64,000 nucleotides of DNA, taken from assembly GCA_966211815.1 (NCBI GenBank), contig CBIHOD010000005.1, positions 55,803 to 119,802 of the forward strand, read 5' to 3'. This document shows, piece by piece, positions 1 to 64,000 of this stretch. The first letter of the stretch is position 1; every line of letters begins with the position of its first letter. The notes below the pieces were generated by a model. That model worked only from the letters and a program-made list of their open reading frames with translations. It made no database searches and was not told the DNA's origin. Both the position numbers and the translations under genes were made by a program. The DNA is from an uncultured Burkholderiales bacterium. GTDB lineage: Bacteria > Pseudomonadota > Gammaproteobacteria > Burkholderiales > Burkholderiaceae_C.

Positions 1-40
1 CGCCTTGGGCCGGTGCGGCAGCATCCGCCGCGCTGAGATA

Positions 41-69
41 AAAGAGGGAGCCTCAGGGCTCCCTTTTTG
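41..69. terminator. Bidirectional rho-independent terminator-like hairpin (AGGGAGCC-tcag-GGCTCCCT) flanked by an A-run and a T-run
   Basis: Perfect 8-bp GC-rich stem read directly, with aaaag on the 5' side and ttttt on the 3' side. It lies downstream of the minus-strand mtfA-like gene. Confidence 0.6.
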
Positions 70-132
70 CTTCTGAGCTGTGCCCAACGGCGCTATCGGT
101 GGTTCATCGCCCGCAAGGTCGGGCGGGCGGCC

Positions 133-903
133 TCAGGCGCTGGAACGCTGCGCGGGGTCCTGCCGGAAGTACCGCCGCAGCGACCCGTACAGCGCCGGGT
201 ATTCCCGCTGCATCGCCCGCCCGGCGGTGAAGAAGGCCTCGCACGCCACGGCGAAAAACTCCTCTGTCGACTCGCTGCCGTAGGGGTCGATCAAGGTGTC
301 GTCCGCGCCCGCGTCGACTTCCCCGCAGAACGCCTCATAGGCCTCGCCCAGCCCTTCCAGCCGGGAGGACAGCCCTTCGCGCATGTCCAGCACGTGGGCG
401 AACTCGTGGATCACGACGTTGTAGGGCTGCTCCCGGCAGTCGTCCTCGGCGTCGAGCAGCGCCTGCCAGGTGAGCATCATCGGGCCGCCGTCCATCGCTT
501 CGCCCGCCAGGCTGTCGGTGTAGCGGTGCACCACCCCGTCCTCGTCCAGGTATTCGCGCTCGACGGCCACTTCCCCGGCGTGCATGACGATGCCGACGAA
601 GCCGTCGTAAAGCTTCAGATCAAGGTTCAGCACCGGCAGGCAGGCCTGGGCCGCCACCGCCACCGCGACTTCGTCGGTCACGGTGAAACCACCGGCGCCG
701 TGGAATTCCTTGCTCGCCAGGAACAAGCTGGACAGGCGGCGCAGGCGGTCCTGGTCGGAGCCTGCCAGCTCGCGGAGGAAGGCGTAGCGCGTCAGCGTCC
801 ACCCCCACAGCGTGTCGTCGATGGCGTGCCTGGCCAGCGCGCGGTTTTGCCGCCAGTCGCCGACTCGTCGCCAGAGGCCTCGAAGCATGGTCCAGCCGCG
901 CAC
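133..903 (-). CDS. mtfA: MtfA-like zinc-dependent peptidase (M90 / DUF980 family)
   Basis: 256-aa ORF with a HEFAHVLD zinc motif and a DPYGSESTEEFFAVACEAFF tail typical of MtfA. Its start abuts the lpxH stop. Confidence 0.8.
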   Translation of the reverse strand: MRGWTMLRGLWRRVGDWRQNRALARHAIDDTLWGWTLTRYAFLRELAGSDQDRLRRLSSLFLASKEFHGAGGFTVTDEVAVAVAAQACLPVLNLDLKLYDGFVGIVMHAGEVAVEREYLDEDGVVHRYTDSLAGEAMDGGPMMLTWQALLDAEDDCREQPYNVVIHEFAHVLDMREGLSSRLEGLGEAYEAFCGEVDAGADDTLIDPYGSESTEEFFAVACEAFFTAGRAMQREYPALYGSLRRYFRQDPAQRSSA

Positions 904-1758
904 TCAGGCGGGTGCAGGGGGCGGGGCTTCGGAGGCCGCAGGCTCGGGCCGCAACGCCTGCTCCAGCCCGAGCCGTTCGAAACCTCGTTCAGTCAGCCGC
1001 AGGACCTGGGCGCGCGGCGCGCCATGGTGGCCGTCCAGGTCCCAGTCGCTCAGCACATGCCGCACGAAGCCCGGCGCCATCGGTTCGCTGCCCGGCCGGT
1101 GCGTGTGGCCGTGGACCATGACGGGTGTGCCGGCCTGGTGCATCCATGCCACCGCGGTGGGCGTGTCGATGTCGGCGTCCTCGTAACCCGCCGCGGCTTC
1201 GTGCTGCTGCGCGTGCCGGCGCTGGCTTTCGGCCCGCATGTGGCTGGCCATCTCGCGGCGCCGGGCCAGCGGCAGGGACAGGAAGCGGCGTTGCCATTCC
1301 GGGTCGCGCACCTCGGACCGGAAGGCCTGGTAAGGCCGGTCGGACAGGCACAGCGCGTCGCCGTGGCACAGCATCAGCCGCCGGCCGAACGCGACCAGCA
1401 CGGCCGGGTCGGCCAGGCCCAGCATGCCGCAGTCGGACAGCATGCCGGCGCCGACCAGGAAATCCCGGTTGCCGGCCATGAACGCCACCGCGCGGTGCGC
1501 GGCCGCCTCGGCCAGCACGCCGGCGCATTCGGCCTCGAAACCCTCGTGGCGGGCGTCGTCGCCGACCCAGGCGTCGAAGAGGTCGCCGAGGATGAAGATG
1601 GCGTCCGCCGGGGTGCCGAGCAAGTGCCTGGAAAAGGCATCGAAAGTCAGCGGCGAGCGACGGTCGAGGTGGAGGTCGCTGATGAAATCGATCGTCCGCC
1701 AGGACGGTCCGGCCTGCAGTTCCCAGAAGGTCGGCAGCGGCGCCGGTGCCTGGCTCAT
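904..1758 (-). CDS. lpxH: UDP-2,3-diacylglucosamine diphosphatase
   Basis: Full calcineurin-like metallophosphoesterase motif series: ISDLHL, GDLFDAWVGDD, GNRDFL, CHGD, HGHTHRP. Sits in the conserved lpxH-ppiB-ppiA neighbourhood. Confidence 0.88.
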   Translation of the reverse strand: MSQAPAPLPTFWELQAGPSWRTIDFISDLHLDRRSPLTFDAFSRHLLGTPADAIFILGDLFDAWVGDDARHEGFEAECAGVLAEAAAHRAVAFMAGNRDFLVGAGMLSDCGMLGLADPAVLVAFGRRLMLCHGDALCLSDRPYQAFRSEVRDPEWQRRFLSLPLARRREMASHMRAESQRRHAQQHEAAAGYEDADIDTPTAVAWMHQAGTPVMVHGHTHRPGSEPMAPGFVRHVLSDWDLDGHHGAPRAQVLRLTERGFERLGLEQALRPEPAASEAPPPAPA

Positions 1759-1760
1759 CG

Positions 1761-2264
1761 TCAGACCAGGACGGCCTTTTCGATCACCACGTCCTCGTTC
1801 GGGACGTCGTCGTAGAAGCCCTTGCGGCCGGTCTTCACCTTCTCGATCGCGTCGACCACCTGCGTGCCGTCGACGACCTTGCCGAACACCGCGTAGCCCC
1901 AGCCCGATGGGCTCTCGGACTTGAAGTTCAGGAAGTCGTTGTCGGCAGCGTTGATGAAGAACTGCGCGGTGGCCGAGTGGGGGTCGGAAGTCCGCGCCAT
2001 CGCGAGGGTGTAGCGGGCGTTCTTCAGGCCGTTGGAGGCTTCGTTGCGGATGGCCGCCTCGGTGGGCTTTTGCTTCATCGTGGCGTCGAAGCCGCCGCCC
2101 TGGATCATGAATCCTTTGATGACGCGGTGGAACACCGTGCCGTCGTAATGGCCCTTTTCCACGTAGGCCAGGAAATTGCGGACGGACTCGGGGGCTTTCT
2201 CGGCGTCCAGTTCGACCCGGATCACGCCGTGGTTGGTGTGCAGCTCGACTTGTTGTTGGCTCAT
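1761..2264 (-). CDS. ppiB: Peptidyl-prolyl cis-trans isomerase B (cytoplasmic cyclophilin)
   Basis: [20 protein letters not shown]...[16 protein letters not shown] cyclophilin signature. The start was trimmed to the ATG at 2264; the track ORF extends further upstream without support. Confidence 0.92.
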
Positions 2265-2265
2265 G

Positions 2266-2850
2266 TTATTTCTCCAGGGTGGCGGATTTGATGACGACGG
2301 GTTCCAAGGGCACGTTCTGGTGGCCGGCCTTGTTGCCGGTGGGCACGGCGCGGATCTTGTCGACCACCTCCATGCCGCTGACCACTTTGCCGAACACCGC
2401 GTAGCCGTTGGGCTCCGGCGAGGGGTTGGCATTCAGGAAGTCGTTGTTCTTGAGGTTGATGAAGAACTGCGAAGTGGCCGAATCGGGGATGCCGGTGCGG
2501 GCCATGGCGACGGTGCCGCGGTCGTTTTTCAAACCGTTGCGGCTTTCCAGCGCGATGGGCGGGTTGGTCGGTTTCTGGACCATGCCGGCGTCGAAGCCGC
2601 CGCCCTGGATCATGAAGTTGTCCATGACGCGGTGGAAGACCGTGCCGTTGTAGTGGCCCGACTTCACGTAGGCCACGAAGTTCTCGACGGTCTTGGGCGC
2701 CTTGGCGGCGTCCAGTTCGATCACGATGTCGCCCATCGTCGTGGCCAGCTTGACTTTCTGCTGGGCCCAGGCGGCAGTGCCGGCGAAGGCGGCGCCCAGT
2801 ACGACGCCGGTGACGGTTAATCGGTGGAGGAGTCGGTTGAATCGGTTCAT
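2266..2850 (-). CDS. ppiA: Peptidyl-prolyl cis-trans isomerase A (periplasmic cyclophilin)
   Basis: Signal peptide (…[13 protein letters not shown]) followed by the cyclophilin core [16 protein letters not shown]. Start set at MNRFNRL (2850). Confidence 0.9.
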
Positions 2851-2912
2851 GGAAGCTAGGTGTGTGGGCCGTGGATGGGAGGGTTGAGGGAGACGGCCGC
2901 GCGGGGCGGCGG

Positions 2913-3485
2913 TCAGCGTTTGCCGGAAGGCGGCGGGGCGGCGGCGGCGGAGCCTTCTTGCAGCCATTGCCGCAGCAGCTTGATCCTGCGGTTCAGGGAA
3001 GCGGCGTCGCCCCCGGCCGCCAGCGCGCGCTCGTAGGATTCCAGGCCGATGCGCAGTTGCAGGTCGCCGAGGTTTTCATGCGCGGTGGCGTAGGCCGGAT
3101 CGGCCCGCAGCGCCGCTTCGAGCTCCGCCCGGGCTTGGGAGGTCTGACCCTTGGCGGCCAGCAAGACGGCCAGGTTGTTGTGCGGCTCCGGCAGGTTGGG
3201 ATAGTCCTCGGTCAGCGCGGTGAAGACGGCGATGGCTTCGTCGGTGCGCTGGCCGCGCGACAGCAGCGTGCCTTGCAGGAAGCGCCATTGCGGGTCGCGG
3301 GGGCGGGTTTTCAGCGCGGTTTCGACCAGGCGCAGCGCCTGCTCGGTCTGGCCGGCGTCGGCGAGCCGGGATGCGGCGGAAAAACTGACTGCCGCCGGTT
3401 TTTCTTCCGCGGAGGAAGCCACCGCGGGAAGAAGGCACAGCAGGCCCGCGGCAAGGGTCAAGGCGGCGATGGGTGAACGAGTCAT
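2913..3485 (-). CDS. Secreted tetratricopeptide-repeat protein
   Basis: Signal peptide MTRSPIAALTLAAGLLCLLPAVASSA followed by TPR-like helices (…YPNLPEPHNNLAVLLAAKGQTSQARAELEAALRADPAYATAHENLG…). Confidence 0.7.
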   Translation of the reverse strand: MTRSPIAALTLAAGLLCLLPAVASSAEEKPAAVSFSAASRLADAGQTEQALRLVETALKTRPRDPQWRFLQGTLLSRGQRTDEAIAVFTALTEDYPNLPEPHNNLAVLLAAKGQTSQARAELEAALRADPAYATAHENLGDLQLRIGLESYERALAAGGDAASLNRRIKLLRQWLQEGSAAAAPPPSGKR

Positions 3486-3770
3486 CGGGGAGTCGAAAGT
3501 CTCGGGCGGGGCCTTCGGCAGGCCGGGGCGGGCCTTGTCTTCGCGGGCCCGCGGCGCGGCGCGCTGCCCGTGGGCATGGCCGCCGCTATACTGAAATCCA
3601 TTGTAGTTCAGCCCCCTTTTTTTCTCCTCGCGACCGGCCCGGCGCCCATCCCGCGCTGCCCAGCACCTTCGAAGTAACCGCATGCCGGCCGGCGTCGTCC
3701 CCGCGTGCGCCCCGCTCCAGACCCCCGCCCGTGCGCGCCGCGCGGGTCGTCCTCTCCTTGTGTCTTCCCC

Positions 3771-5174
3771 ATGACATTGCGACTTTTCAATTCGCTTTCA
3801 CGAAGCGTCGAGACCTTCACGCCGATCGACCCCCGGCATGTGCGCATGTACGTCTGCGGCATGACCGTCTACGACTACTGCCATGTCGGCCATGCGCGCT
3901 CGATGACGACGTTCGACGTGGTCTACCGGTGGCTGCGCGAGCTGGGGTACGGGGTCACTTATGTCCGCAACGTCACCGACATCGACGACAAGATCATCAA
4001 GCGCGCGCTGGAGCGCGGCATCCCCATCCGCAGCCTGACCGACGAGATGACCGCCGCCATGCACGAGGACGCCGCGGCGCTGGGCATCGAGCCGCCGACA
4101 TTCGAGCCACGGGCCACCGAGCACGTCCCGAAGATGCTCTCCCTGATCTCCGCGCTGGAAGCCAAGGGCCTGGCCTACCGGTCGGCCGGCGGCGACGTGA
4201 ACTTCGCCGTGCGCAAGTTCCCGGGCTACGGCAAGCTGTCCGGCAAGAGCCTGGACCAGCTCCGCGCCGGCGAGCGCGTGGCGGTGCAGGGCGACAAGGA
4301 GGATCCGCTGGACTTCGTCCTGTGGAAGTCGGCCAAGGAGTCCGAACCGGACGACGCCAAGTGGCCCAGCGTTTTCGGCACGGGACGTCCGGGTTGGCAC
4401 ATCGAGTGCTCGGCGATGAGCTGCGCGCTGCTCGGCGAGCAGTTCGACATCCACGGCGGCGGGCTCGACCTGCAATTCCCGCACCACGAGAACGAGATCG
4501 CGCAGAGCGAGGGCGCCAGCGGCAAGCCCTACGCCAATTACTGGATGCACAACGGCTTCCTCAATGTCGACAACGAGAAGATGTCCAAGTCGCTGGGCAA
4601 TTTCTTCACTATCCGCGACGTGCTGCGCCGCTACGACGGCGAGACCATCCGCTTCCTGATGCTGCGCACCCACTACCGCAGTCCCTTCAATTTCAGCGAC
4701 GCCAACCTCGACGACGCCCGCAACGCGCTCAAGCGCCTGTACACCGCGCTGGACGGGGTGGAAGCCGCGCCCGTCGCCGGGGTCGACTGGGCGCAGCCGG
4801 CCGCCGCGGCCTTCCGCAAGGCGATGAACGAAGACATCAACACCCCGGAGGCGGTGGCGGTGCTTTTCGAACTGGCGGGCGAGGTCAACCGCACGCGCTC
4901 GGCCGAATCCGCCGGGCTGCTCAAGCGGCTCGGCGCCGCGCTGGGCCTGCTGCAGCAGCCGCCCCGCGCCTACCTGCAGGGCGGCGGTCGCGCCGGGCAG
5001 GGCGAGGAAGGCCAGGGCTTGACGGCCGAGGCCATCGAGGCGGCGATCGCCCAACGCGCGGCCGCCAAGCAGGCCAAAGACTTCGCCTCGGCCGACCAGA
5101 TCCGCAAGGACCTGCTGGCCCGGGGCGTGGCGCTGCAGGATTCGCCGGCCGGCACCACATGGACGAGGACTTGA
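3771..5174 (+). CDS. cysS: Cysteine--tRNA ligase
   Basis: Class-I aaRS HIGH motif (CHVGHARS) and KMSKS motif (EKMSKSLGN), plus overall CysS-like sequence. Start at MTLRLFNSL. Confidence 0.95.
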
Positions 5175-5878
5175 TGGCCACCCGTGGCGCCAAGGCCGAA
5201 CCCGCCGAGCCCGCGGCTTTGGCGGTGCCTGACGGCATCGTCGACGTCACGCCCCATTACTGGGACGACGCCTGCAAGCATTTGTCCAAGCGCGACCGCG
5301 TGATGCGCAAGCTGATCCCCCGCTTCGGCCAGGCACGCCTGCAAAGCCGCGGCGACGCCTTCACGACGCTGGCGCGTTCCATCGTCGGCCAGCAGATCTC
5401 GGTGAAGGCGGCCCAGTCGGTCTGGTCGAAATTCACCGCGCTGTCGCCCGCCGACCCGGCCCACCGCATCCAGCCGCGCAGCGTGCTCGGCCTGGCGGAG
5501 GCCAGCATGCGCGGCGCCGGGCTGTCCGCGCGCAAGGTGGAATACCTCACCGACCTGGCCCGCCACTTCGACGAAGGATCGGTGCACGTCGACCAATGGC
5601 AGAAGATGGACGACGAGGCCATCATCGAAGAGCTGGTCGCGATCCGCGGCATCGGCCGCTGGACCGCGGAGATGTTCCTCATCTTCCACCTGATGCGGCC
5701 CAACGTGATGCCGCTGGACGACCTGGGCCTGATCAAGGGCATCAGCCTGAGCTACTTCAGCGGCGAGCCGGTGTCGCGCGCCGAGGCGCGCGAAGTGGGC
5801 GAGGCCTGGGCGCCTTTCCGGTCCGTCGCCACCTGGTACCTCTGGCGCAGCCTGGACCCGCTGCCGGTAGACTACTGA
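5174..5878 (+). CDS. DNA-3-methyladenine glycosylase II-like HhH-GPD base-excision enzyme
   Basis: HhH-GPD features (LSARKVEYL, IRGIGRWTAEMFLIFHL, PLDDLGL). The ATG overlaps the cysS stop (TGATG). Only the last 234 codons of the 801-aa track ORF are used. Confidence 0.8.
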   Translation: MATRGAKAEPAEPAALAVPDGIVDVTPHYWDDACKHLSKRDRVMRKLIPRFGQARLQSRGDAFTTLARSIVGQQISVKAAQSVWSKFTALSPADPAHRIQPRSVLGLAEASMRGAGLSARKVEYLTDLARHFDEGSVHVDQWQKMDDEAIIEELVAIRGIGRWTAEMFLIFHLMRPNVMPLDDLGLIKGISLSYFSGEPVSRAEAREVGEAWAPFRSVATWYLWRSLDPLPVDY

Positions 5879-5938
5879 CCTGTTTTTTTTCGCGCCCTGC
5901 GGCCGCACGCGGGGCAGCCCAGAAGGAAGCACACGCCC

Positions 5939-6910
5939 ATGAGCAAACGCCATTTCCTCGACTTCGAGCAGCCGGTGGCCGACCTGGAAACCAAGATCGA
6001 AGAGCTGCGCTATGTGCAGAACGAGTCGGCCGTCGACATCTCCGAGGAGATCGACAGGCTGAGCAAGAAAAGCCTGCAGCTCACCAAGGACATCTACGCC
6101 AACCTGTCGCCCTGGCAGGTCACGCAGACCGCGCGCCACCCGCAGCGGCCCTACACGCTGGACTACGTCAACGACATCTTCACCGAGTTCCAGGAGCTCC
6201 ACGGCGACCGGCATTTCGCCGACGACCAGTCCATCGTCGGCGGCCTGGCCCGCTTCAACGGCCAGGCCTGCATGGTGCTGGGCCACCAGAAGGGCCGCGA
6301 TACCAAGGAGCGCGGCATGCGCAACTTCGGCATGTCCCGGCCGGAGGGCTACCGCAAGGCGCTGCGGCTGATGAAACTGGCCGAGAAGTTCGGCATCCCC
6401 GTCTTCACTTTCGTCGACACGCCCGGGGCCTACCCCGGCATCGGTGCGGAGGAGCGTGGCCAGTCCGAAGCCATCGGCCGGAACATCTTCGAGATGGCCC
6501 AGCTGGAAGTGCCGATCATCACCACCATCATCGGCGAGGGCGGCTCCGGCGGCGCGCTGGCCATCAGCGTCGCCGACCAGGTCCTGATGCTGCAGTACGC
6601 GGTCTATTCGGTGATTTCCCCGGAAGGCTGCGCCTCCATCCTCTGGAAGACCGCCGAGCGGGCGCCCGACGCCGCCGAGGCCCTGGGCATCACCGCCCAC
6701 CGCCTGAAGGCCCTCGGCCTGGTCGACAAGATCGTCAACGAACCGGTCGGCGGCGCCCACCGCGACTCCAAGCAGATGTCGGCCTACCTCAAGCGCGCGC
6801 TGAACGACTCGCTGCGCCAGGTCAGCGACTTGAAAGTCAAGGAACTGCTGCAGCGCCGCTACGAGCGGCTGCAGGCCTACGGCCGCTTCAGCGACACCAC
6901 CGAGCGCTGA
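5939..6910 (+). CDS. accA: Acetyl-CoA carboxylase carboxyltransferase subunit alpha
   Basis: Full-length AccA-like sequence ([19 protein letters not shown]…, [23 protein letters not shown]). Confidence 0.95.
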
Positions 6911-7070
6911 GAAGCTGTGAACAAATCCGGCACACCCGCTCGGTCCGCCAAAACAGGCCCACTCCGCGTTGCAAATGCTCGCCATGGCCAGGGCCATGGC
7001 TGTGCTTTGCGCCTCGATTGGCCCTGTTTTGGGGGACCGCTCGGGCGCGTCGGATCCAATCACAGCTTCT
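6910..7070. repeat. About 160-bp imperfect inverted-repeat (REP/MITE-like) element in the accA-tilS spacer
   Basis: Termini agaagctgtga…/…tcacagcttct are perfect reverse complements. The arms share atccg, cggtcc and aaaacagg blocks. The centre carries two copies of the palindrome GCCATGGC. Confidence 0.6.
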
Positions 7071-7136
7071 GAGCCGCGGCGCCAGGGCCGGGCAGGCGTG
7101 CAGGGCTTCGACCCGGAAGACAGGCGCGGGGGCGCG

Positions 7137-8468
7137 ATGCCGTCGGCTGTCGTCGCGGTCGCCTACAGCGCGGGCCGGGACTCCACCGCGTTGCTTCACG
7201 CCACCTGGCGGGCCGCACTGGCCCAAGGTGGCCTGCGGGTCGCGGCCTTGCATGTCCACCACGGCTTGAGCGCCTTCGCCGACGACTGGCTGGACCACGC
7301 GCGAAAGCAATGCCGGGACTGGGCTGCGGAGGAGGGCGCGCCGCTGAGTTTCCTGTCGCGCCGGCTGCCCACCCGCCCGGCCGCCGGGGAGAGCGTCGAA
7401 GCCTGGGCGCGCCGCGAGCGTTACCGGGCCTTGGCGGGGATGGCGCGGGAGGCGGGTGCGTCGATCGTGCTGCTCGCCCACCACCGCCAGGACCAGGCGG
7501 AAACCTTCCTGCTGCAGGCACTGCGTGGCGCGGGGCCGGCGGGCCTGTCAGGCATGGCGCAGCAGGCCTCGCGGGACGGCATCGCCTGGGTGCGGCCGTG
7601 GCTGTGCCAGCCGCGGCGGTCGATCCAGGCCTATGTGGACCACCACCGCTTGCGCCACGTCGAAGACGACAGCAACGCTGAAGCGCGTTTCGCCCGCAAC
7701 CGCCTGAGGTTGAAGGTCTGGCCTGCGCTGTGCGAAGCCTTCCCGCAAGCGGAGGGCGCGCTGGCCGACGCGGCGGCGCGCGCCCAGCAAGCCGATGCGG
7801 CGCTGCGGGAATTGGCCGAGCTGGACATGGCCGCCACCGGCGCCACCGATGGCGTGTTGCCGTTGCGCGCCTGGGCAGCGCTGTCGCCGGCGCGGCGTGG
7901 CAATTTACTGCGCGCCTGGCTGCTCCGGCAGCCCGGCCTCGCGTTGACGTCGGCGTTGCTTGTCCGCCTGATGGACGAGTTGCACGGCGCGGGGCCGGCC
8001 AGCTGGCCCGCCGGCGCCGGCCAATTGCGGCGTTACAGGGGGCGGCTGACCTTTTCGACGGATGAGGCGCCGTCCGGGCGGCCTTCCGCCGGCGCGGCCC
8101 CCGAAAACCCCGCGCGGGAGGTCAGGCTCAGCATCACGCGTCCCGGCGCCTTCCCGCTGCCGCAATGGGGGGGCGTCCTGCACGCCGAACCGGTGGCCGA
8201 AGGCGGTGTGCCGCTGGCCTGGCTCGGCGCATTGGAACTCAAGGCGCGCGGCGGCGGGGAGCGTTTCCAGGCGGGCATCGGGCGGCCCGCGCGCAGCCTC
8301 AAGAAGCAATACCAGGCGGCGGCGGTGCCGGAGTGGGCGCGAAGCGGCCCGCTGGTCTACAGCGGCGGCCAGCTGGTGTTCGTGCCGGGCCTGGGCTTGG
8401 ACGCGCGCGTGCTCGCGTTGCCGGGCCAGGAACAGGTCGGCCTTCAATGGGTCGCGTCGGGTACGTAA
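7137..8468 (+). CDS. tilS: tRNA(Ile)-lysidine synthase
   Basis: PP-loop ATPase motif (VAYSAGRDSTALL) and LLAHHRQDQAETFLLQALRG, with conserved accA-tilS synteny. Start set at MPSAVV. Confidence 0.88.
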   Translation: MPSAVVAVAYSAGRDSTALLHATWRAALAQGGLRVAALHVHHGLSAFADDWLDHARKQCRDWAAEEGAPLSFLSRRLPTRPAAGESVEAWARRERYRALAGMAREAGASIVLLAHHRQDQAETFLLQALRGAGPAGLSGMAQQASRDGIAWVRPWLCQPRRSIQAYVDHHRLRHVEDDSNAEARFARNRLRLKVWPALCEAFPQAEGALADAAARAQQADAALRELAELDMAATGATDGVLPLRAWAALSPARRGNLLRAWLLRQPGLALTSALLVRLMDELHGAGPASWPAGAGQLRRYRGRLTFSTDEAPSGRPSAGAAPENPAREVRLSITRPGAFPLPQWGGVLHAEPVAEGGVPLAWLGALELKARGGGERFQAGIGRPARSLKKQYQAAAVPEWARSGPLVYSGGQLVFVPGLGLDARVLALPGQEQVGLQWVASGT

Positions 8469-8555
8469 TCTCCGCGTACCGGGCGCCACGGCGGGGGCGG
8501 TTAAAATCCCAAGTCTTTTCGTCCAGTTTTCCCCCTTTCCCCCGCATCACCTCCC

Positions 8556-9824
8556 ATGGCACTCATCGTTCACAAATACGGCGGCACCTCGATGGGGTCG
8601 ACCGAGCGCATCCGCAACGTCGCCAAGCGCGTGGCCAAATGGGCCCGCGCCGGCCACCAGATGGTGGTCGTCCCTTCGGCCATGAGCGGAGAGACCAACC
8701 GCCTGCTCGGCCTGGCCAAGGAGCTGTCGCCCGAATCCATCACGCAGGCGGTGCAGCGCGAGATGGACGCCATCGCCTGCACCGGCGAGCAGGTCTCGGT
8801 GGGCCTGCTGTCGATCGCGCTGCAGGCCGAGGGCATGCAGGCCGTGAGCTACGCGGGCTGGCAAGTGCCGATCAAGACCGACAGCGCCTTCACCAAGGCG
8901 CGCATCGAAAGCATCGACGACACCCGCGTGCGCGCCGACCTGGCCGCCGGCAAGGTGGTCATCATCACCGGCTTCCAGGGCATCGACCCGGACGGCCACA
9001 TCACCACGCTGGGCCGCGGCGGCTCCGACACCTCGGCGGTGGCCGTCGCTGCCGCGATGAAGGCGGATGAATGCCTGATCTACACCGACGTGGACGGCGT
9101 CTACACCACCGACCCGCGCATCGTGCCCGAGGCGCGCCGCCTGCACAGCATCAGCTTCGAAGAGATGCTCGAGATGGCCAGCCTGGGCTCCAAGGTGCTG
9201 CAGATCCGCTCGGTGGAGTTCGCCGGCAAGTACCGCGTCCCGCTGCGCGTGCTGTCCAGCTTCACGCCCTGGGACATCGCCATCGAGGAAGAGGCCCGTT
9301 CGGGCACCCTGATTTCTTTTGAGGAAGACGTAAAAATGGAAAAAGCCGTCGTTTCGGGCATCGCCTTCAACCGTGACGAAGCCAAGGTCAGCTTGCTGGG
9401 CGTGCCCGACAAGCCGGGCATCGCGTTCCAGATCCTCGGCCCCGTGGCCGAGGCCAACATCGATGTGGACGTGATCATCCAGAACGTCTCGCACGACGGC
9501 AAGACCGATTTTTCGTTCACCGTGCACCGCAACGACTACGCCCGCACCCTGGAGTTGCTCAAGACCGTCGTTCAGCCCAGGACGGGCGCGGCCGAGGTGG
9601 TCGGCGACGCGAAGATCTGCAAGGTCAGCATCGTCGGCATCGGCATGCGCTCGCACGTCGGCGTGGCCAGCAAGATGTTCGAGAGCCTGAGCACCGAGGG
9701 CATCAACATCCAGATGATCACCACCAGCGAGATCAAGACCAGCGTCGTCATCGACGAGAAGTACATGGAACTCGCGGTGCGCGCGCTGCACAAGGCCTTC
9801 GACCTGGACCAGGCCGCCGCCTGA
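8556..9824 (+). CDS. lysC: Aspartate kinase (two C-terminal ACT domains)
   Basis: [30 protein letters not shown] and [15 protein letters not shown] kinase motifs, plus a C-terminal ACT region. Confidence 0.95.
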
Positions 9825-9926
9825 TCCGCCGCTTCGAAGCGGGCCCGTTCGAAAGGAAGTTGTTCGAAGCCGCTTCTGATGTCTGGATCGGCTCCAGCTT
9901 CGGGTTAGAATGCGCGTCTGGTTTCA

Positions 9927-10019
9927 GGAGCTGTGACCGAGAGGCCGAAGGTGCTCCCCTGCTAAGGGAGTATGCGGGCAAAACCTGCATCGAGGGTTCG
10001 AATCCCTCCGGCTCCGCCA
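9927..10019 (+). tRNA. tRNA-Ser (anticodon GCU), encoded CCA end
   Basis: Cloverleaf folded by hand. Acceptor GGAGCTG/CGGCTCC has one G-U pair. Anticodon stem CTCCC/GGGAG carries loop CTGCTAA. There is a long variable arm, and T-arm GAGGG-TTCGAAT-CCCTC. Discriminator G followed by CCA. Confidence 0.9.
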
Positions 10020-10063
10020 GAAACGAATCAAGGGCGTATGGTTGAACACCGGTACGACCCGCC

Positions 10064-10091
10064 AAAGCCCCGGCGTGCCGGGGCTTTTTTC
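10064..10091 (+). terminator. Rho-independent terminator after tRNA-Ser
   Basis: aaAGCCCCGgcgtgcCGGGGCTttttt hairpin followed by a T-run. Confidence 0.6.
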
Positions 10092-10197
10092 TTGTCCGCG
10101 CGGTGGCCCCAACACGCGTCTTTCACGAAGGCCCGGCGCGCTGCCCCGCGGAACGTTTGAGCCGCCACCGCGCACGCGCAGTTTGGACGAACACCCG

Positions 10198-10560
10198 ATG
10201 ACCGGCCTGCCATCCCCGTCCCATGGATCGACCTCGCACCGGAAAGCGGCCGCCGCGATCCGCCTGGCGGCGGGGCTGTTCGCCTTGTTCATCCTGGTGT
10301 GCACCGCGCTCTTCTGGCTCATGGTGTCGTGGCGGTATTCGACGGCCGAAAAAGGCGCCATGCTGATCGCCGCCGTGGCCTTCGGTATCGGCCTGCTTTT
10401 CGTCGCGGACGCCGTGTCCAAGCGCAAAACCTGGGGGCGCGCCGCCGGGATCGTTCTGGGGGCTGCGGCGGTGCCTGTCCTGCCCGTCGGCACGTTGTGG
10501 GGCGGCTATGTGCTTTTCCACCTGGTCATAGGCTGGAAGGGGCCCGCGGATGCCGATTGA
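10198..10560 (+). CDS. Small integral membrane protein, function unknown
   Basis: 120-aa product with 3-4 hydrophobic helices (LFALFILVCTALFWLMV, MLIAAVAFGIGLLFV, IVLGAAAVPVLPV…). No recognisable motif. The start is uncertain. Confidence 0.45.
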   Translation: MTGLPSPSHGSTSHRKAAAAIRLAAGLFALFILVCTALFWLMVSWRYSTAEKGAMLIAAVAFGIGLLFVADAVSKRKTWGRAAGIVLGAAAVPVLPVGTLWGGYVLFHLVIGWKGPADAD

Positions 10561-11359
10561 TCCGGGCCGCCGGCGTTTTTTCCTGTGCGCCATGGGCGCT
10601 TCTTTGACCGCGGGTTGCGCCTTGCCAGGCCATGCCTCGGGACGGCCGATGGTCCGGCCGTCGTCGGTCAAGCCGCGCCACGTCCTGTGCTTCCTGGGCC
10701 CATGGAAATCCTTGTCCGTCGTGGAAGACGTGGTGGGCGAGTTCGGGCAGGGCTTCAGCGTCGACCGCGATTACTCCGCGGCCGAGCCTGATCCCCGCAT
10801 GGAAAAGGCCTTCGCCGCATCGGCCGACCGTGTCAACCCGACCTTCGCCGCCGAAGACCGCGCCCGTGTGAAGCGCCATGCCGCGGTGGCCTATGTGCTT
10901 TCGCCGCCGATCGAAAAGGCCCAGGCGCTGGCAGTCTCCACGGCGGCACTTTCGCTCGTCGCGCGGTTGATCGCCAAAGCCGGGGCCGCCGCCGTGAAGT
11001 CCGAAAGCGCGGGCATCGCCCATGGGCTGGGCCACTGGCGACGCCTGGCCGAGGAGCGCGCCTTGCGCCAGGCTTGGGTGCGCCGGCCCATCCAGGACGG
11101 CGACACCCTCTATTCATGCGGCATGCACCTGCTCGGCCTGCCGGACATCGAATGCGCCGGGGGCTTCGGGGAGATGGAAGCGGTCCGGTGGATCGACGCC
11201 CTGGCGGACAGCGCCATCGGTGGCGCGCAGGCGCCGGCGCAGCGGTTCTCGGTTGACGGCAAGGCCCCGGCCAAGCGCCTGCAACCCGTGCCCTGCGAGC
11301 GCTACGCGGAGGATGATTTCTTCTTCAATCCCTACGGGTACCTGCGTCTTTCCATTTGA
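10550..11359 (+). CDS. Hypothetical exported protein (twin-arginine-like leader plus lipobox-like LTAGC)
   Basis: N-terminus is GRRRFFLCAMGASLTAGCA. The gene overlaps the preceding one by 11 nt. I recognise no catalytic motif. Confidence 0.5.
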   Translation: MPIDPGRRRFFLCAMGASLTAGCALPGHASGRPMVRPSSVKPRHVLCFLGPWKSLSVVEDVVGEFGQGFSVDRDYSAAEPDPRMEKAFAASADRVNPTFAAEDRARVKRHAAVAYVLSPPIEKAQALAVSTAALSLVARLIAKAGAAAVKSESAGIAHGLGHWRRLAEERALRQAWVRRPIQDGDTLYSCGMHLLGLPDIECAGGFGEMEAVRWIDALADSAIGGAQAPAQRFSVDGKAPAKRLQPVPCERYAEDDFFFNPYGYLRLSI

Positions 11360-11913
11360 ACGGCTTCCTGGGCGTTGGACCGGTCAATCCCTGGGGTTGG
11401 ACATTTCTCGGAATCACCGTGGGAATCGCCACAACCGCGGGCTGCCGAGCTGGGTGCTGGCGACGCCTGTGTGGTCCGGCACTTGCAACGCGAGCAGGTC
11501 TGCATGTCGAATAGTGGTGCCGATCAGCTGGGTGAAAGCTCTAAAGCTTCCTGGGCGCTGCACCCATCGGTCCTGGGTTTTGAACGCGGCCACCCGACAT
11601 TCCCGTCACCGGGCACCTTTACTAACGCGTGAAGTTTCATCGAATCGAAATGATGAAATCAATTTCGATTTTAATTTCGCGGAAGACATTAGCAACCCAG
11701 TCACACACCTTGCCGCGTCAGGAATCATTCAGAACGATCCTGCTCTTGGAGGAGCGCGCCTTCATTTCAATCAACCGTTGATAAGCACGGCTGCCCATCT
11801 GATTGTGTCATTTTCACGATATCCGAAATCAAAATTTAGCAACTGATAAATGATAGATATGATTCATTTGATAATCAACGCACTGTTGAACGAGGGTAGT
11901 GCGAAAGACCACC

Positions 11914-12285
11914 ATGGGAAAGATACTGATCATTGACGACCATTCCGACATCCGGCGTTTACTGCGCATGACTCTGGAGTTCGAGGATTGCGAGGTCCAT
12001 GAGGCGGCCGATGCTCGAACAGGCTGGGAAGCCATCCATCGGCTTCGTCCCGACCTTGTGTTGCTGGACGTGATGATGCCCGGTGGCATCAATGGCCTGG
12101 ATCTTTGCCGCGCGCTTAAATCGGACCCTGCGCTTTCGGACATCAAAGTCTTCATCCTCTCGGCGCGTTGCGGCAGCGCGGACCGTGAAGCGGGGCTGCA
12201 AGCGGGCGCTGACGCCTATCTCGTCAAACCATTCAGCCCGATGCAACTGTTGGCGTTGATCGGCGGCGTCCGGAATGAGGCTTGA
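11914..12285 (+). CDS. Stand-alone CheY-like receiver (REC) protein
   Basis: KILIIDDHSDIRRLL…DLVLLDVMMPGGINGLDLC…ILSA…AGADAYLVKPF shows the acidic pocket, phospho-Asp and conserved Lys. An alternative GTG start lies at 11899. Confidence 0.85.
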   Translation: MGKILIIDDHSDIRRLLRMTLEFEDCEVHEAADARTGWEAIHRLRPDLVLLDVMMPGGINGLDLCRALKSDPALSDIKVFILSARCGSADREAGLQAGADAYLVKPFSPMQLLALIGGVRNEA

Positions 12286-12287
12286 TC

Positions 12288-13100
12288 ATGAAGCAGTTTG
12301 AAACCAGGCTGGAATTTCCCTCCCAGGGGGAAAACTGTTTCGACGAGACCGCAACAGCCCAGATGGCGCGGATGATGATCGATTTTGGACGCATGTATCA
12401 AGAGCGTAACGATGCTCTTCAAGAAGTGACCCGCGCCCATCATGAGGCTCTGCTGTGCCTGGCCCGAGCTGCGGAACACCGCGACGACGACACAGGCGTG
12501 CACATCGTTCGCATCGGATCGCTGGCTTGTGCATTGGCGCTGCGGCTGGGGCAGCCACTCGAGTTAGCCCGGTTGCTGCGCAAAGCCGCGCCGATGCATG
12601 ACATCGGAAAAATCGGGATTCCGGACGACGTGCTCAAGAAACCCGGCGGATTGGATCCTGAAGAGAGGAAGGTCATGAACCTTCATCCGAAAATCGGTGC
12701 GGACATCCTCGGGCGCACGCGCATTCCCCTATTCCAACTGGCCGCCGAAGTGGCTTTGTCCCACCACGAGCGATACGACGGCACGGGCTATCCCAGCCGC
12801 CTGGCCGGCGAGGCAATCCCGCTTTCCGGGCGGATCGTCGCCGTGGTCGACTTCTTCGATGCGCTGACCATGGCGCGTTGCTACCGTCCCGCCTTCTCCG
12901 ATGAAAAAGCCCTGGGGATGCTCGCAGCTGAGCGGGGCAAGGCTTTCGATCCTGCGATGGTCGATTGCTTCCTGGCCCATTCTGACCAATTGATCCGGTT
13001 GCGAGACTGCATCAATCAGAGCCCTGGCGACCTCGAGAGTTTCACCGGAGAGGATCCATTCATGTATCCAATTCGCGACCCCCAACAAAGCTCAACATGA
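12288..13100 (+). CDS. HD-GYP domain c-di-GMP phosphodiesterase (no fused receiver)
   Basis: HD (APMHDIGKIGIP) and HHERYDGTGYP motifs. The start overlaps or abuts the REC gene stop (cTTGATCATG). Confidence 0.88.
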   Translation: MKQFETRLEFPSQGENCFDETATAQMARMMIDFGRMYQERNDALQEVTRAHHEALLCLARAAEHRDDDTGVHIVRIGSLACALALRLGQPLELARLLRKAAPMHDIGKIGIPDDVLKKPGGLDPEERKVMNLHPKIGADILGRTRIPLFQLAAEVALSHHERYDGTGYPSRLAGEAIPLSGRIVAVVDFFDALTMARCYRPAFSDEKALGMLAAERGKAFDPAMVDCFLAHSDQLIRLRDCINQSPGDLESFTGEDPFMYPIRDPQQSST

Positions 13101-13897
13101 CACATCCCATTCCCTTCGGACGGGTGCTCCTGGGCATGGCGTTGATGCTGCCCAGCGTTCTTCACGCCAGCGCGTTGCTCGATCGCGTCAAAGCTGAGCA
13201 ACGGTTGCGCGTGTGCATCTGGCCCGACTACTACGGCGTGACCTACCGGCATCCGCGCACCCAGCAGTTGGCCGGCATCGACATCGACCTCTCCGTGGAA
13301 TTGGGGCGCGACCTCGGCGTGAAGGTCGAGCACGTGGAATCCTCGTTCCCGAAGTTCATCGACGACTTGAAGTCAGGCAGATGCGACATCGCCATGTTCG
13401 CCGTCGCCGTGCTGCCGCAGCGCCAGGCCCAGGTCGATTTTTCCAAACCCTACCTCCAGAGCGACATCTACGGCATCACGACTCGCAGCAACCGTGTCGT
13501 GCGGGAATGGGCCGACATCGATCGTCCGGGGGTGCAGGTGGCCGTCCAGGCGGGGACTTTCATGGAACCGGTGATGGCCGGGGCGCTGAGGCACGCCACC
13601 ATGGTGGTCGTCGAGCCGCCCGCCACGCGCGAGCGGGAACTCGAAGCCGGCCGTGTCGACGTCTTCATGACTGACTACCCCTACAGCCGCCGTCTGTTGG
13701 ACAACGCAGACTGGGCTGTGCTGATATCTCCGCCAAAGCCGTTCCATGTGCTGCCTTACGCGTACGCGGTGAAACGTGGCGAGCAAGCCTGGTTGGCTGT
13801 CGTCGACGATTTCGTCGCGCGCATCAAACGCGACGGCCGGCTTGATGGCGCGGCCAAGCGCCATGGCCTGGGCGCCATCGTGGTCCGCCAACCCTGA
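13097..13897 (+). CDS. Periplasmic solute-binding protein, family 3 (amino-acid type)
   Basis: Signal peptide, then a …LRVCIWPDYYGVTY…GIDIDLSVELGRDLGVKVEHV…DIAMFAVAV…FSKPY pattern. ATGA overlap with the HD-GYP gene. Confidence 0.8.
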   Translation: MTHPIPFGRVLLGMALMLPSVLHASALLDRVKAEQRLRVCIWPDYYGVTYRHPRTQQLAGIDIDLSVELGRDLGVKVEHVESSFPKFIDDLKSGRCDIAMFAVAVLPQRQAQVDFSKPYLQSDIYGITTRSNRVVREWADIDRPGVQVAVQAGTFMEPVMAGALRHATMVVVEPPATRERELEAGRVDVFMTDYPYSRRLLDNADWAVLISPPKPFHVLPYAYAVKRGEQAWLAVVDDFVARIKRDGRLDGAAKRHGLGAIVVRQP

Positions 13898-13918
13898 GCC
13901 GCTCCGAAGGCCGGTCCA

Positions 13919-16432
13919 ATGCCCTGCCGCACCTCACGTATCGGCTCCTGGCCGCCCAGCCGCATCGCCCTATGGTCCGGTGGGTTGATCGTCCTGCTGG
14001 TGGCCATCGCCATGGGGTGGCTGGGGATGCACGAGTACGAAGAAGCTTTCAAACAAGAGCGTTCGCGAGAAGAACTCTTGGCGCGGGTGCTCGAGGACCA
14101 CGCCACGCGGACCGTTGAAGCCACAGCGATCGCTTTGGCGGCCGTGGCGGACTTGCTGGCCGCGCAGCCCCACGTCGATCCCCGTCAAACGCGCTCTGCC
14201 TTGAATCAGTCGCTGGCGGGGCTGCCCTTCCTGCGTGCCATCTCCGTGCTTGACAGCCGGGGCGCGTTGCTGGTCAGCACGACGGCACGCGATACGGGCC
14301 AGGTACTTGACCTGGGGCTGCTGGGACCGCTACCGAATGCGGGCGGCGATCGACTGGGTGGTTTCATCGCAGGCCGCAGCCTGGGGGACATGGCGCCGGC
14401 TCGCAGAAGCGGCCCCCATCCCGCCGGCGTGGGCTTCATCCCGATGGTTCACAAGGCGCGGATGAGGTCGGGCGAGGAATTGCTGTTGGTTGCGGAGATC
14501 AATCCGGACGCCTTTTCCAACCATCAAACCTTGACTTTGAATGACGAGGCCTCCGGTGCCTTGCTGACGAATTATGAAGGCGAGGTGCTGGCCACGACAC
14601 CGTCGATCCCGACCTTGGCGGGGTCCCAATTGGCTGACCACCCGGTATTCCGCAGCTATCTTCCCGCTACGGAACACGCGAGCTACCTTGGCGCGGGAGC
14701 GCGCGGCGAGCCGCAAGTGGTGGCGTTCCGGGTGTCGCGTTCGCGGCCGCTGGTTGTCATGGTGGAGCATCCTCAAGCGGCGGTGCGGGCCGACTGGTGG
14801 CAGGCTGTGCAAGCTTTCGCCGCCGTTGCCGGGGCCGCCTTGTTGTTCCTCGCCGCCATGACAGCGACCGCTTCGCGCGGCCTGCGATCCCGGGAGAGCA
14901 CCCGGCGGCTGCTCGATGAAGCACAAGCCGAGGTGGCTCGCCGAGAACGCGAACTCAGCGTGACGATCACCAGCGTGCGGCAACTCATCTTCCGCACGGA
15001 CGCGGAGGGCGCTATCACGTTCGTCAACGCGCATTGGACGGCCGTCGGGGGGGGCAGCCTGCGCAGTGCCATTGGGCAGAAGCTCCACGACCTCGTATTG
15101 CCCGAACAGCGTGCCAAGATCCGCGCACTTTTTTCCGCCCATGCCGGAGCCGGTGTTCGCACGGCACATGCATCGGCGGTGGGCCACGACGGCGTGCTCC
15201 GCCATTTCGACATGGCGGTGGTCCCCCTGCAGCAGGAAGGCGGCATGGTTTCCTTCGCGGGGTGCGCGACCGAAGTGACGGAACGCGTCATCGCCGAGCA
15301 AAAACTCCAGACCCAGCTTGCGGTGTCCGCACTGATGCTTGAAGTCAGCCCGTTGCCTTTGTGGATGTGCGACTTGTCGGGCAATTACGTCAGCGTCAAC
15401 CAGGCCTGGGAGGAATTCTCAGGCTGCCGTCGCGGCGAAGTGATCGGTCAGCATTCATCCAGGTGGCTTTCTCGCGAGGAAGCTGCGTTACACGAGGCGC
15501 ATGACCGAGCGTTGCTGGCACAAGGCGTTGGGGGGCGGGTGCGTTACGAAGCCTGCGTCGGGCACCGCGACGGTTCGCAACGCGACGCCATGCTGATCAA
15601 AGTGGTGGTCGCGGGCGATGGCGGGCTCCCGTCCGGCATTCTGTCCGTCCTGATGGACGTGAGCGAATTCCGGGCGGCCGAGCGCGCCACAAGGGAGGCA
15701 CGCGATCTCGCTGAAGAGGCGTCGCGCGCAAAGACCGAGTTCGTCGCAAACATGAGCCATGAACTGCGCACCCCGCTGCAGTCCATCATCGGCTTCGCTG
15801 AATTGGGCGTGGCGCGGGGCCGCGAACATGCCAGGCTGGCGGCCATGTTCGGAGACATCCACGCCGCGGGTGAACGGATGCTGGCTTTGGTTAACGACTT
15901 GCTCGACGTTTCCAAGATCGAAAGCGCGGTGGGCACATTTCATCTGGAGAGAATCGATTTGCGCACGCTGGTGCGTTCGGTGGCGCGAGAGTTGGAGCCT
16001 CTGATCGCTAGTCGGCAATTGCGCCTGGAGACGCAGTTGTCGGATTTGCCATTGACAGCGAAGGTCGACCCGACGCGCTTCCAGCAGGTCGTCCGCAACG
16101 TCTTGGCCAATGCCATCAAGTTCTCCCCGCCGCAAGGTTTGGTTCGTATCGTGGGTGGGGTGGCATCCGGCGGCGACATTCAGTTGACCATCTCCGATCG
16201 CGGGCCGGGCATTCCGCCGGCGGAGATCGACCGCATCTTCGAACCTTTCGTCCAATCCAGTCGAACCAAGGACGGTTCCGGCGGCACTGGCCTGGGCCTG
16301 GCCATTTGCCGAAAAATTCTCGAGGTGCATGGGGGGGGGATCCATGCCGAAAACCTGCCGGAGGGCGGGACTGCCTTCCATATCGAATTGCCAGCGCGTG
16401 GTGCGACGGAAACGGCTCCCTTGCCTTTGTGA
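13919..16432 (+). CDS. Sensor histidine kinase (two TM helices flanking a periplasmic domain of about 250 aa, two PAS, HisKA, HATPase_c; no receiver)
   Basis: H-box FVANMSHELRTPLQSI, N-box VRNVLANAIKFSP, G1 SDRGPGI and G2 GGTGLGLAICRKI. PAS-like segments lie between residues ~330 and 590. Confidence 0.9.
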   Translation: MPCRTSRIGSWPPSRIALWSGGLIVLLVAIAMGWLGMHEYEEAFKQERSREELLARVLEDHATRTVEATAIALAAVADLLAAQPHVDPRQTRSALNQSLAGLPFLRAISVLDSRGALLVSTTARDTGQVLDLGLLGPLPNAGGDRLGGFIAGRSLGDMAPARRSGPHPAGVGFIPMVHKARMRSGEELLLVAEINPDAFSNHQTLTLNDEASGALLTNYEGEVLATTPSIPTLAGSQLADHPVFRSYLPATEHASYLGAGARGEPQVVAFRVSRSRPLVVMVEHPQAAVRADWWQAVQAFAAVAGAALLFLAAMTATASRGLRSRESTRRLLDEAQAEVARRERELSVTITSVRQLIFRTDAEGAITFVNAHWTAVGGGSLRSAIGQKLHDLVLPEQRAKIRALFSAHAGAGVRTAHASAVGHDGVLRHFDMAVVPLQQEGGMVSFAGCATEVTERVIAEQKLQTQLAVSALMLEVSPLPLWMCDLSGNYVSVNQAWEEFSGCRRGEVIGQHSSRWLSREEAALHEAHDRALLAQGVGGRVRYEACVGHRDGSQRDAMLIKVVVAGDGGLPSGILSVLMDVSEFRAAERATREARDLAEEASRAKTEFVANMSHELRTPLQSIIGFAELGVARGREHARLAAMFGDIHAAGERMLALVNDLLDVSKIESAVGTFHLERIDLRTLVRSVARELEPLIASRQLRLETQLSDLPLTAKVDPTRFQQVVRNVLANAIKFSPPQGLVRIVGGVASGGDIQLTISDRGPGIPPAEIDRIFEPFVQSSRTKDGSGGTGLGLAICRKILEVHGGGIHAENLPEGGTAFHIELPARGATETAPLPL

Positions 16433-16576
16433 ATGTCGAGCTACCCGCATCCCTGGCGGGTTTCATCCGCGGGGCCGTGGCGCCTGTTGCCTGGCAATGG
16501 GCACGCGGGTTGCCGTCCACGAGGGTGCCCTGGCCACCGGCCGGGCCTTCATCAACCATCAGCCAGGAGCAGCCCC

Positions 16577-17137
16577 ATGCACTCAGCCAATGCCACCACT
16601 TCCCGGTCCACTTCCGGCAGCCGCAAAAGCGCCACCGCCGCCAGGAAGCCCGCCCGCAAGACGGCCGCCGCCAACGACGCGCTGCGCCTGTTGAAGGCGG
16701 ACCACGCCGAGGTGAAAGCGCTATTCAAGCAGTATGAAAAACTCGCCAAGGCCGAGGCCGAGGCGACGGAAAAGCAGGAGATCGCGACTCAGATCTGCCA
16801 GATGCTCACCGTGCACGCGCAGATCGAAGAGGAGATCTTCTACCCCGCCGCGCGCCAGGTGCTCGACGAGCAGGACCTCGTCGACGAAGCCGATGTCGAG
16901 CACGCCAGCGCCAAGGACTTGATCGCGCAGATCGAAGCCTCCGACCCGAGCGACGACCACTACGACGCCAAAGTCAAGGTGCTGGGCGAATACATCAACC
17001 ACCACGTCGAGGAAGAAGAGAAGGAACTCTTCAAGGCGATCAAGAAGGCCGGCCTGGACACTCGCCAGGTGGGCGAGGAGCTGGCCGCGCGCAAGGAAGA
17101 GCTGATGCCTTCCGAAGGCCTGGACACGGCGGTCTGA
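16577..17137 (+). CDS. Hemerythrin HHE cation-binding domain protein with a basic N-terminal tail
   Basis: LLKADHAEVKALF…HAQIEEEIFYP…EHASAKDLI…INHHVEEEEKELF His/Glu pattern. AGGAGC RBS 6 nt upstream of the ATG. Confidence 0.72.
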   Translation: MHSANATTSRSTSGSRKSATAARKPARKTAAANDALRLLKADHAEVKALFKQYEKLAKAEAEATEKQEIATQICQMLTVHAQIEEEIFYPAARQVLDEQDLVDEADVEHASAKDLIAQIEASDPSDDHYDAKVKVLGEYINHHVEEEEKELFKAIKKAGLDTRQVGEELAARKEELMPSEGLDTAV

Positions 17138-17193
17138 TGCCGCATGCGGGCCCGGCGCCAGCCGTGGATGGCCGGAAGCCGGTGCCCGAGAGT

Positions 17194-17823
17194 TCAATCG
17201 GGCCCCTCAGGCGGGCCCGGCATGCCGGATCCGCGGGACGGGCCCTCGACCAGGGTGCGGAACGTGACCGACCAGCGCAGCCCCGGTGTCGGCGCCACGC
17301 TGTGCTGCCATTCCCAGCGGGCCACGCCTTCCATGCGGTAGATCGACCGCGGCGCGACCCTCAATCGAAGACCGGTGCGATTGGTGCGGGGCGTGGGTGG
17401 GTAAGGCCTGAAACGCAGCTCGGCTTCACCGCCCAGTGACACGCCGGCGATGGTTTCAAAATCCGGCACGTCGCGGTGCCATCCCAGCGGCGTGCCGGGC
17501 GCGTACTCGGCCACCAGCGCGTGCCGCAATGCCGTGGCGGGCAAACCCAGCCAATCGGCGACCCTGTCGCGCAGCGCATGCAGCCTGTCGTCGATCGGCG
17601 GTGCCGGCAACAGTCGGTTGTCGTCGAAGTCGTAGCGGCCGCCGAAGCTCGCAATGCGGCGCCGCGCGGTGTATTGCTTGTAGCGCGCCGATTGCAAGGG
17701 CAGGGACCGCACGAGCGCGATCAGCGCCTGTTCTTCGGCGGCATCCAGGAAGTCCGGCTGGTAACGCAAGCCCGGCAGGGCTGGCCAAGGTTCAGCCGGG
17801 TCGAAGAGACTTTCTTGCCGCAT
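17194..17823 (-). CDS. AlkB-like Fe(II)/2-oxoglutarate-dependent dioxygenase
   Basis: HxD…H facial triad context (LGWHRDVPDF … WEWQHSV) and RWSVTFR. Start trimmed to MRQESLF. Confidence 0.72.
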   Translation of the reverse strand: MRQESLFDPAEPWPALPGLRYQPDFLDAAEEQALIALVRSLPLQSARYKQYTARRRIASFGGRYDFDDNRLLPAPPIDDRLHALRDRVADWLGLPATALRHALVAEYAPGTPLGWHRDVPDFETIAGVSLGGEAELRFRPYPPTPRTNRTGLRLRVAPRSIYRMEGVARWEWQHSVAPTPGLRWSVTFRTLVEGPSRGSGMPGPPEGPD

Positions 17824-17989
17824 GGACGGGACGCGAGGTGTCGCCGCGCGCTCATTGCGGCCGCAGGCCGTGAAACACGGCCCGGAGAGCCTGCCTTGGC
17901 GGCGGCTGCCAGGCCCTCCGATTGCTGTGGAAGGGGCAGCGGGACGACACGATGCGCCTTCCGCCCCTCGCCACCCAGGAGCACAGGCC

Positions 17990-19033
17990 ATGCTGCAAAC
18001 CCCCGATGAAACCTCCGAAGGCCAGCCCAACCGGGTCATCGACGCCGTGTCCAAAGCCATCGCCGCCGTGCGGGCCGACGACGACGCGCTGGCGTTGGCC
18101 AGGGCGCATGAAAGCCTCCGGCCGAAAGCGATCGAGAAGCTCGGCGTGGCCGAGGCGCGCCGGCAGCCGACGCAGGCCGACGCGGTCGGGCTGCTGCTGT
18201 CGGAGCAGGGGCGTCCCGTCGATCCGCAGGTCCACTTCCCGGGCGTGCGCACGTCCGAGATCGAGGTCGACGGCGCGGCCGGACCTTTGCCGGCCACGGT
18301 GTACATGCCCGCCGGCTTTCCGGCGCCGTTGCCGGTGGTGCTGTACTTCCACGGCGGCGGCTGGGTGATCGCCGACCGCAAGGTCTATGACGGCGGCGCC
18401 CGGGGCATCGCCAAGGCCGCGGGGGCGATCGTGGTCTCCGTCGACTACCGCCAGGCGCCGGAGTACAAATTTCCGGTCCCATGGGACGACGCGTTGGCCG
18501 CCTACCACTGGCTCACGCTGAACGCCGCGTCGGTCGGCGGCGACCCGGCCCGGCTGGCCCTGGCCGGCGAAAGCGCCGGCGGCAACCTCGCGGTGGCCAC
18601 CGCGATCGCCGCCCGCGACGCCGGCTTTCGGGCGCCCCGGCATGTGCTGGCGGTCTATCCGGTCGCGCAGACGAGCTTGAACACCGAGTCCTACCTGGAA
18701 AACGCAATCGCCAAACCGCTCAACCGCGAGATGGTGAAGTGGTTCGTGAACCACCTCGTGCGCAGCGATGACGACCTGCGGGACCCGCGCTTGTCCCTCG
18801 TCGACGCCGACTTGAAGGGCCTGCCCCCGGTAACCCTGGTCAACGCGCGGCTGGACCCGCTGCGTGGCGACGGCGCGAAGCTGCAGCGGGCGCTGGAGAT
18901 GGCGGGCGTGGACGTCGCCCGGCAGGAATACGAAGGTGTCGCCCATGAGTTCTTTGGTGCCGCGGCGGTGCTGGAGAAGGCCCGCCAGGCCCAGGCTTTC
19001 GCCGGCATGCGGCTGTCCGCTTCGTTGAATTGA
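17990..19033 (+). CDS. Alpha/beta hydrolase-fold-3 esterase/lipase (HSL family)
   Basis: Oxyanion HGGGW motif, nucleophile elbow GESAGGN, and C-terminal D…H (DPLRGDG … GVAHEF). Confidence 0.85.
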   Translation: MLQTPDETSEGQPNRVIDAVSKAIAAVRADDDALALARAHESLRPKAIEKLGVAEARRQPTQADAVGLLLSEQGRPVDPQVHFPGVRTSEIEVDGAAGPLPATVYMPAGFPAPLPVVLYFHGGGWVIADRKVYDGGARGIAKAAGAIVVSVDYRQAPEYKFPVPWDDALAAYHWLTLNAASVGGDPARLALAGESAGGNLAVATAIAARDAGFRAPRHVLAVYPVAQTSLNTESYLENAIAKPLNREMVKWFVNHLVRSDDDLRDPRLSLVDADLKGLPPVTLVNARLDPLRGDGAKLQRALEMAGVDVARQEYEGVAHEFFGAAAVLEKARQAQAFAGMRLSASLN

Positions 19034-19092
19034 AGCGGCGCCCCGGCCGCCGGTGCGGCGGATAGCGGAAGGCCGACGGTTTCCAGGTCTCT

Positions 19093-19404
19093 TCAAGGTT
19101 GCGGCGATGGGCTGCTCGGGCTGCGGCACTGCCTCGGCAACAAATCGATGACCACGCGCTCCCCTTCGCAAAGCAGGATGGGGTCTTCGTCCGCCTGGCG
19201 CGAGCCGAAACCCGGTAGCGAGGGGATGCCGGCCGTGTCCAGCGACGCCAGCCGAGCCGGCGGGAAGGCCGGCTCGGCGCCATCGGACATTCCCGACAGG
19301 GACGGCGGAATTCCATCGGTTTGTTGTGCCTGTGCCGATGACGATGCTGCGGCGACGCAAAGCGCGGCGGCTGCAAAAAACACAGAGAAATTTGCACGCG
19401 GCAT
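19093..19404 (-). CDS. Small secreted hypothetical protein
   Basis: Strong AGGAGAG RBS and signal peptide MPRANFSVFFAAAALCVAAASSSAQA. No known motif. Confidence 0.5.
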   Translation of the reverse strand: MPRANFSVFFAAAALCVAAASSSAQAQQTDGIPPSLSGMSDGAEPAFPPARLASLDTAGIPSLPGFGSRQADEDPILLCEGERVVIDLLPRQCRSPSSPSPQP

Positions 19405-19632
19405 GGTTTCTCTCCTGAAAAGATGGGCGGCTGGCGCCGCCGCTGCCGCGTCACCGACGGGGCGTCGCGCGGGCAGGGGGCTTTTCGGGCGCCTGCGGCG
19501 CGGAACGACTGCTTGAGGGTCGACGCGGGTTCATCCGTTGTCAGGCAAACGGCGTTCCCTTCGGACTGAACGCGAATTCGGAAAAAACGGTGTTTCCCTT
19601 TGTTCGCAGCGCCGGTCGCGCAGGGCCCGCTG

Positions 19633-20103
19633 TCAGCCGGGCCGGCCCTTCACCGTCGGATAGACATTCGACCGCTTCACCCGCCCGTAGGCGAAGCTAG
19701 TGTCGATCGACTGGATGCCCGGGATGGCATGGAGGTCGTTGCGCACGAAGCGTTCGTAATCCTTCAGGCTCTCGACCAGCACGCGCAGCAGGTAGTCCAC
19801 TTGGCCGGTCATCACGTAGCAGTCCATCACCGCGTCGATGGCCTGGACGGCCCGCTCGAAGGCGTGCACGGACTCTGCGCTGTGCACCTTGAGCTTGATT
19901 CCGACGAAAGCCGTCACCGGAAGGCCGTAGCTTTCCTCGTCAACGATGGCGGTGTAGCCGCGGATCACGCGCGCTTCTTCCAGCAACCGCAAGCGCCGCA
20001 GGCAGGGCGAGGCCGACAGGTTCACCTGCTCGGAGAGGTCCTGGTTGCTGATGCGGCCGTCAGCCTGCAGTGCCGCGATGATTTGGAAGTCTTTATTGTC
20101 CAT
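19633..20103 (-). CDS. Lrp/AsnC family transcriptional regulator
   Basis: MDNKDFQIIAALQADGRISNQDLSEQVNLSASPCLRRLRLLEE HTH_AsnC followed by a RAM domain. Divergent from an EamA exporter, which is a typical pairing. Confidence 0.9.
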   Translation of the reverse strand: MDNKDFQIIAALQADGRISNQDLSEQVNLSASPCLRRLRLLEEARVIRGYTAIVDEESYGLPVTAFVGIKLKVHSAESVHAFERAVQAIDAVMDCYVMTGQVDYLLRVLVESLKDYERFVRNDLHAIPGIQSIDTSFAYGRVKRSNVYPTVKGRPG

Positions 20104-20224
20104 TGCACTATTTTTAGCAGAAGCCAATGGTTTTGGCAGGGTGCGTTGGAACAAATTGAAAGAATTTTTGGCAGGGAAACTTGAGAATCTGGGCTGCCAA
20201 TTGAACCTCGAAGCCGTCTTCCTC

Positions 20225-21163
20225 ATGCAGATTTCCACGACCGCCGCCGGACCGTCCAACCTGGCGACCGCCTCTCCCGCCCGGCCCGGCGCCTCCACCG
20301 TCGCCGGCTGGGCCGCCTTGTGCCTCACCTTGATCGTCTGGGCCGGCTTCTCGCTGTCGATCCGCGCCATCGGCGCTTCGGTGTTGACGCCGGGCGATGT
20401 GGCGCTCATCCGCTTCCTGGTGCCGGCGGTGGCGATGCTGCCCTTCCTGCGCTCCCGTTGGCCGGCCCTGCGGGCATTGCCTATGAAGCATTGGGCGATG
20501 ATCGGCGGAGGCGCCGGGCTGCCGTTCTTCCTGATCGCCGCCGCCGGCGGGCGGTTGACGTCGGCCGCGCATGTGAGCGCACTGATCGCCGGCACCGTGC
20601 CCTTGTCCTTCGCGCTGCTGGGCTGGCTGATCTGGCGCGAGCCGGTGGACGCCGCCCGCAAGCGCTGCCTGGCGGTGATCGTCGCCGGCGTCGCCTTGCT
20701 GGTGGCCGGCCTGGGCACGTTTCACTGGGGGGTGCTCGGCGGCGCCGCGGTTCTGCTGTCGGCCAGCCTGCTCTGGGGCCTGTACACCCACGGTTTGCGC
20801 AAATCCGGGCTGGACCCGCTGGCCTGCGTGATGGTGGTGACCTATCCGTCGCTGTTCCTGCTCGCGCCGTTGATGGGCGCCGGCGTGCTGGAGAGCCATC
20901 TTGGCCAGGTGGGCTGGCGCGACACGCTGCCCTTCATCCTGGCCCAAGGCGTCGGCGTGGGCCTGCTCTCGACGCTGGGCTATTCGCTGTCGATCCGGCT
21001 GCTCGGCCCGGTGCGCTGCGCCACGGCCGGCGCGATGGCGCCGGTTCTGGCCACGCTGATGGCCGTCCCGCTGCTCGGCGAGCAGCCCAGCCTCACTGCT
21101 TTTTGCGGCGTGCTCGCCGTCACGGCCGGCGTGTTGCTGGCCAGCCGGCCGCCCAGGCGCTGA
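20225..21163 (+). CDS. EamA/DMT-superfamily transporter
   Basis: About 10 predicted TM helices in two EamA-like halves. Start trimmed to MQISTT. Confidence 0.78.
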   Translation: MQISTTAAGPSNLATASPARPGASTVAGWAALCLTLIVWAGFSLSIRAIGASVLTPGDVALIRFLVPAVAMLPFLRSRWPALRALPMKHWAMIGGGAGLPFFLIAAAGGRLTSAAHVSALIAGTVPLSFALLGWLIWREPVDAARKRCLAVIVAGVALLVAGLGTFHWGVLGGAAVLLSASLLWGLYTHGLRKSGLDPLACVMVVTYPSLFLLAPLMGAGVLESHLGQVGWRDTLPFILAQGVGVGLLSTLGYSLSIRLLGPVRCATAGAMAPVLATLMAVPLLGEQPSLTAFCGVLAVTAGVLLASRPPRR

Positions 21164-21184
21164 AGGCCGCCGGCGGCGACGCCG

Positions 21185-22594
21185 TCAACGCCCGGCCTTG
21201 CCGCTGGGTTCGCCGGTCAGGCGCTGGGGATCGAGCAGCTGCAGCAGCCGTTCGCGCGGGATGTCGGTGCTCTCGGCCGCGACATCGACGATGGCGCGGC
21301 CTTCCTTGTAGGCGCGTTTGGCGATCTCGGCCGCCTTGGCATAGCCGATGACCGGGTTCAGCGCTGTCACCAGGATGGGGTTGCGCGCCAGGGACGCCTG
21401 CAGCTGCGCTTCGTTGACCTTGAAAGTGGCGATGGCCTTGTCGGCCAGCAGGCGCGAGGCATTGGCCAGCAGCGCCAGGCTTTCCAGCAGATTGCGGGCG
21501 ACCAGCGGCAGCATCACGTTCAGCTCGAAGTTGCCGGACTGCGCGGCGACCGTGACCGCCGCGTCGTTGCCAATCACCTGGGCGGCTACCATGGCGGCTG
21601 CCTCCGGGATCACCGGGTTCACCTTGCCGGGCATGATCGACGAGCCGGGCTGCAGCGCTTCCAGCTCGATCTCGGCCAGGCCGGCCAGCGGGCCGGAATT
21701 CATCCAGCGCAGGTCGTTGGAGATCTTCATCAGCGTCGCGGCCACGCCCTTGAGCGCGCCCGACAGCGCCAGCGCGGCGTCTTGTGAACCCATGGCGGCG
21801 AAATAGTCGGGCGCCGGCAGGAATTCCTGGCCCGTCAGCGCCGACAAATGCCTGCAAAAGACCGCCGCGAAATCCGACGGCGCGTTCACGCCCGTGCCCA
21901 CCGCGGTGCCGCCCTGGGCCAGTTCGCTGACGCGCGGCAGCAGCGCCTCCAGGTGGCGCGTCTGCGCTTCGACCTGCGCGGCCCAGCCGTCCAGCACCTG
22001 GCCCAGCCGCACCGGCATCGCATCCATCAGGTGGGTGCGGCCTGTTTTCACATGGTGGCCGACGGCCTTGGACTTCTCCCGCACCGTGTGGGAGAGGTGC
22101 CTCAGCGCCGGCACCAGGTCGCCACGCAGCGCCAGCGCGGCGCCGATGTGGATGGCGCTCGGCACGGAGTCGTTGCTGCTCTGGCTGCGGTTGACGTGGT
22201 CGTTGGCGCTGATGGGCGCGGCGTCGGCCGGCCGGGCGCGGTTGGCCAGCGCGGCCAGCACCTCGTTGGCATTCATGTTGCTGCTGGTGCCCGAGCCGGT
22301 CTGGAAGACGTCGAGCGGGAAATGGGCCATGAAGTCGCCGGCCAACAGCGACTCTGCGGCGCTGTCGATGGCCATGCCGATGTCACGAGGCAGTTGGTCC
22401 AGCTCGACATTGGCCCGCGCCCCGGCGCGCTTGACCAGCAGCAGCGCGCGGATGAAGCCCTGGGGCAGCGGCTGCCCGCTGACGGGGAAATTCAGCACCG
22501 CGCGCTGGGTCTGCGCGCCGTAGAGGGCATCGGCGGGCACGGCCATCTCGCCCATGCTGTCGCGTTCGGTGCGGGTGTGGATGGGGTTGCTCAC
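21185..22594 (-). CDS. fumC: Class II fumarate hydratase
   Basis: DSMGEMAVPADALYGAQTQR, SSNDSVPSAIHI and GSSIMPGKVNP signatures. GTG start preceded by AGGAGA. Confidence 0.9.
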   Translation of the reverse strand: MSNPIHTRTERDSMGEMAVPADALYGAQTQRAVLNFPVSGQPLPQGFIRALLLVKRAGARANVELDQLPRDIGMAIDSAAESLLAGDFMAHFPLDVFQTGSGTSSNMNANEVLAALANRARPADAAPISANDHVNRSQSSNDSVPSAIHIGAALALRGDLVPALRHLSHTVREKSKAVGHHVKTGRTHLMDAMPVRLGQVLDGWAAQVEAQTRHLEALLPRVSELAQGGTAVGTGVNAPSDFAAVFCRHLSALTGQEFLPAPDYFAAMGSQDAALALSGALKGVAATLMKISNDLRWMNSGPLAGLAEIELEALQPGSSIMPGKVNPVIPEAAAMVAAQVIGNDAAVTVAAQSGNFELNVMLPLVARNLLESLALLANASRLLADKAIATFKVNEAQLQASLARNPILVTALNPVIGYAKAAEIAKRAYKEGRAIVDVAAESTDIPRERLLQLLDPQRLTGEPSGKAGR

Positions 22595-22782
22595 GGCGGG
22601 TTTCTCCTGCGGACGTCGTCTGGGGGGGAGGGGGTGGATGGTTCGGTCCGATCCCGGCATCGCCCGAGGATTCTGGTCCTCTTTGGAGTCCGACGAGGCC
22701 GCGTGGCCTTGCGGCGCTCACGGGACGACCCGTTCCGAAGGACCGTGCAGCTTCCTGATGCGTGGCAGGCGGCATGCCGACC

Positions 22783-22810
22783 AAAAAAAACCGACCCCGA
22801 AAGGGGCCGG
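22783..22810 (-). terminator. Rho-independent terminator downstream of fpr
   Basis: On the minus strand: CCGGCCCC-tttc-GGGGTCGG followed by T8. Confidence 0.6.
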
Positions 22811-22838
22811 CTCGATGGGGATGCGGGTACCGCGAGGC

Positions 22839-23612
22839 TCAGCGTTCCGCGAAGGCGCGCTCGACCACGAACCCGCCTGGGTGCTGCATGTTGCCTTCGT
22901 TGAAGCCGCCTTGTTCCAGCTGCTCTTTCAAATCTTTCAGCATGGCAGGGCTGCCGCAGATCATGAAGCGGTCGTTTTCCGTGGAGATCGGCGGCAGGCC
23001 GAGGTCGGCGTAGAGCTTGCCGGAGGCCATCAGCTCGGTGATGCGGCCTTCGTTCTTGAACTTTTCCCGCGTGACGGTGGGGTAGTAGAGCAGCTGGTTC
23101 TTGACGAACTCGCCCAGGTATTCATGCTCGTGAAGCTCGTGCTCGAAGAGCTGGCGGTAGGCCAGCTCGGCCTGGGTGCGGCAGCCGTGCACGAGGATGA
23201 CTTTCTCGAAGCGGTCGTAGACCTCGGGGTCCTTGATCAGCGAGAGGAAGGGCGCCAGGCCGGTGCCGGTGGCCAGCAGCCAGAGGTTCTTGCCGGGCAG
23301 CAGGTTCTGCAGCAGCAGCGTGCCGGTGGGCTTGCGGCCGACGATCAGCTCGTCGCCGGGCTGCAGGTGCTGCAGGCGCGAGGTGAGCGGGCCTTCGGGC
23401 ACCTTGATGCTGAAGAATTCGAGCGTTTCCTCATGGTTGGCGCTGGCGATCGAGTAGGCGCGCAGCAGCGGCTTGCCGTCGACGGGCAGGCCGATCATCG
23501 TGAACTGGCCGTTGATGAAGCGGAACCCGGTGTCGCGGGTGGTCGTGAACGAGAACAGCTGGTCGGTCCAGTGATGGACGGTCAGGACTTTTTCGGTTTG
23601 GAATGCGCTCAT
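22839..23612 (-). CDS. fpr: Ferredoxin--NADP(+) reductase (bacterial Fpr type)
   Basis: RAYSIAS FAD motif, LLATGTGLAPFLS NADP motif, and a C-terminal …FVVERAFAE tail. Confidence 0.92.
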   Translation of the reverse strand: MSAFQTEKVLTVHHWTDQLFSFTTTRDTGFRFINGQFTMIGLPVDGKPLLRAYSIASANHEETLEFFSIKVPEGPLTSRLQHLQPGDELIVGRKPTGTLLLQNLLPGKNLWLLATGTGLAPFLSLIKDPEVYDRFEKVILVHGCRTQAELAYRQLFEHELHEHEYLGEFVKNQLLYYPTVTREKFKNEGRITELMASGKLYADLGLPPISTENDRFMICGSPAMLKDLKEQLEQGGFNEGNMQHPGGFVVERAFAER

Positions 23613-23846
23613 GCTGCGGGGATCGGAGGGATGGACTCCCGCCTATTTTCTCAAACCCCGGGGAGGCGGTTCGGACATTGATTGAATAAGCTTCTATCGG
23701 AACGGCGGGGTAGGGCGTTCCATCCCCTGGGCACGGGGCCGCGCCTACACTTGCCGGATGGCGGCGCCGGGCGGCTTGGCCGGGCCGCCAGGACGATCCC
23801 GGGTCGCGCACCCGGCCACACGGTTTCTTCTCGAAAGTGCATCGGC

Positions 23847-25460
23847 ATGGGCGGTGAGCGCGGTGGAGATCCTTTGTCAGCGGGCCAGGCCTGCGCGGCG
23901 CCGGCGGGGCCGGCCCTCTTCGAACTGCGCGGCGTCAGCAAGCGATACCCTGCCGTCAAGGCCTGCGACCGCGTCGACTTGCGCGTGGCGCCCGGCGAGA
24001 TCCACGCCGTGCTGGGCGAGAACGGCGCCGGCAAATCCACGTTGATGAAGATCGCCTTCGGCGCCGTCCAGCCCGACGAGGGCGAAATCTTCTGGGAGGG
24101 CCGGCCGGTGGCGGTCCGCAGCCCCCAGGCCGCGCGGGCGATGGGAATCGGCATGGTGTTCCAGCATTTCAGCCTGTTCGACACGCTCACCGCCGCCGAG
24201 AACGTCTGGCTCGGCCTGGACCGTCGTTCCTGCGCAAGCCTGGCGGACGCCGCGGCGCGCACCGCGCGGGTGGCCCAGGCTCACGGCCTGGAAGTCGACC
24301 CGCTCAAGCCGGTGCACTTGTTGTCGGTCGGCGAGCGCCAGCGGCTGGAGATCGTGCGCGCGCTCATGTCGGAGCCGCGGTTGCTGATCCTGGACGAGCC
24401 GACCTCGGTGTTGACACCGCAGGCGGCGCAGTCCCTCTTCGCCACGCTGCGCCGGTTGGCGGCGCAGGGATGCGGCATCCTTTACATCAGCCACAAGCTG
24501 GACGAGATCCGCGCGCTGTGCCACCGCTGCACCGTGCTGCGCGCCGGCCGCGTCACCGGCGTGCTGGACCCGTCGCGCGAGACGCCGGCCGGCCTGTCGC
24601 GCCTGATGCTCGGCGCCGAGCCGGCGCCGCTGAGCCGCCGGCCGTCGGCGCCCGGCGCGGAGGTGATGGTCGTGCGGGGGCTGTCCCTGCCGAGCGCGCA
24701 CCCCTTCGGGACGGCGCTGCGGGAGGTGGGCTTCAGCCTGCGCGCCGGCGAAATCGTCGGCTTGGCCGGGGTGTCGGGCAATGGGCAACAGGAGTTGTTG
24801 GCCGCGTTGTCGGGCGAAGACCGCCGCGCGCCCAGGGACGCAGTGCAGCTGGCCGGCCGTCCCGCCGGACACCTCGGCGCCGCCGAACGCCGCTCGCTGG
24901 GGCTGCACTTCGTCCCGGAAGAACGCCTGGGCCGCGGCGCGGTGCCGTCGCTCTCCCTGGCGCAGAACACTTTGCTGACGCGCGCTGAGGCCGCCGGCGC
25001 GCGCACCTGGGTCCGGCCGCGGGCGGTGCGGGCGCTGGCGCTGCGCCTGATCGAACGTTTCCAGGTGAAGGCGGGCGGGCCTCAATCGGCGGCGCAGAGC
25101 CTGTCCGGCGGCAACCTGCAGAAATTCATCATGGGCCGGGAAATCGACGCCGCGCCGCGGGTCTTGATCGCCGCCCAGCCGACCTGGGGCGTCGACGTGG
25201 GCGCCGCCGCGCAGATCCACGGCGGGCTGCTGGCCCTGCGCGACGCCGGTTGCGCGGTCCTGGTGGTCAGCGAAGACCTGGACGAGCTGCTGCGGCTCAG
25301 CGACCGGTTGATCGTCATCGCGCGGGGCCGGGTGTCGCCGGCCATCGCGGTGGCCGAGGCCGACGCCGCGCTGGTCGGCCCCTGGATGAGCGGCCTTTGG
25401 CCCGGCGGACCGGCGCAGGCCGGCGCCGATGGCGGGACCGCGGAGGTCGCCCATGTTTAG
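23847..25460 (+). CDS. ABC transporter ATP-binding protein with duplicated ATPase domains (BMP/nucleoside-sugar type)
   Basis: Walker A GENGAGKST, signature LSVGERQRLEI, and a second degenerate domain GVSGNGQQEL / LSGGNLQK. The start is uncertain. Confidence 0.85.
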   Translation: MGGERGGDPLSAGQACAAPAGPALFELRGVSKRYPAVKACDRVDLRVAPGEIHAVLGENGAGKSTLMKIAFGAVQPDEGEIFWEGRPVAVRSPQAARAMGIGMVFQHFSLFDTLTAAENVWLGLDRRSCASLADAAARTARVAQAHGLEVDPLKPVHLLSVGERQRLEIVRALMSEPRLLILDEPTSVLTPQAAQSLFATLRRLAAQGCGILYISHKLDEIRALCHRCTVLRAGRVTGVLDPSRETPAGLSRLMLGAEPAPLSRRPSAPGAEVMVVRGLSLPSAHPFGTALREVGFSLRAGEIVGLAGVSGNGQQELLAALSGEDRRAPRDAVQLAGRPAGHLGAAERRSLGLHFVPEERLGRGAVPSLSLAQNTLLTRAEAAGARTWVRPRAVRALALRLIERFQVKAGGPQSAAQSLSGGNLQKFIMGREIDAAPRVLIAAQPTWGVDVGAAAQIHGGLLALRDAGCAVLVVSEDLDELLRLSDRLIVIARGRVSPAIAVAEADAALVGPWMSGLWPGGPAQAGADGGTAEVAHV

Positions 25461-26535
25461 GCTTGAACCCCGGCCCGAGCCGTCGAAATGGGTGGCTGCC
25501 GCCTCGCCGCTGGCGGCGCTGGCCTGCACCGTGCTGATCGGCGCCGCGCTGTTCGCGCTGCTCGGCAAGGACCCGGCCCGCGGCCTGCAGATGTTCTTCG
25601 TCGAGCCCTTGAGGAACGGCTATGCGCTGTCCGAGCTGGCGGTCAAGGCCACGCCGATGCTGCTCATCGCGCTCGGCCTGGCGGTCTGCTTCCGGGCCAA
25701 TGTGTGGAACATCGGCGCCGAGGGCCAGTTCATCCTCGGCGCGTTGGCCGCCGGCGGCGTGGCGCTGCAGGCCGACGCCGCCACCGGCCGCTGGATCCTG
25801 GCGGCGGCGCTGGCGGCCGGCGTGCTCGGCGGCATGGCGTGGGCGGCGCTGGCGGCCTGGTTGCGCGACCGCTTCAACGCCAACGAAATCCTCGTCACTT
25901 TGATGTTGGTCTACGTGGCCGACCTGCTGCTGGGCTACCTGGTCTACGGTCCCTGGAAAGACCCGGCCGGCTACAACTTCCCGCAAACCGCCACCTTCGC
26001 CGACCCGGCGCGCCTGCCGCGGCTTTTCAGCGGCTGGCGCGTCAACCTGGGCACGGCGGCGGCGTTGCTGCTGGCGGGCGCTACCTGGCTTTTCCTGTTC
26101 CGGCTGCAGGCCGGCTTCCGCCTGCAGGTGGGCGGGCTGGCGCCGGCCGCGGCCCGCTACGCCGGCTTTTCGTCGCGCAAGGCGCTGTGGACGGCGCTGC
26201 TGCTGTCCGGCGGCCTGGCCGGGCTGGCCGGCGCGCTGGAGGCTGCCGGGCCGCTCGGGCAGCTCAGCCCGCACGTGCCGGTGGGCTACGGCTTCGCGGC
26301 CATCATCGTCGCCTTCGTCGGGCGGCTGCATCCGGCGGGTATCGTGTTCTCGTCCATTTTGATGAGCATGTTCTACATCGGCGGGGAGCTCGCCCAGTCG
26401 CGACTGGGGCTGCCCAAGTCGCTGACCGGCGTCTTCCAGGGCGTGCTGCTGTTCACGCTGCTGGCCTTCGACACGCTCGCGCACCAACGGTTGCGCCGGG
26501 GGCGCGCGCCGAGCGGGCCGGGAAGGGCGCGTTGA
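25453..26535 (+). CDS. ABC transporter permease (BPD_transp_2 family)
   Basis: Multi-TM protein with a FRANVWNIGAEGQFILGA motif. The ATG overlaps the upstream stop. Confidence 0.85.
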   Translation: MFRLEPRPEPSKWVAAASPLAALACTVLIGAALFALLGKDPARGLQMFFVEPLRNGYALSELAVKATPMLLIALGLAVCFRANVWNIGAEGQFILGALAAGGVALQADAATGRWILAAALAAGVLGGMAWAALAAWLRDRFNANEILVTLMLVYVADLLLGYLVYGPWKDPAGYNFPQTATFADPARLPRLFSGWRVNLGTAAALLLAGATWLFLFRLQAGFRLQVGGLAPAAARYAGFSSRKALWTALLLSGGLAGLAGALEAAGPLGQLSPHVPVGYGFAAIIVAFVGRLHPAGIVFSSILMSMFYIGGELAQSRLGLPKSLTGVFQGVLLFTLLAFDTLAHQRLRRGRAPSGPGRAR

Positions 26536-27455
26536 TGGACGCGTTCGCGCTGCTGGTCGCCGCCACGCTGAACGCCGGCACGGTGCTGGCTTTCGCGGCC
26601 CTGGGGTTGCTGGTCAACGAGCGCTCGGGCGTGGTCAACCTCGGCGCCGAGGGGATGATGCTGGTGGCTGCCCTGGTGGGCTTCGCCGTGGGCGTGGGCA
26701 CGGGCAGCGACTGGCTCGCCTTCGCCGCCGGGGCCGCGGCCGGCGCGTCGATGGCGGCCGCCTTCGGCGTCCTGGCGATCGGGCTCAACACCAACCAATA
26801 CGCCACCGGCCTGGCGCTGAGCCTGTTCGGCGGCGGGCTGTCGGCTTTCTTCGGCCAGGCTTACACCCAGCAGCGCCTGGCCGAGCGGCCGCGATTCGCG
26901 GTGCCGTGGCTGGCGGACCTGCCTTTCGCCGGGCCCGCCTTCTTCCGCCATCACCCGATGGTCTACCTGGCGATCGCCTTGACCGCCGCCGTCGCGTGGT
27001 TCCTCTACCGCTCGCGCGCCGGCCTGGTGTTGCGCGCGGTGGGCGAGTCGCCCGAGTCGGCGCACGCGCTGGGCTATCCGGTGCGACGCATCCGCCTGGC
27101 CGCGGTGGTGGCCGGCGGCGCGCTGTGCGGCTTGTCGGGCGCCTACCTGTCGGTGGCCTACACGCCGCTTTGGGTGGAGGGCATGGTCGCCGGCAAGGGC
27201 TGGATCGCGCTGGCCCTCACCACCTTCGCCACCTGGAGACCGGGCCGCGTCCTGCTGGGCGCCTACCTGTTCGGCGGCGTCACGATGCTGCAGTTCCACC
27301 TGCAGGGCGAGGGCGTCGAACTCCCCAGCCAATGGCTCGGCATGCTGCCCTACCTGTCCACCATCGCGGTGCTCGCGTTGATGTCGCGCGACGCCGGCTG
27401 GGTGCGCCTGAACATGCCGGCCTCGCTGGGCAAGCCCTTCAACCCGGCGCGTTGA
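26535..27455 (+). CDS. ABC transporter permease (second subunit)
   Basis: Multi-TM protein with a VVNLGAEGMMLVAA motif. TGATG overlap with the preceding permease. Confidence 0.85.
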   Translation: MDAFALLVAATLNAGTVLAFAALGLLVNERSGVVNLGAEGMMLVAALVGFAVGVGTGSDWLAFAAGAAAGASMAAAFGVLAIGLNTNQYATGLALSLFGGGLSAFFGQAYTQQRLAERPRFAVPWLADLPFAGPAFFRHHPMVYLAIALTAAVAWFLYRSRAGLVLRAVGESPESAHALGYPVRRIRLAAVVAGGALCGLSGAYLSVAYTPLWVEGMVAGKGWIALALTTFATWRPGRVLLGAYLFGGVTMLQFHLQGEGVELPSQWLGMLPYLSTIAVLALMSRDAGWVRLNMPASLGKPFNPAR

Positions 27456-27514
27456 ACCGCCGCCGGGTCTTTCCTTTCCTCTCGTTCAATCAACCCACAC
27501 AGGAGATGACAAGC

Positions 27515-28681
27515 ATGGCGGCAGATTCCCAAAAGCGTTCGTTGTTGCAACTGGCGGGCTGGGGCGCCCTGTGCGCTGCGTCGGCCGGCCTGCTTTACGG
27601 CTGCGGCAGGAAGGAAGAAGCCGCGGCTCCCCCGGCCCCCGCCCCGGCCAGCCAGGCGGCAGCCCCGGCCGAGCCGCTGAAGATCGCTTTCGCCTACATC
27701 GGCCCGGTGGGCGACGGCGGCTGGACCTTCGCGCACGACAACGCCCGCAAGGCGGTCGAAAAGGCGTTCGGCGACAAGGTGGCCACCACCTTCGTCGAGA
27801 AAGTGCCCGAGGCCGCCGACGCCGAACGCGTCTTCCGGGACCTGGTCGGCCAGGGCAACAAGTTGGTCTTCGGCACCACCTTCGGCTACATGGAGCCGAT
27901 GCTGAAGGTGGCCGCCGATTCGCCGGACGTGAAGTTCGAACACGCCACCGGCTACAAGACCGCCCCCAACATGCGCACCTACGACAGCCGCACCTACGAA
28001 GGCGCCTACATGGCGGGCGTGATCGCCGGCGGCATGACGAAAACGGGCACGCTCGGCGTGGTGGGCTCCATCCCCATCCCGGAAGTCATCCGCAACATCA
28101 ACAGCTTCACGCTGGGCGCGCAATCGGTGAACCCCAAAGTCAAGACCCGCGTCGTCTGGGTCAACGAGTGGATCAACCCGCCGAAAGAGACCGAAGCGGC
28201 CCAGGCCCTGCTCAACGGCGGCGCCGACGTGCTGTTCCAGAACACCGATTCTTCCGCGGTGCTGCAAGCCGCCGGCAAAGCCGGCAAATACGCTTTCGGC
28301 TGGGATTCCGACATGACCTCCTACGCGCCCAAGGCCCACCTGGCCTCGGCGATCGTCAATTGGGCGCCGTATTACATCCAGGCCACGCGCGAGGTGCTGG
28401 AGGGCAAATGGACCGGCGGCTCGGCCACCTGGTGGGGTGTCAAGGAGGGCGCGATCGACCTCGTCTCGATCTCCGACGCGGTTCCGGCCGAACTCAAGGC
28501 CAAGGTCGAGGCCGTCAAGGCGGGATTGAAGGACGGCAGCTTCGCCATCTGGAAAGGCCCCATCCTCGCCCAGGACGGCAAAGAGCTGCTGAAAAAGGAC
28601 GAAGTGGCCGACGACAAGTTCCTGGGTGGGCTGAAGACCTACGTCCAGGGTGTGGAAGGCACGGTGCCGGGCGGGAAATGA
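27515..28681 (+). CDS. BMP-family ABC substrate-binding lipoprotein (purine nucleoside-type)
   Basis: Lipobox LLYGCG and an Ala/Pro linker, then IAFAYIGPVGDGGWTFAHD…GSIPIPEVIRNINSFTLGA. AGGAG RBS. An alternative ATG lies at 27506. Confidence 0.87.
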   Translation: MAADSQKRSLLQLAGWGALCAASAGLLYGCGRKEEAAAPPAPAPASQAAAPAEPLKIAFAYIGPVGDGGWTFAHDNARKAVEKAFGDKVATTFVEKVPEAADAERVFRDLVGQGNKLVFGTTFGYMEPMLKVAADSPDVKFEHATGYKTAPNMRTYDSRTYEGAYMAGVIAGGMTKTGTLGVVGSIPIPEVIRNINSFTLGAQSVNPKVKTRVVWVNEWINPPKETEAAQALLNGGADVLFQNTDSSAVLQAAGKAGKYAFGWDSDMTSYAPKAHLASAIVNWAPYYIQATREVLEGKWTGGSATWWGVKEGAIDLVSISDAVPAELKAKVEAVKAGLKDGSFAIWKGPILAQDGKELLKKDEVADDKFLGGLKTYVQGVEGTVPGGK

Positions 28682-28878
28682 GCGCCATCGGCCCGCGGCC
28701 GAGCGGGGCACGGGCCGCCCTGGCCTGGCATTACCCATGACGTCCGCGCAAGATGGGCATCGCCGATGGACCGCCGCCGGCGGTGCGGCGTATCCTCGGG
28801 TCGCTCCGCCGGGGTCTCCTCCCCGGGCGGTCGGCGGCCACAACGGTCAGCGACAACAACAAGAACCAGAGACAAGCC

Positions 28879-31740
28879 ATGTTGTTGAAAATGTCGAAAC
28901 CAACCGCCCCGCAATGGGTGGGCTTCGGTTTGCTGTGGCTGGGCGGCATCGCTACGTTGCGCTGGATGCTCGTCCTGCCGGGCTTGCGTCAGCTGATCCC
29001 GGGCTTTTCGGAATTGGGACTGGTGGCGCCCGCCATGTTCCTGGCCAGCGGCGCCGCCTGTGTGTTGCTGGGCGCCGCCCCGACGGCATCAGGCGTCCTG
29101 TCGCGCTGGCGCCGCAGGGCCGTGTGGGCTTGCGCCTTCCTGCTGGTGGTGTTCCCTTCGCTGATGCTGATCGAATACCTCGCCGGCGCGAGCCTCGGCG
29201 TCGATTTCGTGCGCGATGGCTTCGGCGCGGGGCCCGACGTCGTTTTCCCGGGCCGCATGTCGCCCAATGCCTGCATCGCCTTCGGCCTGGCCGGCCTGGC
29301 GGCCTGCTTGCTGCTACAGCCGGCCACCGCGGTGCGGCGCAAGACGCTGCTGGCGCTGGTCGTCGGCATCGCCGTCATCGGCGCCGCCGGCTGCATCGGC
29401 TACACGCTGCGTTTCGAGCGGCTGTACCGCCTGGCGGGCGCCAATGCGCTGTCCCTGCCGGTCGCCTACGGCCTCACGTTGCTATCGGCCGGCCTGTGGT
29501 TGCTGCGCGAGCGCTGGGTGGTGGACGCCTCCGCCGGGTTCCACGGCCATGAGCAGCGCATCAGCCAACGTTCGATCGCGGTGCTGGCGGTGGTGGCGAT
29601 CGCGGCCGGCGTTTCCGGTTTCGCGGTGATCCAGGAAACCTTCGAGAAGTCGCAGGCCGACGGCATGCTGCTCACGGCCACCGACAACGCCGACGCTTTG
29701 GCCGGCGTGCTGGACGCCGCCGCGTGGCTGCCCCGCACCCTCGCCACGCGTCCGGCCGTCAGCATGGCTTTCAACATCCTGAAATCGCGCACGGGCGACG
29801 CGCAGCAGGCGGAGATCCTGCGGGCGGCGGGGCAGGGGTTCTTGAACGCCGGGTTGCGCGGCATCCGCTTCGAGAACGGCGCGGGGGAGTTGCTGGCGGG
29901 CGTCGGCCAGCTGACGGTGAAACCCGCGGCCCTCTCGCTGCCGCTGGCGCCCGAGGCCTCGGGCCGCCGCCTGGCGTGGAACGACGGCTACGTGCTCGTC
30001 ACGAGCCAGCCGGTGTTCGAGCAGGGCCGCCCGGTGGGGCGGATCGTCACCGAGCAGGACTTGCCGCTGTTCGACAAGCTCGTCTCCAATGTGCGCTGGG
30101 CCGGCGATTCGTCGGACGCGCTGGTCTGCCGCAGCGATGGCGTGGCCGCCTCCTGCATCCCCTGGCGGATGCCGTCCGCGGCGTTTTCCCTGCCGCTCGA
30201 CGCGGTGGACCAGCGTGTCGGCCTGCCGGTCAACCTCGCGCTGAAGGCCGAGCCCGGCGTCACCGTGGCGAGGGATCCGAAAGGCGTGCAGACGGTGGCC
30301 GCCTACACGCCGATCGGCCCGACCGGCCTGGTGCTGCTGGTCAAGACCAACGCCGACACCCTCTACGCGCCCTTGCGCGACCGGGTGAACACGCTGGCGG
30401 CGGCCCTGGTGGTCCTGGTGGCGTTCGGCTGGTGGGCGCTGGGCAGCCAGGTCCGGCCGCTGGTGGCGCAGATGGCGGCCGAGGAGCGGCGCACGAGGGA
30501 GATCCTGGAAAACTCCAACGACGCTTTCATCGCGGTCGACGCCGAAGGCCTCGTCACCGACTGGAACTCCGAGGCGCAGCGCACTTTCGGTTGGAGCCGC
30601 GCCGAAGCCCTGGGCCAGAAGGTGTCCCAGCTGATCGTCCCGCCCGACCGGAGGGCCGCGCACGACGAGGGCTTCGCGAGTTTCCGGGGCGCCGGCACCG
30701 GCCCGGTGCTGAACAGGCGGCTCGAAGTTTCCGCGATGCACCGCGACGGCCGCGTCTTCATGGTCGAGCTGTCGGTGGCTTCGCTGCAGGAGGGCGGCAA
30801 GAAGGGGTACACCGCCCACGCCTTCGTGCGCGACATCACCGAGCGGCTGGCGGCGCAGACCGAGATCGCCAATAGCGAGAAGCATCTGCGCGACATCACC
30901 GACAACCTTCCGGTGCTGATCGGCTACATCGACAGCGGACGACGCCTGGGCTTCGCCAACCGCATGTTCGAGCACTGGCTCGGCCTGGAGCCGGCCGCGC
31001 TGGTCGGCCAACCCATCGCTTCGCTGGGCACGCCGATCTACGCCGACCGCGCCGACCTGGTGGCCGCGTCGCTCGCCGGCGAGCGGGTGGAGTACGAGTC
31101 CGTCTGCGGCGCCAACGGCGAGTCGCGCACGCTGCACACCGTGCTCGTGCCCGACGTGCAGCCGGACGGGCGCGTCGCCGGCGTCTACGCCCTGAGCACC
31201 GACGTGTCCGCCAACAAGGCGGTCGAGCAGCACTTGAACCAGCTGGCCCGCGTGGATGCGCTGACCGGCCTGCCGAACCGGCGGCAATTCGAGGAACGGC
31301 TGGACCAGGCCATGGCCCGCTGCCGGCGGAGCAAGCGGCCGATGGCGCTCATCTTCATGGACATCGACCACTTCAAAGGCATCAACGACAGCCTGGGCCA
31401 CGGCGTGGGAGACGCGGTGCTGCGCGAGGTCGCGGTCCGCCTGGAAGGCGGCGTGCGCATCACCGACCTGGCCGCGCGACTGGCCGGCGACGAATTCGTC
31501 GTGATCGCGGAGGGGCTGAACACGGTCGAGGAGGCGTCGCTGATCGCCGCGAAGCTGGTCGAGGCCATCCGCAGGCCCATGGTCGTCAAGGGCAGGCCGC
31601 TGCACGTGACCACCAGCATGGGGCTGGCCTATTACACCGGCCACGAGGGCTCGGCCGAAGACCTGACCACGCGCGCCGACCGGGCGCTCTACCGCGCCAA
31701 GGGCGCCGGCCGCGACACCTTCGCGGCCACCGTGTTCTGA
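28879..31740 (+). CDS. Membrane-anchored diguanylate cyclase (multi-TM N-terminus, periplasmic segment, two PAS, GGDEF with AGDEF variant)
   Basis: C-terminal DALTGLPNRRQF … DIDHFKGINDSLGHGVGD … RITDLAARLAGDEFVV. PAS-like blocks precede it. There is no EAL domain. Confidence 0.87.
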   Translation: MLLKMSKPTAPQWVGFGLLWLGGIATLRWMLVLPGLRQLIPGFSELGLVAPAMFLASGAACVLLGAAPTASGVLSRWRRRAVWACAFLLVVFPSLMLIEYLAGASLGVDFVRDGFGAGPDVVFPGRMSPNACIAFGLAGLAACLLLQPATAVRRKTLLALVVGIAVIGAAGCIGYTLRFERLYRLAGANALSLPVAYGLTLLSAGLWLLRERWVVDASAGFHGHEQRISQRSIAVLAVVAIAAGVSGFAVIQETFEKSQADGMLLTATDNADALAGVLDAAAWLPRTLATRPAVSMAFNILKSRTGDAQQAEILRAAGQGFLNAGLRGIRFENGAGELLAGVGQLTVKPAALSLPLAPEASGRRLAWNDGYVLVTSQPVFEQGRPVGRIVTEQDLPLFDKLVSNVRWAGDSSDALVCRSDGVAASCIPWRMPSAAFSLPLDAVDQRVGLPVNLALKAEPGVTVARDPKGVQTVAAYTPIGPTGLVLLVKTNADTLYAPLRDRVNTLAAALVVLVAFGWWALGSQVRPLVAQMAAEERRTREILENSNDAFIAVDAEGLVTDWNSEAQRTFGWSRAEALGQKVSQLIVPPDRRAAHDEGFASFRGAGTGPVLNRRLEVSAMHRDGRVFMVELSVASLQEGGKKGYTAHAFVRDITERLAAQTEIANSEKHLRDITDNLPVLIGYIDSGRRLGFANRMFEHWLGLEPAALVGQPIASLGTPIYADRADLVAASLAGERVEYESVCGANGESRTLHTVLVPDVQPDGRVAGVYALSTDVSANKAVEQHLNQLARVDALTGLPNRRQFEERLDQAMARCRRSKRPMALIFMDIDHFKGINDSLGHGVGDAVLREVAVRLEGGVRITDLAARLAGDEFVVIAEGLNTVEEASLIAAKLVEAIRRPMVVKGRPLHVTTSMGLAYYTGHEGSAEDLTTRADRALYRAKGAGRDTFAATVF

Positions 31741-31795
31741 ACCCGCCGCCCGGCGCGGGGGCCATGGTCGCCGCCATCCCTGCGGGCGGGGCGGG

Positions 31796-32308
31796 TCAAT
31801 CGCATTGCGATGCGGCGGATGCCTGCTTGCCCGCCTGCCTGGCCGCGGCGCGCGCCTGGGCGACCGAGTCGGCGCCGCCGGGGAAGCTCGCGCCGGTGCC
31901 GGGCCAGTAGAGGCCGCGCGGCCCCTTGCACAGCGTGACGATCTGCGGCCGGCTGCTCAGCTCGGCCGACTCGCCGCCTTCCACCACCATCTCGTAGCGG
32001 ATGCTCGGGACTTTGGCGCCGCGGAAGGTTTCAAGCACCTTGGCGTGGTAGGTGTGCCGTTCTTCGCCGGCTTCGGCGGGCTGGCCCTGGGAAGGAACCT
32101 TGGCCCGGCCCAGCGGTGCGATGTCCACGCGGGTGTGCACCACCAGGGCGGAATAGGGTGTGCCGGCCACCGCTTTGCGCAGGAACTCTGCCTGGGCAGC
32201 CGCGTCCGGCTCGGCGGCATAAGCGGTGCCGGCGGCCAGCAGGGCACCGGCCAGCCACCGCAGGCGCGCGTCCGGCCGGGGCCGGGTCTTCGATTGCGCC
32301 GCCCTCAC
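31796..32308 (-). CDS. Small secreted hypothetical protein (immunity-like partner of the upstream hydrolase)
   Basis: The GTG start overlaps the upstream stop (GTGA). Signal peptide …RLRWLAGALLAAGTAYA/AEP. No known motif. The start call is tentative. Confidence 0.45.
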   Translation of the reverse strand: MRAAQSKTRPRPDARLRWLAGALLAAGTAYAAEPDAAAQAEFLRKAVAGTPYSALVVHTRVDIAPLGRAKVPSQGQPAEAGEERHTYHAKVLETFRGAKVPSIRYEMVVEGGESAELSSRPQIVTLCKGPRGLYWPGTGASFPGGADSVAQARAAARQAGKQASAASQCD

Positions 32309-33183
32309 GCTTCGGACCCCGCTTCGGCGGCGTTGCCCTGGTAGACCGGCAAGGTGTCGCCGGGTTTGGCGGTGGCGGGGAAGACGAATGCGTCCCAGGC
32401 CTTGGCGGGGTAGCGGCTCACATTGACCGAATCGCCCTGGTTGCCGCCAAGCATGTAGTAGTGGTTGCCGTCCCGGCTTTGGCCCACGATGAAGGCGACA
32501 TGGCCGCCGCCGCTGCGGCTCTTGACGCCGATCGCACCGAAGACGGGTGCCTTCAGTTTCGTGCCGAAGCCGACCCATTCCTTGGCGCGGAAGGCATTGC
32601 CCGGCAGGGTGTGGCCGTGTTTGCTCATCACCCAAGAGACGAAGGAGCCGCACCAGGCGTTCTTCCCACCGGTGTCGTCCTTGGCCCAGAAACCGGCGGC
32701 CTGGTGGTACTCCATGATCCTGGGGTTGGCCTTTTGCAGTCCGGCGACTTCCTTCTGGCCGATCTCGGCTTCGGCGGTATCGATCCAGGGCGCGCCCATT
32801 TCGGTGTTGGACAGCGCGGGTTTGGCCAGCTCGAGCTGATTCCTGAGCGTGTCCGGCGTGCCGGCGCGGTCCATCAGTTCGGTCAACGATTGGCTTGCGG
32901 GCTCGATCAGGCCATCGATCTTGGCCAGACCCAGCGTGCGTTGGAACGCCTGGATCCTGTCGATCGTCCGAACGCCGATGTTCCCATCGGCCAACAGTTG
33001 GTCGGCACCGGGAATCTCCACTTTGTTGAGCAGCTGCTGGACGATCCTGACGTCGGTTGGAATGTTCCGGCCGCCTCGGCCGACTGAATTTTTGATCAAT
33101 TTCTTTCCCTTGGTTTGTGAAGCGCTAGCGGCGCGGGGCCTTTCACCCTCGACGGAAACAGAGTGTTCGGGCCCCCGTTCCAT
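32305..33183 (-). CDS. Peptidoglycan-binding domain + CHAP/NlpC-P60-like (TIGR02594-type) cell-wall hydrolase, no signal peptide
   Basis: PG_binding_1-like DVRIVQQLLNKV…DGNIGVRTIDRIQAFQRTLGL. Papain-like Cys (NAWCGSFVSWVM) and His (GGGHVAFIVG). Confidence 0.72.
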   Translation of the reverse strand: MERGPEHSVSVEGERPRAASASQTKGKKLIKNSVGRGGRNIPTDVRIVQQLLNKVEIPGADQLLADGNIGVRTIDRIQAFQRTLGLAKIDGLIEPASQSLTELMDRAGTPDTLRNQLELAKPALSNTEMGAPWIDTAEAEIGQKEVAGLQKANPRIMEYHQAAGFWAKDDTGGKNAWCGSFVSWVMSKHGHTLPGNAFRAKEWVGFGTKLKAPVFGAIGVKSRSGGGHVAFIVGQSRDGNHYYMLGGNQGDSVNVSRYPAKAWDAFVFPATAKPGDTLPVYQGNAAEAGSEA

Positions 33184-33271
33184 TCTCCAGGGAACGGCGT
33201 TTGCCCTGTATCCGGAGTTACAGAAAAAGCCTTTCGTTTCTTATGCCATCCATTTCCCAGCAGGAGAGACC

Positions 33272-33538
33272 ATGCGCACCAGCACCCCCGCCGGCAAGCC
33301 GGCCGTCCGCCCCCAGGCTTTCGTGGACTCCGGGTTGGACGGCCTGGGCCCCGCCGACGATGACCTGGACATCGAGCACGCGTCGGTGCAGGCCTTGATC
33401 GACCAACTGCGCTGCCTCGACGCTGTCGACGAGAAATACGCCACCCGCTTCACCGTGCTGTGCGACTACGTTTTGCGGGACACGCCGCACGGCGCCGACC
33501 GGCCGGTGGACGCGGCGGGCACATCAACTGCCCTGTGA
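33272..33538 (+). CDS. Hypothetical 88-aa protein
   Basis: AGGAGA RBS 4 nt upstream of the ATG. Coding-like composition with no motif. Confidence 0.4.
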   Translation: MRTSTPAGKPAVRPQAFVDSGLDGLGPADDDLDIEHASVQALIDQLRCLDAVDEKYATRFTVLCDYVLRDTPHGADRPVDAAGTSTAL

Positions 33539-33632
33539 GGCGGGCGCGCACAGCGTTTCCCCGGCCCGCGGTCCGATGCTTTTTCGGCCGCGCGCGCCGA
33601 TGTCCCAGCAATTTTCAGCAAAGGAAAACACC

Positions 33633-34091
33633 ATGGCAAACGACGACGTGATCGACACCTTGAACGACCTGATCGAGAACTGCAAGGACGGCGAGTACGG
33701 CTTCCAGACCTCCGCCGAATACCTGCAGGATCCGGCGATCAAACAGTCCTTCGTGACCCGCGCCCAGCAATGCCGGGAAGCGGCGAGCGAACTGCAGACC
33801 CTGGTCGTGCAGCTCGGCGGCAGCGCCGAGAAGAGCGGCACCGTCGCCGGTGCGATGCACCGCGGCTGGGTGGCGGTGAAGGGCACTTTGTCCGGCTACA
33901 GCGACAAGGCCATCCTCGAGGAGGCGGAGCGCGGAGAGGACACCGCGCTGGCTCGCTACCGCGAGGCGCTGGAGAAATCGCTCCCGCCGAACGTTCGTTC
34001 AGTGGTGGAGCGCCAGTTCGAAGGCGCCAAGCGCAACCATGCCCAAGTCCGGACGCTGCGCGACCAGGCCCGCCTGGCCGCCCACGCCTGA
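33633..34091 (+). CDS. PA2169/DUF2383-type ferritin-like four-helix-bundle protein
   Basis: VIDTLNDLIENCKDGEYGFQTSAE … EAERGEDTALARYREAL … pattern typical of this stress-associated family. Followed by a terminator. Confidence 0.68.
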   Translation: MANDDVIDTLNDLIENCKDGEYGFQTSAEYLQDPAIKQSFVTRAQQCREAASELQTLVVQLGGSAEKSGTVAGAMHRGWVAVKGTLSGYSDKAILEEAERGEDTALARYREALEKSLPPNVRSVVERQFEGAKRNHAQVRTLRDQARLAAHA

Positions 34092-34149
34092 CCGTCCCCG
34101 CCGGTTGTCACTGCGGGGATCGAAACGGGGGCGCACCGCCCTCCTTCCA

Positions 34150-34188
34150 TGCCATCCGGGCGCCGCGAGGCGCGCCGGATGTTTTTTT
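34150..34188 (+). terminator. Rho-independent terminator
   Basis: CATCCGGGCGCC…GGCGCGCCGGATG hairpin followed by T7. Confidence 0.6.
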
Positions 34189-34211
34189 GCCTCTCCGGCC
34201 GTCGACCGCTC

Positions 34212-34299
34212 GTGTGGTGTCCCGCAAATAACTGACCAAAATGGAATCGATGGCTTGCAAGCCAAGATTCCATTGGCAGTTATCAGCGGGACGCCACAC
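34212..34299. repeat. 88-bp AT-richer long imperfect hairpin centred on GGCTTGCAAGCC
   Basis: Arms gtgtggtgtcccgc-aaataactg-acca-aaatggaatc… and …gattccatt-ggcagttat-cagcgggacgccacac pair over about 39 bp. The hairpin abuts the SDR stop codon. Confidence 0.6.
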
Positions 34300-35282
34300 T
34301 AAATCGCGCCGACGCTGCCCGTCACCGGCAGCACGATGCCCGTGACATAGCCCGAGCACACCGGCGAAGCCAGGAAGACATAGGCCGGCGACAGCTCTTC
34401 CGGTTGCGCGGCGCGTTTCATGTCGGTCTTCTTGCCGAATTCGGCCACTTTGTCGGCGGGGGAGTCCGCCGGGTTCAGCGGCGTCCACACCGGACCGGGC
34501 GCCACCGCGTTGACGCGGATGCCGCGCTCGATGAGGTTGCTCGCCAGCGATTTGGTGAAGGCGTGGATGGCGCCCTTGGTCGCCGAATAGTCCAACAACT
34601 GGGCGCTGCCGCGCAAGCCGGTCACCGAGCCGGTGTTGATGATGCTGGCCCCGTTTTTCATGTGGGGCAGGGCGGCGCGCACCATGCGGAAATACCCGCC
34701 GAGATTGGTGTCGAAGGTTTCCCATAGGCGCCGGTCGTCCAGGTCTTCGATCGACTCGGCATGTTCCTGGAAGGCGGCGTTGTTGACGAGCACGTCCAGC
34801 CGTCCGAAGCGCTCGACCGTCTTGGCCACCGCGCTGTCGCACCATCGGGCGTCCTTCACGTCGCCTTGCAGCAGCAGGCAGCGCCGGCCCTCGGCCTCCA
34901 CGCGGCGCTGGGTCTCCTCGGCGTCCTGGGTCGACGAGAGGTAAGCCACCGCCACGTCGGCGCCCTCGCGCGCGAAAAGCACCGCCACCGCGCGGCCGAT
35001 GCCGGAGTCGCCGCCGGTGATCAAGGCGGCGAAGCCTTCGAGCTTGCCGCTGCCTTTGTAGTCGGGCGCCATGAAGCGCGGCTGCAATTCCAGGTCGGCT
35101 TCCAGGCCGGGCTTCTCCAGGTGTTGCGCCGGCAGCTCCTCAGGCTGGAACCTGGCGCCCGCCTGCACCGCCGACGAGTCCTCGGTGGGGGCTTTTTTCT
35201 TTTCGGCCTGGGCCTGGTCTTTCCGGTCCTGGGACTTCTGGATGTCGCGTTGGGTCTTCACAGTGGTGTCGGGGGTGTTCAT
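34299..35282 (-). CDS. SDR-family oxidoreductase (YghA / general-stress-protein-39 type) with a charged N-terminal extension
   Basis: ITGGDSGIGRA cofactor motif, NNAA, and the catalytic YSATKGA (YxxxK). Confidence 0.9.
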   Translation of the reverse strand: MNTPDTTVKTQRDIQKSQDRKDQAQAEKKKAPTEDSSAVQAGARFQPEELPAQHLEKPGLEADLELQPRFMAPDYKGSGKLEGFAALITGGDSGIGRAVAVLFAREGADVAVAYLSSTQDAEETQRRVEAEGRRCLLLQGDVKDARWCDSAVAKTVERFGRLDVLVNNAAFQEHAESIEDLDDRRLWETFDTNLGGYFRMVRAALPHMKNGASIINTGSVTGLRGSAQLLDYSATKGAIHAFTKSLASNLIERGIRVNAVAPGPVWTPLNPADSPADKVAEFGKKTDMKRAAQPEELSPAYVFLASPVCSGYVTGIVLPVTGSVGAI

Positions 35283-35558
35283 GCCATGCCTTTCCGATGA
35301 TTGAAAACTTGAAAGCGCCGTTGTTCAGCCGGTCGTGGGCGGCGCCCGAACAACCGGGATGGCAGTTGCCGTGCCGGCCACCGGATCGCACGCAGGCCGC
35401 TCGACGGCGGCGACGGCACGCCTTATTTGCGGCAAATCCGGCTTGCCGACCGGTCATGGCGACCATGGCGCACCGGCTCCTCCAACGGACACCCGCACGC
35501 CGTCTCCGGCACATCATTTGCTTACTGCCTTGGGCCGTGTTCGACTCCAGGTGACGCC

Positions 35559-36329
35559 ATGGACCTCAAAAAACCGCAGCCCGCCGCTTTTCATCCTGGC
35601 CAGGCTTCGCCAATCGGCGGGCTGCTCAAGCTTGGCGCGTGGATGCGCTCGACGCTGTTGGCCCCGCCCGCGCCCGGCAAACAGGGCGGGGCCCCCGGCG
35701 GCGTCCCCGCGGTCTTCATCGATAAGGATGGGACCTTCGTCGAGGATGTGCCCCACAACACCGACCCGGAAAAGCTGCGCTTCGTGCCCGGCGCCCCCGA
35801 AGCCCTGGCAGCGCTGTCGAAAGCCGGTTTCGCGCTGGTGGTGGTGACGAACCAAAGCGGCATCGAACAGGGCTATTTCAGCCGTGCCCAGTTCGCCGCG
35901 CTGCAGTCCCGCCTGGAAAAGAACCTGCTGGCGCACAGTGGCGTCGTCTTGACCGATTTCCTGCTGTGCCCGCATGCGCCGGGGCCGCGCGACATGCCCA
36001 AGTGCCTGTGCCACAAGCCCGCGCCCGGCATGCTCGTGCGCGCTGCGCGGCGGCACCGCATCGACTTGGCGCGGTCGTGGATGGTCGGCGACACCCTGGA
36101 CGACGTCGAAGCCGGTCGCCGCGCGGGTTGCAGGGCCATCCTGCTGGATTCCGGCAGCGAGACCCGGTGGCGCCGTTCGCCGCTGCGCACGCCGCACCAT
36201 GTTTTCCGGAATTGGCGGGAAGTCACGCGCGAGGTGCTGCAAGGCGGCATTCAGCCTCAAGCCCCGGACCAGCCCGCCGGCGAGGCGCCGGCCGCTGCCC
36301 ACCGTCTGGCGGCCGCGGCGTGTCCTTGA
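35559..36329 (+). CDS. HAD-IIIA phosphatase, D,D-heptose 1,7-bisphosphate phosphatase (GmhB)-like
   Basis: VFIDKDGT (DxDGT), VVVTNQSGI, Zn-finger CPHAP…CLCHKPAPGM and MVGDTLDDVEAG. An alternative start lies at 35643. Confidence 0.78.
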   Translation: MDLKKPQPAAFHPGQASPIGGLLKLGAWMRSTLLAPPAPGKQGGAPGGVPAVFIDKDGTFVEDVPHNTDPEKLRFVPGAPEALAALSKAGFALVVVTNQSGIEQGYFSRAQFAALQSRLEKNLLAHSGVVLTDFLLCPHAPGPRDMPKCLCHKPAPGMLVRAARRHRIDLARSWMVGDTLDDVEAGRRAGCRAILLDSGSETRWRRSPLRTPHHVFRNWREVTREVLQGGIQPQAPDQPAGEAPAAAHRLAAAACP

Positions 36330-36498
36330 GTCCTCGAGTCTCGGGCGTTTCCACTGTCGGCTTCAGGCGTTGGCCGCGCCCACCAGGCGCGGCAGGCATC
36401 CCTGTCGGCAAGGGCAACCGTTCTTTCGGTAAATGTTGCCGCAACAAGGCGCAAACCCGCAGGTTTGCCGATCCGGTCGCCACCGCCCCGGCCTCTGT

Positions 36499-37044
36499 TC
36501 AGGCGGTCCCGGTGCGGGGCGCGCCTTCGCCGGGTTCGCGGCTCATTTCGGCGATCAGGGCGCTGGTGGCCCAGTCTCCGGCGCGGGGGATGATGACGGT
36601 GCGCCCGCCCCATTGCGCCACCAGGTCGGACTCGGGCAGAGGGCGGACAGCGTAGTCGCCACCTTTGACATAAACCTCGGGGCGAAGCGCGCGGATCAAC
36701 CGCAGCGGCACGTCGTCTTCGAACAGCACGACGGCCGTCACCGCGGGCAGCGACGCGACGGCCACCGCGCGTTCGATTTCCGACTCCACCGGGCGTTGGC
36801 CGGATGGGCTTTGCCTGCGGGCCGACGCGTCGCGGTTCAAGCCCACCACCAGCGCCGCGCCGAGCTGGGCGGCCTGTGTCAGAAAGGCGGCATGGCCGGG
36901 GTCCAGCAAGTCGAACACGCCGTCGGTGAAGACCAGCGGCCGTGGCAGCTCGGTCACCATCTGGATGCCGATGCTGCGGTAGATCGGCGCCACGGCGCCG
37001 TCCTTCGGGCGCAGGCCCGGGGCCATCGTCGTCGTCAATGTCAT
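36499..37044 (-). CDS. Cytidylyltransferase-like nucleotidyltransferase (RfaE domain II-like) with variant HxGH motif
   Basis: FTDGVFDLLDPGHAAFL aligns to the TNGCFDILHAGH motif with His replaced by Asp. Also …VVGLNRD…, YVKGGDY and the IIP… tail. Confidence 0.72.
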   Translation of the reverse strand: MTLTTTMAPGLRPKDGAVAPIYRSIGIQMVTELPRPLVFTDGVFDLLDPGHAAFLTQAAQLGAALVVGLNRDASARRQSPSGQRPVESEIERAVAVASLPAVTAVVLFEDDVPLRLIRALRPEVYVKGGDYAVRPLPESDLVAQWGGRTVIIPRAGDWATSALIAEMSREPGEGAPRTGTA

Positions 37045-37069
37045 GGCGTCACACCTCGTGTCGCCCCGG

Positions 37070-37264
37070 TCAATGCACTTGGAGCGACGGGGCGAAGGGC
37101 AGGGGCTCGCGGATCGCCGGGAACCCGCTCGGCAGCACGGGTTCGATGATTTCGAACCAACTTTCGGGAACCTCCGGCACGGGCAATGAAGCGGGTGGGA
37201 TGGCGGAAGGGTTGGGAATACGGGGCGGGATGTCGACGCCACGGTGTAGTGCGAAGTTTTGCAT
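37070..37264 (-). CDS. Small proline-rich hypothetical protein (64 aa)
   Basis: AAGGAGA RBS 6 nt before the ATG, 25 nt upstream of the nucleotidyltransferase gene. No homology recognised. Confidence 0.35.
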   Translation of the reverse strand: MQNFALHRGVDIPPRIPNPSAIPPASLPVPEVPESWFEIIEPVLPSGFPAIREPLPFAPSLQVH

Positions 37265-37843
37265 GAGGATCTCCTTGTCGTTTTCAAAGGCAAGCGCTGT
37301 GCCCGTCGGTCCTTGGGTTTACCGCTTGAAACAAGACGCCCATGCGGTTTTGAACCTGCCCGGAACGCCGTTTGCACGAGTGCATGCATCCCTGATCTCA
37401 CCCGTCGGCACGGGAAGGCGCGCCGGTCCTTGCCGCAGCCCGCCCGTCGTCCGGCCCTTGCACTGACCTTGACCGTTCACCGGAGCTTTCGCCATGAACC
37501 AACGCCTTCCAGCCTCCACAGATGCCGCGCCCGCCGACGCCTCAGTGGCGGGGGAGGAGGACCCCGGCGCCGCTCTGGACACCCTGGCGAAACCGGCCAG
37601 CGCGGCAGCCCGCGGAGGCCGCAGCGACGGCCCGGTGCCCACCGGCCCCGACGCCCGCCCGGGGCCGGCCGACAAGGCGCCCACGCCGGGAGACCGCGAT
37701 TCGGCGGCCCCCGGCAGCCTGTCGGAGGACGCACCGCCGTGATACGGCGCCGCGGCCGGCCGCGCAGGCCAGGCGCACCCCTGCCGCCGCGGGGTTTTCT
37801 GGCTATCATTGACAGGAATTCGTCGGCGCCAGCCAGCGAAATC

Positions 37844-37866
37844 GCCACCTCCGGGTGGCTTTTTTG
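37844..37866 (+). terminator. Terminator/attenuator-like hairpin 40 nt upstream of the GTP cyclohydrolase II gene
   Basis: GCCACC-tccg-GGTGGC followed by TTTTTTG. Confidence 0.5.
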
Positions 37867-37905
37867 TTGTCGTGCTTTTCCTCGTCGTCCCCCGCGAGCC
37901 GTTTG

Positions 37906-39051
37906 ATGACTACCCCCGCACCTTCCATGCCCGGCTTCGGTCCGAAAGCCGACGCGTCGATCCGCGTCGACCGCGCGCAAACCGAACTGCGCCACGGCCG
38001 CATCGTCCTTGTCATGCCGCAGGCGGGCCAGGGTGCCGAGCCCCCTTTGCTCGTCCTCGCGCTGGAAACCCTGGGCGAAGCGCGGTGGCGGCAGTGCCAG
38101 GCTTCGGGCCTGGATTGGCGCCTCGTCTTTACCGCGGAGCGGCTGCAGGCGCTGGGCTGGCCGCAAGCCTCCGGCCCGCGCACGATGCGGTTCGAGCCCG
38201 GCACGCCGCTGGCCGCGCTGCAAACCCTGGCGGGGGTGAGGCCGGGCGAGGCCGACACCGGCCTGCTGAGCGATCACGATGCCGCGCCAGGCGCCGCCGA
38301 GGCGGCCTTGCTGCTGGCCAAGCGGGCACGCCTGGCGCCCACCCTGCTCGTGGCCGACGCCCCCCCCGATTGGCCTGCCAGCCCCTGGCTGTCGGTCGGC
38401 CAGGACGACGTGCGGCGCCTGGCTGCGCCGGGTTCCGCGCCCGAGCTGCAGCGCGTCAGCGACGCGCAGGTGCCGCTGGCCCTGGCCGACGACTGCACCC
38501 TGGTGCTCTTCCGCGAGGTCGACGGCAGCGCCGAGCATGTGGCCATCCTGGTGGGCGCCCCCGACCTGTCCGGCGCCGTGCCGGTGCGGCTGCATTCGTC
38601 CTGCCTCACCGGCGACCTGCTCGGCAGCCTGCGCTGCGATTGCGGCGACCAGCTGCAGCGGGCGATGGAACACCTGGCCGACACCAGCGGGATCCTGCTG
38701 TACCTGTCACAGGAGGGCCGGGGCACCGGGCTGGCGAGCAAGCTCAGGGCCTACCGTCTGCAGGACGCCGGCCTGGACACGATCGACGCGGACCGCCACC
38801 TCGGCTTCCGCGGCGACGAACGCGACTTCCAGGTCGCCGTGGCCATGCTGAACGCGCTGGGCGTGTCGCGCGTCAAGCTGCTGACCAACAACCCCAGGAA
38901 GATCGACGCCCTGCGCCAGGGCGGGATCGACGTCGTCGAGCGCCTGGCGCTGGTCGCGCCCACCAACCCGCACAACGAACGCTACATCCAGACCAAGCGC
39001 GACCGCGCGGGCCACCTGCACCACGTCGACGACGAGCAGGGCGAGCAGTGA
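37906..39051 (+). CDS. ribA: GTP cyclohydrolase II with an N-terminal degenerate DHBP-synthase-like domain of about 200 aa
   Basis: Zn-binding LHSSCLTGDLLGSLRCDCG and QEGRGTGLASKLRAYRLQDAGLDTIDAD…LGF. The N-terminal half lacks the acidic catalytic motif expected for RibB. Confidence 0.82.
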   Translation: MTTPAPSMPGFGPKADASIRVDRAQTELRHGRIVLVMPQAGQGAEPPLLVLALETLGEARWRQCQASGLDWRLVFTAERLQALGWPQASGPRTMRFEPGTPLAALQTLAGVRPGEADTGLLSDHDAAPGAAEAALLLAKRARLAPTLLVADAPPDWPASPWLSVGQDDVRRLAAPGSAPELQRVSDAQVPLALADDCTLVLFREVDGSAEHVAILVGAPDLSGAVPVRLHSSCLTGDLLGSLRCDCGDQLQRAMEHLADTSGILLYLSQEGRGTGLASKLRAYRLQDAGLDTIDADRHLGFRGDERDFQVAVAMLNALGVSRVKLLTNNPRKIDALRQGGIDVVERLALVAPTNPHNERYIQTKRDRAGHLHHVDDEQGEQ

Positions 39052-39080
39052 GCCGCGGCCGCGCCGCCTGACGCGCCGGC

Positions 39081-39587
39081 TCAGCCGGGTTTGCCCAAGC
39101 CGCCGTCGATCCACGCGGCGGCGGTGCCCGCGGTCAATTTGAAATTCGCCGGCACGCGGACCCGCGCCAGGCGTTCGCCCAGCGTGTCGAACGCGGCCAG
39201 CAGGGCGTGCGGGTCGTCCTCGTCGGGCACGATGTCCAGCGTGACGGTGATGCGGCCGTTGGCGGCCGTGTCCACCGCGACGTTCTTGTGGTGGGCGGCG
39301 TGCAGCGCCTGCTCGTGGCGGCGGATCACCTCGCCGGCGGTCTTCACCAGCGTGTTGAAGGCGGCGGTGTCCAGCGGTTTGGGGTTTTTCTTGTCGCGGC
39401 CCATGGTCCAGGGGCCGACCAGGGCGGGCTCGGGCTCGCCGTCCTTGACCATCTCCACCGCCCAGCCTTCATCGTCCTCGTTCTTGACGACCCGGGCGGT
39501 CCATCCGTTGTCCCGCCACAGGCGGGCTTCCTTGACGCTCTCGGACGGATCGGCCGGCGCCAACGTGTCAGCAGGGGTGTTTTCCAT
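39081..39587 (-). CDS. Hypothetical acidic 168-aa protein, probably co-transcribed with the GspE-like ATPase
   Basis: Clean ORF 36 nt downstream of the ATPase stop on the same strand. No motif recognised. Confidence 0.55.
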   Translation of the reverse strand: MENTPADTLAPADPSESVKEARLWRDNGWTARVVKNEDDEGWAVEMVKDGEPEPALVGPWTMGRDKKNPKPLDTAAFNTLVKTAGEVIRRHEQALHAAHHKNVAVDTAANGRITVTLDIVPDEDDPHALLAAFDTLGERLARVRVPANFKLTAGTAAAWIDGGLGKPG

Positions 39588-39623
39588 CCGTGGGATGGTA
39601 CAGGCCGGCGCGCCGCGCGGGCT

Positions 39624-42179
39624 TCACGCGTTGCTGGTCGCACGCACCTCCTCGATGCTGGTCAGGCCCGCCCAGACTTTGTCGATGCCGTCCTGCCTCA
39701 GCGTGCGCATGCCTTCGGCCATGGCGGCCTGCTGGAGCTGTTCGGCGCGGGCACCCGTCTGGATCAGCGCGCGCACCTCGCGGGAGACCACCATCAGTTC
39801 GTGCACGCCGACGCGGCCCTTGAAGCCACTGTGGTTGCAGGCGCCGCAACCGGTGCTGTGCCAGTGCATCAGGCGGCCGTCCTTGCCGTGGTTCTTCAAC
39901 CAGCCCGCCAGCACCTCTTCCCGAGCCACCGGCGGCTCGCCTTTGCCGAAGCCGTGCATCGCGTCGTCCAGCAGCTCGTGCACTTCTTCGTCGGTGGCGG
40001 GGCGCCTGAGCAGGCATTCCCTGCAGAGCCGGCGCACCAGGCGCTGCGCGAGCACCGCCAGCAGCGAATCGGCGAAGTTGAAGGGGTCCATGCCCATGTC
40101 GAGCAGCCGGGTGACGGTCTCGGGCGCGCTGTTGGTGTGCAGCGTGCTGAGCACCAGGTGGCCGGTGAGCGAAGCCTCGATGGCCGTCTGGGCGGTCTCG
40201 GCGTCGCGGATCTCGCCGACCATGATCACGTCCGGGTCGGCGCGCAGGAAGGCGCGCAGCGCCTTGGCGAAGGTCCATTCGATCTTCGGGTTGACCTGAA
40301 CCTGGCGCAGCCCGGGCTGCGTGATTTCGACCGGGTCTTCCGCCGTCCAGATCTTGCGCTCGGGCACGTTGATGTGGCTCAGCGCCGAATGCAGCGTCGT
40401 CGTCTTGCCCGATCCGGTGGGCCCGACGCACAGCACCATGCCGTAAGGCCGCTCGATCGAACGCTTCAGGGCGGCGAGGTTGGGCGCGGACAGCCCGATG
40501 CCGTCCAGCGGGATGGGCTTGGCCGAAGCCAGGATCCGCATCACCACGTCTTCCAGGTTGTTGTTGGTGGGGATCGCCGCCACGCGCAGCTCGATCCTGT
40601 GCTGCGCCGAGAACTTGGAGAAGTTGATCTTGCCGTCCTGGGGCTTGCGGCGCTCGGAGATGTCCAGGTCGCACATGATCTTGATGCGCGCCACCAGCGG
40701 GTTGCGGTAGTTCGACGGCAGCTCCAGGTAGGTGCGCAGCAGGCCGTCCTTGCGGAAACGGATGCGGATCTTCTCCCGGCCCGGGTAGCTCTCGATGTGG
40801 ATGTCGGAGACGCCTTCCTTGTGGGCCTCGATGATCATGGTGTTGATCAGCCGCACCAGCGAGTTGTCCGACTGCTCGATCTGCCTGTCCTCGTCCGCCA
40901 CCAGCGTGCTGACGTCGTCCTTCTCCAGCGATTCGAGCAGGCTGCTGCTGTCCTCCAGATCGAAGGACAGCGGCGAGCCGCTGTCGATGAAGCCCAGCTT
41001 GTTCGAAGGCGCCGCGCCGGCGCTGCTGTAGACCTCGAACAGCGTGTCGTCCATCGACTTGCACTGCGCCAGCACCGGCACCACCTTGGTCTGCGCGACG
41101 AACTCCACCTCGGCCAGGGCCGCGCCGCGCCGCGAAGGGTCGTCGATGGCCACCACCAGGCGGCCGTCGTGCAGCAGCAGCAGCGGCATCACGCCCAGGC
41201 GCAGCGCGCTCTGGTAGGGCACTTTCTTCAGCGCCGCCGGCTCGGCGGGGAAGCCTTCCAGGCGGACCAGCGGGTAGCCCATCTTGCGCGACAGCGCCGC
41301 CTGCAGGTCGGAGGGCGAGACCACCTTCATGCGCACCAGCAGCTCGCCCAGCGGGGTGCCGCGGTCCTTCTTCTGCTTGGCCAGCGCGTCGTCCAGCTGC
41401 TTCTCGTTGATCAGGCCCAGCGACACCAGGGCGTCGCCGATGCGCACCATCGGCATCTTGCTCTGGCGGTCCAGCGCTTCGAGCAACTGATCGGGCGAGA
41501 CGACCTGGTTCTGCAGCAGGATGTCGCCGATCTTCTGGTTGCGCAGTTGCTGCTGCAGCTCGGCCGCCTCTTCCACCTGGGCGGGCGTGGCCAGCGCCTG
41601 CTCGATCAGCAGTTCGCCGATGCGCGGCCCGACCTCCAGCTGCCTGTAGGCGGCCCTGGGCACGAACAGGTTCAGCACGCCGTCGCCCGAGGGCGTCGGC
41701 AGGAAAAGGAAGGCGCCGAAAGCTTCCTCCACATGGCCGAGCGTCTGGCCTTCCATCTCGCCGCCGCGTTCGAGCCGGATGCGGTAGGGCTGCGCCGCGA
41801 CGTTGCCGATCATCGCCGTCAGGGCCGGGTCGGCGTTGGCCACCGTCGGGCAGAGCGGCGTCGTCAGCCTCAGGCTCAGGAACTGGTCGAAACGCAGCGG
41901 CACGGTGGTGCGCGCCGGAGGGATCTGCACGTGCGCCACTTGCGCGTCCGGCACGAAGAAGGTCAACCGGCCCGACATGCGGTTGCCGTTCAGACCGGTG
42001 ATCTCGCAAGGGAGCGGGTCGGTCTGCGGTTCCGCGGCCGGGTAGTTCGCCGAAGGCGGCGTCGGCCATCGGAATGCTTCCAGGCTGGCTTTGCGGGGGT
42101 GGCCGCCGCCGGAAGCGGCCGCGTCGAAGGGCGCGGCCCCGGGCTCTTCCCACTGCAGTGGATTCAGCGTGTCCGCCAT
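39624..42179 (-). CDS. GspE/PilB-family secretion ATPase with an unknown N-terminal domain and four tandem MshEN-type motifs
   Basis: Walker A GPTGSGKTT, Asp/His boxes (MVGEIRD, LSTLHTN) and tetracysteine CRECL…CGACN. Four RIGxxL…LxxALxxQ repeats lie at residues 186-299. Start set at MADTLNP. Confidence 0.9.
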   Translation of the reverse strand: MADTLNPLQWEEPGAAPFDAAASGGGHPRKASLEAFRWPTPPSANYPAAEPQTDPLPCEITGLNGNRMSGRLTFFVPDAQVAHVQIPPARTTVPLRFDQFLSLRLTTPLCPTVANADPALTAMIGNVAAQPYRIRLERGGEMEGQTLGHVEEAFGAFLFLPTPSGDGVLNLFVPRAAYRQLEVGPRIGELLIEQALATPAQVEEAAELQQQLRNQKIGDILLQNQVVSPDQLLEALDRQSKMPMVRIGDALVSLGLINEKQLDDALAKQKKDRGTPLGELLVRMKVVSPSDLQAALSRKMGYPLVRLEGFPAEPAALKKVPYQSALRLGVMPLLLLHDGRLVVAIDDPSRRGAALAEVEFVAQTKVVPVLAQCKSMDDTLFEVYSSAGAAPSNKLGFIDSGSPLSFDLEDSSSLLESLEKDDVSTLVADEDRQIEQSDNSLVRLINTMIIEAHKEGVSDIHIESYPGREKIRIRFRKDGLLRTYLELPSNYRNPLVARIKIMCDLDISERRKPQDGKINFSKFSAQHRIELRVAAIPTNNNLEDVVMRILASAKPIPLDGIGLSAPNLAALKRSIERPYGMVLCVGPTGSGKTTTLHSALSHINVPERKIWTAEDPVEITQPGLRQVQVNPKIEWTFAKALRAFLRADPDVIMVGEIRDAETAQTAIEASLTGHLVLSTLHTNSAPETVTRLLDMGMDPFNFADSLLAVLAQRLVRRLCRECLLRRPATDEEVHELLDDAMHGFGKGEPPVAREEVLAGWLKNHGKDGRLMHWHSTGCGACNHSGFKGRVGVHELMVVSREVRALIQTGARAEQLQQAAMAEGMRTLRQDGIDKVWAGLTSIEEVRATSNA

Positions 42180-42531
42180 GGTTCGGTGTCGTCCGCGTGT
42201 GTTGTCGGTTGAAGATGCGGGAGGGCGCGCCGGGCGCCCTCCCGCGCACGATGATGCGCCCAAAGCGTGGCGGACGGAACGTGAAAAAAGGACGGCAAAG
42301 GGGTCTTGATCCGCGCCGGTCCGGCGTGGCGGACCGGGAGCCGGGCCGCTATGCTGCGCGACCGGTCCCGTCCCGTCAGGGCCTGTCAACGCTCAAAGGA
42401 AGCCCGCGTGACTCCCCCCAAAGACCCGCCGTCGAGGCGCAAAGCACAGCTGTGGCGATCGCCACAGCGAGCCTTCGCGACGCGGAGGGCGGGTTTTTGC
42501 CTTGTCCCCAACCGTCCCACACGCCTGAAGC

Positions 42532-43440
42532 ATGAACCTCCGTTTCGTCGAAGCTTTCTACTGGGTCGTCTCGCTCAAAAGCGTTTCCCGCGCCGCGGAG
42601 AAGCTGTTCATCACGCAATCGGCGATGTCCAGCCGCATCGCCGCCCTGGAAGAGGAGCTGGGCGTGCTGCTGCTCGACCGGCGCGACAAGCAGTTCCGCC
42701 TCACGGTCGCCGGCCTGCGCTTCTTCAACCACGCGCAGAAACTGCTGGCGCTGCAGCGCGACATCAAGGCCGAGATGAGCGCCGCCGGGGGGAACGAGAC
42801 CGCCTCGGTGTCCCTGCGCATCGGGGTGATCGAATCGGTGCTGCACTCCTGGCTGATCGACTGGATCCAGCACATGCGCAAGAGCAGCACCGCGTTCGAG
42901 CTGGAACTGACGGTGGAAACCACGCCCGTGCTCGTGGACCACGTGCGCCGCGGCGCGCTCGACCTGGTCTTCTGCGCGCTGCCCACCGCGGGCGAGGGGG
43001 TGCGCAGCAGGGCGCTGCCGTCGATGGAAATGGTGTTCGTCGGCCACACCGAGCAGCACCGCAAGCGGGCCTACACGCTCGCGGAGCTGGCCGAGTTCGA
43101 GCTGCTGACCTTCCAGCGCGGCTCGCAGCCGCACGCGGCCCTGATGGACATGTTCCGCAACGCCGGCGTCGACCTCAAGCGCGTGCACAACATCTCGTCG
43201 ATCTCGGCGATGGTGCAACTGGTGGAGGGCGGCCTGGGCATCGCCACGCTGCCGATCGCCGCGGCGCAGCGCCTGGCCGAGCGGCTGCCCCTGAAAATCC
43301 TGAAATGCGACGCGTCGCTGTCGCCGCTGCCGGTGCATGCGAGTTACCGGGAAGACCCCACCTCCGGCGTCGCGGAGGACGTGGTGCAGGCGGTCCTGTC
43401 ATTCATTAGGGTTTCCACTGATCATCGAAAAAATCGATAA
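42532..43440 (+). CDS. LysR-family transcriptional regulator
   Basis: N-terminal wHTH (LRFVEAFYWVVSLKSVSRAAEKLFITQSAMSSRIAALEEELG) and a LysR substrate-binding domain. Confidence 0.9.
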   Translation: MNLRFVEAFYWVVSLKSVSRAAEKLFITQSAMSSRIAALEEELGVLLLDRRDKQFRLTVAGLRFFNHAQKLLALQRDIKAEMSAAGGNETASVSLRIGVIESVLHSWLIDWIQHMRKSSTAFELELTVETTPVLVDHVRRGALDLVFCALPTAGEGVRSRALPSMEMVFVGHTEQHRKRAYTLAELAEFELLTFQRGSQPHAALMDMFRNAGVDLKRVHNISSISAMVQLVEGGLGIATLPIAAAQRLAERLPLKILKCDASLSPLPVHASYREDPTSGVAEDVVQAVLSFIRVSTDHRKNR

Positions 43441-43522
43441 GACGATCAGTAAACAATGCGTTTGCCCGTGACAAGGTGTCACAACAGAATCCCCTCAACG
43501 TTGAAATAACACGGTCAACGGA

Positions 43523-44368
43523 ATGGAATTGGAGTCTGATGTGAACACCGCCATGGCAAACCCGTCCAGCGCCGCCAACCCCGCCGCACCGGCTCAAGAG
43601 GGCCGCCGCGCCCGCGCGCCGATCCGCAGCGGCGAATGGGTCTCCCACACCAGCGGCCTGAGCCGCGACCTCGTCCAGGGCAACCTCGTCATCCTGCCGG
43701 CCGACCTGGCCTCGGACTTCCTGCGGTTCTGCCAGCGCAACCCCAAGCCTTGCCCCTTGCTGGCGGTGTCCGAGCCGGGCGACCCGATGCTGCCCACGCT
43801 GGGCGAGGACATCGACATCCGCAGCGACGTGCCCCGCTACCGGGTCTGGCGCAACGGCGAGCTGGTCGACGAGCCCACCGACATCTCCTCGCTCTGGCGC
43901 GACGACCTCGTCACCTTCGTCATCGGCTGCTCCTTCTCGTTCGAGCAGGCGCTGCTGGACGCCGGCCTGCCGCTGCGCCACGTGGCCCAGAAGCGCAACG
44001 TGGCCATGTACCGCAGCAACATCGCCACCGCGCCGGCCGGCCCGTTCAACGGCCCGATGGTCGTCTCGATGCGCCCGCTGAAGGCGGCCGACGCGATCCG
44101 CGCGATCCAGATCACCTCGCGCTTCCCGAACGTGCACGGCGCGCCGGTTCACATCGGCGACCCGGCCCTGATCGGCATCAAGGACGTGACGCGCCCCGAC
44201 TACGGCGACGCGGTGGAAGTGATGCCCGACGAGCTGCCGGTGTTCTGGGCCTGCGGCGTGACGCCCCAAGCGGCCATCGCCCAGGCGCGGCCCGAGTTTT
44301 GCATCACCCACGCGCCGGGCTCGATGCTGATCACCGACCTGCCCAACCACCAGCTGGCCAGTTTCTGA
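43523..44368 (+). CDS. Putative hydro-lyase, D-glutamate cyclase family (UPF0317/DUF1445)
   Basis: [28 protein letters not shown] … [10 protein letters not shown] … VSMRP … [10 protein letters not shown] … FWACGVTPQ pattern. An alternative start lies at 43553. Confidence 0.78.
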
Positions 44369-44440
44369 CCGGCGCCGACGCGCCCGCCGCCCGTGTGACT
44401 TAGTCCCCGTCCTTCCAACAACCCGTAGAGGAGTCTTGCG

Positions 44441-45415
44441 ATGAAGAAACTAGTGTTCGCCTGTGCAGCCACCATCGTGGCGTCCATGGCCCAGGCCGAG
44501 ACAAAATGGGACCTGCCTTCGGGCTACAACACCAACACCTTCCAGGTGCAGAACCTCCAGTACTTCGCGGACGAGGTCGACAAGGCCACGGGCGGCAAGC
44601 TCAAGATCACCATCCACCCCAACGCGTCGCTGTTCAAGGCCAACGAGATCAAGCGCGCCGTGCAGAGCGGCCAGTCGCAGATGGGCGAGTTCATCCTGTC
44701 CAGCGCCTCCAACGAGAACCCGCTGTTCGGCCTGGATTCCATCCCCTTCCTGGCCACGACCTACACCGAGGCCAAGAAGCTGAGCGACATCTCCAACCCC
44801 CAACTGGAGAAACTGCTCGCCTCGCAAGGCATCAAGCTGCTCTACACCGTGCCCTGGCCCGGCCAGTCGCTTTACACCAAGAAGCCCGTCGCCTCGATGC
44901 AGGATTTGAAGGGCACCAAGATGCGCGCCTACAACCCCGCCACCTCGCGCATCGCCGAATACGTCGGCGCCCAGCCCGTCACGGTGCAACTGGCCGAGCT
45001 GCCCGCGGCGCTCGCCACCGGCACCGTCGACAACTTCCTGACCTCCAGCGCCAGCGGCGTGGACAGCAAGCTCTACGAATACGTCAAGTACTTCTACGAC
45101 GTCAACGCCTGGCTGCCGCGCAACGCGCTGGTGGTGAACCAGAAGGCCTTCGACGCCCTGGACAAGGCCACCCAGGCCACGGTGCTCAAGATCGCCGCCG
45201 CCGCCGAGGCCCGCGGCTGGAAGGAAAGCCAGCGCATCGACGACGAGTACGTCAAGACCCTCGAAGCCAAGGGCATGACGATCGACCGCGGCAGCGAGGC
45301 CCTCAAGCGCGAGCTGAAAGTCATCGGCGGCCGCATGACCGGCGAATGGCTGCGCCCGGCGGGCGACGAAGGCAAGGCGATCATCGACGCCTACCGCGCC
45401 GCCACCGGCAAGTAA
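44441..45415 (+). CDS. dctP: TRAP transporter substrate-binding protein (DctP family)
   Basis: Signal peptide followed by a DctP-type fold pattern (…LKITIHPNASLFKANEIKRAVQSGQSQMGE… KMRAYNPATSRIAE…). Confidence 0.88.
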   Translation: MKKLVFACAATIVASMAQAETKWDLPSGYNTNTFQVQNLQYFADEVDKATGGKLKITIHPNASLFKANEIKRAVQSGQSQMGEFILSSASNENPLFGLDSIPFLATTYTEAKKLSDISNPQLEKLLASQGIKLLYTVPWPGQSLYTKKPVASMQDLKGTKMRAYNPATSRIAEYVGAQPVTVQLAELPAALATGTVDNFLTSSASGVDSKLYEYVKYFYDVNAWLPRNALVVNQKAFDALDKATQATVLKIAAAAEARGWKESQRIDDEYVKTLEAKGMTIDRGSEALKRELKVIGGRMTGEWLRPAGDEGKAIIDAYRAATGK

Positions 45416-45559
45416 CCCCCTCCATCCCAAGGCGGCAGTCCCCCATCCACGCGCGCCCCGGCGTCTGCCGGGGCGCGGGGGAGAACTGTTGCCTGGCTTG
45501 AGTCGCCCCGGGGCGGTTCAAGCCAGACAGACCGCGTCTTCAGCAGCACGGCGAACCCC

Positions 45560-46201
45560 ATGAACAACGCAGTACGAAAGAGCAGTCCCGGGTTGGCGCC
45601 GGTGCCGGCGGAGGCCGCGGCCGCAAACGCCAGCCCCGCCATCCCCGCGAAGACGGCGGCCGGGCCGCTGCGCCGCTTCCTCGACGCCCTCTACCTGGCC
45701 GGCGGCGGCATCGGCGCTTTCTTCGTCGCGCTGATCGCGGTTTTCATGATCGCCCAGAGCGTGCTGCGGGAGTTCGGCGTCTCCACCGGTGCGATCAACG
45801 ACTATGTCGCCTGGTTCTGCGCCGCGGCGGGCTTCTTCACGATGGCGCACGCGCTCAAGCACGGCGACTTCGTGCGGGTGACGCTGCTGCTGGAGAAAGT
45901 CGGGCCCAGGACCCGCCACCTGCTCGAACTCCTGTCGCTCGGCGTCGCCTCGGCGTCGGTGGTCTACCTCGCCTACTGGGCCTGCAAGTTCACCTACGAA
46001 AGCTGGCTTTTCAAGGAGATGTCGCAGGGCCTGGTGGCGGTTCCGATCTGGATACCGCAGACCAGCTTCGCCGCGGGCTCCCTGCTGCTGGCGGTCGCGG
46101 TGGTCGACGAATTCATCATCGTCCTGCGCGGCGGCGTGCCCACCTATGTGCGCGCGGTGGCCGAGCGCCACGCCCAGGGCGATTTCTCTTCCGAAGTCTG
46201 A
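45560..46201 (+). CDS. dctQ: TRAP transporter small permease (DctQ family)
   Basis: Four TM helices and correct position between dctP and dctM. The N-terminal ~35 aa may not be translated. Confidence 0.72.
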   Translation: MNNAVRKSSPGLAPVPAEAAAANASPAIPAKTAAGPLRRFLDALYLAGGGIGAFFVALIAVFMIAQSVLREFGVSTGAINDYVAWFCAAAGFFTMAHALKHGDFVRVTLLLEKVGPRTRHLLELLSLGVASASVVYLAYWACKFTYESWLFKEMSQGLVAVPIWIPQTSFAAGSLLLAVAVVDEFIIVLRGGVPTYVRAVAERHAQGDFSSEV

Positions 46202-46225
46202 TCGTTGCCACCGGGAGTAATGACC

Positions 46226-47536
46226 ATGGATATCTTGACGATGGGTGGCATCCTGCTGCTGTTGATGGTGCTGCTGCTGTCCGGCGGCGTATGGATCGCG
46301 ATGACGCTGGCGATCTGCGGCTGGGTGGGGCAGGCGTTCTTCGTCTCCACCCGCCCCGGCCCCAACCTGTTCTCGGCCTTCTGGGAAAGCAATGCCAGCT
46401 GGGAACTGGCCGCCTTGCCGCTGTTCATCTGGATGGGCGAGATCCTCTTCCGCAGCAAGCTCAGCGAGGAGATGTTCGAGGGCCTGAGCCCCTGGCTGGG
46501 CCGCGTGCCGGGCCGGCTGATGCACACCACCATCCTGGGCTGCGGCATCTTCGGTTCCGTCTCGGGCTCATCGGCCGCCACTTGCGCGACCATCTCCAAG
46601 GTGGCGCTGCCGGAACTGATGCGGCGCGGCTACAACGAGAAGATCGCCCTGGGTTCCCTGGCCACCGCCGGCACGCTGGGCATCCTTATCCCGCCGTCGA
46701 TCACCATGGTGGTCTACGCGGTGGCCGCGGACGCCTCGATCATCCGCATCTTCCTGGCGGGCTTCCTGCCCGGCTTCCTGCTGATGGCGCTGTTCTCGGG
46801 TTACATCGCATGGTGGTCCATCCGCAACAAGGATCAGATGCCGCCGGCCGAGCCGAGGATGAGCTTCAAGGAAAAGCTCTACCACTCGCGCAAGCTCATC
46901 CCCTGCGCCGGCCTGATCGTCTTCGTCGCCTGGGTGCTGGTCGCCGGCTACGCCACCGCCACCGAATGCGCGGCCTACGGCGTGCTCGGTTCCCTGGTGC
47001 TGGCGCTTTGGAGCCGCTCCCTGAGCTGGCAGGCTTTCAAGGACGGCCTGATGGGCGCCTCGCGCACCAGCTGCATGATCATGTTCATCCTCGCGGGCGC
47101 CGCCTTCCTGACCAAGACGATGGCCTTCACCGGCATCCCCCGCGAGTTGGCCGCCACGGTCGAAGCGATGCACCTTTCGCCCTATGCGCTGATCGCGGTG
47201 CTGGTGGTGGTGTACCTGGTGCTGGGCACCGCCCTGGACGGCATCAGCATGATCGTGCTGACCAGCGCCGTGGTGCTCCCGATGATCCAGACCGCCGGCT
47301 TCGACCTGGTGTGGTTCGGCATCTTCGTGGTGCTGCTGGTGGAGATCGCCGAGGTGACGCCGCCGGTGGGCTTCAACCTCTTCGTGCTGCAGAGCATGAC
47401 CGGCAAGGACAGCAACGTGATCGCCAAGGCGGCCATCCCGTTCTTCATGTGCCTGGTGGCCTGCATCGCCCTGGTGACCATCTTCCCCGAGATCGTGACC
47501 TTCCTGCCCGACTACGTGATGGGCAAGGAGAAGTAG
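46226..47536 (+). CDS. dctM: TRAP transporter large permease (DctM family)
   Basis: About 12-TM protein with DctM-like motifs (…GILIPPSITMVVYA…, …EVTPPVGFNLFV…). The track start at 46205 is TTG, so the ATG at 46226 is preferred. Confidence 0.9.
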   Translation: MDILTMGGILLLLMVLLLSGGVWIAMTLAICGWVGQAFFVSTRPGPNLFSAFWESNASWELAALPLFIWMGEILFRSKLSEEMFEGLSPWLGRVPGRLMHTTILGCGIFGSVSGSSAATCATISKVALPELMRRGYNEKIALGSLATAGTLGILIPPSITMVVYAVAADASIIRIFLAGFLPGFLLMALFSGYIAWWSIRNKDQMPPAEPRMSFKEKLYHSRKLIPCAGLIVFVAWVLVAGYATATECAAYGVLGSLVLALWSRSLSWQAFKDGLMGASRTSCMIMFILAGAAFLTKTMAFTGIPRELAATVEAMHLSPYALIAVLVVVYLVLGTALDGISMIVLTSAVVLPMIQTAGFDLVWFGIFVVLLVEIAEVTPPVGFNLFVLQSMTGKDSNVIAKAAIPFFMCLVACIALVTIFPEIVTFLPDYVMGKEK

Positions 47537-47656
47537 CGACGATCGGCGGTCCGGCGCCCTGGAGGAAGTGGCGCCCGGCGACCGCGGCTCAGCGCGACCG
47601 AGAGGCTGAGGCTCCCTGATTCCCGTTCCCTGTTGTTGACGAACCTGGAGTGCGCC

Positions 47657-48634
47657 ATGACTGACCGCAGAGATTTTTGCGCCCTGATCGCAGGCCTGGG
47701 GCTCCTGCAAGGCACCGGCCGGGCTCAGGCCCAGGCGACTTGGAAACTCGCCACCGGCTACAGGGCCGAGTCGTTCCACGGCCAGAACCTGCAGCAATTC
47801 ATCAAGGACGTGGCTGCCGCGGGCCTGAAGATCGATCTGCAGCCGAACAACAGCCTCTTCAAGCTGGCGGAGATCGCCGGCGCGGTGCGCGACGGCAAGG
47901 TGGAGAGCGGCGAGACCATCATGACCAGCCTGGTCAAGGACATGCCGCTGGCCGGCGCCGACTCGGTGCCCTTCATCGTCCGCACCTACGAAGACAGCCG
48001 CCGCCTGTGGAAGCACCAGCGGCCGCTGATCGAGAAGAAGTTCGCCGCCGAGGGCCTCAAGCCGCTGTTCGCCGTGCCCTGGCCGCCGCAGGGCCTCTAC
48101 ACCAACAAGCCGATCAACCGCGCCGCGGACCTCAAGGGCACCAAGATGCGCACCTACAACAGCACCACCCAGCGCATCGCCCAGCTGCTGGGCGCCACCC
48201 CGGTCGACGTGCCGATGGTGAACGTGGGGCAGGCCCTGGCCGACGGCCGCATCGACTGCATGATCACCTCGGCGGTGACGGGCGTGGAGAACCAGGTCTG
48301 GGACCACGTGAAGAACTACTACGAGATCAACGCCTGGTTCCCCAAGAACATCACCTTCGCCAACGCCAAGGCCTACGCCGCGCTGCCGGAGCAGACCCAG
48401 AAGGCCGTGGCGGCCGCCGCCGCGACCGCGGAGTCGCGCGGCTGGGCGGCCAGCGAAAAGGCCGCGGCCGAATCGGTGGAAGAGCTGCGCAGGCACGGCA
48501 TGAAGATCGAACGCATCTCTTCCGAATTCCTGGCCGACATCAAGCGCATGGGCGAGCGCTTCTCGGTGGAGTGGGTGAGGGAAGTGGGCATCGAGGCCAA
48601 TGACATCTTCATCCCTTATTACACGCAGCAATGA
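47657..48634 (+). CDS. Second DctP-family TRAP substrate-binding protein (Tat-type leader)
   Basis: RRDFCALIAGLGLL leader. Clear paralogue of 44441-45415 (…LKIDLQPNNSLFKLAEIAGAVRDGKVESGE… KMRTYNSTTQRIAQ…). Confidence 0.85.
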   Translation: MTDRRDFCALIAGLGLLQGTGRAQAQATWKLATGYRAESFHGQNLQQFIKDVAAAGLKIDLQPNNSLFKLAEIAGAVRDGKVESGETIMTSLVKDMPLAGADSVPFIVRTYEDSRRLWKHQRPLIEKKFAAEGLKPLFAVPWPPQGLYTNKPINRAADLKGTKMRTYNSTTQRIAQLLGATPVDVPMVNVGQALADGRIDCMITSAVTGVENQVWDHVKNYYEINAWFPKNITFANAKAYAALPEQTQKAVAAAAATAESRGWAASEKAAAESVEELRRHGMKIERISSEFLADIKRMGERFSVEWVREVGIEANDIFIPYYTQQ

Positions 48635-48761
48635 CCGCGGCATGGCGGCCACGGGCCTGAAATGCCCAGGGGGCGCCCCACGCCGATCGGCCGACGGCGC
48701 GGGGCCCGTGATCCAGAACAAACGGCTGGCAAACCTTACCGAAAATCCATTGGAGTCCAAG

Positions 48762-50030
48762 ATGAAAGCAAGATGGTTCCCGAAATTCGCGCTCGGCGCG
48801 GTCGCCCTGGCCTTCGCGGCCACGGCCGGCGCCCAGGCGCAGGAGATCAAGATCGGGGTGGTCTACCCCCTGACCGGCGCCGCGGCGTCCAGCGGCGCGG
48901 AGATGCGCAACTCGCTGGAACTGGCGGCCGACATCATCAACAACGGCGCCAAGGGCATCCCCGACCTGCCGTTCTCCGCAGGCGGCGGCATCCCCGGCCT
49001 CAAGGGCGCCAAGATCAAGCTCGTGTTCGCCGACCACCAGGGCAACCCGCAGACCGGGGCGACCGAGACCGAGCGCCTGATCAGCCAGGAGAAAGTGGTC
49101 GCCGTCGTCGGCGCCTACAACAGCAACGTCACCGCCACCGCCAGCCAGGTGGCCGAGCGCAGCAAGATCCCCTTCGTCAACCCCGAGTCCTCCTCGCCCA
49201 GCCTGACCGCGCGCAACTTCAAGTGGTTCTTCCGCGTCACGCCGCATGAAGACCTCTTCGTGCACAACTTCTTCGACTTCCTCAAGGAGCTGAAGCAGAA
49301 GAAAGGCATCTCGGTCGAGCGCATCGGCCTGATGAACGAGAACACCCTGTTCGGCAACGACACCACCAAGATCGAGACCAAGCTGGCCAATGAGCAGGGC
49401 TACAAGCTGGTGAGCTCGGTGACTTACCCGGCCAAGAGCACGCAGCTGACCTCCGAAGTGCAGACGCTCAAGGCGGCCGCGCCTCAAGTGGTGATGCAGG
49501 CCTCCTACCTGGGCGACGCGCTGCTGGCGATGAAGTCGTACAAGGAACTGGGCTTCACGCCGGACATGATCATGGCCAACGGCGCCGGCTTCTCCGACAC
49601 CGAGTTCATCAAGACCCTCGGCAAGGACGCCGAGTACGTCATCAGCCGCGACATCTGGGCCCTCGACCTGGCGGCGCAGAACCCGCTGATCAAGCAGGTG
49701 AACGACCTGTTCCGCGCCCGCTACAAGATCGACTTCACCGGCAATTCCTCGCGCACCTTCACCGGGCTGATGGTGCTGGCCGACGCGCTGAACCGCGCCG
49801 GCTCCACCGAGCCCGAGGCGCTGCGCAAGGCGCTGGCCGAGACTGACATCCCCGGCAGCAAGCTGATCATGCCCTGGAAGGGCGTGAAGTTCGACGCCAC
49901 CGGCCAGAACGTCAACGGCTCCGGCATCCTGGTGCAGATCCGCGACGGCAAGTACACGACGGTCTGGCCCTTCGACGTCGCCACCAAGGAACTGGTCTGG
50001 CCGATGCCGAAGTGGGACCAGCGCAAATGA
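48762..50030 (+). CDS. ABC substrate-binding protein, branched-chain amino-acid (Peripla_BP_6 / LivK-like) family
   Basis: Signal peptide followed by IKIGVVYPLTGAAASSGAEMRN… and VVAVVGAYNSNVT…. Confidence 0.87.
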   Translation: MKARWFPKFALGAVALAFAATAGAQAQEIKIGVVYPLTGAAASSGAEMRNSLELAADIINNGAKGIPDLPFSAGGGIPGLKGAKIKLVFADHQGNPQTGATETERLISQEKVVAVVGAYNSNVTATASQVAERSKIPFVNPESSSPSLTARNFKWFFRVTPHEDLFVHNFFDFLKELKQKKGISVERIGLMNENTLFGNDTTKIETKLANEQGYKLVSSVTYPAKSTQLTSEVQTLKAAAPQVVMQASYLGDALLAMKSYKELGFTPDMIMANGAGFSDTEFIKTLGKDAEYVISRDIWALDLAAQNPLIKQVNDLFRARYKIDFTGNSSRTFTGLMVLADALNRAGSTEPEALRKALAETDIPGSKLIMPWKGVKFDATGQNVNGSGILVQIRDGKYTTVWPFDVATKELVWPMPKWDQRK

Positions 50031-50182
50031 CGGGACACCGCCCCCGGCGGACCTGAAGCGATGACCGCCGGCACCGGGGCCCCGTGCGCCGGGCCGGCGG
50101 CCCACACCCACCAACCCGACAAAAGAACAAATGACTTTCCCCGCTGTACCCCGCGCCGGCGCGGGGGGAAGAAGGAACCCAC

Positions 50183-51049
50183 ATGACCTTTGAAATACTG
50201 CTCCAGACGCTCGCATCCGGCGTGCTGATCGGCCTGATCTACGCGCTGGTCGCGATCGGGCTGACGATGATCTTCGGTGTCATGGACATCGTGAACTTCG
50301 CCCACGGCGAGTTCCTCATGCTGGGCATGTACTCCAGCTTCTGGCTCTTCTCCCTCTACGCGCTCGACCCGATGCTGACGCTGCCGCTGACGGTCGTGAT
50401 GCTGTTCGGCTTCGGCGTGCTGCTCTACAAGACCGTGATCAAGCGCATCATCGACGCGCCGATGGTCAGCCAGATCTTCACCACCTTCGGCCTGATGCTG
50501 CTGCTGCGCGGTGTGGCCCAGTTCCTGTGGAAGCCCGATTTCCGATCCATCGAGAACTCGTGGGTGAGCGGCGGCGTCAACCTCGCCGGCATCCAGCTCG
50601 GCCTGCCGCAGCTCGTGGCCGGCGTGGGCGCCATCCTGGTGACGGGCGCGGTCTACCTTTTCCTGCACCGCACCAAGGCGGGCGCCGCGCTGGAAGCCAC
50701 CGCGGCGGACAAGGAAGCCGCCCGGCTGATGGGCATCGACTCGCACAAGATGTTCGGCATGGCCTGGGGCATCGGCGCGGCCTGCGCCGGGGCGGCCGGC
50801 GTGCTCCTGGCGACCTTCTTCCCGATCTTCCCGGAAGTCGGCGCCACCTTCATCCTGCTGGCCTTCGTGGTCGTGAACCTCGGCGGATTCGGCAGCGTCA
50901 CCGGCGCCTTCTGGGGCGGGATCATCATCGGCGTGGTCGAGGTGATGGGCGGCCTGCTCGTCGGCCCGCAATACAAGCTGGCCATCGTGCTGGCGCTCTT
51001 CCTTGGCGTGCTGATGTTCCGCCCGCAAGGCCTGATGGGGAAAGCCTGA
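50183..51049 (+). CDS. livH: Branched-chain amino-acid-type ABC permease (LivH family)
   Basis: LIGLIYALVAIGLTMIFGVMDIVNFAHGEF motif and 8 TM helices. Confidence 0.9.
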   Translation: MTFEILLQTLASGVLIGLIYALVAIGLTMIFGVMDIVNFAHGEFLMLGMYSSFWLFSLYALDPMLTLPLTVVMLFGFGVLLYKTVIKRIIDAPMVSQIFTTFGLMLLLRGVAQFLWKPDFRSIENSWVSGGVNLAGIQLGLPQLVAGVGAILVTGAVYLFLHRTKAGAALEATAADKEAARLMGIDSHKMFGMAWGIGAACAGAAGVLLATFFPIFPEVGATFILLAFVVVNLGGFGSVTGAFWGGIIIGVVEVMGGLLVGPQYKLAIVLALFLGVLMFRPQGLMGKA

Positions 51050-51051
51050 CC

Positions 51052-52100
51052 ATGAAAACCCAACTCATCCCCGCGCGCCTGCGCGGCAACGCCACCGTCT
51101 CCATGCTGGCCATGGCGGCTTCGGCCCTGGTCGCCGTCGCCGTCCCCTTCGTGGTCGACAGCCCGAGCCACCTGAACCTCGCCATCCTCGTGCTGATGGC
51201 CGCCCAGGTGGGCGTAGCCTGGAACATCCTGGGCGGATACGCCGGCCAGGTGTCGCTCGGCCACGTCGCCTTCTACGGCCTGGGCGCCTACACCTCGACG
51301 CTGCTGCTGATGAACTTCGGCTGGAACCCCTGGCTGGCGATGCTGGCCGGCGGCGTGACCGCCGCGGTGCTGAGCCTGGCCTTCGGCTGGTCCTGCTTCC
51401 GCCTGAAAGGCCATTATTTCGCGATGGCCACCATCGCCGTGGCCGAGATCCTGCAGATCGTGTTCACCAACTGGGAATACGCCGGCGCGGCCGTCGGCCT
51501 GACCCTGCCGATGGACAAGACGGGTTGGGCGCACATGGTGTTCTCCGACAAGGAGCCCTACTACTGGCTGGCCCTGGGCCTGCTGGTGGTGACCCTGCTG
51601 GCCACCCTGGCGATCGAGCGCAGCTTCCTGGGCTACTACCTGCGGGCCATCAAGGACGAGCCCGACGCCGCGCGCAGCATCGGCGTGAACATCAGCCTGT
51701 ACAAGCAGGTCGCGCTGTCGATCAGCGCCTTCTTCACCGCGATGGGCGGCAGCCTCTACGCGCAGAAGGAGCTCTACATCGACCCGGGTTCCGTGCTTTC
51801 GACGGCGATGTCGATCAAGATGGCCCTGGTCTCCATCCTGGGGGGCGTGGGCACGCTGTTCGGCCCGGTGGTGGGTTCGGTGGTGCTGACCACGATCGAA
51901 GAGATCACCCGGTCCACCTTCGGCGGCTCCGGCCGCGGCACCGACTTGATCATCTACGCCGGCCTGATCGTCGTGATCGCCGTCTTCTACCCCAGCGGCG
52001 TGCTGGGCTGGTGGCGTGCCCGAGCCGAGCGGGCACGCGCCCGCCAGGCGCACGCCGCCGGCAACCACCCCCAAGCCGTCCCGCAGAAAGGAGGCGCGCT

Positions 52101-52104
<4 letters not shown>
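51052..52104 (+). CDS. livM: Branched-chain amino-acid-type ABC permease (LivM family)
   Basis: GGYAGQVSLGHVAFYGLGAYT motif, immediately after livH. Confidence 0.9.
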
Positions 52105-52814
<710 letters not shown>

Positions 52815-52815
52815 C

Positions 52816-53574
52816 ATGAGGCAGCACACATCATCCAACCACGGCGCCGCCGCCAAAGTGCGGGGCGGCCGGCTCGAAGCCTCCAACCTGCGCGTGAGCT
52901 ACAGCGGGATCCTGGCCCTGTCCGACGTCACCGTGAAAGTCGAGCCGGGCCGCATCGTCGCGCTGGTGGGCGGCAACGGCAACGGCAAGTCGACCACGCT
53001 GCGCGCCATCGCCGGGCTCAACGGCGTGGACGCCGGCGCCGTCACCTTCGACGGCCAGCCGGTCCACAGGCTGCCCGCGCACCAGCGCGTGCCGCTGGGC
53101 CTGTCGCTGGTGCCCGAGGGCCGCCGCCTCTTCCCGCGGTTGACGGTGCGCCGCAACCTCGAACTCGGCGCCTACACCCGAGACGACAAGGACGGGATCG
53201 CGTCGGACATCGACAACATGTTCGCCCAGTTCCCCATCCTGCGCGAGCGCGCCGACCAGCTCGCCGGCACGATGAGCGGCGGCGAGCAGCAGATGCTGGC
53301 CATCGCCCGCGGCCTGATGGCCCGCCCGCGGCTGCTGATGCTGGACGAGCCCTCCTGGGGCATCGCGCCGAAATTCGTGACCAAGGTGCTGGACGTGATC
53401 CAGGAAGTCAACGCCACCGGCGTGTCCATCCTGCTCGTGGAGCAGAACCTCCACAAGGCGCTGGGCATCGCCCACCACGGCTACGTCATCCAGACCGGCC
53501 GCATCGTGATGGAAGGCGACGCGCAGGCCCTGATGCACGACGAACAGGTGAAGAAGGTTTATCTCGGCTTGTGA
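52816..53574 (+). CDS. livF: ABC ATP-binding protein (LivF family)
   Basis: GGNGNGKST Walker A, MSGGEQQMLAI signature and LLMLDEPS Walker B. Confidence 0.9.
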   Translation: MRQHTSSNHGAAAKVRGGRLEASNLRVSYSGILALSDVTVKVEPGRIVALVGGNGNGKSTTLRAIAGLNGVDAGAVTFDGQPVHRLPAHQRVPLGLSLVPEGRRLFPRLTVRRNLELGAYTRDDKDGIASDIDNMFAQFPILRERADQLAGTMSGGEQQMLAIARGLMARPRLLMLDEPSWGIAPKFVTKVLDVIQEVNATGVSILLVEQNLHKALGIAHHGYVIQTGRIVMEGDAQALMHDEQVKKVYLGL

Positions 53575-53638
53575 AGGGCCGCGGCCCGACAAGTGACGAC
53601 CGCCGCGAGGCGCAAACAAACACTGCGAAGGAAAGACG

Positions 53639-56600
53639 ATGAAAAACAGCCAAACCCAAGGAAAAGCCCTCTGGCAATTCTGGATCGACCGCGGTGGCAC
53701 GTTCACCGACCTGGTCGGCAAGAAGCCCGACGGCACGCTCGTCACGCACAAGCTGCTGTCCGAGAACCCCGAGCAATACCGCGACGCCGCGGTCGCCGGC
53801 ATCCGCCACCTGCTCGGCTTGAAGGCCGGCGAGCCGATCACCCCCGACCTCGTCGAGTGCGTGAAGATGGGCACCACGGTGGCCACCAACGCGCTGCTGG
53901 AGCGCAAGGGCGAGCCCACGCTGCTGGTGACCACCCGCGGTTTCCGCGACGCGCTGCGCATCGCCTACCAGGACAGGCCGCGGCTGTTCGACACCCACAT
54001 CGTGCTGCCCGAGCTGCTGTACGAGCGCGTCGTCGAGGCCCAGGAGCGTGTCGGCGCGGACGGCGAGGTGGTGCAGCCCCTGGCCGAGGCCCACCTGCGC
54101 ACCGAGCTGCAGGCCGCCTACGACGACGGCCTGCGCAGCGTCGCCATCGTCTTCATGCACGGCTACCGCTACACCGCCCACGAGCTGGCGGCGGCGCGCA
54201 TCGCCCGCGAAGTGGGCTTCCCGCAGATCAGCGTGTCGCACCAGGTCAGCCCGCTGATGAAGCTCGTCTCGCGCGGCGACACCACGGTGGTCGACGCCTA
54301 CCTGTCGCCCATCCTGCGCCGCTACGTCGAGCAGGTGGCCGGCGACATGCCGGGCGTGAAACTGTTCTTCATGCAGTCCTCCGGCGGACTGACCGACGCC
54401 CACGCCTTCCAGGGCAAGGACGCCATCCTCTCCGGCCCGGCCGGCGGCATCGTCGGCATGGTGCGCACCGCCCAGCTGGCCGACTTCGACAAGGTGATCG
54501 GCTTCGACATGGGCGGCACGTCCACCGACGTGTCGCACTACGCCGGCGAGTTCGAGCGCGCCTTCGAGACCCAGGTGGCGGGCGTGCGCATGCGCGCGCC
54601 GATGATGAGCATCCACACTGTGGCGGCCGGCGGCGGCTCGGTGCTGACCTTCGACGGCGCGCGCTTCCGCGCCGGCCCCGAAAGCGCCGGCGCCAACCCC
54701 GGCCCGGCCTCCTACCGCCGCGGCGGCCCGCTGGCCGTGACCGACGCGAACGTGATGCTCGGCAAGATCCAGCCCGCCTTCTTCCCCAAGGTGTTCGGCC
54801 CGAAGGCCGACGAATCGCTCGACCGCGACGTGGTGGTCAAGCGATTCTCCGACATGGCCGCCGAGATCGAGCGTTCCACGGGCACCAAGCGCACGCCCGA
54901 GGAGGTGGCCGAAGGCTTCATCGACATCGCCGTGGGCGCCATGGCCAACGCCATCAAGAAAATCTCGGTGGCGCGCGGCTACGACGTGACCCGTTACACC
55001 CTGCAATGCTTCGGCGGCGCGGGCGGCCAGCACGCCTGCCTGGTGGCCGACGCCCTGGGCATGACCAAGGTCTTCGCCCATCCGCTGGCCGGCGTGCTGT
55101 CGGCCTACGGCATGGGCCTGGCCGACCAGAACGTGATCCGCGAAGCCGCCGTGGAGCAGCCGCTGGCCTCCGCGATGGAAACGGTCGCGCAGAAGCTGGG
55201 TGCCCTGGCCGACGAGGCCGAGGGCGAGCTGCGCCGCCAGGGCGTCAGCGGCGGCGAAATCAAGGTGCACCGCCGCGTGCACGTGCGCTACCAGGGCACC
55301 GATTCCGCCCTGGTCGTGCCCTTCGGCGCGCCGGGCGAGATCCAGGCGGCGTTCGAGACCGCCTACCGCCAGCGCTTCGCCTTCCTGATGAACGAGCGGG
55401 CGCTCGTGGTCGAGGCGGTGTCCGTCGAAGCGGTGGGCGCGGGCGACGCGCCGGCCGAGCAGCGCCACGCCGTGTCCAGGAAGGAGCCGGCGCCGGTCGA
55501 GTCGCGCGTGAAGATGTTCAGCGGGGGCAAGTGGCACGACGCGGCCCTCGTGGTGCGCGCCAGCACCCGGCCCGGCCACGTGGTCGACGGCCCGGCCATC
55601 ATCTCCGAGAAGAACGCCACCACCGTCGTGGAGCCCGGCTGGCAGGCGGTCGTCACCGACCTGGACCACCTGGTCCTGGTGCGGGTGAAGGAGCGCGAGG
55701 CGCGCAAGGCCATCGGCACCTCGGTCGACCCGGTGATGCTGGAGGTGTTCAACAACCTCTTCATGAACATCGCCGAGCAGATGGGCCTGCAGCTGCAGAA
55801 CACGGCCTACTCGGTGAACATCAAGGAGCGGCTGGACTTCTCCTGCGCGCTGTTCGACGCCCAGGGCAACCTGATCGCCAACGCGCCGCACATGCCGGTC
55901 CACCTCGGTTCGATGAGCGAATCCATCAAGACGGTGATGGAAGGCAACGCCGGCAAGATGAAGCCGGGCGACGTGTTCGCGCTGAACGACCCCTACCACG
56001 GCGGCACCCACCTGCCCGACGTGACCGTGGTGACGCCGGTGTTCGACGACGCCGGCAAGAAGATCCTTTTCTACGTCGGCTCGCGCGGGCACCACGCCGA
56101 CATCGGCGGCACCACGCCGGGCTCCATGCCCCCGTTCTCGACCCGCATCGAAGAGGAGGGCGTGCAGATCAACAACGTCAAGCTCGTCGACCAGGGCCGG
56201 CTGCTGGAGGCCGAGATGGTGGCGCTGCTGTCCAGCGGCGAATACCCCTCGCGCAACCCGCAGCAGAACATCGCCGACATGCGGGCGCAGATCGCCGCCA
56301 ACGAGAAGGGCGTGCAGGAGCTGCGCAAGATGGTCGAGCAGTTCGGCCTTGACGTGGTCCAGGCCTACATGGGCCACGTGCAGGACAACGCGGAAGAGTC
56401 GGTGCGCCGCGTCATCACCAAGCTCAAGGACGGCCACTTCACGCTGCCGCTGGACAACGGCGCGCAGATCAGCGTGGCCATCAAGGTCGACACCGCGGCG
56501 CGCAGCGCCAAGATCGACTTCACCGGCACCTCGGCCCAGCTGGGCAACAACTTCAACGCGCCCAAGGCGGTCTGCATGGCCGCGGTGCTGTACGTCTTCC

Positions 56601-57250
56601 GCACGCTGGTGGGCGACGAGATCCCGCTGAACGCCGGCTGCCTGAAGCCGCTGGAGGTGGTCGTGCCGGCGGGGTCGATGCTCAACCCGCTGCCGCCGGC
56701 CTCGGTCGTCGCGGGCAACGTGGAGACGTCCACCTGCATCACCAACGCCCTGTACGGCGCGCTGGGCTCGATGGCCGCCGGCCAGTGCACGATGAACAAC
56801 TTCACCTTCGGCAACGACACCCACCAGTACTACGAAACCATCTCCGGCGGCTCCGGCGCCGGCCCGGGCTTCGACGGCACGAGCGTCGTGCAGACGCACA
56901 TGACCAATTCGCGGCTGACCGACCCCGAGGTGCTGGAGTTCCGCTTCCCGGTGCGGCTGGACAGCTACGAGATCCGCCAGGGCTCGGGCGGCGCGGGCAA
57001 ATACCGCGGCGGCGACGGCGGCATCCGCCGGGTCCGCTTCCTGGAAAAGATGACGGCGTCCATCCTTTCCAACGGCCGCAACAGCGGCGCCTTCGGCGCG
57101 GCCGGCGGTTCGCCGGGCCAGCCCGGCGTGAACCGGGTGGAGCGCGCCGACGGCCGGGTCGAGACGCTGGGCCACATCGGTTCCACCGAGATGCAGCCGG
57201 GCGACGTGTTCGTCATCGAAACCCCGGGCGGCGGAGGCTACGGCGCATGA
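53639..57250 (+). CDS. Fused hydantoinase A/B-type ATP-dependent lactam hydrolase (5-oxoprolinase-like, 1203 aa)
   Basis: N-terminal [15 protein letters not shown] and [10 protein letters not shown] (HyuA). C-terminal [11 protein letters not shown] and ETxGGGGYG (HyuB). Single polypeptide. Confidence 0.92.
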
Positions 57251-57822
57251 GCGCCCGGCAGGCGGTGGCCGACTACATCCGGGCCAAGGACCTGAACCGC
57301 CCGCACTTGATGCGGTCGGCCTTCACCGAAGGCGCGCTGCTCGAGATGGTGGTGCGCACCGGCGCCATCTCCTTCCCGCCCGAGGTGGCGGGCCGGGACG
57401 GCATCGCCGACGTGCTGGTGCGCCGGTTCGGCCAGGCCTACGAGAACGTCTACACCTTCTGCCTCGCCGACGAGCCGCCCCCGCACGACGCCGCCGCTTT
57501 CAGCTGCGACTGGCTGGTGGGCATGTCGGGCAAGGCCGACGGCGAGGTGCGCGTCGGCTGCGGCCGCTACGACTGGGTGTTCGAGGGGGGCGAAGGCGGC
57601 ATGAAAGCCTCCCGGCTGACCATCACCATCGAAGAAATGGCGGTGCTGCCGTCCGAGGCGCTGAGCCCCGTCATGGACTGGCTGTCGGACCTGCCGCCGG
57701 TCTGGTGCGGGGCGTGCGAGGCCCTTGAACGCGCGCCCGGGCACGCGGCGCTGGCACCCGTCAAGGACTACTGCCGCCTGTGGGCTCCGGCGACAACACA
57801 ACAACCAAGGAGGTTCTCATGA
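57247..57822 (+). CDS. Hypothetical protein, translationally coupled to the oxoprolinase-like gene
   Basis: ATGA overlap at both ends (57247 and 57819). Size and pattern are compatible with an NTF2/SnoaL-like fold, but no motif is certain. Confidence 0.5.
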
Positions 57823-58292
57823 GTTACAAGCGCATCCTCGTGCCGGTCGATTTCTCGGCCGACTCGCTGCACGCGCTCGAAGTCGCCGCCAGGGAGTTCG
57901 CCTCGCTGGGCAGCAGCCTGGTCCTGCTGCACGTCTTCGAGCCGCCGATGGACGCCAGGGCGGCCACGCCCTACATGTCGCGCGAGCACCTGCAGATGGT
58001 GTCGCGCGCGCAGGCGGAGGGCGGGCAGCCCGCCGACCCCGCCGAGATCCACTTGCAGCAGCTGAAGAACCTGGCCGCGCCGCTGACCTGCGCCTGGAAG
58101 GAACTGCAGACCGTGGTGCGCACCGGGCAGCCCACCGACCGGATCATCGAAGCCGCCGAGCAGGAAGGCGTCGACCTGGTCATCATGGGTTCCCATGGCA
58201 TCGGCGGCCTGGGGAAGATGCTGTTCGGCAGCACGACCTACGACGTGGCGCGCAAAGTGAAATGCGCGGTGCTGATCAGCAAGCGTTCCTGA
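57819..58292 (+). CDS. Universal stress protein (UspA family)
   Basis: ILVPVDFSADS … DLVIMGSHGIGGLGKMLFGSTTYDVARKVKCAVLI. AGGAGG RBS. Confidence 0.88.
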   Translation: MSYKRILVPVDFSADSLHALEVAAREFASLGSSLVLLHVFEPPMDARAATPYMSREHLQMVSRAQAEGGQPADPAEIHLQQLKNLAAPLTCAWKELQTVVRTGQPTDRIIEAAEQEGVDLVIMGSHGIGGLGKMLFGSTTYDVARKVKCAVLISKRS

Positions 58293-58328
58293 ACGGCGCG
58301 ACCGCCGTCTTCGCCGAGGCACCCGTTT

Positions 58329-59099
58329 TTGCTCGCCCTCAAGCTCCTGCTGATCGCATCGACCGTCTACCTGTCGTCGATGGCCGCGCGCTTCGGCGGC
58401 CACCGCCTGTCCGGCCTGATCACCGGCATGCCGATGATCATCGGCCCGATCTTCGCGTTGCTGCTGCACGACCACGGCCCGGCACGCACCGGCGAGATCG
58501 CCCTGGCCACCCTGGTGTGCTTTCCCGCGACCCTGATGCATTCCGTGGTGTTCGCCTGGGCTTGTCGACGGATGCACTGGGTGGCCTGCCTGTTGCTGGC
58601 CACGTTGGCCTACCTGCTGTGCGCCCTGGCGCTCAACGCGTTGGCGTTGCCGCCCATGGCCGTGGGCGCGATCGCGGCGCTGTCCCCGGCGGCGGCCCTG
58701 CGCCTGATGCCGGCCGTGCCCGGCGGCGGTGCGGGCGCGGGCGCCGCGGTGCGCATCCCGCGGCAGGAGTTGGTGCTGCGCATCGCGGCCGCCCTGGCCA
58801 TGGCGGCGTCCATCATCGTCGGGGCCGACTTCCTGCCGGTCTTCGTCAGCGGCCTGCTGCTGGCCGTGCCGATCACCGGCGCCGTGCTGCCGTGCTTCAC
58901 GCTGCCGCGCTACGGCGCCGCCGCCACCGTCCAGCTGCTCGGCGGGTTCGCCCGGGGGTTGCACGGTTTTTGCGCATTCGTCCTGCTGATGTACATGTTG
59001 CTGCCGGTTTTGCCGGGGCCGGCCGCTTTTTGCCTGTCGTTGCTGGCCGCTGCCCTCGCGGGCTGGGCTGCCAGCCGCAGGCCGGCTTTCAAGCGCTGA
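58329..59099 (+). CDS. Integral membrane protein, function unknown
   Basis: About 8 hydrophobic helices and a TTG start. No motif recognised. Confidence 0.45.
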   Translation: MLALKLLLIASTVYLSSMAARFGGHRLSGLITGMPMIIGPIFALLLHDHGPARTGEIALATLVCFPATLMHSVVFAWACRRMHWVACLLLATLAYLLCALALNALALPPMAVGAIAALSPAAALRLMPAVPGGGAGAGAAVRIPRQELVLRIAAALAMAASIIVGADFLPVFVSGLLLAVPITGAVLPCFTLPRYGAAATVQLLGGFARGLHGFCAFVLLMYMLLPVLPGPAAFCLSLLAAALAGWAASRRPAFKR

Positions 59100-59985
59100 A
59101 GAGCTGGCGCCTGGCCGCCGTCTGGATCGCCACCACGCAGGGGTGGGTGATGCGCCGTTCCACCGACACCGCGTAGAACTCCTCGACCAGCTCGCTGCTG
59201 CGGCCGAGCACTTCGACCGCGTACTGGGCCGCGGTCTCTTTCTCCATCACCGTGGGCGACATGAAAACGCCGCGGCCCTGCTTGCCGAAAGCGTTCATCA
59301 GCGCCCCGTCGTCGAACTCGCCGACGATGCGCGGCCGCAGCTGCCGGCGCGCCAGCCAGCCGTCCAGCTCCGCCCGCACCGGCGACGAGGCGCCCTGGAT
59401 CAGCATCGGCGCCCCGTCCAGGCAGGCAGGGAATTCGCCCTTCAGGCGCGCTTTCAAGGTGGGCGCGCAAAAAAAGGTCATCGTGCTCGTGCCCAGCAAA
59501 TGGTTGAACGCCTTGACGCTGACGCGTCGCGACAACGGCTCGTCCGCCAGCACCAGGTCCAGGCGGTGCAGGGCGAGCTGGGCCAGCAGGTCGGAGAATT
59601 TGCCTTCGTGGCAGACCATGCGCACCGGCTCGGCCACCGCCATCGCCGGTGCCAGCATGTGGTACGCCAGGGACTTGGGCACCGAATCGGCCACGCCCAC
59701 CCGGAAATCCAGCACCTGCTCTCGGCCGGTGTCCAGCCGCAGGACGGACTCCATCTCCGCGCCCAGCCCGAAGATCTCGTCCGCATAGCTCAACGCCACC
59801 CGGCCGTCGTCGGTGAGTTCGAGCCGGCGGCCCGCTTTGCGGAACAGCTTTCGGCCCAGCCGCTCCTCCAGGAGCTTGATTTGCCCGGAGAGCGTTTGCG
59901 GCGTGGTGTGCAGCTGTTCGGCGGCGCGCATCACGCCGCCGGCCTTGGCGACCACCCAGAAATAGTGAAGGTGCTTGAAATTCAT
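59089..59985 (-). CDS. LysR-family transcriptional regulator (NhaR-like)
   Basis: MNFKHLHYFWVVAKAGGVMRAAEQLHTTPQTLSGQIKLLEERLG is the NhaR-type wHTH. Confidence 0.87.
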   Translation of the reverse strand: MNFKHLHYFWVVAKAGGVMRAAEQLHTTPQTLSGQIKLLEERLGRKLFRKAGRRLELTDDGRVALSYADEIFGLGAEMESVLRLDTGREQVLDFRVGVADSVPKSLAYHMLAPAMAVAEPVRMVCHEGKFSDLLAQLALHRLDLVLADEPLSRRVSVKAFNHLLGTSTMTFFCAPTLKARLKGEFPACLDGAPMLIQGASSPVRAELDGWLARRQLRPRIVGEFDDGALMNAFGKQGRGVFMSPTVMEKETAAQYAVEVLGRSSELVEEFYAVSVERRITHPCVVAIQTAARRQLFSA

Positions 59986-60156
59986 GGTGCTTCCCTGGGA
60001 AAGTGCCGGAAACTCTACGAAAAAAACGAAGTTGAAAATCAATAAATACGAATTTACGCGAAGTGTAGTCCCCGATAAATTTCAATTCCGGCAACGGGTT
60101 CCCGGCTCTTGGGGCCCCGATCTTCAACGCCACTTGGCTTGTCTAAGGAGAACAGC

Positions 60157-60687
60157 ATGCGCATGAGTACCAAAGGCCGTTTCGCCGTCACCGCCATGAT
60201 GGAAGTCGCCCTGCGCGAGCGTGGCGGGCCCGTCAGCCTGGCGGGCATCGGCGAACGCCAGAACATGTCCCTGTCCTATCTGGAGCAACTCTTCAGCCGC
60301 CTGCGCCGCCACGGGTTGGTCGAAAGCACACGCGGCCCGGGTGGCGGTTACACGCTCGGTCGCCGCGCCCAGGACATCACCGTGGCCGACATCGTCGTGG
60401 CGGTCGACAGCGAAGGCGAAGAGGCGCAGCAGCGCGGCCAGGGCGGCGACGTCCCCCAGAACCTGACCGGCGACCTGTGGCGCAAGCTCGACGCCAAGAT
60501 GATCGAGTACATGGACGCGATCACCTTGCGCTCCCTGGTCGACGAGCAGCTGGCCCAGGGCTTGAAGGTGGACGTCAAGCCGGCCAAGCGCGGACTGGTG
60601 GCCAAGATCTCGCAAAGCGCGGGCCTGCGCATCACCGCCCCCAACTCGGTGTTCGCTTTCGGCCGGTCCTTCCGGCCCGCGTCCTGA
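60157..60687 (+). CDS. Rrf2-family (IscR-like) transcriptional regulator with no cysteine residues
   Basis: MRMSTKGRFAVTAMMEVALRE…LSYLEQLFSRLRRHGLVESTRGPGGGYTL is IscR-like. The region that normally holds the Cys ligands reads SEGEEAQQRGQGGDVPQNLTGDLW. Confidence 0.87.
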   Translation: MRMSTKGRFAVTAMMEVALRERGGPVSLAGIGERQNMSLSYLEQLFSRLRRHGLVESTRGPGGGYTLGRRAQDITVADIVVAVDSEGEEAQQRGQGGDVPQNLTGDLWRKLDAKMIEYMDAITLRSLVDEQLAQGLKVDVKPAKRGLVAKISQSAGLRITAPNSVFAFGRSFRPAS

Positions 60688-60711
60688 GCGCTTTCCCCTT
60701 CCTCGACCGAC

Positions 60712-60740
60712 AGCCCGCCCCGCGCGGGCTTTTTTTTTTG
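60712..60740 (+). terminator. Rho-independent terminator after the Rrf2 gene
   Basis: AGCCCGC-cccgc-GCGGGCT followed by T10. Confidence 0.65.
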
Positions 60741-60845
60741 GTGTGGGTGTAAGAGGCCCGGGGATGAGGCTGACCAAGCAGTGCCTGGCGCCGGTGCACG
60801 GCCGGCCGCCAAGGCATCACCTCAAACCCATCAGGAGATCCCGAC

Positions 60846-61154
60846 ATGACCACCACCCCGCGCAACCCCCACGCCGCCATCGCCGCCTCCGCCCTGGCCT
60901 CCCTGCTCGCCCTGGGCATCGTCGGCCCGGCGTCAGCCCAGGACAAAGCCGCCTCCGGCAAGGAGAAGTGCTACGGCATCGCCAAGGCCGGCCAGAACGA
61001 TTGCGCCAACCTGTCGGGCTCGCATTCCTGCGCCGGGCAGAGCAAGGTGGACAACGGGCCCGATGAATGGAAATACGTCGCCAAAGGCACCTGCGCCAGC
61101 ATGAAGGGCATGACGGCGGAGGAAGCGAAGAAGAAAAGCGCCGCGGGCAAGTGA
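60846..61154 (+). CDS. bufA: DUF2282-type bufferin precursor peptide (BufA1-like), Sec signal peptide plus 4-Cys core
   Basis: AGGAGA RBS. Leader ends …GPASA/QDK. Core is [26 protein letters not shown]…KGTCAS (C-x10-C-x8-C-x20-C). Confidence 0.85.
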
Positions 61155-62086
61155 TCCGGCCCCTCCAGCAAACGCTGCCCGCCGTGGAGACGCCGACCCT
61201 GCACCAGTCGCGCCGGTCCGCCGACGAAAAAGTCTGCGGCATCGGCTGGCGCCAGCCCCACTATGGGGAGCTGCTGCGGCGGAACGAATCGCCGGCCTTC
61301 CTGGAGGTGCACTCCGAGAACTTCTTCTGCGAAGGCGGCGCGGCCCTGGAAGTGCTGCGCCAGGGCAGGGCGCGCCATCCCATCAGCCTCCACGGCGTGG
61401 GCTTGTCGCTGGGCTCGGCCGCCGGCCTGGACGACTGGCACCTGGACCGGCTCGCTGCCCTGGTGGCGGCCATCGAACCGGTGCGGGTGTCCGACCATGC
61501 CAGCTTCGCGCGGGCGCCCCTGCCGGGCGGGGCGGCGACGGTGCACGCCAACGACCTGCTGCCGGTGGCCTTCACCGAGGCGTCGCTGGCCATCATGGCG
61601 GCCAACGTTTCGCGGGTGCAGGACAGGCTCAAGCGCCCCATCCTGGTGGAGAACCTTTCCGCCTACCTGGCCTGGGCCGACGACGAGATCGCCGAGCCGG
61701 CGTTTTTCAATGAACTCGCGAGTCGCACCGGCTGCGGCCTGCTCCTGGACGTGAACAACCTCGTCGTCAACGCCGTGAACGCGGGGCGGGAGCCGGTCGC
61801 CGCCTCGGCGGCCTGGATCGACGCGTTGCGACCCGGAATCGTCGGCGAGGTCCACCTGGCGGGTTATGCGGACAGCGGCGACGGCCTGGCGGTCGACGAC
61901 CACGGCAGCCGCGTGCGCGAGCCGGTCTGGTCGGTCTACCGCCATGCGGTCGCGGCGCTGGGCGCCTGCCCCACGCTCATCGAATGGGACACGGACGTGC
62001 CGGCGCTGGACGTCCTGCTGTGCGAAGCCGCCCGGGCCGAACGGGAGTGCGCGCGTGCGCAGGCATGCCGGAAGGAGGCCGCGTGA
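61151..62086 (+). CDS. bufB: DUF692 multinuclear non-heme iron oxidase (MNIO, BufB-like)
   Basis: [51 protein letters not shown] and LIEWDTD motif series. The GTG start overlaps the bufA stop; the start codon is tentative. Confidence 0.85.
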
Positions 62087-62955
62087 TGGATCCGGACTCC
62101 ACGGCCCAGCACGCGCGAGGCGGCCGCGAGCGCGAGCTGTCGCGCCAAAAGCTCTTGCTGGGCAGTTTGGCGATCGACCGTGAACCATCCGCGCTGCGCG
62201 GTTGGTTGAAGACGTCGCCCGCGCGGCCACGGCCTGACGGCGACCCGGCGCACCGGGGCTGGCAGGTTTACCAGGCCAACGCCCATGCCGGCGCCGCCCG
62301 CGCGCTCGCCTCGGCCTTTCCCACGGTGCGGGCGCTGGTGGGCGAGGCTTCCTTCGAGGCGATGGCCCGGGCTTATTGGCATGCCTGTCCACCGGTCCGG
62401 GGCGACTTGTCCTGGCTGGGCGAAGGCTTGCCCGAATTCATCGACACCGCCGAGTGTCTGGCCGACGAACCCTACCTGGCAGACAGCGCCCGCCTCGATT
62501 GGGCGCTGCACCGCTGCGAAGCCGCCGCCGACACCGACCCCGCCGGCCTGGCCAGCCTGTCGGCCTTGGCCGACGCGCCGCCGGACAAGCTGCGGCTTTG
62601 GTTGGCGCCAGGCGCGCGGCTGATCCGCAGCGCCCACCCCATCGTCGCTGTCTGGAAGGCGCACCAGGCGCTGTCCGACGGCGCCGTCGATCCTTTCGCG
62701 CCGGTGCGGGAAGCCTTCGCCAATAGGCGCGGCGAATGCGCCTGGGTGCGGCGCGAGGGCTGGCGCGCAGGCGTCGAAGCCGTCGACGAACCCACGGCCG
62801 CCTTCATCGACGCCTTGGCGCCGGATGCCGGGTCACCGCATGCCGGCAGCCTGGCGCAGGCACTGCATGCCGCCGGTCCGGGCTGGCGATTCGACGCCTG
62901 GCTCCTGGATGCGGCGCGGCGTGGGTTCGTCAGTCATTTGGAGCGCCTGGCCTGA
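62086..62955 (+). CDS. bufC: DUF2063-type MNIO partner protein (BufC-like)
   Basis: TGATG overlap with the MNIO gene and a GGAAGGAGG RBS. YQANAHAGAARALASAFPTVRALVGEASFEAMARAYW… is typical of DUF2063. Confidence 0.78.
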   Translation: MDPDSTAQHARGGRERELSRQKLLLGSLAIDREPSALRGWLKTSPARPRPDGDPAHRGWQVYQANAHAGAARALASAFPTVRALVGEASFEAMARAYWHACPPVRGDLSWLGEGLPEFIDTAECLADEPYLADSARLDWALHRCEAAADTDPAGLASLSALADAPPDKLRLWLAPGARLIRSAHPIVAVWKAHQALSDGAVDPFAPVREAFANRRGECAWVRREGWRAGVEAVDEPTAAFIDALAPDAGSPHAGSLAQALHAAGPGWRFDAWLLDAARRGFVSHLERLA

Positions 62956-63043
62956 CCGCGCGACGGCCGCATGCGCGGAACCCGTCGCCTGGATCCAGCC
63001 CTTTTCACCACCACTTCCCATTTTCAAGAACAGGATTCCACCG

Positions 63044-63538
63044 ATGGCTTCATGGATCACCCTCCCCACCGTCCTGCGCAAGGCGCACGCCAAGGCCGCC
63101 GCGGCCCTGGAATCGCTGCAGCCCGCCGCGCAACTGGCGGCCCGGCTTTATGTGGGCCAGGTGTTTTTCCTTTCTGGCTTGACCAAAGTGCGCGATTGGG
63201 AAACCACCCTGGCGCTGTTCAACGACGAATACCGGGTGCCCCTGTTGCCGCCCGAGGCGGCCGCCTGGGCCGGCACCGCCGGCGAGCTGGCGTTGCCAGT
63301 GCTGCTGGTGCTGGGCTTGGGCGGGCGATTCGCCGCGCTCGGCTTGTCGGTGCTGAACATCGTCGCGGTCCTCAGCCTGACGGACATCGCGCCGGCGGCG
63401 CTGCAGCAGCACGAGTTCTGGGGAAGCCTCTTGTTGGCGTTGTTGCTTTGGGGGCCGGGTCGCTGGTCCCTGGACGCCTGGCTGGTGCGGAGGCTGGCCC
63501 GGAGCGAAAGCGGGCGTTTGGCGGCGCCCCGGATTTGA
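63044..63538 (+). CDS. DoxX-family inner-membrane protein
   Basis: LAARLYVGQVFFLSGLTKV … GELALPVLLVLGLGGRFAALGL … LLLWGPGRWSLD pattern (4 TM helices). Confidence 0.8.
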   Translation: MASWITLPTVLRKAHAKAAAALESLQPAAQLAARLYVGQVFFLSGLTKVRDWETTLALFNDEYRVPLLPPEAAAWAGTAGELALPVLLVLGLGGRFAALGLSVLNIVAVLSLTDIAPAALQQHEFWGSLLLALLLWGPGRWSLDAWLVRRLARSESGRLAAPRI

Positions 63539-63794
63539 GGCGAGCGAAGGGGCGCCGGAAATCCCCGGCGCGGGTTCGCAGAGCGGTGGTTCGCGGCCGA
63601 TTCCCGGGGCTGGCCGGGCCCTGAAATCGCACCTCGGCCAGCCTGGACGGGATCGGCGTCGCGAAGCCCTTGGGCGCGGGAGGGCGTGCAGGCAGGCGCT
63701 CACCGCGACAATACGGCCTGGCAACCGCTGGCGGGTCCGCCGAGGACTCCCGCCGCGGCTTGGCCGAACCCTTCCTCCGCTCCTTCTTCACGGC

Positions 63795-64000
63795 ATGAAA
63801 CATTTGGTCTTGCTGGGCTGCGGTCGCGCCCATGTGCAGGTGCTGGCGCAGCTGGCCCGTTCGCCCTTGCCCGGTGTCGAGGCGACGCTGGTGTCGCCGC
63901 AATCCGGCTTCATCGACCCCGGCATGCTGGCCCGCTGGCTGGCCGGCCTTGGGGGGATCGAGGACTGCAGTCTGCCGGTCGCGGCGCTGGCCGATGCCGC
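63795..64000 (+). CDS. FAD/NAD(P)-binding oxidoreductase, N-terminal fragment (runs off the window)
   Basis: MKHLVLLGCGRAHVQVLAQL Rossmann-type dinucleotide motif. Only 68 codons are visible. Confidence 0.45.
   Translation, partial: MKHLVLLGCGRAHVQVLAQLARSPLPGVEATLVSPQSGFIDPGMLARWLAGLGGIEDCSLPVAALADA

Follow-up and report, generated by a model that had tools for sequence, protein, structure and literature searches.

A long PilB/MshE-type ATPase of an uncultured Burkholderiales bacterium as a putative c-di-GMP-gated accessory motor of MSHA-type pili, encoded apart from its machine

Extension of type IV pili was long held to need one motor, TfpB being the first clear exception. The pilus of Thermus thermophilus has no known extension motor besides the ATPase PilF, which is encoded away from the pilus machine. 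TfpB of Acinetobacter baylyi is a second extension motor on one pilus, and its gene lies away from pilC (PMC8213720). In the PilB-PilZ-FimX system of X. citri, the N-terminal MshEN-like domain of PilB docks a small β-barrel protein as the relay for c-di-GMP. Here, these systems and MshE of V. cholerae, which powers extension of the MSHA pilus and binds c-di-GMP through its MshEN domain, are compared with a long PilB/MshE-type ATPase encoded in the window, the 64,000-nucleotide stretch of DNA that was analyzed (Table 1).

The window ATPase and V. cholerae MshE (5HTL) have in common the T2SSE core, the motor motifs, the Zn site, and the 24-residue MshEN motifs, but the window protein has four such motifs rather than two, spacers of 6 rather than 5 residues, and an extra N-terminal module of 185 residues (851 aa versus about 575). 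It is not an MshE orthologue, as a separate MshE adjoins its relatives wherever they are linked to a pilus cluster. Like the window ATPase, Thermus PilF (6f8l and 8pdk) is extended at its N-terminus by a long regulatory part that contains more than two c-di-GMP motifs, and its GSPII-C domain has three motifs, one with Pro in the first position, which align to window motifs B, C, and D (PMC11731258). PilF, however, repeats whole GSPII domains, whereas the window ATPase has one full GSPII/MshEN domain plus an extra motif pair and an unrelated double β-barrel module; in addition, the long-ATPase family accompanies MshE. The likeness to TfpB lies in its being a second PilB-like ATPase on a pilus with its own motor, with a gene that can be away from the platform gene, but TfpB (about 584 aa) lacks the extra N-module, and the pilus on which it acts is a T4a competence pilus rather than one of the MSHA type. 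Two further candidates for comparison were rejected: Ralstonia TapV, despite its description as an “orphan novel T4P assembly protein,” is no ATPase but a LysM/TPR protein, and the Rubrivivax EmbRS “mshA” is an unrelated gene of a polysaccharide cluster.

Direct translation confirmed the reading frame initially annotated at this locus as an intact ORF. Its ATG start is backed by alignment with 19 homologues, which align from MADTL onward, and the open frame itself reaches back to a TTG at 42389, upstream of the homologue-supported ATG. The gene has a GC3 of 0.91 and is under purifying selection in all three of its regions: in comparison with the closest orphan relative, which is 96% identical (more distant relatives were saturated and were left out), dN/dS was 0.107 overall, 0.16 in the N-module, 0.09 in the MshEN region, and 0.075 in the ATPase. 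Nothing relevant to the gene rose above chance when its surroundings were scanned for promoters and terminators. An exact search with the window protein matched no recorded sequence, and one with the neighboring LysR matched only a contig of 2.3 kb.

Table 1. Features of the long ATPase and of its surroundings (positions are those of the window; residues are those of the 851-aa protein)
Feature	Residues	Position	Strand	Basis
GTP cyclohydrolase II		37855-39051	+	
168-aa ORF, no known family		39081-39587	-	
Long PilB/MshE-type ATPase CDS, complete, 851 aa	1-851	39624-42179	-	ORF list
T2SSE ATPase core (N2 + CTD)	436-845	39645-40874	-	Pfam T2SSE PF00437
Tetracysteine Zn site: CREC (40014-40025) and CGAC (39837-39848)		39837-40025	-	Direct translation
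His box LSTLHTN		40131-40151	-	Direct translation
Walker B VIMVGEIRD		40203-40229	-	Direct translation
Asp box EDPVE		40326-40340	-	Direct translation
Walker A GPTGSGKTT		40398-40424	-	Direct translation
MshEN C-terminal α/β subdomain	300-389	41013-41282	-	Pfam MshEN and model
MshEN-type motif D, PLGELLVRMKVVSPSDLQAALSRK, deviant (P1, K24)	276-299	41283-41354	-	
MshEN-type motif C, RIGDALVSLGLINEKQLDDALAKQ, near-canonical	246-269	41373-41444	-	Relaxed motif matched
MshEN-type motif B, KIGDILLQNQVVSPDQLLEALDRQ	216-239	41463-41534	-	K1, G3, Q24 conserved
MshEN-type motif A, RIGELLIEQALATPAQVEEAAELQ	186-209	41553-41624	-	Relaxed published motif matched
N-module, two small SH3/Tudor-like β-barrel lobes (about 56-105 and 130-183)	36-185	41625-42074	-	
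WPTPP (WPxPP)	38-42	42054-42068	-	Translation verified
Variable leader, probably disordered	1-35	42075-42179	-	Alignment
LysR regulator		42532-43440	+	
Synteny block: LysR, D-Glu cyclase, TRAP DctP/Q/M, second DctP, ABC genes, hydantoinase A/B		42532-57250	+	Pfam

The C-terminal half had been annotated as a complete secretion ATPase, and both the Pfam T2SSE match (residues 436 to 845; 404.7 bits against a gathering score of 24.9; E, 3.8e-121) and the translated motor motifs and Zn site agree with this. Among 65 full-length genome-encoded family members, every one has all motor motifs intact, with an invariant Walker A, and every one has the two CxxC pairs. The nearest solved structure is that of Thermus PilF (6f8l; E, 1.7e-117; query residues 202 to 848). 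Scores were nevertheless below the curated cut-offs of the PilB equivalog TIGR02538 (535.5 versus 675.65 bits), the GspE equivalog TIGR02533 (467.1 versus 630.25 bits), and the TfpB model NF053534 (387.7 versus 850 bits), and PilT-family matches were much poorer (171 bits; cut-off, 319; E about 1e-30 against structures). The window protein is predicted from its sequence to be a catalytically intact, hexamer-type motor ATPase of the PilB/MshE family.

Residues 186 to 389, which the initial annotation had passed over, comprise four MshEN-type 24-residue c-di-GMP motifs (A to D) followed by the MshEN C-subdomain. The region matched Pfam MshEN PF05157 (47.0 bits; cut-off, 23.1; E, 2.5e-12) and, in two stretches of which residues 246 to 298 are the best, the NCBIfam 53-residue c-di-GMP motif domain NF053729 (96.6 bits; cut-off, 38). 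The motifs follow a strict 30-residue period with 6-residue spacers, and key positions are invariant in 121 sequences. Motif A keeps R1, G3, and Q24 in 114 to 121 of these sequences, and in motif C R1, G3, G10, L17, L21, and Q24 vary little or not at all. In PilF GSPII-B, high-affinity binding tolerates a Lys at position 1, such as motif B has (PMC11731258), and motifs A, B, and C all have the residues that published work requires (PMC12002112; PMC11731258). Motif D has P1 in 120 and K24 in all 121 sequences; the two positions at which it deviates are needed for binding in PilF GSPII-A (PMC12002112), and binding by the canonical C+D bundle is therefore uncertain. The expected MshEN fold, a four-helix bundle (formed by motifs C and D) plus the α/β subdomain, was present in the structure model (pLDDT, 90 to 97). 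The model of residues 180 to 400 resembled c-di-GMP-bound PilF GSPII-B (8pdk; TM, 0.81 to 0.83; rmsd, 2.4 Å), MshEN 5HTL (TM, 0.78 to 0.81), and X. citri PilB(N) 7lkm (TM, 0.74 to 0.77). At least one complete c-di-GMP site is predicted within the four-motif region. A candidate match to PATAN/PatA_N (DUF4388, PF14332) was rejected; it scored 21.9 bits against a threshold of 25 and covers residues 213 to 251, on and around motif B and not in the N-module.

No Pfam or NCBIfam model matched residues 1 to 185, so that the original statement that this stretch resembles nothing nameable holds for family models. In the homologue alignment, residues 1 to 35 vary in length and are poorly conserved. No other motif of the N-module is conserved as deeply as the WPxPP that follows, the W, P, and PP of which are invariant in 18 sequences at identities down to 29%. 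The AlphaFold2 model of residues 30 to 190 is all-β (pLDDT, 88.2; pTM, 0.85), and residues 36 to 185 are confidently modeled as two SH3/Tudor-like β-barrels, of which the best PDB matches, tandem Tudor domains, are weak (E, 2.8e-3; TM, 0.24 to 0.3). DUF6982, a Pfam domain of unknown function for which no mention was found in the literature searched, matched 6 of 10 N-module relatives, one above the gathering score (25.8 versus 24.5 bits, the match covering both lobes) and five below it. The window copy itself escapes detection, with no Pfam match to DUF6982 even at E values up to 10. The WPxPP/double-barrel module is confined to the N-terminus of the long-ATPase family. Neither the Pfam scan nor the top 50 Foldseek matches contained a PilZ signal for the N-module, and the X. 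citri complex differs further in that the β-barrel module of the window ATPase is fused in cis; a functional analogy between this module and X. citri PilZ is speculative.

The immediate neighbors first reported (GTP cyclohydrolase II, a 168-aa ORF, and a LysR regulator) were recovered by gene calling. The reported lack of platform, pilin, secretin, and PilM-Q genes nearby extends to the whole window: gene calls and Pfam found no T2SSF/PilC, pilin, secretin, PilM-Q, or prepilin peptidase gene in positions 1 to 64000, and tblastn with MSHA cluster proteins gave no match within the 64 kb. The window ATPase is thus without pilC/pilD synteny and outside any msh-type operon in this stretch. The 168-aa ORF, which had been suggested as a partner, was discarded: it has no Pfam or NCBIfam match and no tblastn match in 87 related loci, is missing from the 96%-identical relative, and is unique to the window. 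The flanking gene families recur beside the family gene in the loci L001 to L004 and in 29 to 37 of 105 loci.

In a survey of orthologue neighborhoods, the family gene opened an MSHA-type type IV pilus cluster in at least 10 related loci (linked loci: L030, L031, L109, L119, L120, L132, L142, L148, L168 to L171, and L172 to L173), including those of Rhizobacter sp. SG703 and Piscinibacter defluvii SH-1. Downstream (3′) lie genes for MshE, a T2SSF platform, pilins, a DUF6701 protein, and PilM/PilN, with a secretin as well in SG703. In L148 and L132, the family gene is followed by an MshE-like gene, T2SSF, N-methyl pilins, a DUF6701/LamG protein, PilM, and PilN, and the genes of the L120 operon, arranged in msh order, include those for an MshL-type secretin (246.9 bits, below the cut-off of 250.2), an MshM-like ATPase, and a TPR protein. 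In some loci the stop codon of the family gene overlaps the start codon of MshE as ATGA, read directly in P. defluvii, and the two genes overlap by 4 nt in L168. The home context of the family is the 5′ end of an MSHA-type operon, directly upstream of MshE and T2SSF. The neighboring MshE, annotated by JGI as “MSHA biogenesis protein MshE,” is present in every linked locus, has 570 to 630 aa, and is only 34 to 37% identical to the long ATPase. Because the family gene adjoins a canonical MshE within the operon, its product would be a second, accessory ATPase rather than the only motor of the pilus.

Linkage to a pilus is the exception. By tblastn, used because GC3-based gene calls omit some genes (e.g., MshE in L030), only about 8 of the 105 family loci with enough downstream sequence were linked; about 92% of the surveyed loci, the window copy among them, were not. 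Within the intact clade, to which the window protein also belongs, linked members are found in five or more distinct places, interspersed with unlinked members and without a sequence signature that distinguishes them. In SG703, a D-Glu cyclase and DctPQM lie upstream and the full pilus cluster lies downstream; the upstream TRAP and D-Glu cyclase families are those of the window, which therefore corresponds to the same junction minus the pilus cluster. At another such junction (L175), the pilus cluster is present without the family gene and the block abuts MshE directly, indicating that in some lineages the machine does not require the family gene.

These neighborhoods bear on several alternatives. 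A complete T2SS, T4P, or MSHA cluster could lie outside the window with the window ATPase as its only motor, since the ATPase is intact and pilus ATPases can sit away from their machines, as TfpB does (PMC8213720). We regard this as very improbable, as a canonical MshE adjoins in every linked locus, the protein scores under the PilB, GspE, and TfpB equivalog cut-offs, and the L175 cluster has MshE alone. Nor is the N-terminus that of a standard GspE N1 domain, which the initial annotation had allowed for together with such a remote cluster.

A functional tie of the ATPase to the TRAP transporter and hydantoinase (oxoprolinase) genes next to it, instead of to a pilus, would fit the presence of TRAP or hydantoinase genes in about a third of the family loci, as well as the 29 of 105 loci in which the gene immediately upstream, on the same strand, is DctM (median gap, 72 nt). 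In the window and its closest relatives, however, the block is divergent from the ATPase gene, with LysR in between, and where the family gene is absent the block abuts MshE itself, which marks it as chromosomal neighborhood and not as an operon partner. No functional link is known between T2SSE ATPases and TRAP transporters, and we give this proposal almost no credence.

Another role within the pilus system would be that of an antagonist or retraction-type motor, competing with MshE for the platform as c-di-GMP changes and not aiding extension. No retraction ATPase is encoded within MSHA clusters, V. cholerae relying on PilT instead (PMC9815625; PMC7096442); the tight coupling to mshE through the ATGA overlap and the separate c-di-GMP motifs of the family protein would also suit such a role. 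Its architecture is nonetheless of the extension type, with an N1/MshEN domain and a tetracysteine Zn site, and its closest relatives are PilF, PilB, and GspE, PilT-family matches being far weaker, which makes a retraction-type function improbable.

The long-ATPase family was found in 418 GTDB species of the Rubrivivax-group Burkholderiales and is confined to the Rubrivivax-Rhizobacter-Piscinibacter-Ideonella group. In a sister branch the ATPase motifs are dead, while the N-module and MshEN region are kept, which suggests that the function of the family can be ATPase independent; the neighborhoods of this branch contain only housekeeping or unannotated genes and no recurrent partner. The orphan copies, including that of the window, may also be considered as stand-alone c-di-GMP-responsive signaling or remodeling ATPases whose N-module binds a nonpilus target, much as M. 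xanthus PilB regulates EPS independently of the pilus. Several observations are consistent with this: most loci are unlinked, yet all domains are under purifying selection (in the orphan-orphan pair); the inactive branch retains the parts expected of a binding or scaffold role; some MAGs retain two intact, unlinked paralogues; and PilB has precedents as a signaling protein (PMC5544727; PMC11656802). Conversely, the mixing of linked and unlinked members in one clade offers no separating signature, the platform-docking parts (MshEN C-subdomain, N2, CTD, and Zn site) are fully conserved, and no alternative conserved partner gene was found across 160 loci. We consider a stand-alone function unlikely, although it carries appreciable weight.

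We lean, with modest confidence, toward reading the window protein as a putative c-di-GMP-gated accessory motor of an MSHA-type pilus, separated from its machine and acting in trans. The rarity of linkage, the L175 cluster that lacks the gene, the sister branch with dead ATPase motifs, and the deviations of motif D weigh against this reading. Of the two alternatives originally put forward, service to a machine encoded elsewhere gains from the family-level linkage, and recruitment to a nonsecretion role is not favored. In the mechanism that we propose, c-di-GMP would bind the four-motif MshEN region and a second input would arrive through the WPxPP and double β-barrel N-module. The two inputs would set whether the hexamer docks on a platform of the MshG/PilC type encoded elsewhere, and ATP hydrolysis would then drive or modulate pilus assembly alongside MshE, by analogy with TfpB acting alongside PilB in A. 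baylyi.

The family comes from soil and freshwater Burkholderiales and combines an unusual four-motif c-di-GMP region with a family-specific N-terminal domain. It illustrates how an orphan motor gene may arise by loss or relocation of the neighboring machine, and its linked, orphan, and catalytically dead copies offer natural sets for comparison, with cultured strains for genetics in Rhizobacter sp. SG703, Piscinibacter defluvii SH-1, and P. caeni MQ-18. A broader proposal, which we hold to be doubtful, is that the family marks an undescribed two-ATPase MSHA-type system of environmental Burkholderiales. The long ATPase would then be a separable sensor-motor in which the N-module and a double c-di-GMP site integrate a second signal, and the many orphan and pseudo-ATPase copies would have become pilus-independent c-di-GMP effectors, making the protein a new class of c-di-GMP receptor ATPase. 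If our main reading is true, the family would be a second, independent case of two motors on one pilus, this time in pili of the MSHA type.

The gene call made by the initial annotation for the secretion ATPase is sound: its minus-strand ORF encodes 851 residues, and direct translation confirms the secretion-ATPase motifs that had been listed (see the table). The open frame runs on to a TTG at 42389, but the MADTL start is where the alignment of 19 homologues begins. GC3 is 0.91, typical for genes in this 67%-GC window. In comparison with a 96%-identical orphan relative, i.e., one apart from any MSHA-type pilus cluster, dN/dS is 0.107 overall, 0.16 in the N-terminal module (N-module, residues 36-185), 0.09 in the MshEN region, and 0.075 in the ATPase core, values indicating that purifying selection acts on all parts of the protein. 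Its sequence shows the window protein to be a secretion ATPase of the assembly type that is intact and has, besides its MshEN domain, an additional pair of motifs. Of the solved structures, Thermus PilF is nearest, PilB next, and GspE third, and scores lie under the NCBIfam equivalog cut-offs of PilB, GspE, and TfpB. The protein belongs to the PilB/MshE/GspE ATPase superfamily and to the MshEN receptor class, whose mode of action it would share; identification as PilB, GspE, TfpB, or MshE itself was ruled out by the tests applied.

Coordinates of features in the window, in the window ATPase, and in related loci
Feature	Position	Strand	Observation
Window ATPase gene	39624-42179	-	PilB/MshE-type ATPase
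T2SSE domain, window ATPase	residues 436-845		Pfam, E 3.8e-121
Walker A, window ATPase			GPTGSGKTT (direct translation)
Asp box, window ATPase			EDPVE (direct translation)
Walker B, window ATPase			VIMVGEIRD (direct translation)
His box, window ATPase			LSTLHTN (direct translation)
CxxC pairs, window ATPase			two (direct translation)
c-di-GMP receptor region, window ATPase	residues 186-389		by sequence match
24-residue motif copies A-D, window ATPase	begin at residues 186, 216, 246, 276		strict 30-residue period
168-aa ORF	39081-39587	-	36 nt downstream of window ATPase; GC3 0.92
GTP cyclohydrolase II gene	37855-39051	+	398 aa; catalytic domain only at residues 200-364
PAS-PAS-GGDEF diguanylate cyclase gene	28753-31740	+	995 aa; ~8 kb from window ATPase
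Open frame with Bmp/PnrA substrate-binding domain	26426-28681	+	751 aa; domain only at residues 419-693
Lower-GC region	10042-13097		GC 0.62-0.65
ORFs in lower-GC region	10042-10560 and 10550-11359		no Pfam match
Remainder of lower-GC region	11359-13097		no gene called
MbnB/TglH/ChrH (DUF692) RiPP-modification gene and DoxX gene	61067-62086 and 62825-63538	+
Related locus L175	1-21779		ENA ERZ25039499 contig_21450
Bactofilin gene and TPR gene, related locus L088	13195-14330		same strand, after degenerate family member
Sister-branch proteins			P0144, P0147, P0160, P0178, P0187, P0215
Sister-branch loci			L088, L090, L093, L100, L102, L133, L164; unrelated housekeeping contexts

Genes were called over the whole window and scanned with Pfam, and tblastn searches were made with MSHA-type cluster proteins. 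The whole 64 kb lacks platform, pilin, secretin, and PilM-Q genes, as the initial annotation had claimed for at least 20 kb on either side of the gene, and the immediate neighbours (GTP cyclohydrolase II, a 168-aa protein, and a LysR regulator) are those it described. The partner-less state does not extend to the whole family of long ATPases with N-module, MshEN, and T2SSE domains: a survey of orthologue neighbourhoods (gene calls GC3 based and cross-checked by tblastn) found MSHA-type pilus genes adjoining the family gene in a subset of loci, and the window copy and other orphans without them. Some relatives carry, as the next gene downstream, one for a canonical MshE-like ATPase (570-630 aa; 34-37% identity with the family protein), for which the JGI name is “MSHA biogenesis protein MshE”. 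In linked relatives this gene is followed by genes for a T2SSF platform, N-methyl pilins, a large DUF6701/LamG or PA14 protein, PilM, and PilN. At locus L120, the family gene precedes a PilM-like gene, two small genes, a secretin (best match MshL, 246.9 bits versus a cut-off of 250.2), an ExeA/MshM-like ATPase, a TPR protein, MshE, and a GspF-type platform, an order that we take to be the mshI-J-K-L-M-N-E-G order of V. cholerae.

Linked loci occur in the cultured strains Piscinibacter defluvii SH-1, P. caeni MQ-18, and Rhizobacter sp. SG703. In P. defluvii the family and MshE genes share ATGA (read directly), and a 4-nt overlap joins them in L168, where T2SSF begins 1 nt past MshE; such overlaps argue for a single operon with translational coupling. 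In a neighbour-joining tree without support values, the linked members fall in five or more distinct places of the intact clade, with orphans between them. The family is tied to operons of MSHA-type pili, where its gene encodes an ATPase additional to MshE. That it might instead be the sole motor of a remote cluster is a minor alternative, contradicted by the MshE gene that adjoins it in every linked locus.

The gene order in SG703 is D-Glu cyclase … DctP-DctQ-DctM, family ATPase, MshE, T2SSF, pilins, DUF6701, PilM-like, PilN, and secretin; genes of the same families as those upstream in SG703 flank the window gene. There, as in the nearest relatives of the window, the orientation of this block with respect to the ATPase is reversed. 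In L175 the TRAP/hydantoinase block leads straight into a cluster of MshE, T2SSF, pilins, DUF6701, PilM, and PilN; the N-module ATPase is missing, and an MSHA-type cluster can therefore exist without one. Together, these arrangements define three states of the junction: both elements, pilus cluster only, and, as in the window, ATPase only. The family gene is separable from the pilus cluster, and the orphan puzzle is largely explained at the family level. The only recurrent neighbours of the window gene and its close relatives are LysR, D-Glu cyclase, TRAP transporter, and hydantoinase genes, all on the upstream side; a TRAP-related role of the ATPase, also a minor alternative, is contradicted by L175 and by variable orientation.

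The 168-aa ORF sits where relatives have MshE. It has native-like codon usage and is unique to the window, with no Pfam or NCBIfam match and no tblastn match among 87 related loci. The diguanylate cyclase gene is not conserved across related loci (cluster of one), and its proximity to the ATPase is therefore probably coincidental. The GTP cyclohydrolase II has an N-terminal extension of ~195 residues that matches a PRK08815-type RibA model, under the cut-off. The 751-aa open frame is probably overextended or two genes. Farther away, the MbnB/DoxX region may be a bufferin-type RiPP locus, as suggested by BufA1-MbnB-HvfC beside the same synteny block in the relative L004.

The predicted c-di-GMP receptor region had been overlooked in the initial annotation. 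Pfam MshEN matches the window ATPase with 47 bits (cut-off, 23.1), and the NCBIfam MshE-related c-di-GMP motif domain matches in two stretches with 96.6 bits (cut-off, 38). The published 24-residue motif (PMC5013675) occurs in four copies, in which G3, L6, L17, and Q/K24 are invariant across 121 family sequences. An AlphaFold2 model of residues 180 to 400 (pLDDT 85.9) comprises four helical hairpins and then an α/β subdomain; modelled motifs C and D with the C-subdomain (~140 residues) superpose on c-di-GMP-bound PilF GSPII-B (TM 0.81-0.83, rmsd 2.4 Å) and also on V. cholerae MshEN. In PilF, both motifs need Arg at position 1 and Gln at position 24, and high affinity depends on Gly3 (PMC12002112); a position-1 Lys or Leu is tolerated, even favourable, and GSPII-C, with three motifs, one with Pro first, retains binding (PMC11731258). 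By these residue rules, motifs A (R…Q), B (K…Q), and C (R…Q) are predicted to be competent, and we therefore predict at least one complete c-di-GMP site in the four-motif region. Motif D (P…K) departs from the rules in all family members.

Residues 1 to 185 were said to match no nameable family, and they indeed have no match in Pfam or NCBIfam. The proposed AlphaFold check, run on residues 30 to 190, gave a confident all-β fold (pLDDT 88.2, pTM 0.85) whose two lobes each have five or six strands. Foldseek found no close solved relative in the PDB, and only weak matches of the lobe pair to tandem Tudor/SH3-like barrels (e.g., 53BP1, FMRP, and kin17; best E-value 2.8e-3, TM 0.24-0.3); single lobes match PHF1 Tudor, Hfq, and KOW domains. 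On these matches the modelled N-module is SH3/Tudor-like in fold class. Its deepest-conserved element is WPxPP, shortly before lobe 1. An exhaustive phmmer search with residues 1 to 215 against 1.84 billion cluster representatives gave 356 matches, each at the extreme N terminus of its protein, and all 10 full-length matches scanned have the N-module, MshEN, T2SSE architecture. Six of 10 N-module sequences match Pfam DUF6982, one just over threshold and covering both lobes; the window N-module does not match it, and no mention of DUF6982 was found in the searched literature.

Homologues of the full-length ATPase number thousands, the best 120 all being ~840 to 880 aa and 65 to 96% identical over their full length. 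An N-module alignment, scanned against the genomes of GTDB species, confirmed 418 family loci, all in Ideonella, Rhizobacter, Piscinibacter, Methylibium, Aquabacterium, Rubrivivax, Ramlibacter, Hydrogenophaga, and unnamed Burkholderiales; the nearest to the window is an Ideonella MAG (94%). All catalytic motifs and both CxxC pairs are kept in 65 of 65 full-length genome-encoded members. A few MAGs have two intact, unlinked paralogues, ~64% identical (L050/L070, L069/L077, and L044/L053). In a sister branch (858-962 aa), the N-module and MshEN region are retained, but Walker A has K→R (SGRT), EERIE takes the place of the Asp box, and the His box is missing; such proteins are presumably pseudo-ATPases. 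In L088, the degenerate member is preceded by two codirectional genes (885 and 390 aa) without a Pfam match. The main rival reading, that orphan copies are c-di-GMP effectors independent of pili, draws on this dead-ATPase branch and on the large share of unlinked loci; we consider it unlikely.

We marginally favour the reading that the window ATPase is a c-di-GMP-controlled second pilus motor acting with MshE on a remote platform. An antagonistic or retraction-like role is a minor alternative. The nearest functional precedent for a second motor is TfpB of A. baylyi, a phylogenetically distinct extension motor nonsyntenic with pilC and with a role distinct from that of PilB (PMC8213720; PMC11656802). 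In the searched literature we found no description of a double β-barrel N-module combined with four MshEN motifs and an assembly ATPase, of a second ATPase of this family in MSHA-type clusters, or of the dead-ATPase branch. In the favoured mechanism, c-di-GMP occupancy of the four-motif region, joined by a second, unnamed input through the WPxPP/β-barrel module, would help to control engagement of the hexamer with a putative MshG/PilC-type platform encoded elsewhere in the genome, where the family ATPase may assist or modulate pilus assembly together with MshE.

Follow-up and report, generated by a model that had tools for sequence, protein, structure and literature searches.

The bufferin family has already been covered by several recent papers, and four described systems are relevant for comparison. 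In Caulobacter vibrioides, the operon buf1ABCD (CCNA_03363-03366; Leprevost et al. 2024, PMC11626156) encodes a DUF2282 protein, an MNIO enzyme, a DUF2063 protein and a DoxX protein in this order, an ECF-type promoter lies upstream of the operon, and sigF-nrsF adjoin it. In the Buf1 peptide, CysII and CysIII (Cys23 and Cys31) are 5-thiooxazoles, whereas Cys12 and Cys52 form a disulfide (PMC11626156); the DoxX protein is dispensable for both modification and function. Cupriavidus metallidurans, also a member of the Burkholderiales, contains in gigPABT a four-gene operon of the same kind with a divergent ECF sigma gene (rpoQ-rsqA), and a part for this sigma factor in the expression of gig could not be demonstrated (PMC13492112). 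The gonophorin cluster NMB2140-2145 of Neisseria combines a module of MNIO, DUF2063 and DoxX genes with genes for an ECF sigma factor and a cytoplasmic zinc-finger anti-sigma factor, which lie within the operon, and its precursor is of the EGKCG-repeat type. The methanobactin system MbnABC belongs to the same MNIO superfamily, has identical iron ligands and likewise turns Cys residues of a ribosomal peptide into copper ligands, but it forms oxazolone-thioamide groups, its leader-dependent precursor lacks a Sec signal, and its partner protein is MbnC rather than a DUF2063 protein.

The window, that is, the whole stretch of 64 kb that was analysed, contains at positions 60846-63538 four genes in one orientation that share the gene order of Caulobacter buf1ABCD. 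It is highly likely that they form a Buf1-type bufferin (captophorin) biosynthetic operon, bufABCD, and the locus very probably encodes a small secreted copper-binding peptide. The genes are:

60846 to 61154, + strand: bufA, DUF2282/BufA1 precursor, 102 aa (PF10048)
61184 to 62086, + strand: bufB, MNIO (DUF692) oxidase, 300 aa from the preferred start GTG 61184 (PF05114)
62086 to 62955, + strand: bufC, DUF2063 partner protein, 289 aa (PF09836)
63044 to 63538, + strand: doxX (bufD), DoxX-family membrane protein, 164 aa (PF07681)

The third-position GC of the + strand frames (0.83-0.91) is higher than that of the antisense open reading frames (0.70-0.77), and thus the former are favoured. In a profile search, all four proteins passed the Pfam thresholds, with 89.1 bits (E 1.8e-25, cut-off 22.4) for BufA, 297.3 bits (E 1.1e-88) for BufB, 66.3 bits (E 2.9e-18, residues 46-119) for BufC and 62.9 bits (E 4.6e-17) for the DoxX protein. 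The original prediction, made from the sequence alone, had named exactly these families (DUF2282, DUF692, DUF2063 and DoxX); its coordinates and sequence features were all found in the sequence, and its reading of the locus as a Buf1-type cluster is supported, with the corrections given below. The NCBIfam models gave a mixed result. The bufferin maturase model MNIO_BufB was the best one for BufB and led the HvfB, ApyH, MbnB and ChrH models by a wide margin, yet its score of 302.3 bits was slightly below the cut-off of 310, and BufA produced no match to BufA1, only a weak sub-threshold one to BufA2. The DoxX protein scored 54.8 bits against the HvfX family (cut-off 80). In the precomputed Pfam annotation, PF10048 bears the name BufA1.

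Three other cluster types were considered and rejected. A Buf2 bufferin (BUF_6/12Cys, BufA2) is at odds with a precursor that has only four Cys and with a score of 24.9 bits for the BufA2 model (cut-off 60). An EGKCG-repeat captophorin (oxazolin/fontiphorin/gonophorin) would require a repeat that BufA does not contain, and the HvfB model reached 188.7 bits against a cut-off of 360. A methanobactin cluster is contradicted by a score of 43.8 bits for the MbnB model (cut-off 325) and by the DUF2282 and DUF2063 genes as neighbours.

The order bufA-bufB-bufC-doxX recurs in nearly all of 80 related loci, which stem from Burkholderiales, Rhizobiales and other groups, with Cupriavidus absent from the set; doxX follows bufC in most of them. 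The nearest named relatives are Aquincola, Rubrivivax, Rhizobacter, Roseateles and Paucibacter. In comparison with the closest relative (L081), dN/dS values are 0.16-0.34 across all four genes (0.20 for bufA), and judged by these ratios the four genes are under purifying selection. The distance between bufA and bufB is 29 nt (or there is a 4-nt overlap, depending on the start of bufB), bufB and bufC overlap by 1 nt, and doxX starts 88 nt past bufC. As predicted, neither a protease gene nor an exporter gene was found beside the operon. Elsewhere in the window, a lower-GC stretch past a tRNA-Ser gene contains signalling genes; an integrated element was considered for this stretch and discarded, as no integrase was seen in it.

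The features that are relevant for the synthesis and maturation of the precursor are:

60833 to 60838, + strand: ribosome-binding site AGGAGA of bufA, read from the sequence, 7 nt 5' of the ATG
60846 to 60938 (residues 1-31), + strand: Sec-type signal peptide of BufA, with predicted cleavage between ASA and QDK
60969 to 60971, + strand: codon of C42
61002 to 61004, + strand: codon of C53
61029 to 61031, + strand: codon of C62
61092 to 61094, + strand: codon of C83

The leader of BufA starts with an N-region that includes Arg6, has its hydrophobic core at residues 10-26 (Kyte-Doolittle mean of 2.29) and shows ASA followed by Q at 29-32; it was assigned from hydropathy and the AxA motif, and its layout recurs in an alignment of 44 homologues. 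It is the sole hydrophobic stretch of the protein and is predicted to be cleavable. The 102 codons, the AGGAGA motif, the Sec-type leader and four Cys with x10/x8/x20 spacing had been foreseen for 60846-61154, and all are present. Cys 42, 53, 62 and 83 are invariant across the 44 aligned homologues, as are their contexts EKC, NDC, HSCAG and GxC; 54 of 71 relatives share the x10/x8/x20 spacing, and the other 17 have 10/6/20. The four residues map onto Cys12/23/31/52 of Caulobacter Buf1, with which BufA also shares the Sec-type leader and the flanks EKCY, HSCA, WKxVxK and GxC, whereas the CysII-CysIII spacing is 8 residues in BufA and 7 in Caulobacter (10/7/20 overall). The conversion of Cys residues to 5-thiooxazoles, predicted without distinction, can by this homology be maintained only for C53 and C62, which should become 5-thiooxazoles, while C42 and C83 should instead form a disulfide. 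After removal of the leader, the core comprises 71 aa with a computed unmodified monoisotopic mass of 7279.43 Da, and for the modified peptide a mass near 7269.35 Da (-10.08 Da) is predicted. AlphaFold2 modelled BufA with low confidence (pLDDT 56.7), and a search of the BufA sequence against the PDB gave no useful match.

BufB contains the complete series of MNIO/DUF692 motifs that had been claimed for the second open reading frame. Its iron ligands (in the numbering of a 311-aa version) are H81, H116, E167, D200, N203, H235, D249, H251 and E278; all nine are invariant among 81 sequences and align with His54, His90, Glu133, Asp163, Asn166, His192, Asp208, His210 and Glu239 of MbnB, in accordance with the published list of MbnB-type iron ligands (PMC9060507). 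Among solved structures, 3BWW is its closest relative (E 3.5e-30). The start codon had been placed at a GTG that overlaps the bufA stop. This codon is indeed present at 61151 and would yield 311 aa, but its use is doubtful because in the two closest relatives (L081 and L082) a 2-nt indel runs this frame into a TGA. The GTG at 61184, which lies in the same frame, is conserved and is thus the preferred start.

The ATG of bufC and the stop codon of bufB share one base (TGATG, 62084-62088), GGAAGGAGG lies upstream, and both the overlap and the assignment of the third gene to DUF2063 agree with what had been proposed. A database record contains an identical 289-aa protein. A search of the BufC sequence against the PDB gave nothing useful, but the AlphaFold2 model, which has two domains (pLDDT 86.7), had as its top PDB folds TglI (8HI7_A, 8HCI_A) and NGO1945 of the Neisseria cluster (3DEE), each with a probability of 1.00. 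Both are solved MNIO partner proteins, and the TglI structure was determined in complex with its MNIO enzyme. The last protein belongs to the DoxX family as predicted, whereas its four transmembrane segments are read from a hydropathy plot alone, in which the first segment is weak.

The region upstream of bufA contains the following elements:

60712 to 60739, + strand: intrinsic terminator of the upstream Rrf2 gene, 7-bp GC stem and 10-T run, from a terminator scan
60749 to 60777, + strand: predicted ECF-sigma promoter, TGTAAGA-N17-GACCAA
60781 to 60817, + strand: GC-rich stem-loop where the buf mRNA is predicted to begin, RNA fold of -28 kcal/mol

The buf transcription unit is bounded on its 5' side by the terminator, which is also kept in L081. 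The Rrf2 protein was rejected as a regulator of the operon: its gene adjoins bufA only in the window and in L081 and in none of the other 80 loci, and the terminator lies between the two genes. The predicted promoter consists of a -35 element (T)GTAAGA at 60749-60754, a spacer of 17 nt and a -10 element GACCAA at 60772-60777, from which a transcription start near 60783 is predicted. Against an expectation of 0.22, the 64 kb window has a single match to GTAAGR-N16/17-GAC, the looser motif GTAA[GC][GAC]-N15-18-GAC is located 5' of bufA in the window and in 45 related loci, and a weight matrix built from these 45 relatives gave 17.5 bits for the promoter site, while no other site in the window exceeded 7.2 bits. 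A scan of 59900-64000 for sigma-70 promoters found none. The Caulobacter SigF promoter (GTAACC-N16-CGAA), which differs from GTAAGA-N17-GAC, had only 3 loose matches among 81 upstream regions, and the GTAAGR motif, which inspection of these regions had revealed, was preferred. The motif of the relatives, TGTAAGRA-N14/15-cGACymA, resembles the Neisseria sigma-E/MseR promoter GTAAGGTT-N12/13-CGTCTAA, published as GTMAGBWTT-N12/13-CGTCTAAH (PMC2893595). Both the motif and the 5' untranslated region are almost identical in L081. The stem-loop has z-scores of -1.7 and -2.0 in two fold runs, and Comamonadaceae relatives have a hairpin in the equivalent place (AACCnG...CnGGTT), both arms of which change in concert; an Rfam scan of the window retrieved a tRNA alone. 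The inducing signal, called unknown in the original prediction, is thus not wholly open, given the conserved ECF-type promoter.

In 36 relatives, an ECF sigma gene and then a small zinc-finger anti-sigma gene adjoin bufA. The divergent orientation of the sigma gene is shared with Cupriavidus, but RsqA has been described as membrane-bound, whereas the anti-sigma proteins of the relatives are small and soluble, with H-x3-C-x2-C in all 36 sigma-adjacent loci and matches to zf-HC2. No homologue of the sigma factor of the relatives was found in the 64 kb window, which distinguishes it from both Caulobacter and Neisseria, nor did the 10 kb past the cluster in L081 contain sigma or anti-sigma genes; regulation in trans is thus an assumption. 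It may tentatively be proposed, although at present it is the less probable view, that in this lineage of the Burkholderiales the DUF2282 bufferin operons are part of a regulon governed by an ECF sigma factor and its small cytoplasmic, MseR-type zinc-finger anti-sigma factor, that the operon described here is an orphan served in trans, and that the 5' hairpin adds post-transcriptional control. This would be unlike the membrane anti-sigma factors that sense the periplasm (NrsF of Caulobacter, RsqA of Cupriavidus), and the peptide would then be induced by thiol or oxidant stress in the cytoplasm, or by the displacement of zinc by Cu(I), rather than by metal in the periplasm.

This wiring of the relatives to a cytoplasmic zinc-finger protein, and not to a membrane-bound sensor like NrsF or RsqA, is the reason to consider that the same cluster with the same chemistry serves mainly in the response to oxidants such as hypochlorite, to thiol stress or to other soft metals (Au, Cd, Hg). 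The anti-sigma motif in 36 of 36 loci is in accordance with such a role, as is the similarity of the promoter to that of the sigma-E/MseR regulon of Neisseria, which includes msrAB (PMC2893595). In addition, one relative (L017) has a thioredoxin-like gene between the sigma gene and bufA, gig operons react not only to copper but also to gold and cadmium, MerC-bufferin fusions exist, and copper-resistance genes were not found in the window. Nevertheless, a main role outside copper is unlikely: the sole DUF2282 product that has been studied is copper-selective, binds Cu(I)/Cu(II) very tightly and is copper-protective (PMC11626156), and expression of meningococcal sigma-E is unchanged by oxidants (PMC2893595). 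It should be noted that one role does not preclude the other. The same absence of sigma and anti-sigma genes, from the window and from the downstream 10 kb of L081, together with the position upstream of bufA being occupied by an Rrf2 gene with its own terminator, might also indicate a silent remnant that was split from its regulators and is neither expressed nor functional. This is very unlikely in view of four intact open reading frames, the low dN/dS values, the promoter motif and 5' untranslated region nearly unchanged in L081, and the retention of all catalytic ligands and Cys residues; moreover, the literature describes many precursor genes to which no MNIO gene is linked, and a sigma factor is able to act in trans.

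Concerning the chemistry, BufB could make oxazolone-thioamide pairs of the methanobactin type instead of 5-thiooxazoles, as it is an MbnB homologue with shared iron ligands, and the change in mass would be equal; earlier studies of related peptides confused the two (PMC13097082). It is nonetheless highly improbable that such pairs are formed, as NMR and labelling assign 5-thiooxazoles to bufferins (PMC11626156, PMC13097082), oxazolin has been revised to 5-thiooxazole chemistry (PMC13097082), and the low MbnB score is accompanied by the absence of MbnA and MbnC genes. Hardly credible is a literal reading of the older annotations, in which bufA would encode an integral membrane protein and bufC a DNA-binding regulator, and no peptide would be matured. 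It derives from record names ("uncharacterized membrane protein", "putative DNA-binding domain-containing protein") and Pfam description lines, and it is already contradicted by published biochemistry, in which DUF2282 proteins were experimentally found to be MNIO substrates and DUF2063 proteins to be enzyme partners. In addition, BufA is hydrophobic only in its cleavable leader, and the BufC model matches TglI, a partner that was solved with its MNIO enzyme.

The preferred reading is therefore that of a Buf1-type bufferin operon. The gene identities, the catalytic and Cys residues, the synteny, the purifying selection and the promoter motif come from the present analysis, while homology to Caulobacter Buf1 is the basis for what is proposed on the chemistry, on export, on the binding of copper and on the role in the cell. 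Transcription would most likely start from the ECF-sigma promoter at 60749-60777, which a sigma factor encoded elsewhere in the genome, together with the small zinc-finger anti-sigma factor that restrains it, would recognise in trans. The 102-aa precursor encoded by bufA would be modified in the cytoplasm, where the multi-iron oxidase BufB, with the DUF2063 protein BufC as its partner, would oxidise C53 and C62 to 5-thiooxazoles; the peptide would then be exported by the Sec machinery and cleaved by signal peptidase after ASA31. The C42-C83 disulfide would staple a small beta-sheet fold, and the 71-residue periplasmic product could bind copper via its two thiooxazoles and thereby buffer copper stress, with DoxX as an accessory membrane protein.

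The cluster is an ordinary new example, as BufA homologues number thousands (7796 with E<=1e-5) and the Pfam family is already named BufA1. One more well-formed member of a large and described family changes little by itself. Nevertheless, there is now a defined product to look for, with a 71-residue core and the expected mass given above, as well as a corrected start of the bufB gene. Furthermore, the promoter motif and the pairs of sigma and zinc-finger anti-sigma genes could help to explain how the DUF2282 bufferin operons of the Burkholderiales are switched on, a question that recent work on Cupriavidus has left open (PMC13492112).

Profile searches placed the products of all four genes at 60846-63538 (+) in the families originally predicted, DUF2282, DUF692, DUF2063 and DoxX, with Pfam matches (4/4) that far exceed the thresholds:

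bufA, 60846-61154 (+), DUF2282/BufA1 precursor, 102 aa; PF10048, 89.1 bits, E 1.8e-25
bufB, MNIO (DUF692) ORF after bufA, probable start GTG 61184 (+); PF05114, 297.3 bits, E 1.1e-88
bufC, start ATG 62086 (+), DUF2063 partner; PF09836, 66.3 bits, E 2.9e-18
doxX (bufD), 63044-63538 (+); PF07681, 62.9 bits, E 4.6e-17

MNIO_BufB (bufferin maturase) is the top NCBIfam model for bufB at 302.3 bits, 8 under the 310 cut-off, with the remaining models far behind (HvfB 188.7, ApyH 55.3, MbnB 43.8, ChrH 24.0). Third-position GC of 0.83-0.91 favours the plus-strand frames over the antisense ones, long ORFs of a sort common in GC-rich DNA. The coordinates and length proposed for bufA agree with the sequence, as does its AGGAGA motif, 7 nt 5' of the ATG, and every motif of the MNIO series was found in the following ORF. 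The DoxX product has a clear family match, and the four transmembrane segments ascribed to it appear in the hydropathy profile as four hydrophobic stretches, of which the first is weak.

The TGATG overlap holds, the bufC ATG at 62086 sharing one base with the bufB stop. The GTGA overlap proposed for bufA and bufB fared differently: GTG 61151 exists, but bufB probably does not begin there. In L081 and L082, the two closest relatives, conservation is poor in the short segment behind the bufA stop, with flanking coding DNA averaging 89% column identity, and a 2-nt indel in this segment runs the 61151 frame into a TGA, while the GTG equivalent to 61184 remains in frame. The L081 gene caller starts bufB at an ATG two codons past the equivalent of GTG 61184, and from 61184 up to the conserved GIGWR motif the sequence offers no further canonical start codon. 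BufB thus most likely comprises 300 aa and follows bufA after a 29-nt gap.

The BufA leader ([31 protein letters not shown]) is followed by QDK. The four Cys, at residues 42, 53, 62 and 83, have the predicted x10/x8/x20 spacing, which is the common form (54/71 relatives; 10/6/20 in the remaining 17), and both they and their contexts EKC, QNDC, HSCAG and GTC are invariant across 44 homologues. Among the candidates scored, 7796 database relatives reached E<=1e-5; PF10048, already named BufA1 in precomputed annotation, was found in 120/120 relatives among the matches listed. These Cys correspond to Cys12/23/31/52 of Caulobacter Buf1, the characterised DUF2282 bufferin, in which Cys23 and Cys31 are 5-thiooxazoles, Cys12 and Cys52 form a disulfide, and the copper site lies on a two-stranded sheet, Thr9-Tyr13 and Trp44-Lys48 (PMC11626156). 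Weak as it is (pLDDT 56.7), the AlphaFold2 model of BufA has strands at residues 39-43 and 76-79, positions equivalent to those sheet strands. The nine MbnB iron ligands, His54, His90, Glu133, Asp163, Asn166, His192, Asp208, His210 and Glu239 (PMC9060507), have BufB equivalents H81, H116, E167, D200, N203, H235, D249, H251 and E278 (311-aa numbering), all invariant in 81 sequences. The closest solved BufB relative is 3BWW, a Histophilus DUF692 protein. The two-domain BufC model is confident (pLDDT 86.7, pTM 0.82), and its three best PDB matches, each with probability 1.00, are TglI (8HI7_A, 8HCI_A) and NGO1945 (3DEE). TglI acts as partner to the MNIO enzyme TglH, and 3DEE is a DUF2063 protein treated as an MNIO partner (PMC13097082).

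A scan of species-representative genomes with BufB gave 80 loci with relatives at 46-72% identity, from Burkholderiales, Mesorhizobium, Ensifer and other groups; by its nearest named relatives, the window falls within Burkholderiales in the group of Aquincola, Rubrivivax and Roseateles. The order bufA-bufB-bufC-doxX is kept in nearly all 80, and none contains the Rrf2 gene that precedes bufA in the window; thus, the four genes behave as a self-contained cassette. Some loci deviate: the L034 BufA homologue has Phe in place of the third Cys (GSHSFAGQ), and an internal stop interrupts each of the BufB tblastn matches in L003 and L006. Such deviations could reflect natural variation, pseudogenes or metagenome-bin assembly errors.

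Gene content and residues are observed in the window, and Caulobacter Buf1 is the model for the chemistry and the role. By this analogy, BufB and BufC would act in the cytoplasm and oxidise two BufA residues, C53 and C62, to 5-thiooxazoles, the peptide would be exported by Sec and cleaved by signal peptidase after ASA31, a C42-C83 disulfide would form, and the resulting 71-aa periplasmic peptide, with a predicted mass of about 7269.35 Da (7279.43 minus 10.08), would bind copper and buffer copper stress. We regard this whole course as very probable. That the peptide serves primarily against oxidants, thiol stress or other metals would be compatible with it and is unlikely. That the operon is a silent remnant is highly improbable, being contradicted by the intact residues and by dN/dS values against L081 of 0.20 (bufA), 0.32 (bufB), 0.34 (bufC) and 0.16 (bufD), from which it follows that purifying selection is acting on all four genes. 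There is an even slighter chance that the enzymes perform oxazolone-thioamide chemistry, and scarcely any that the outdated annotation, 'membrane protein plus DNA-binding protein', is the right description.

The surroundings of the buf operon are as follows:

57780-58292, universal stress protein gene, upstream of the buf genes
58329-59099, gene for a 256-aa membrane protein without family match
59089-60042 (-), divergent NhaR-like LysR regulator gene
60154-60687 (+), Rrf2 regulator gene, IscR-like (153 bits, below the 207 cut-off)
60712-60739, clear, textbook intrinsic terminator of the Rrf2 gene
60749-60777, predicted ECF-type promoter, its GTAAGA beginning 97 nt 5' of the bufA ATG
60781-60817, stem-loop where the buf mRNA is predicted to begin
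63795-64000 (+), window portion of the gene starting 256 nt past doxX

As the terminator closes the Rrf2 gene, the buf genes form a separate transcription unit. The Rrf2 gene is very strongly conserved against L081 (dN/dS 0.04), and its product contains zero cysteines and thus cannot bind an iron-sulfur cluster in the manner of IscR. The counterpart of the 63795 gene in the syntenic L081 (6148-7218) encodes a Pyr_redox_2 flavoprotein of 356 aa; in L006, an N-terminus resembling it is encoded about 1 kb past doxX. The remaining window is ordinary chromosome (CysRS, AccA, TilS, aspartokinase, tRNA-Ser, fumarase, ABC and TRAP transporters, oxoprolinase, signalling proteins), and neither copper-resistance genes nor an ECF sigma factor gene are present in the 64 kb. 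Directly after tRNA-Ser (9927-10019), GC dips to 0.62-0.63 (window mean 0.68) at 10000-14000, a stretch with genes for an HD-domain protein, a solute-binding protein and a PAS histidine kinase, two ORFs without family match and no integrase seen.

A loose pattern, GTAA[GC][GAC]-N15-18-GAC, lies 5' of bufA in the window and in 45 related loci, with the consensus T-GTAAG-R-A, 14-15 nt, c-GAC-y-m-A. The stricter GTAAGR-N16/17-GAC has its single match in the 64 kb at 60749-60777 (0.22 expected), where a weight matrix built without the window gives 17.5 bits (runner-up 7.2). In 36 relatives (among L002-L060), an ECF sigma gene adjoins bufA, divergently in 35, and in 36/36 the gene after it encodes a small soluble protein that carries a zinc-finger anti-sigma motif, C...H-x3-C-x2-C (for example, upstream of bufA at 4799-5603 in L014 and 4100-4947 in L017). 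The Hydrogenophaga-like L017 also has a thioredoxin/AhpC-like gene between the sigma gene and bufA. The same arrangement is found in Neisseria, where sigma-E/MseR drives an MNIO-containing operon from a strikingly similar promoter, GTMAGBWTT-N12/13-CGTCTAAH (PMC2893595). In contrast, Caulobacter has the membrane anti-sigma NrsF and the promoter GTAACC-N16-CGAA (PMC3511200), Cupriavidus has the membrane anti-sigma RsqA (PMC13492112), and the bufferin literature reports the NrsF type for Buf1 clusters. Since a sigma gene of the relatives' kind is absent from the window and from 10 kb downstream in L081, the operon is predicted to be served in trans.

Just downstream of the -10 element, relatives (L001, L004, L011, L015-L017, L021, L024, L025, L027, L030-L032, L036-L038, L041, L046) carry a hairpin, which in Comamonadaceae reads AACCnG...CnGGTT, with a variable loop and arms that change together (A-T, C-G, G-C at the fifth position). 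These paired changes point to conservation of the hairpin as RNA, perhaps for stability or regulation. The window's hairpin lies at the same place and differs in sequence. The ECF16 (RpoQ) consensus of the 2026 Cupriavidus transcriptome paper (-35 AATTCG, -10 GGTTAC; PMC13492112, Table 4) resembles, in reverse-complement form, the Caulobacter SigF motif GTAACC-N16-CGAA (PMC3511200). This might account for the failure to find an ECF16 promoter ahead of gig or rpoQ in Cupriavidus (PMC13492112).

The bufferin family has many members and is well documented (PMC11626156, PMC12452194, PMC13097082). By the NCBIfam models, the cluster is not of the Buf2, EGKCG-type captophorin or methanobactin kind. 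The defining features of a Buf1 operon that can be read from sequence are present, with MNIO_BufB just below its cut-off and without linked sigma genes, which are frequent but non-obligatory in such clusters. Thus, the cluster is a further example of the already known Buf1-type family; what is new here is the reading of its regulation, the predicted promoter motif together with the sigma/anti-sigma pairing.
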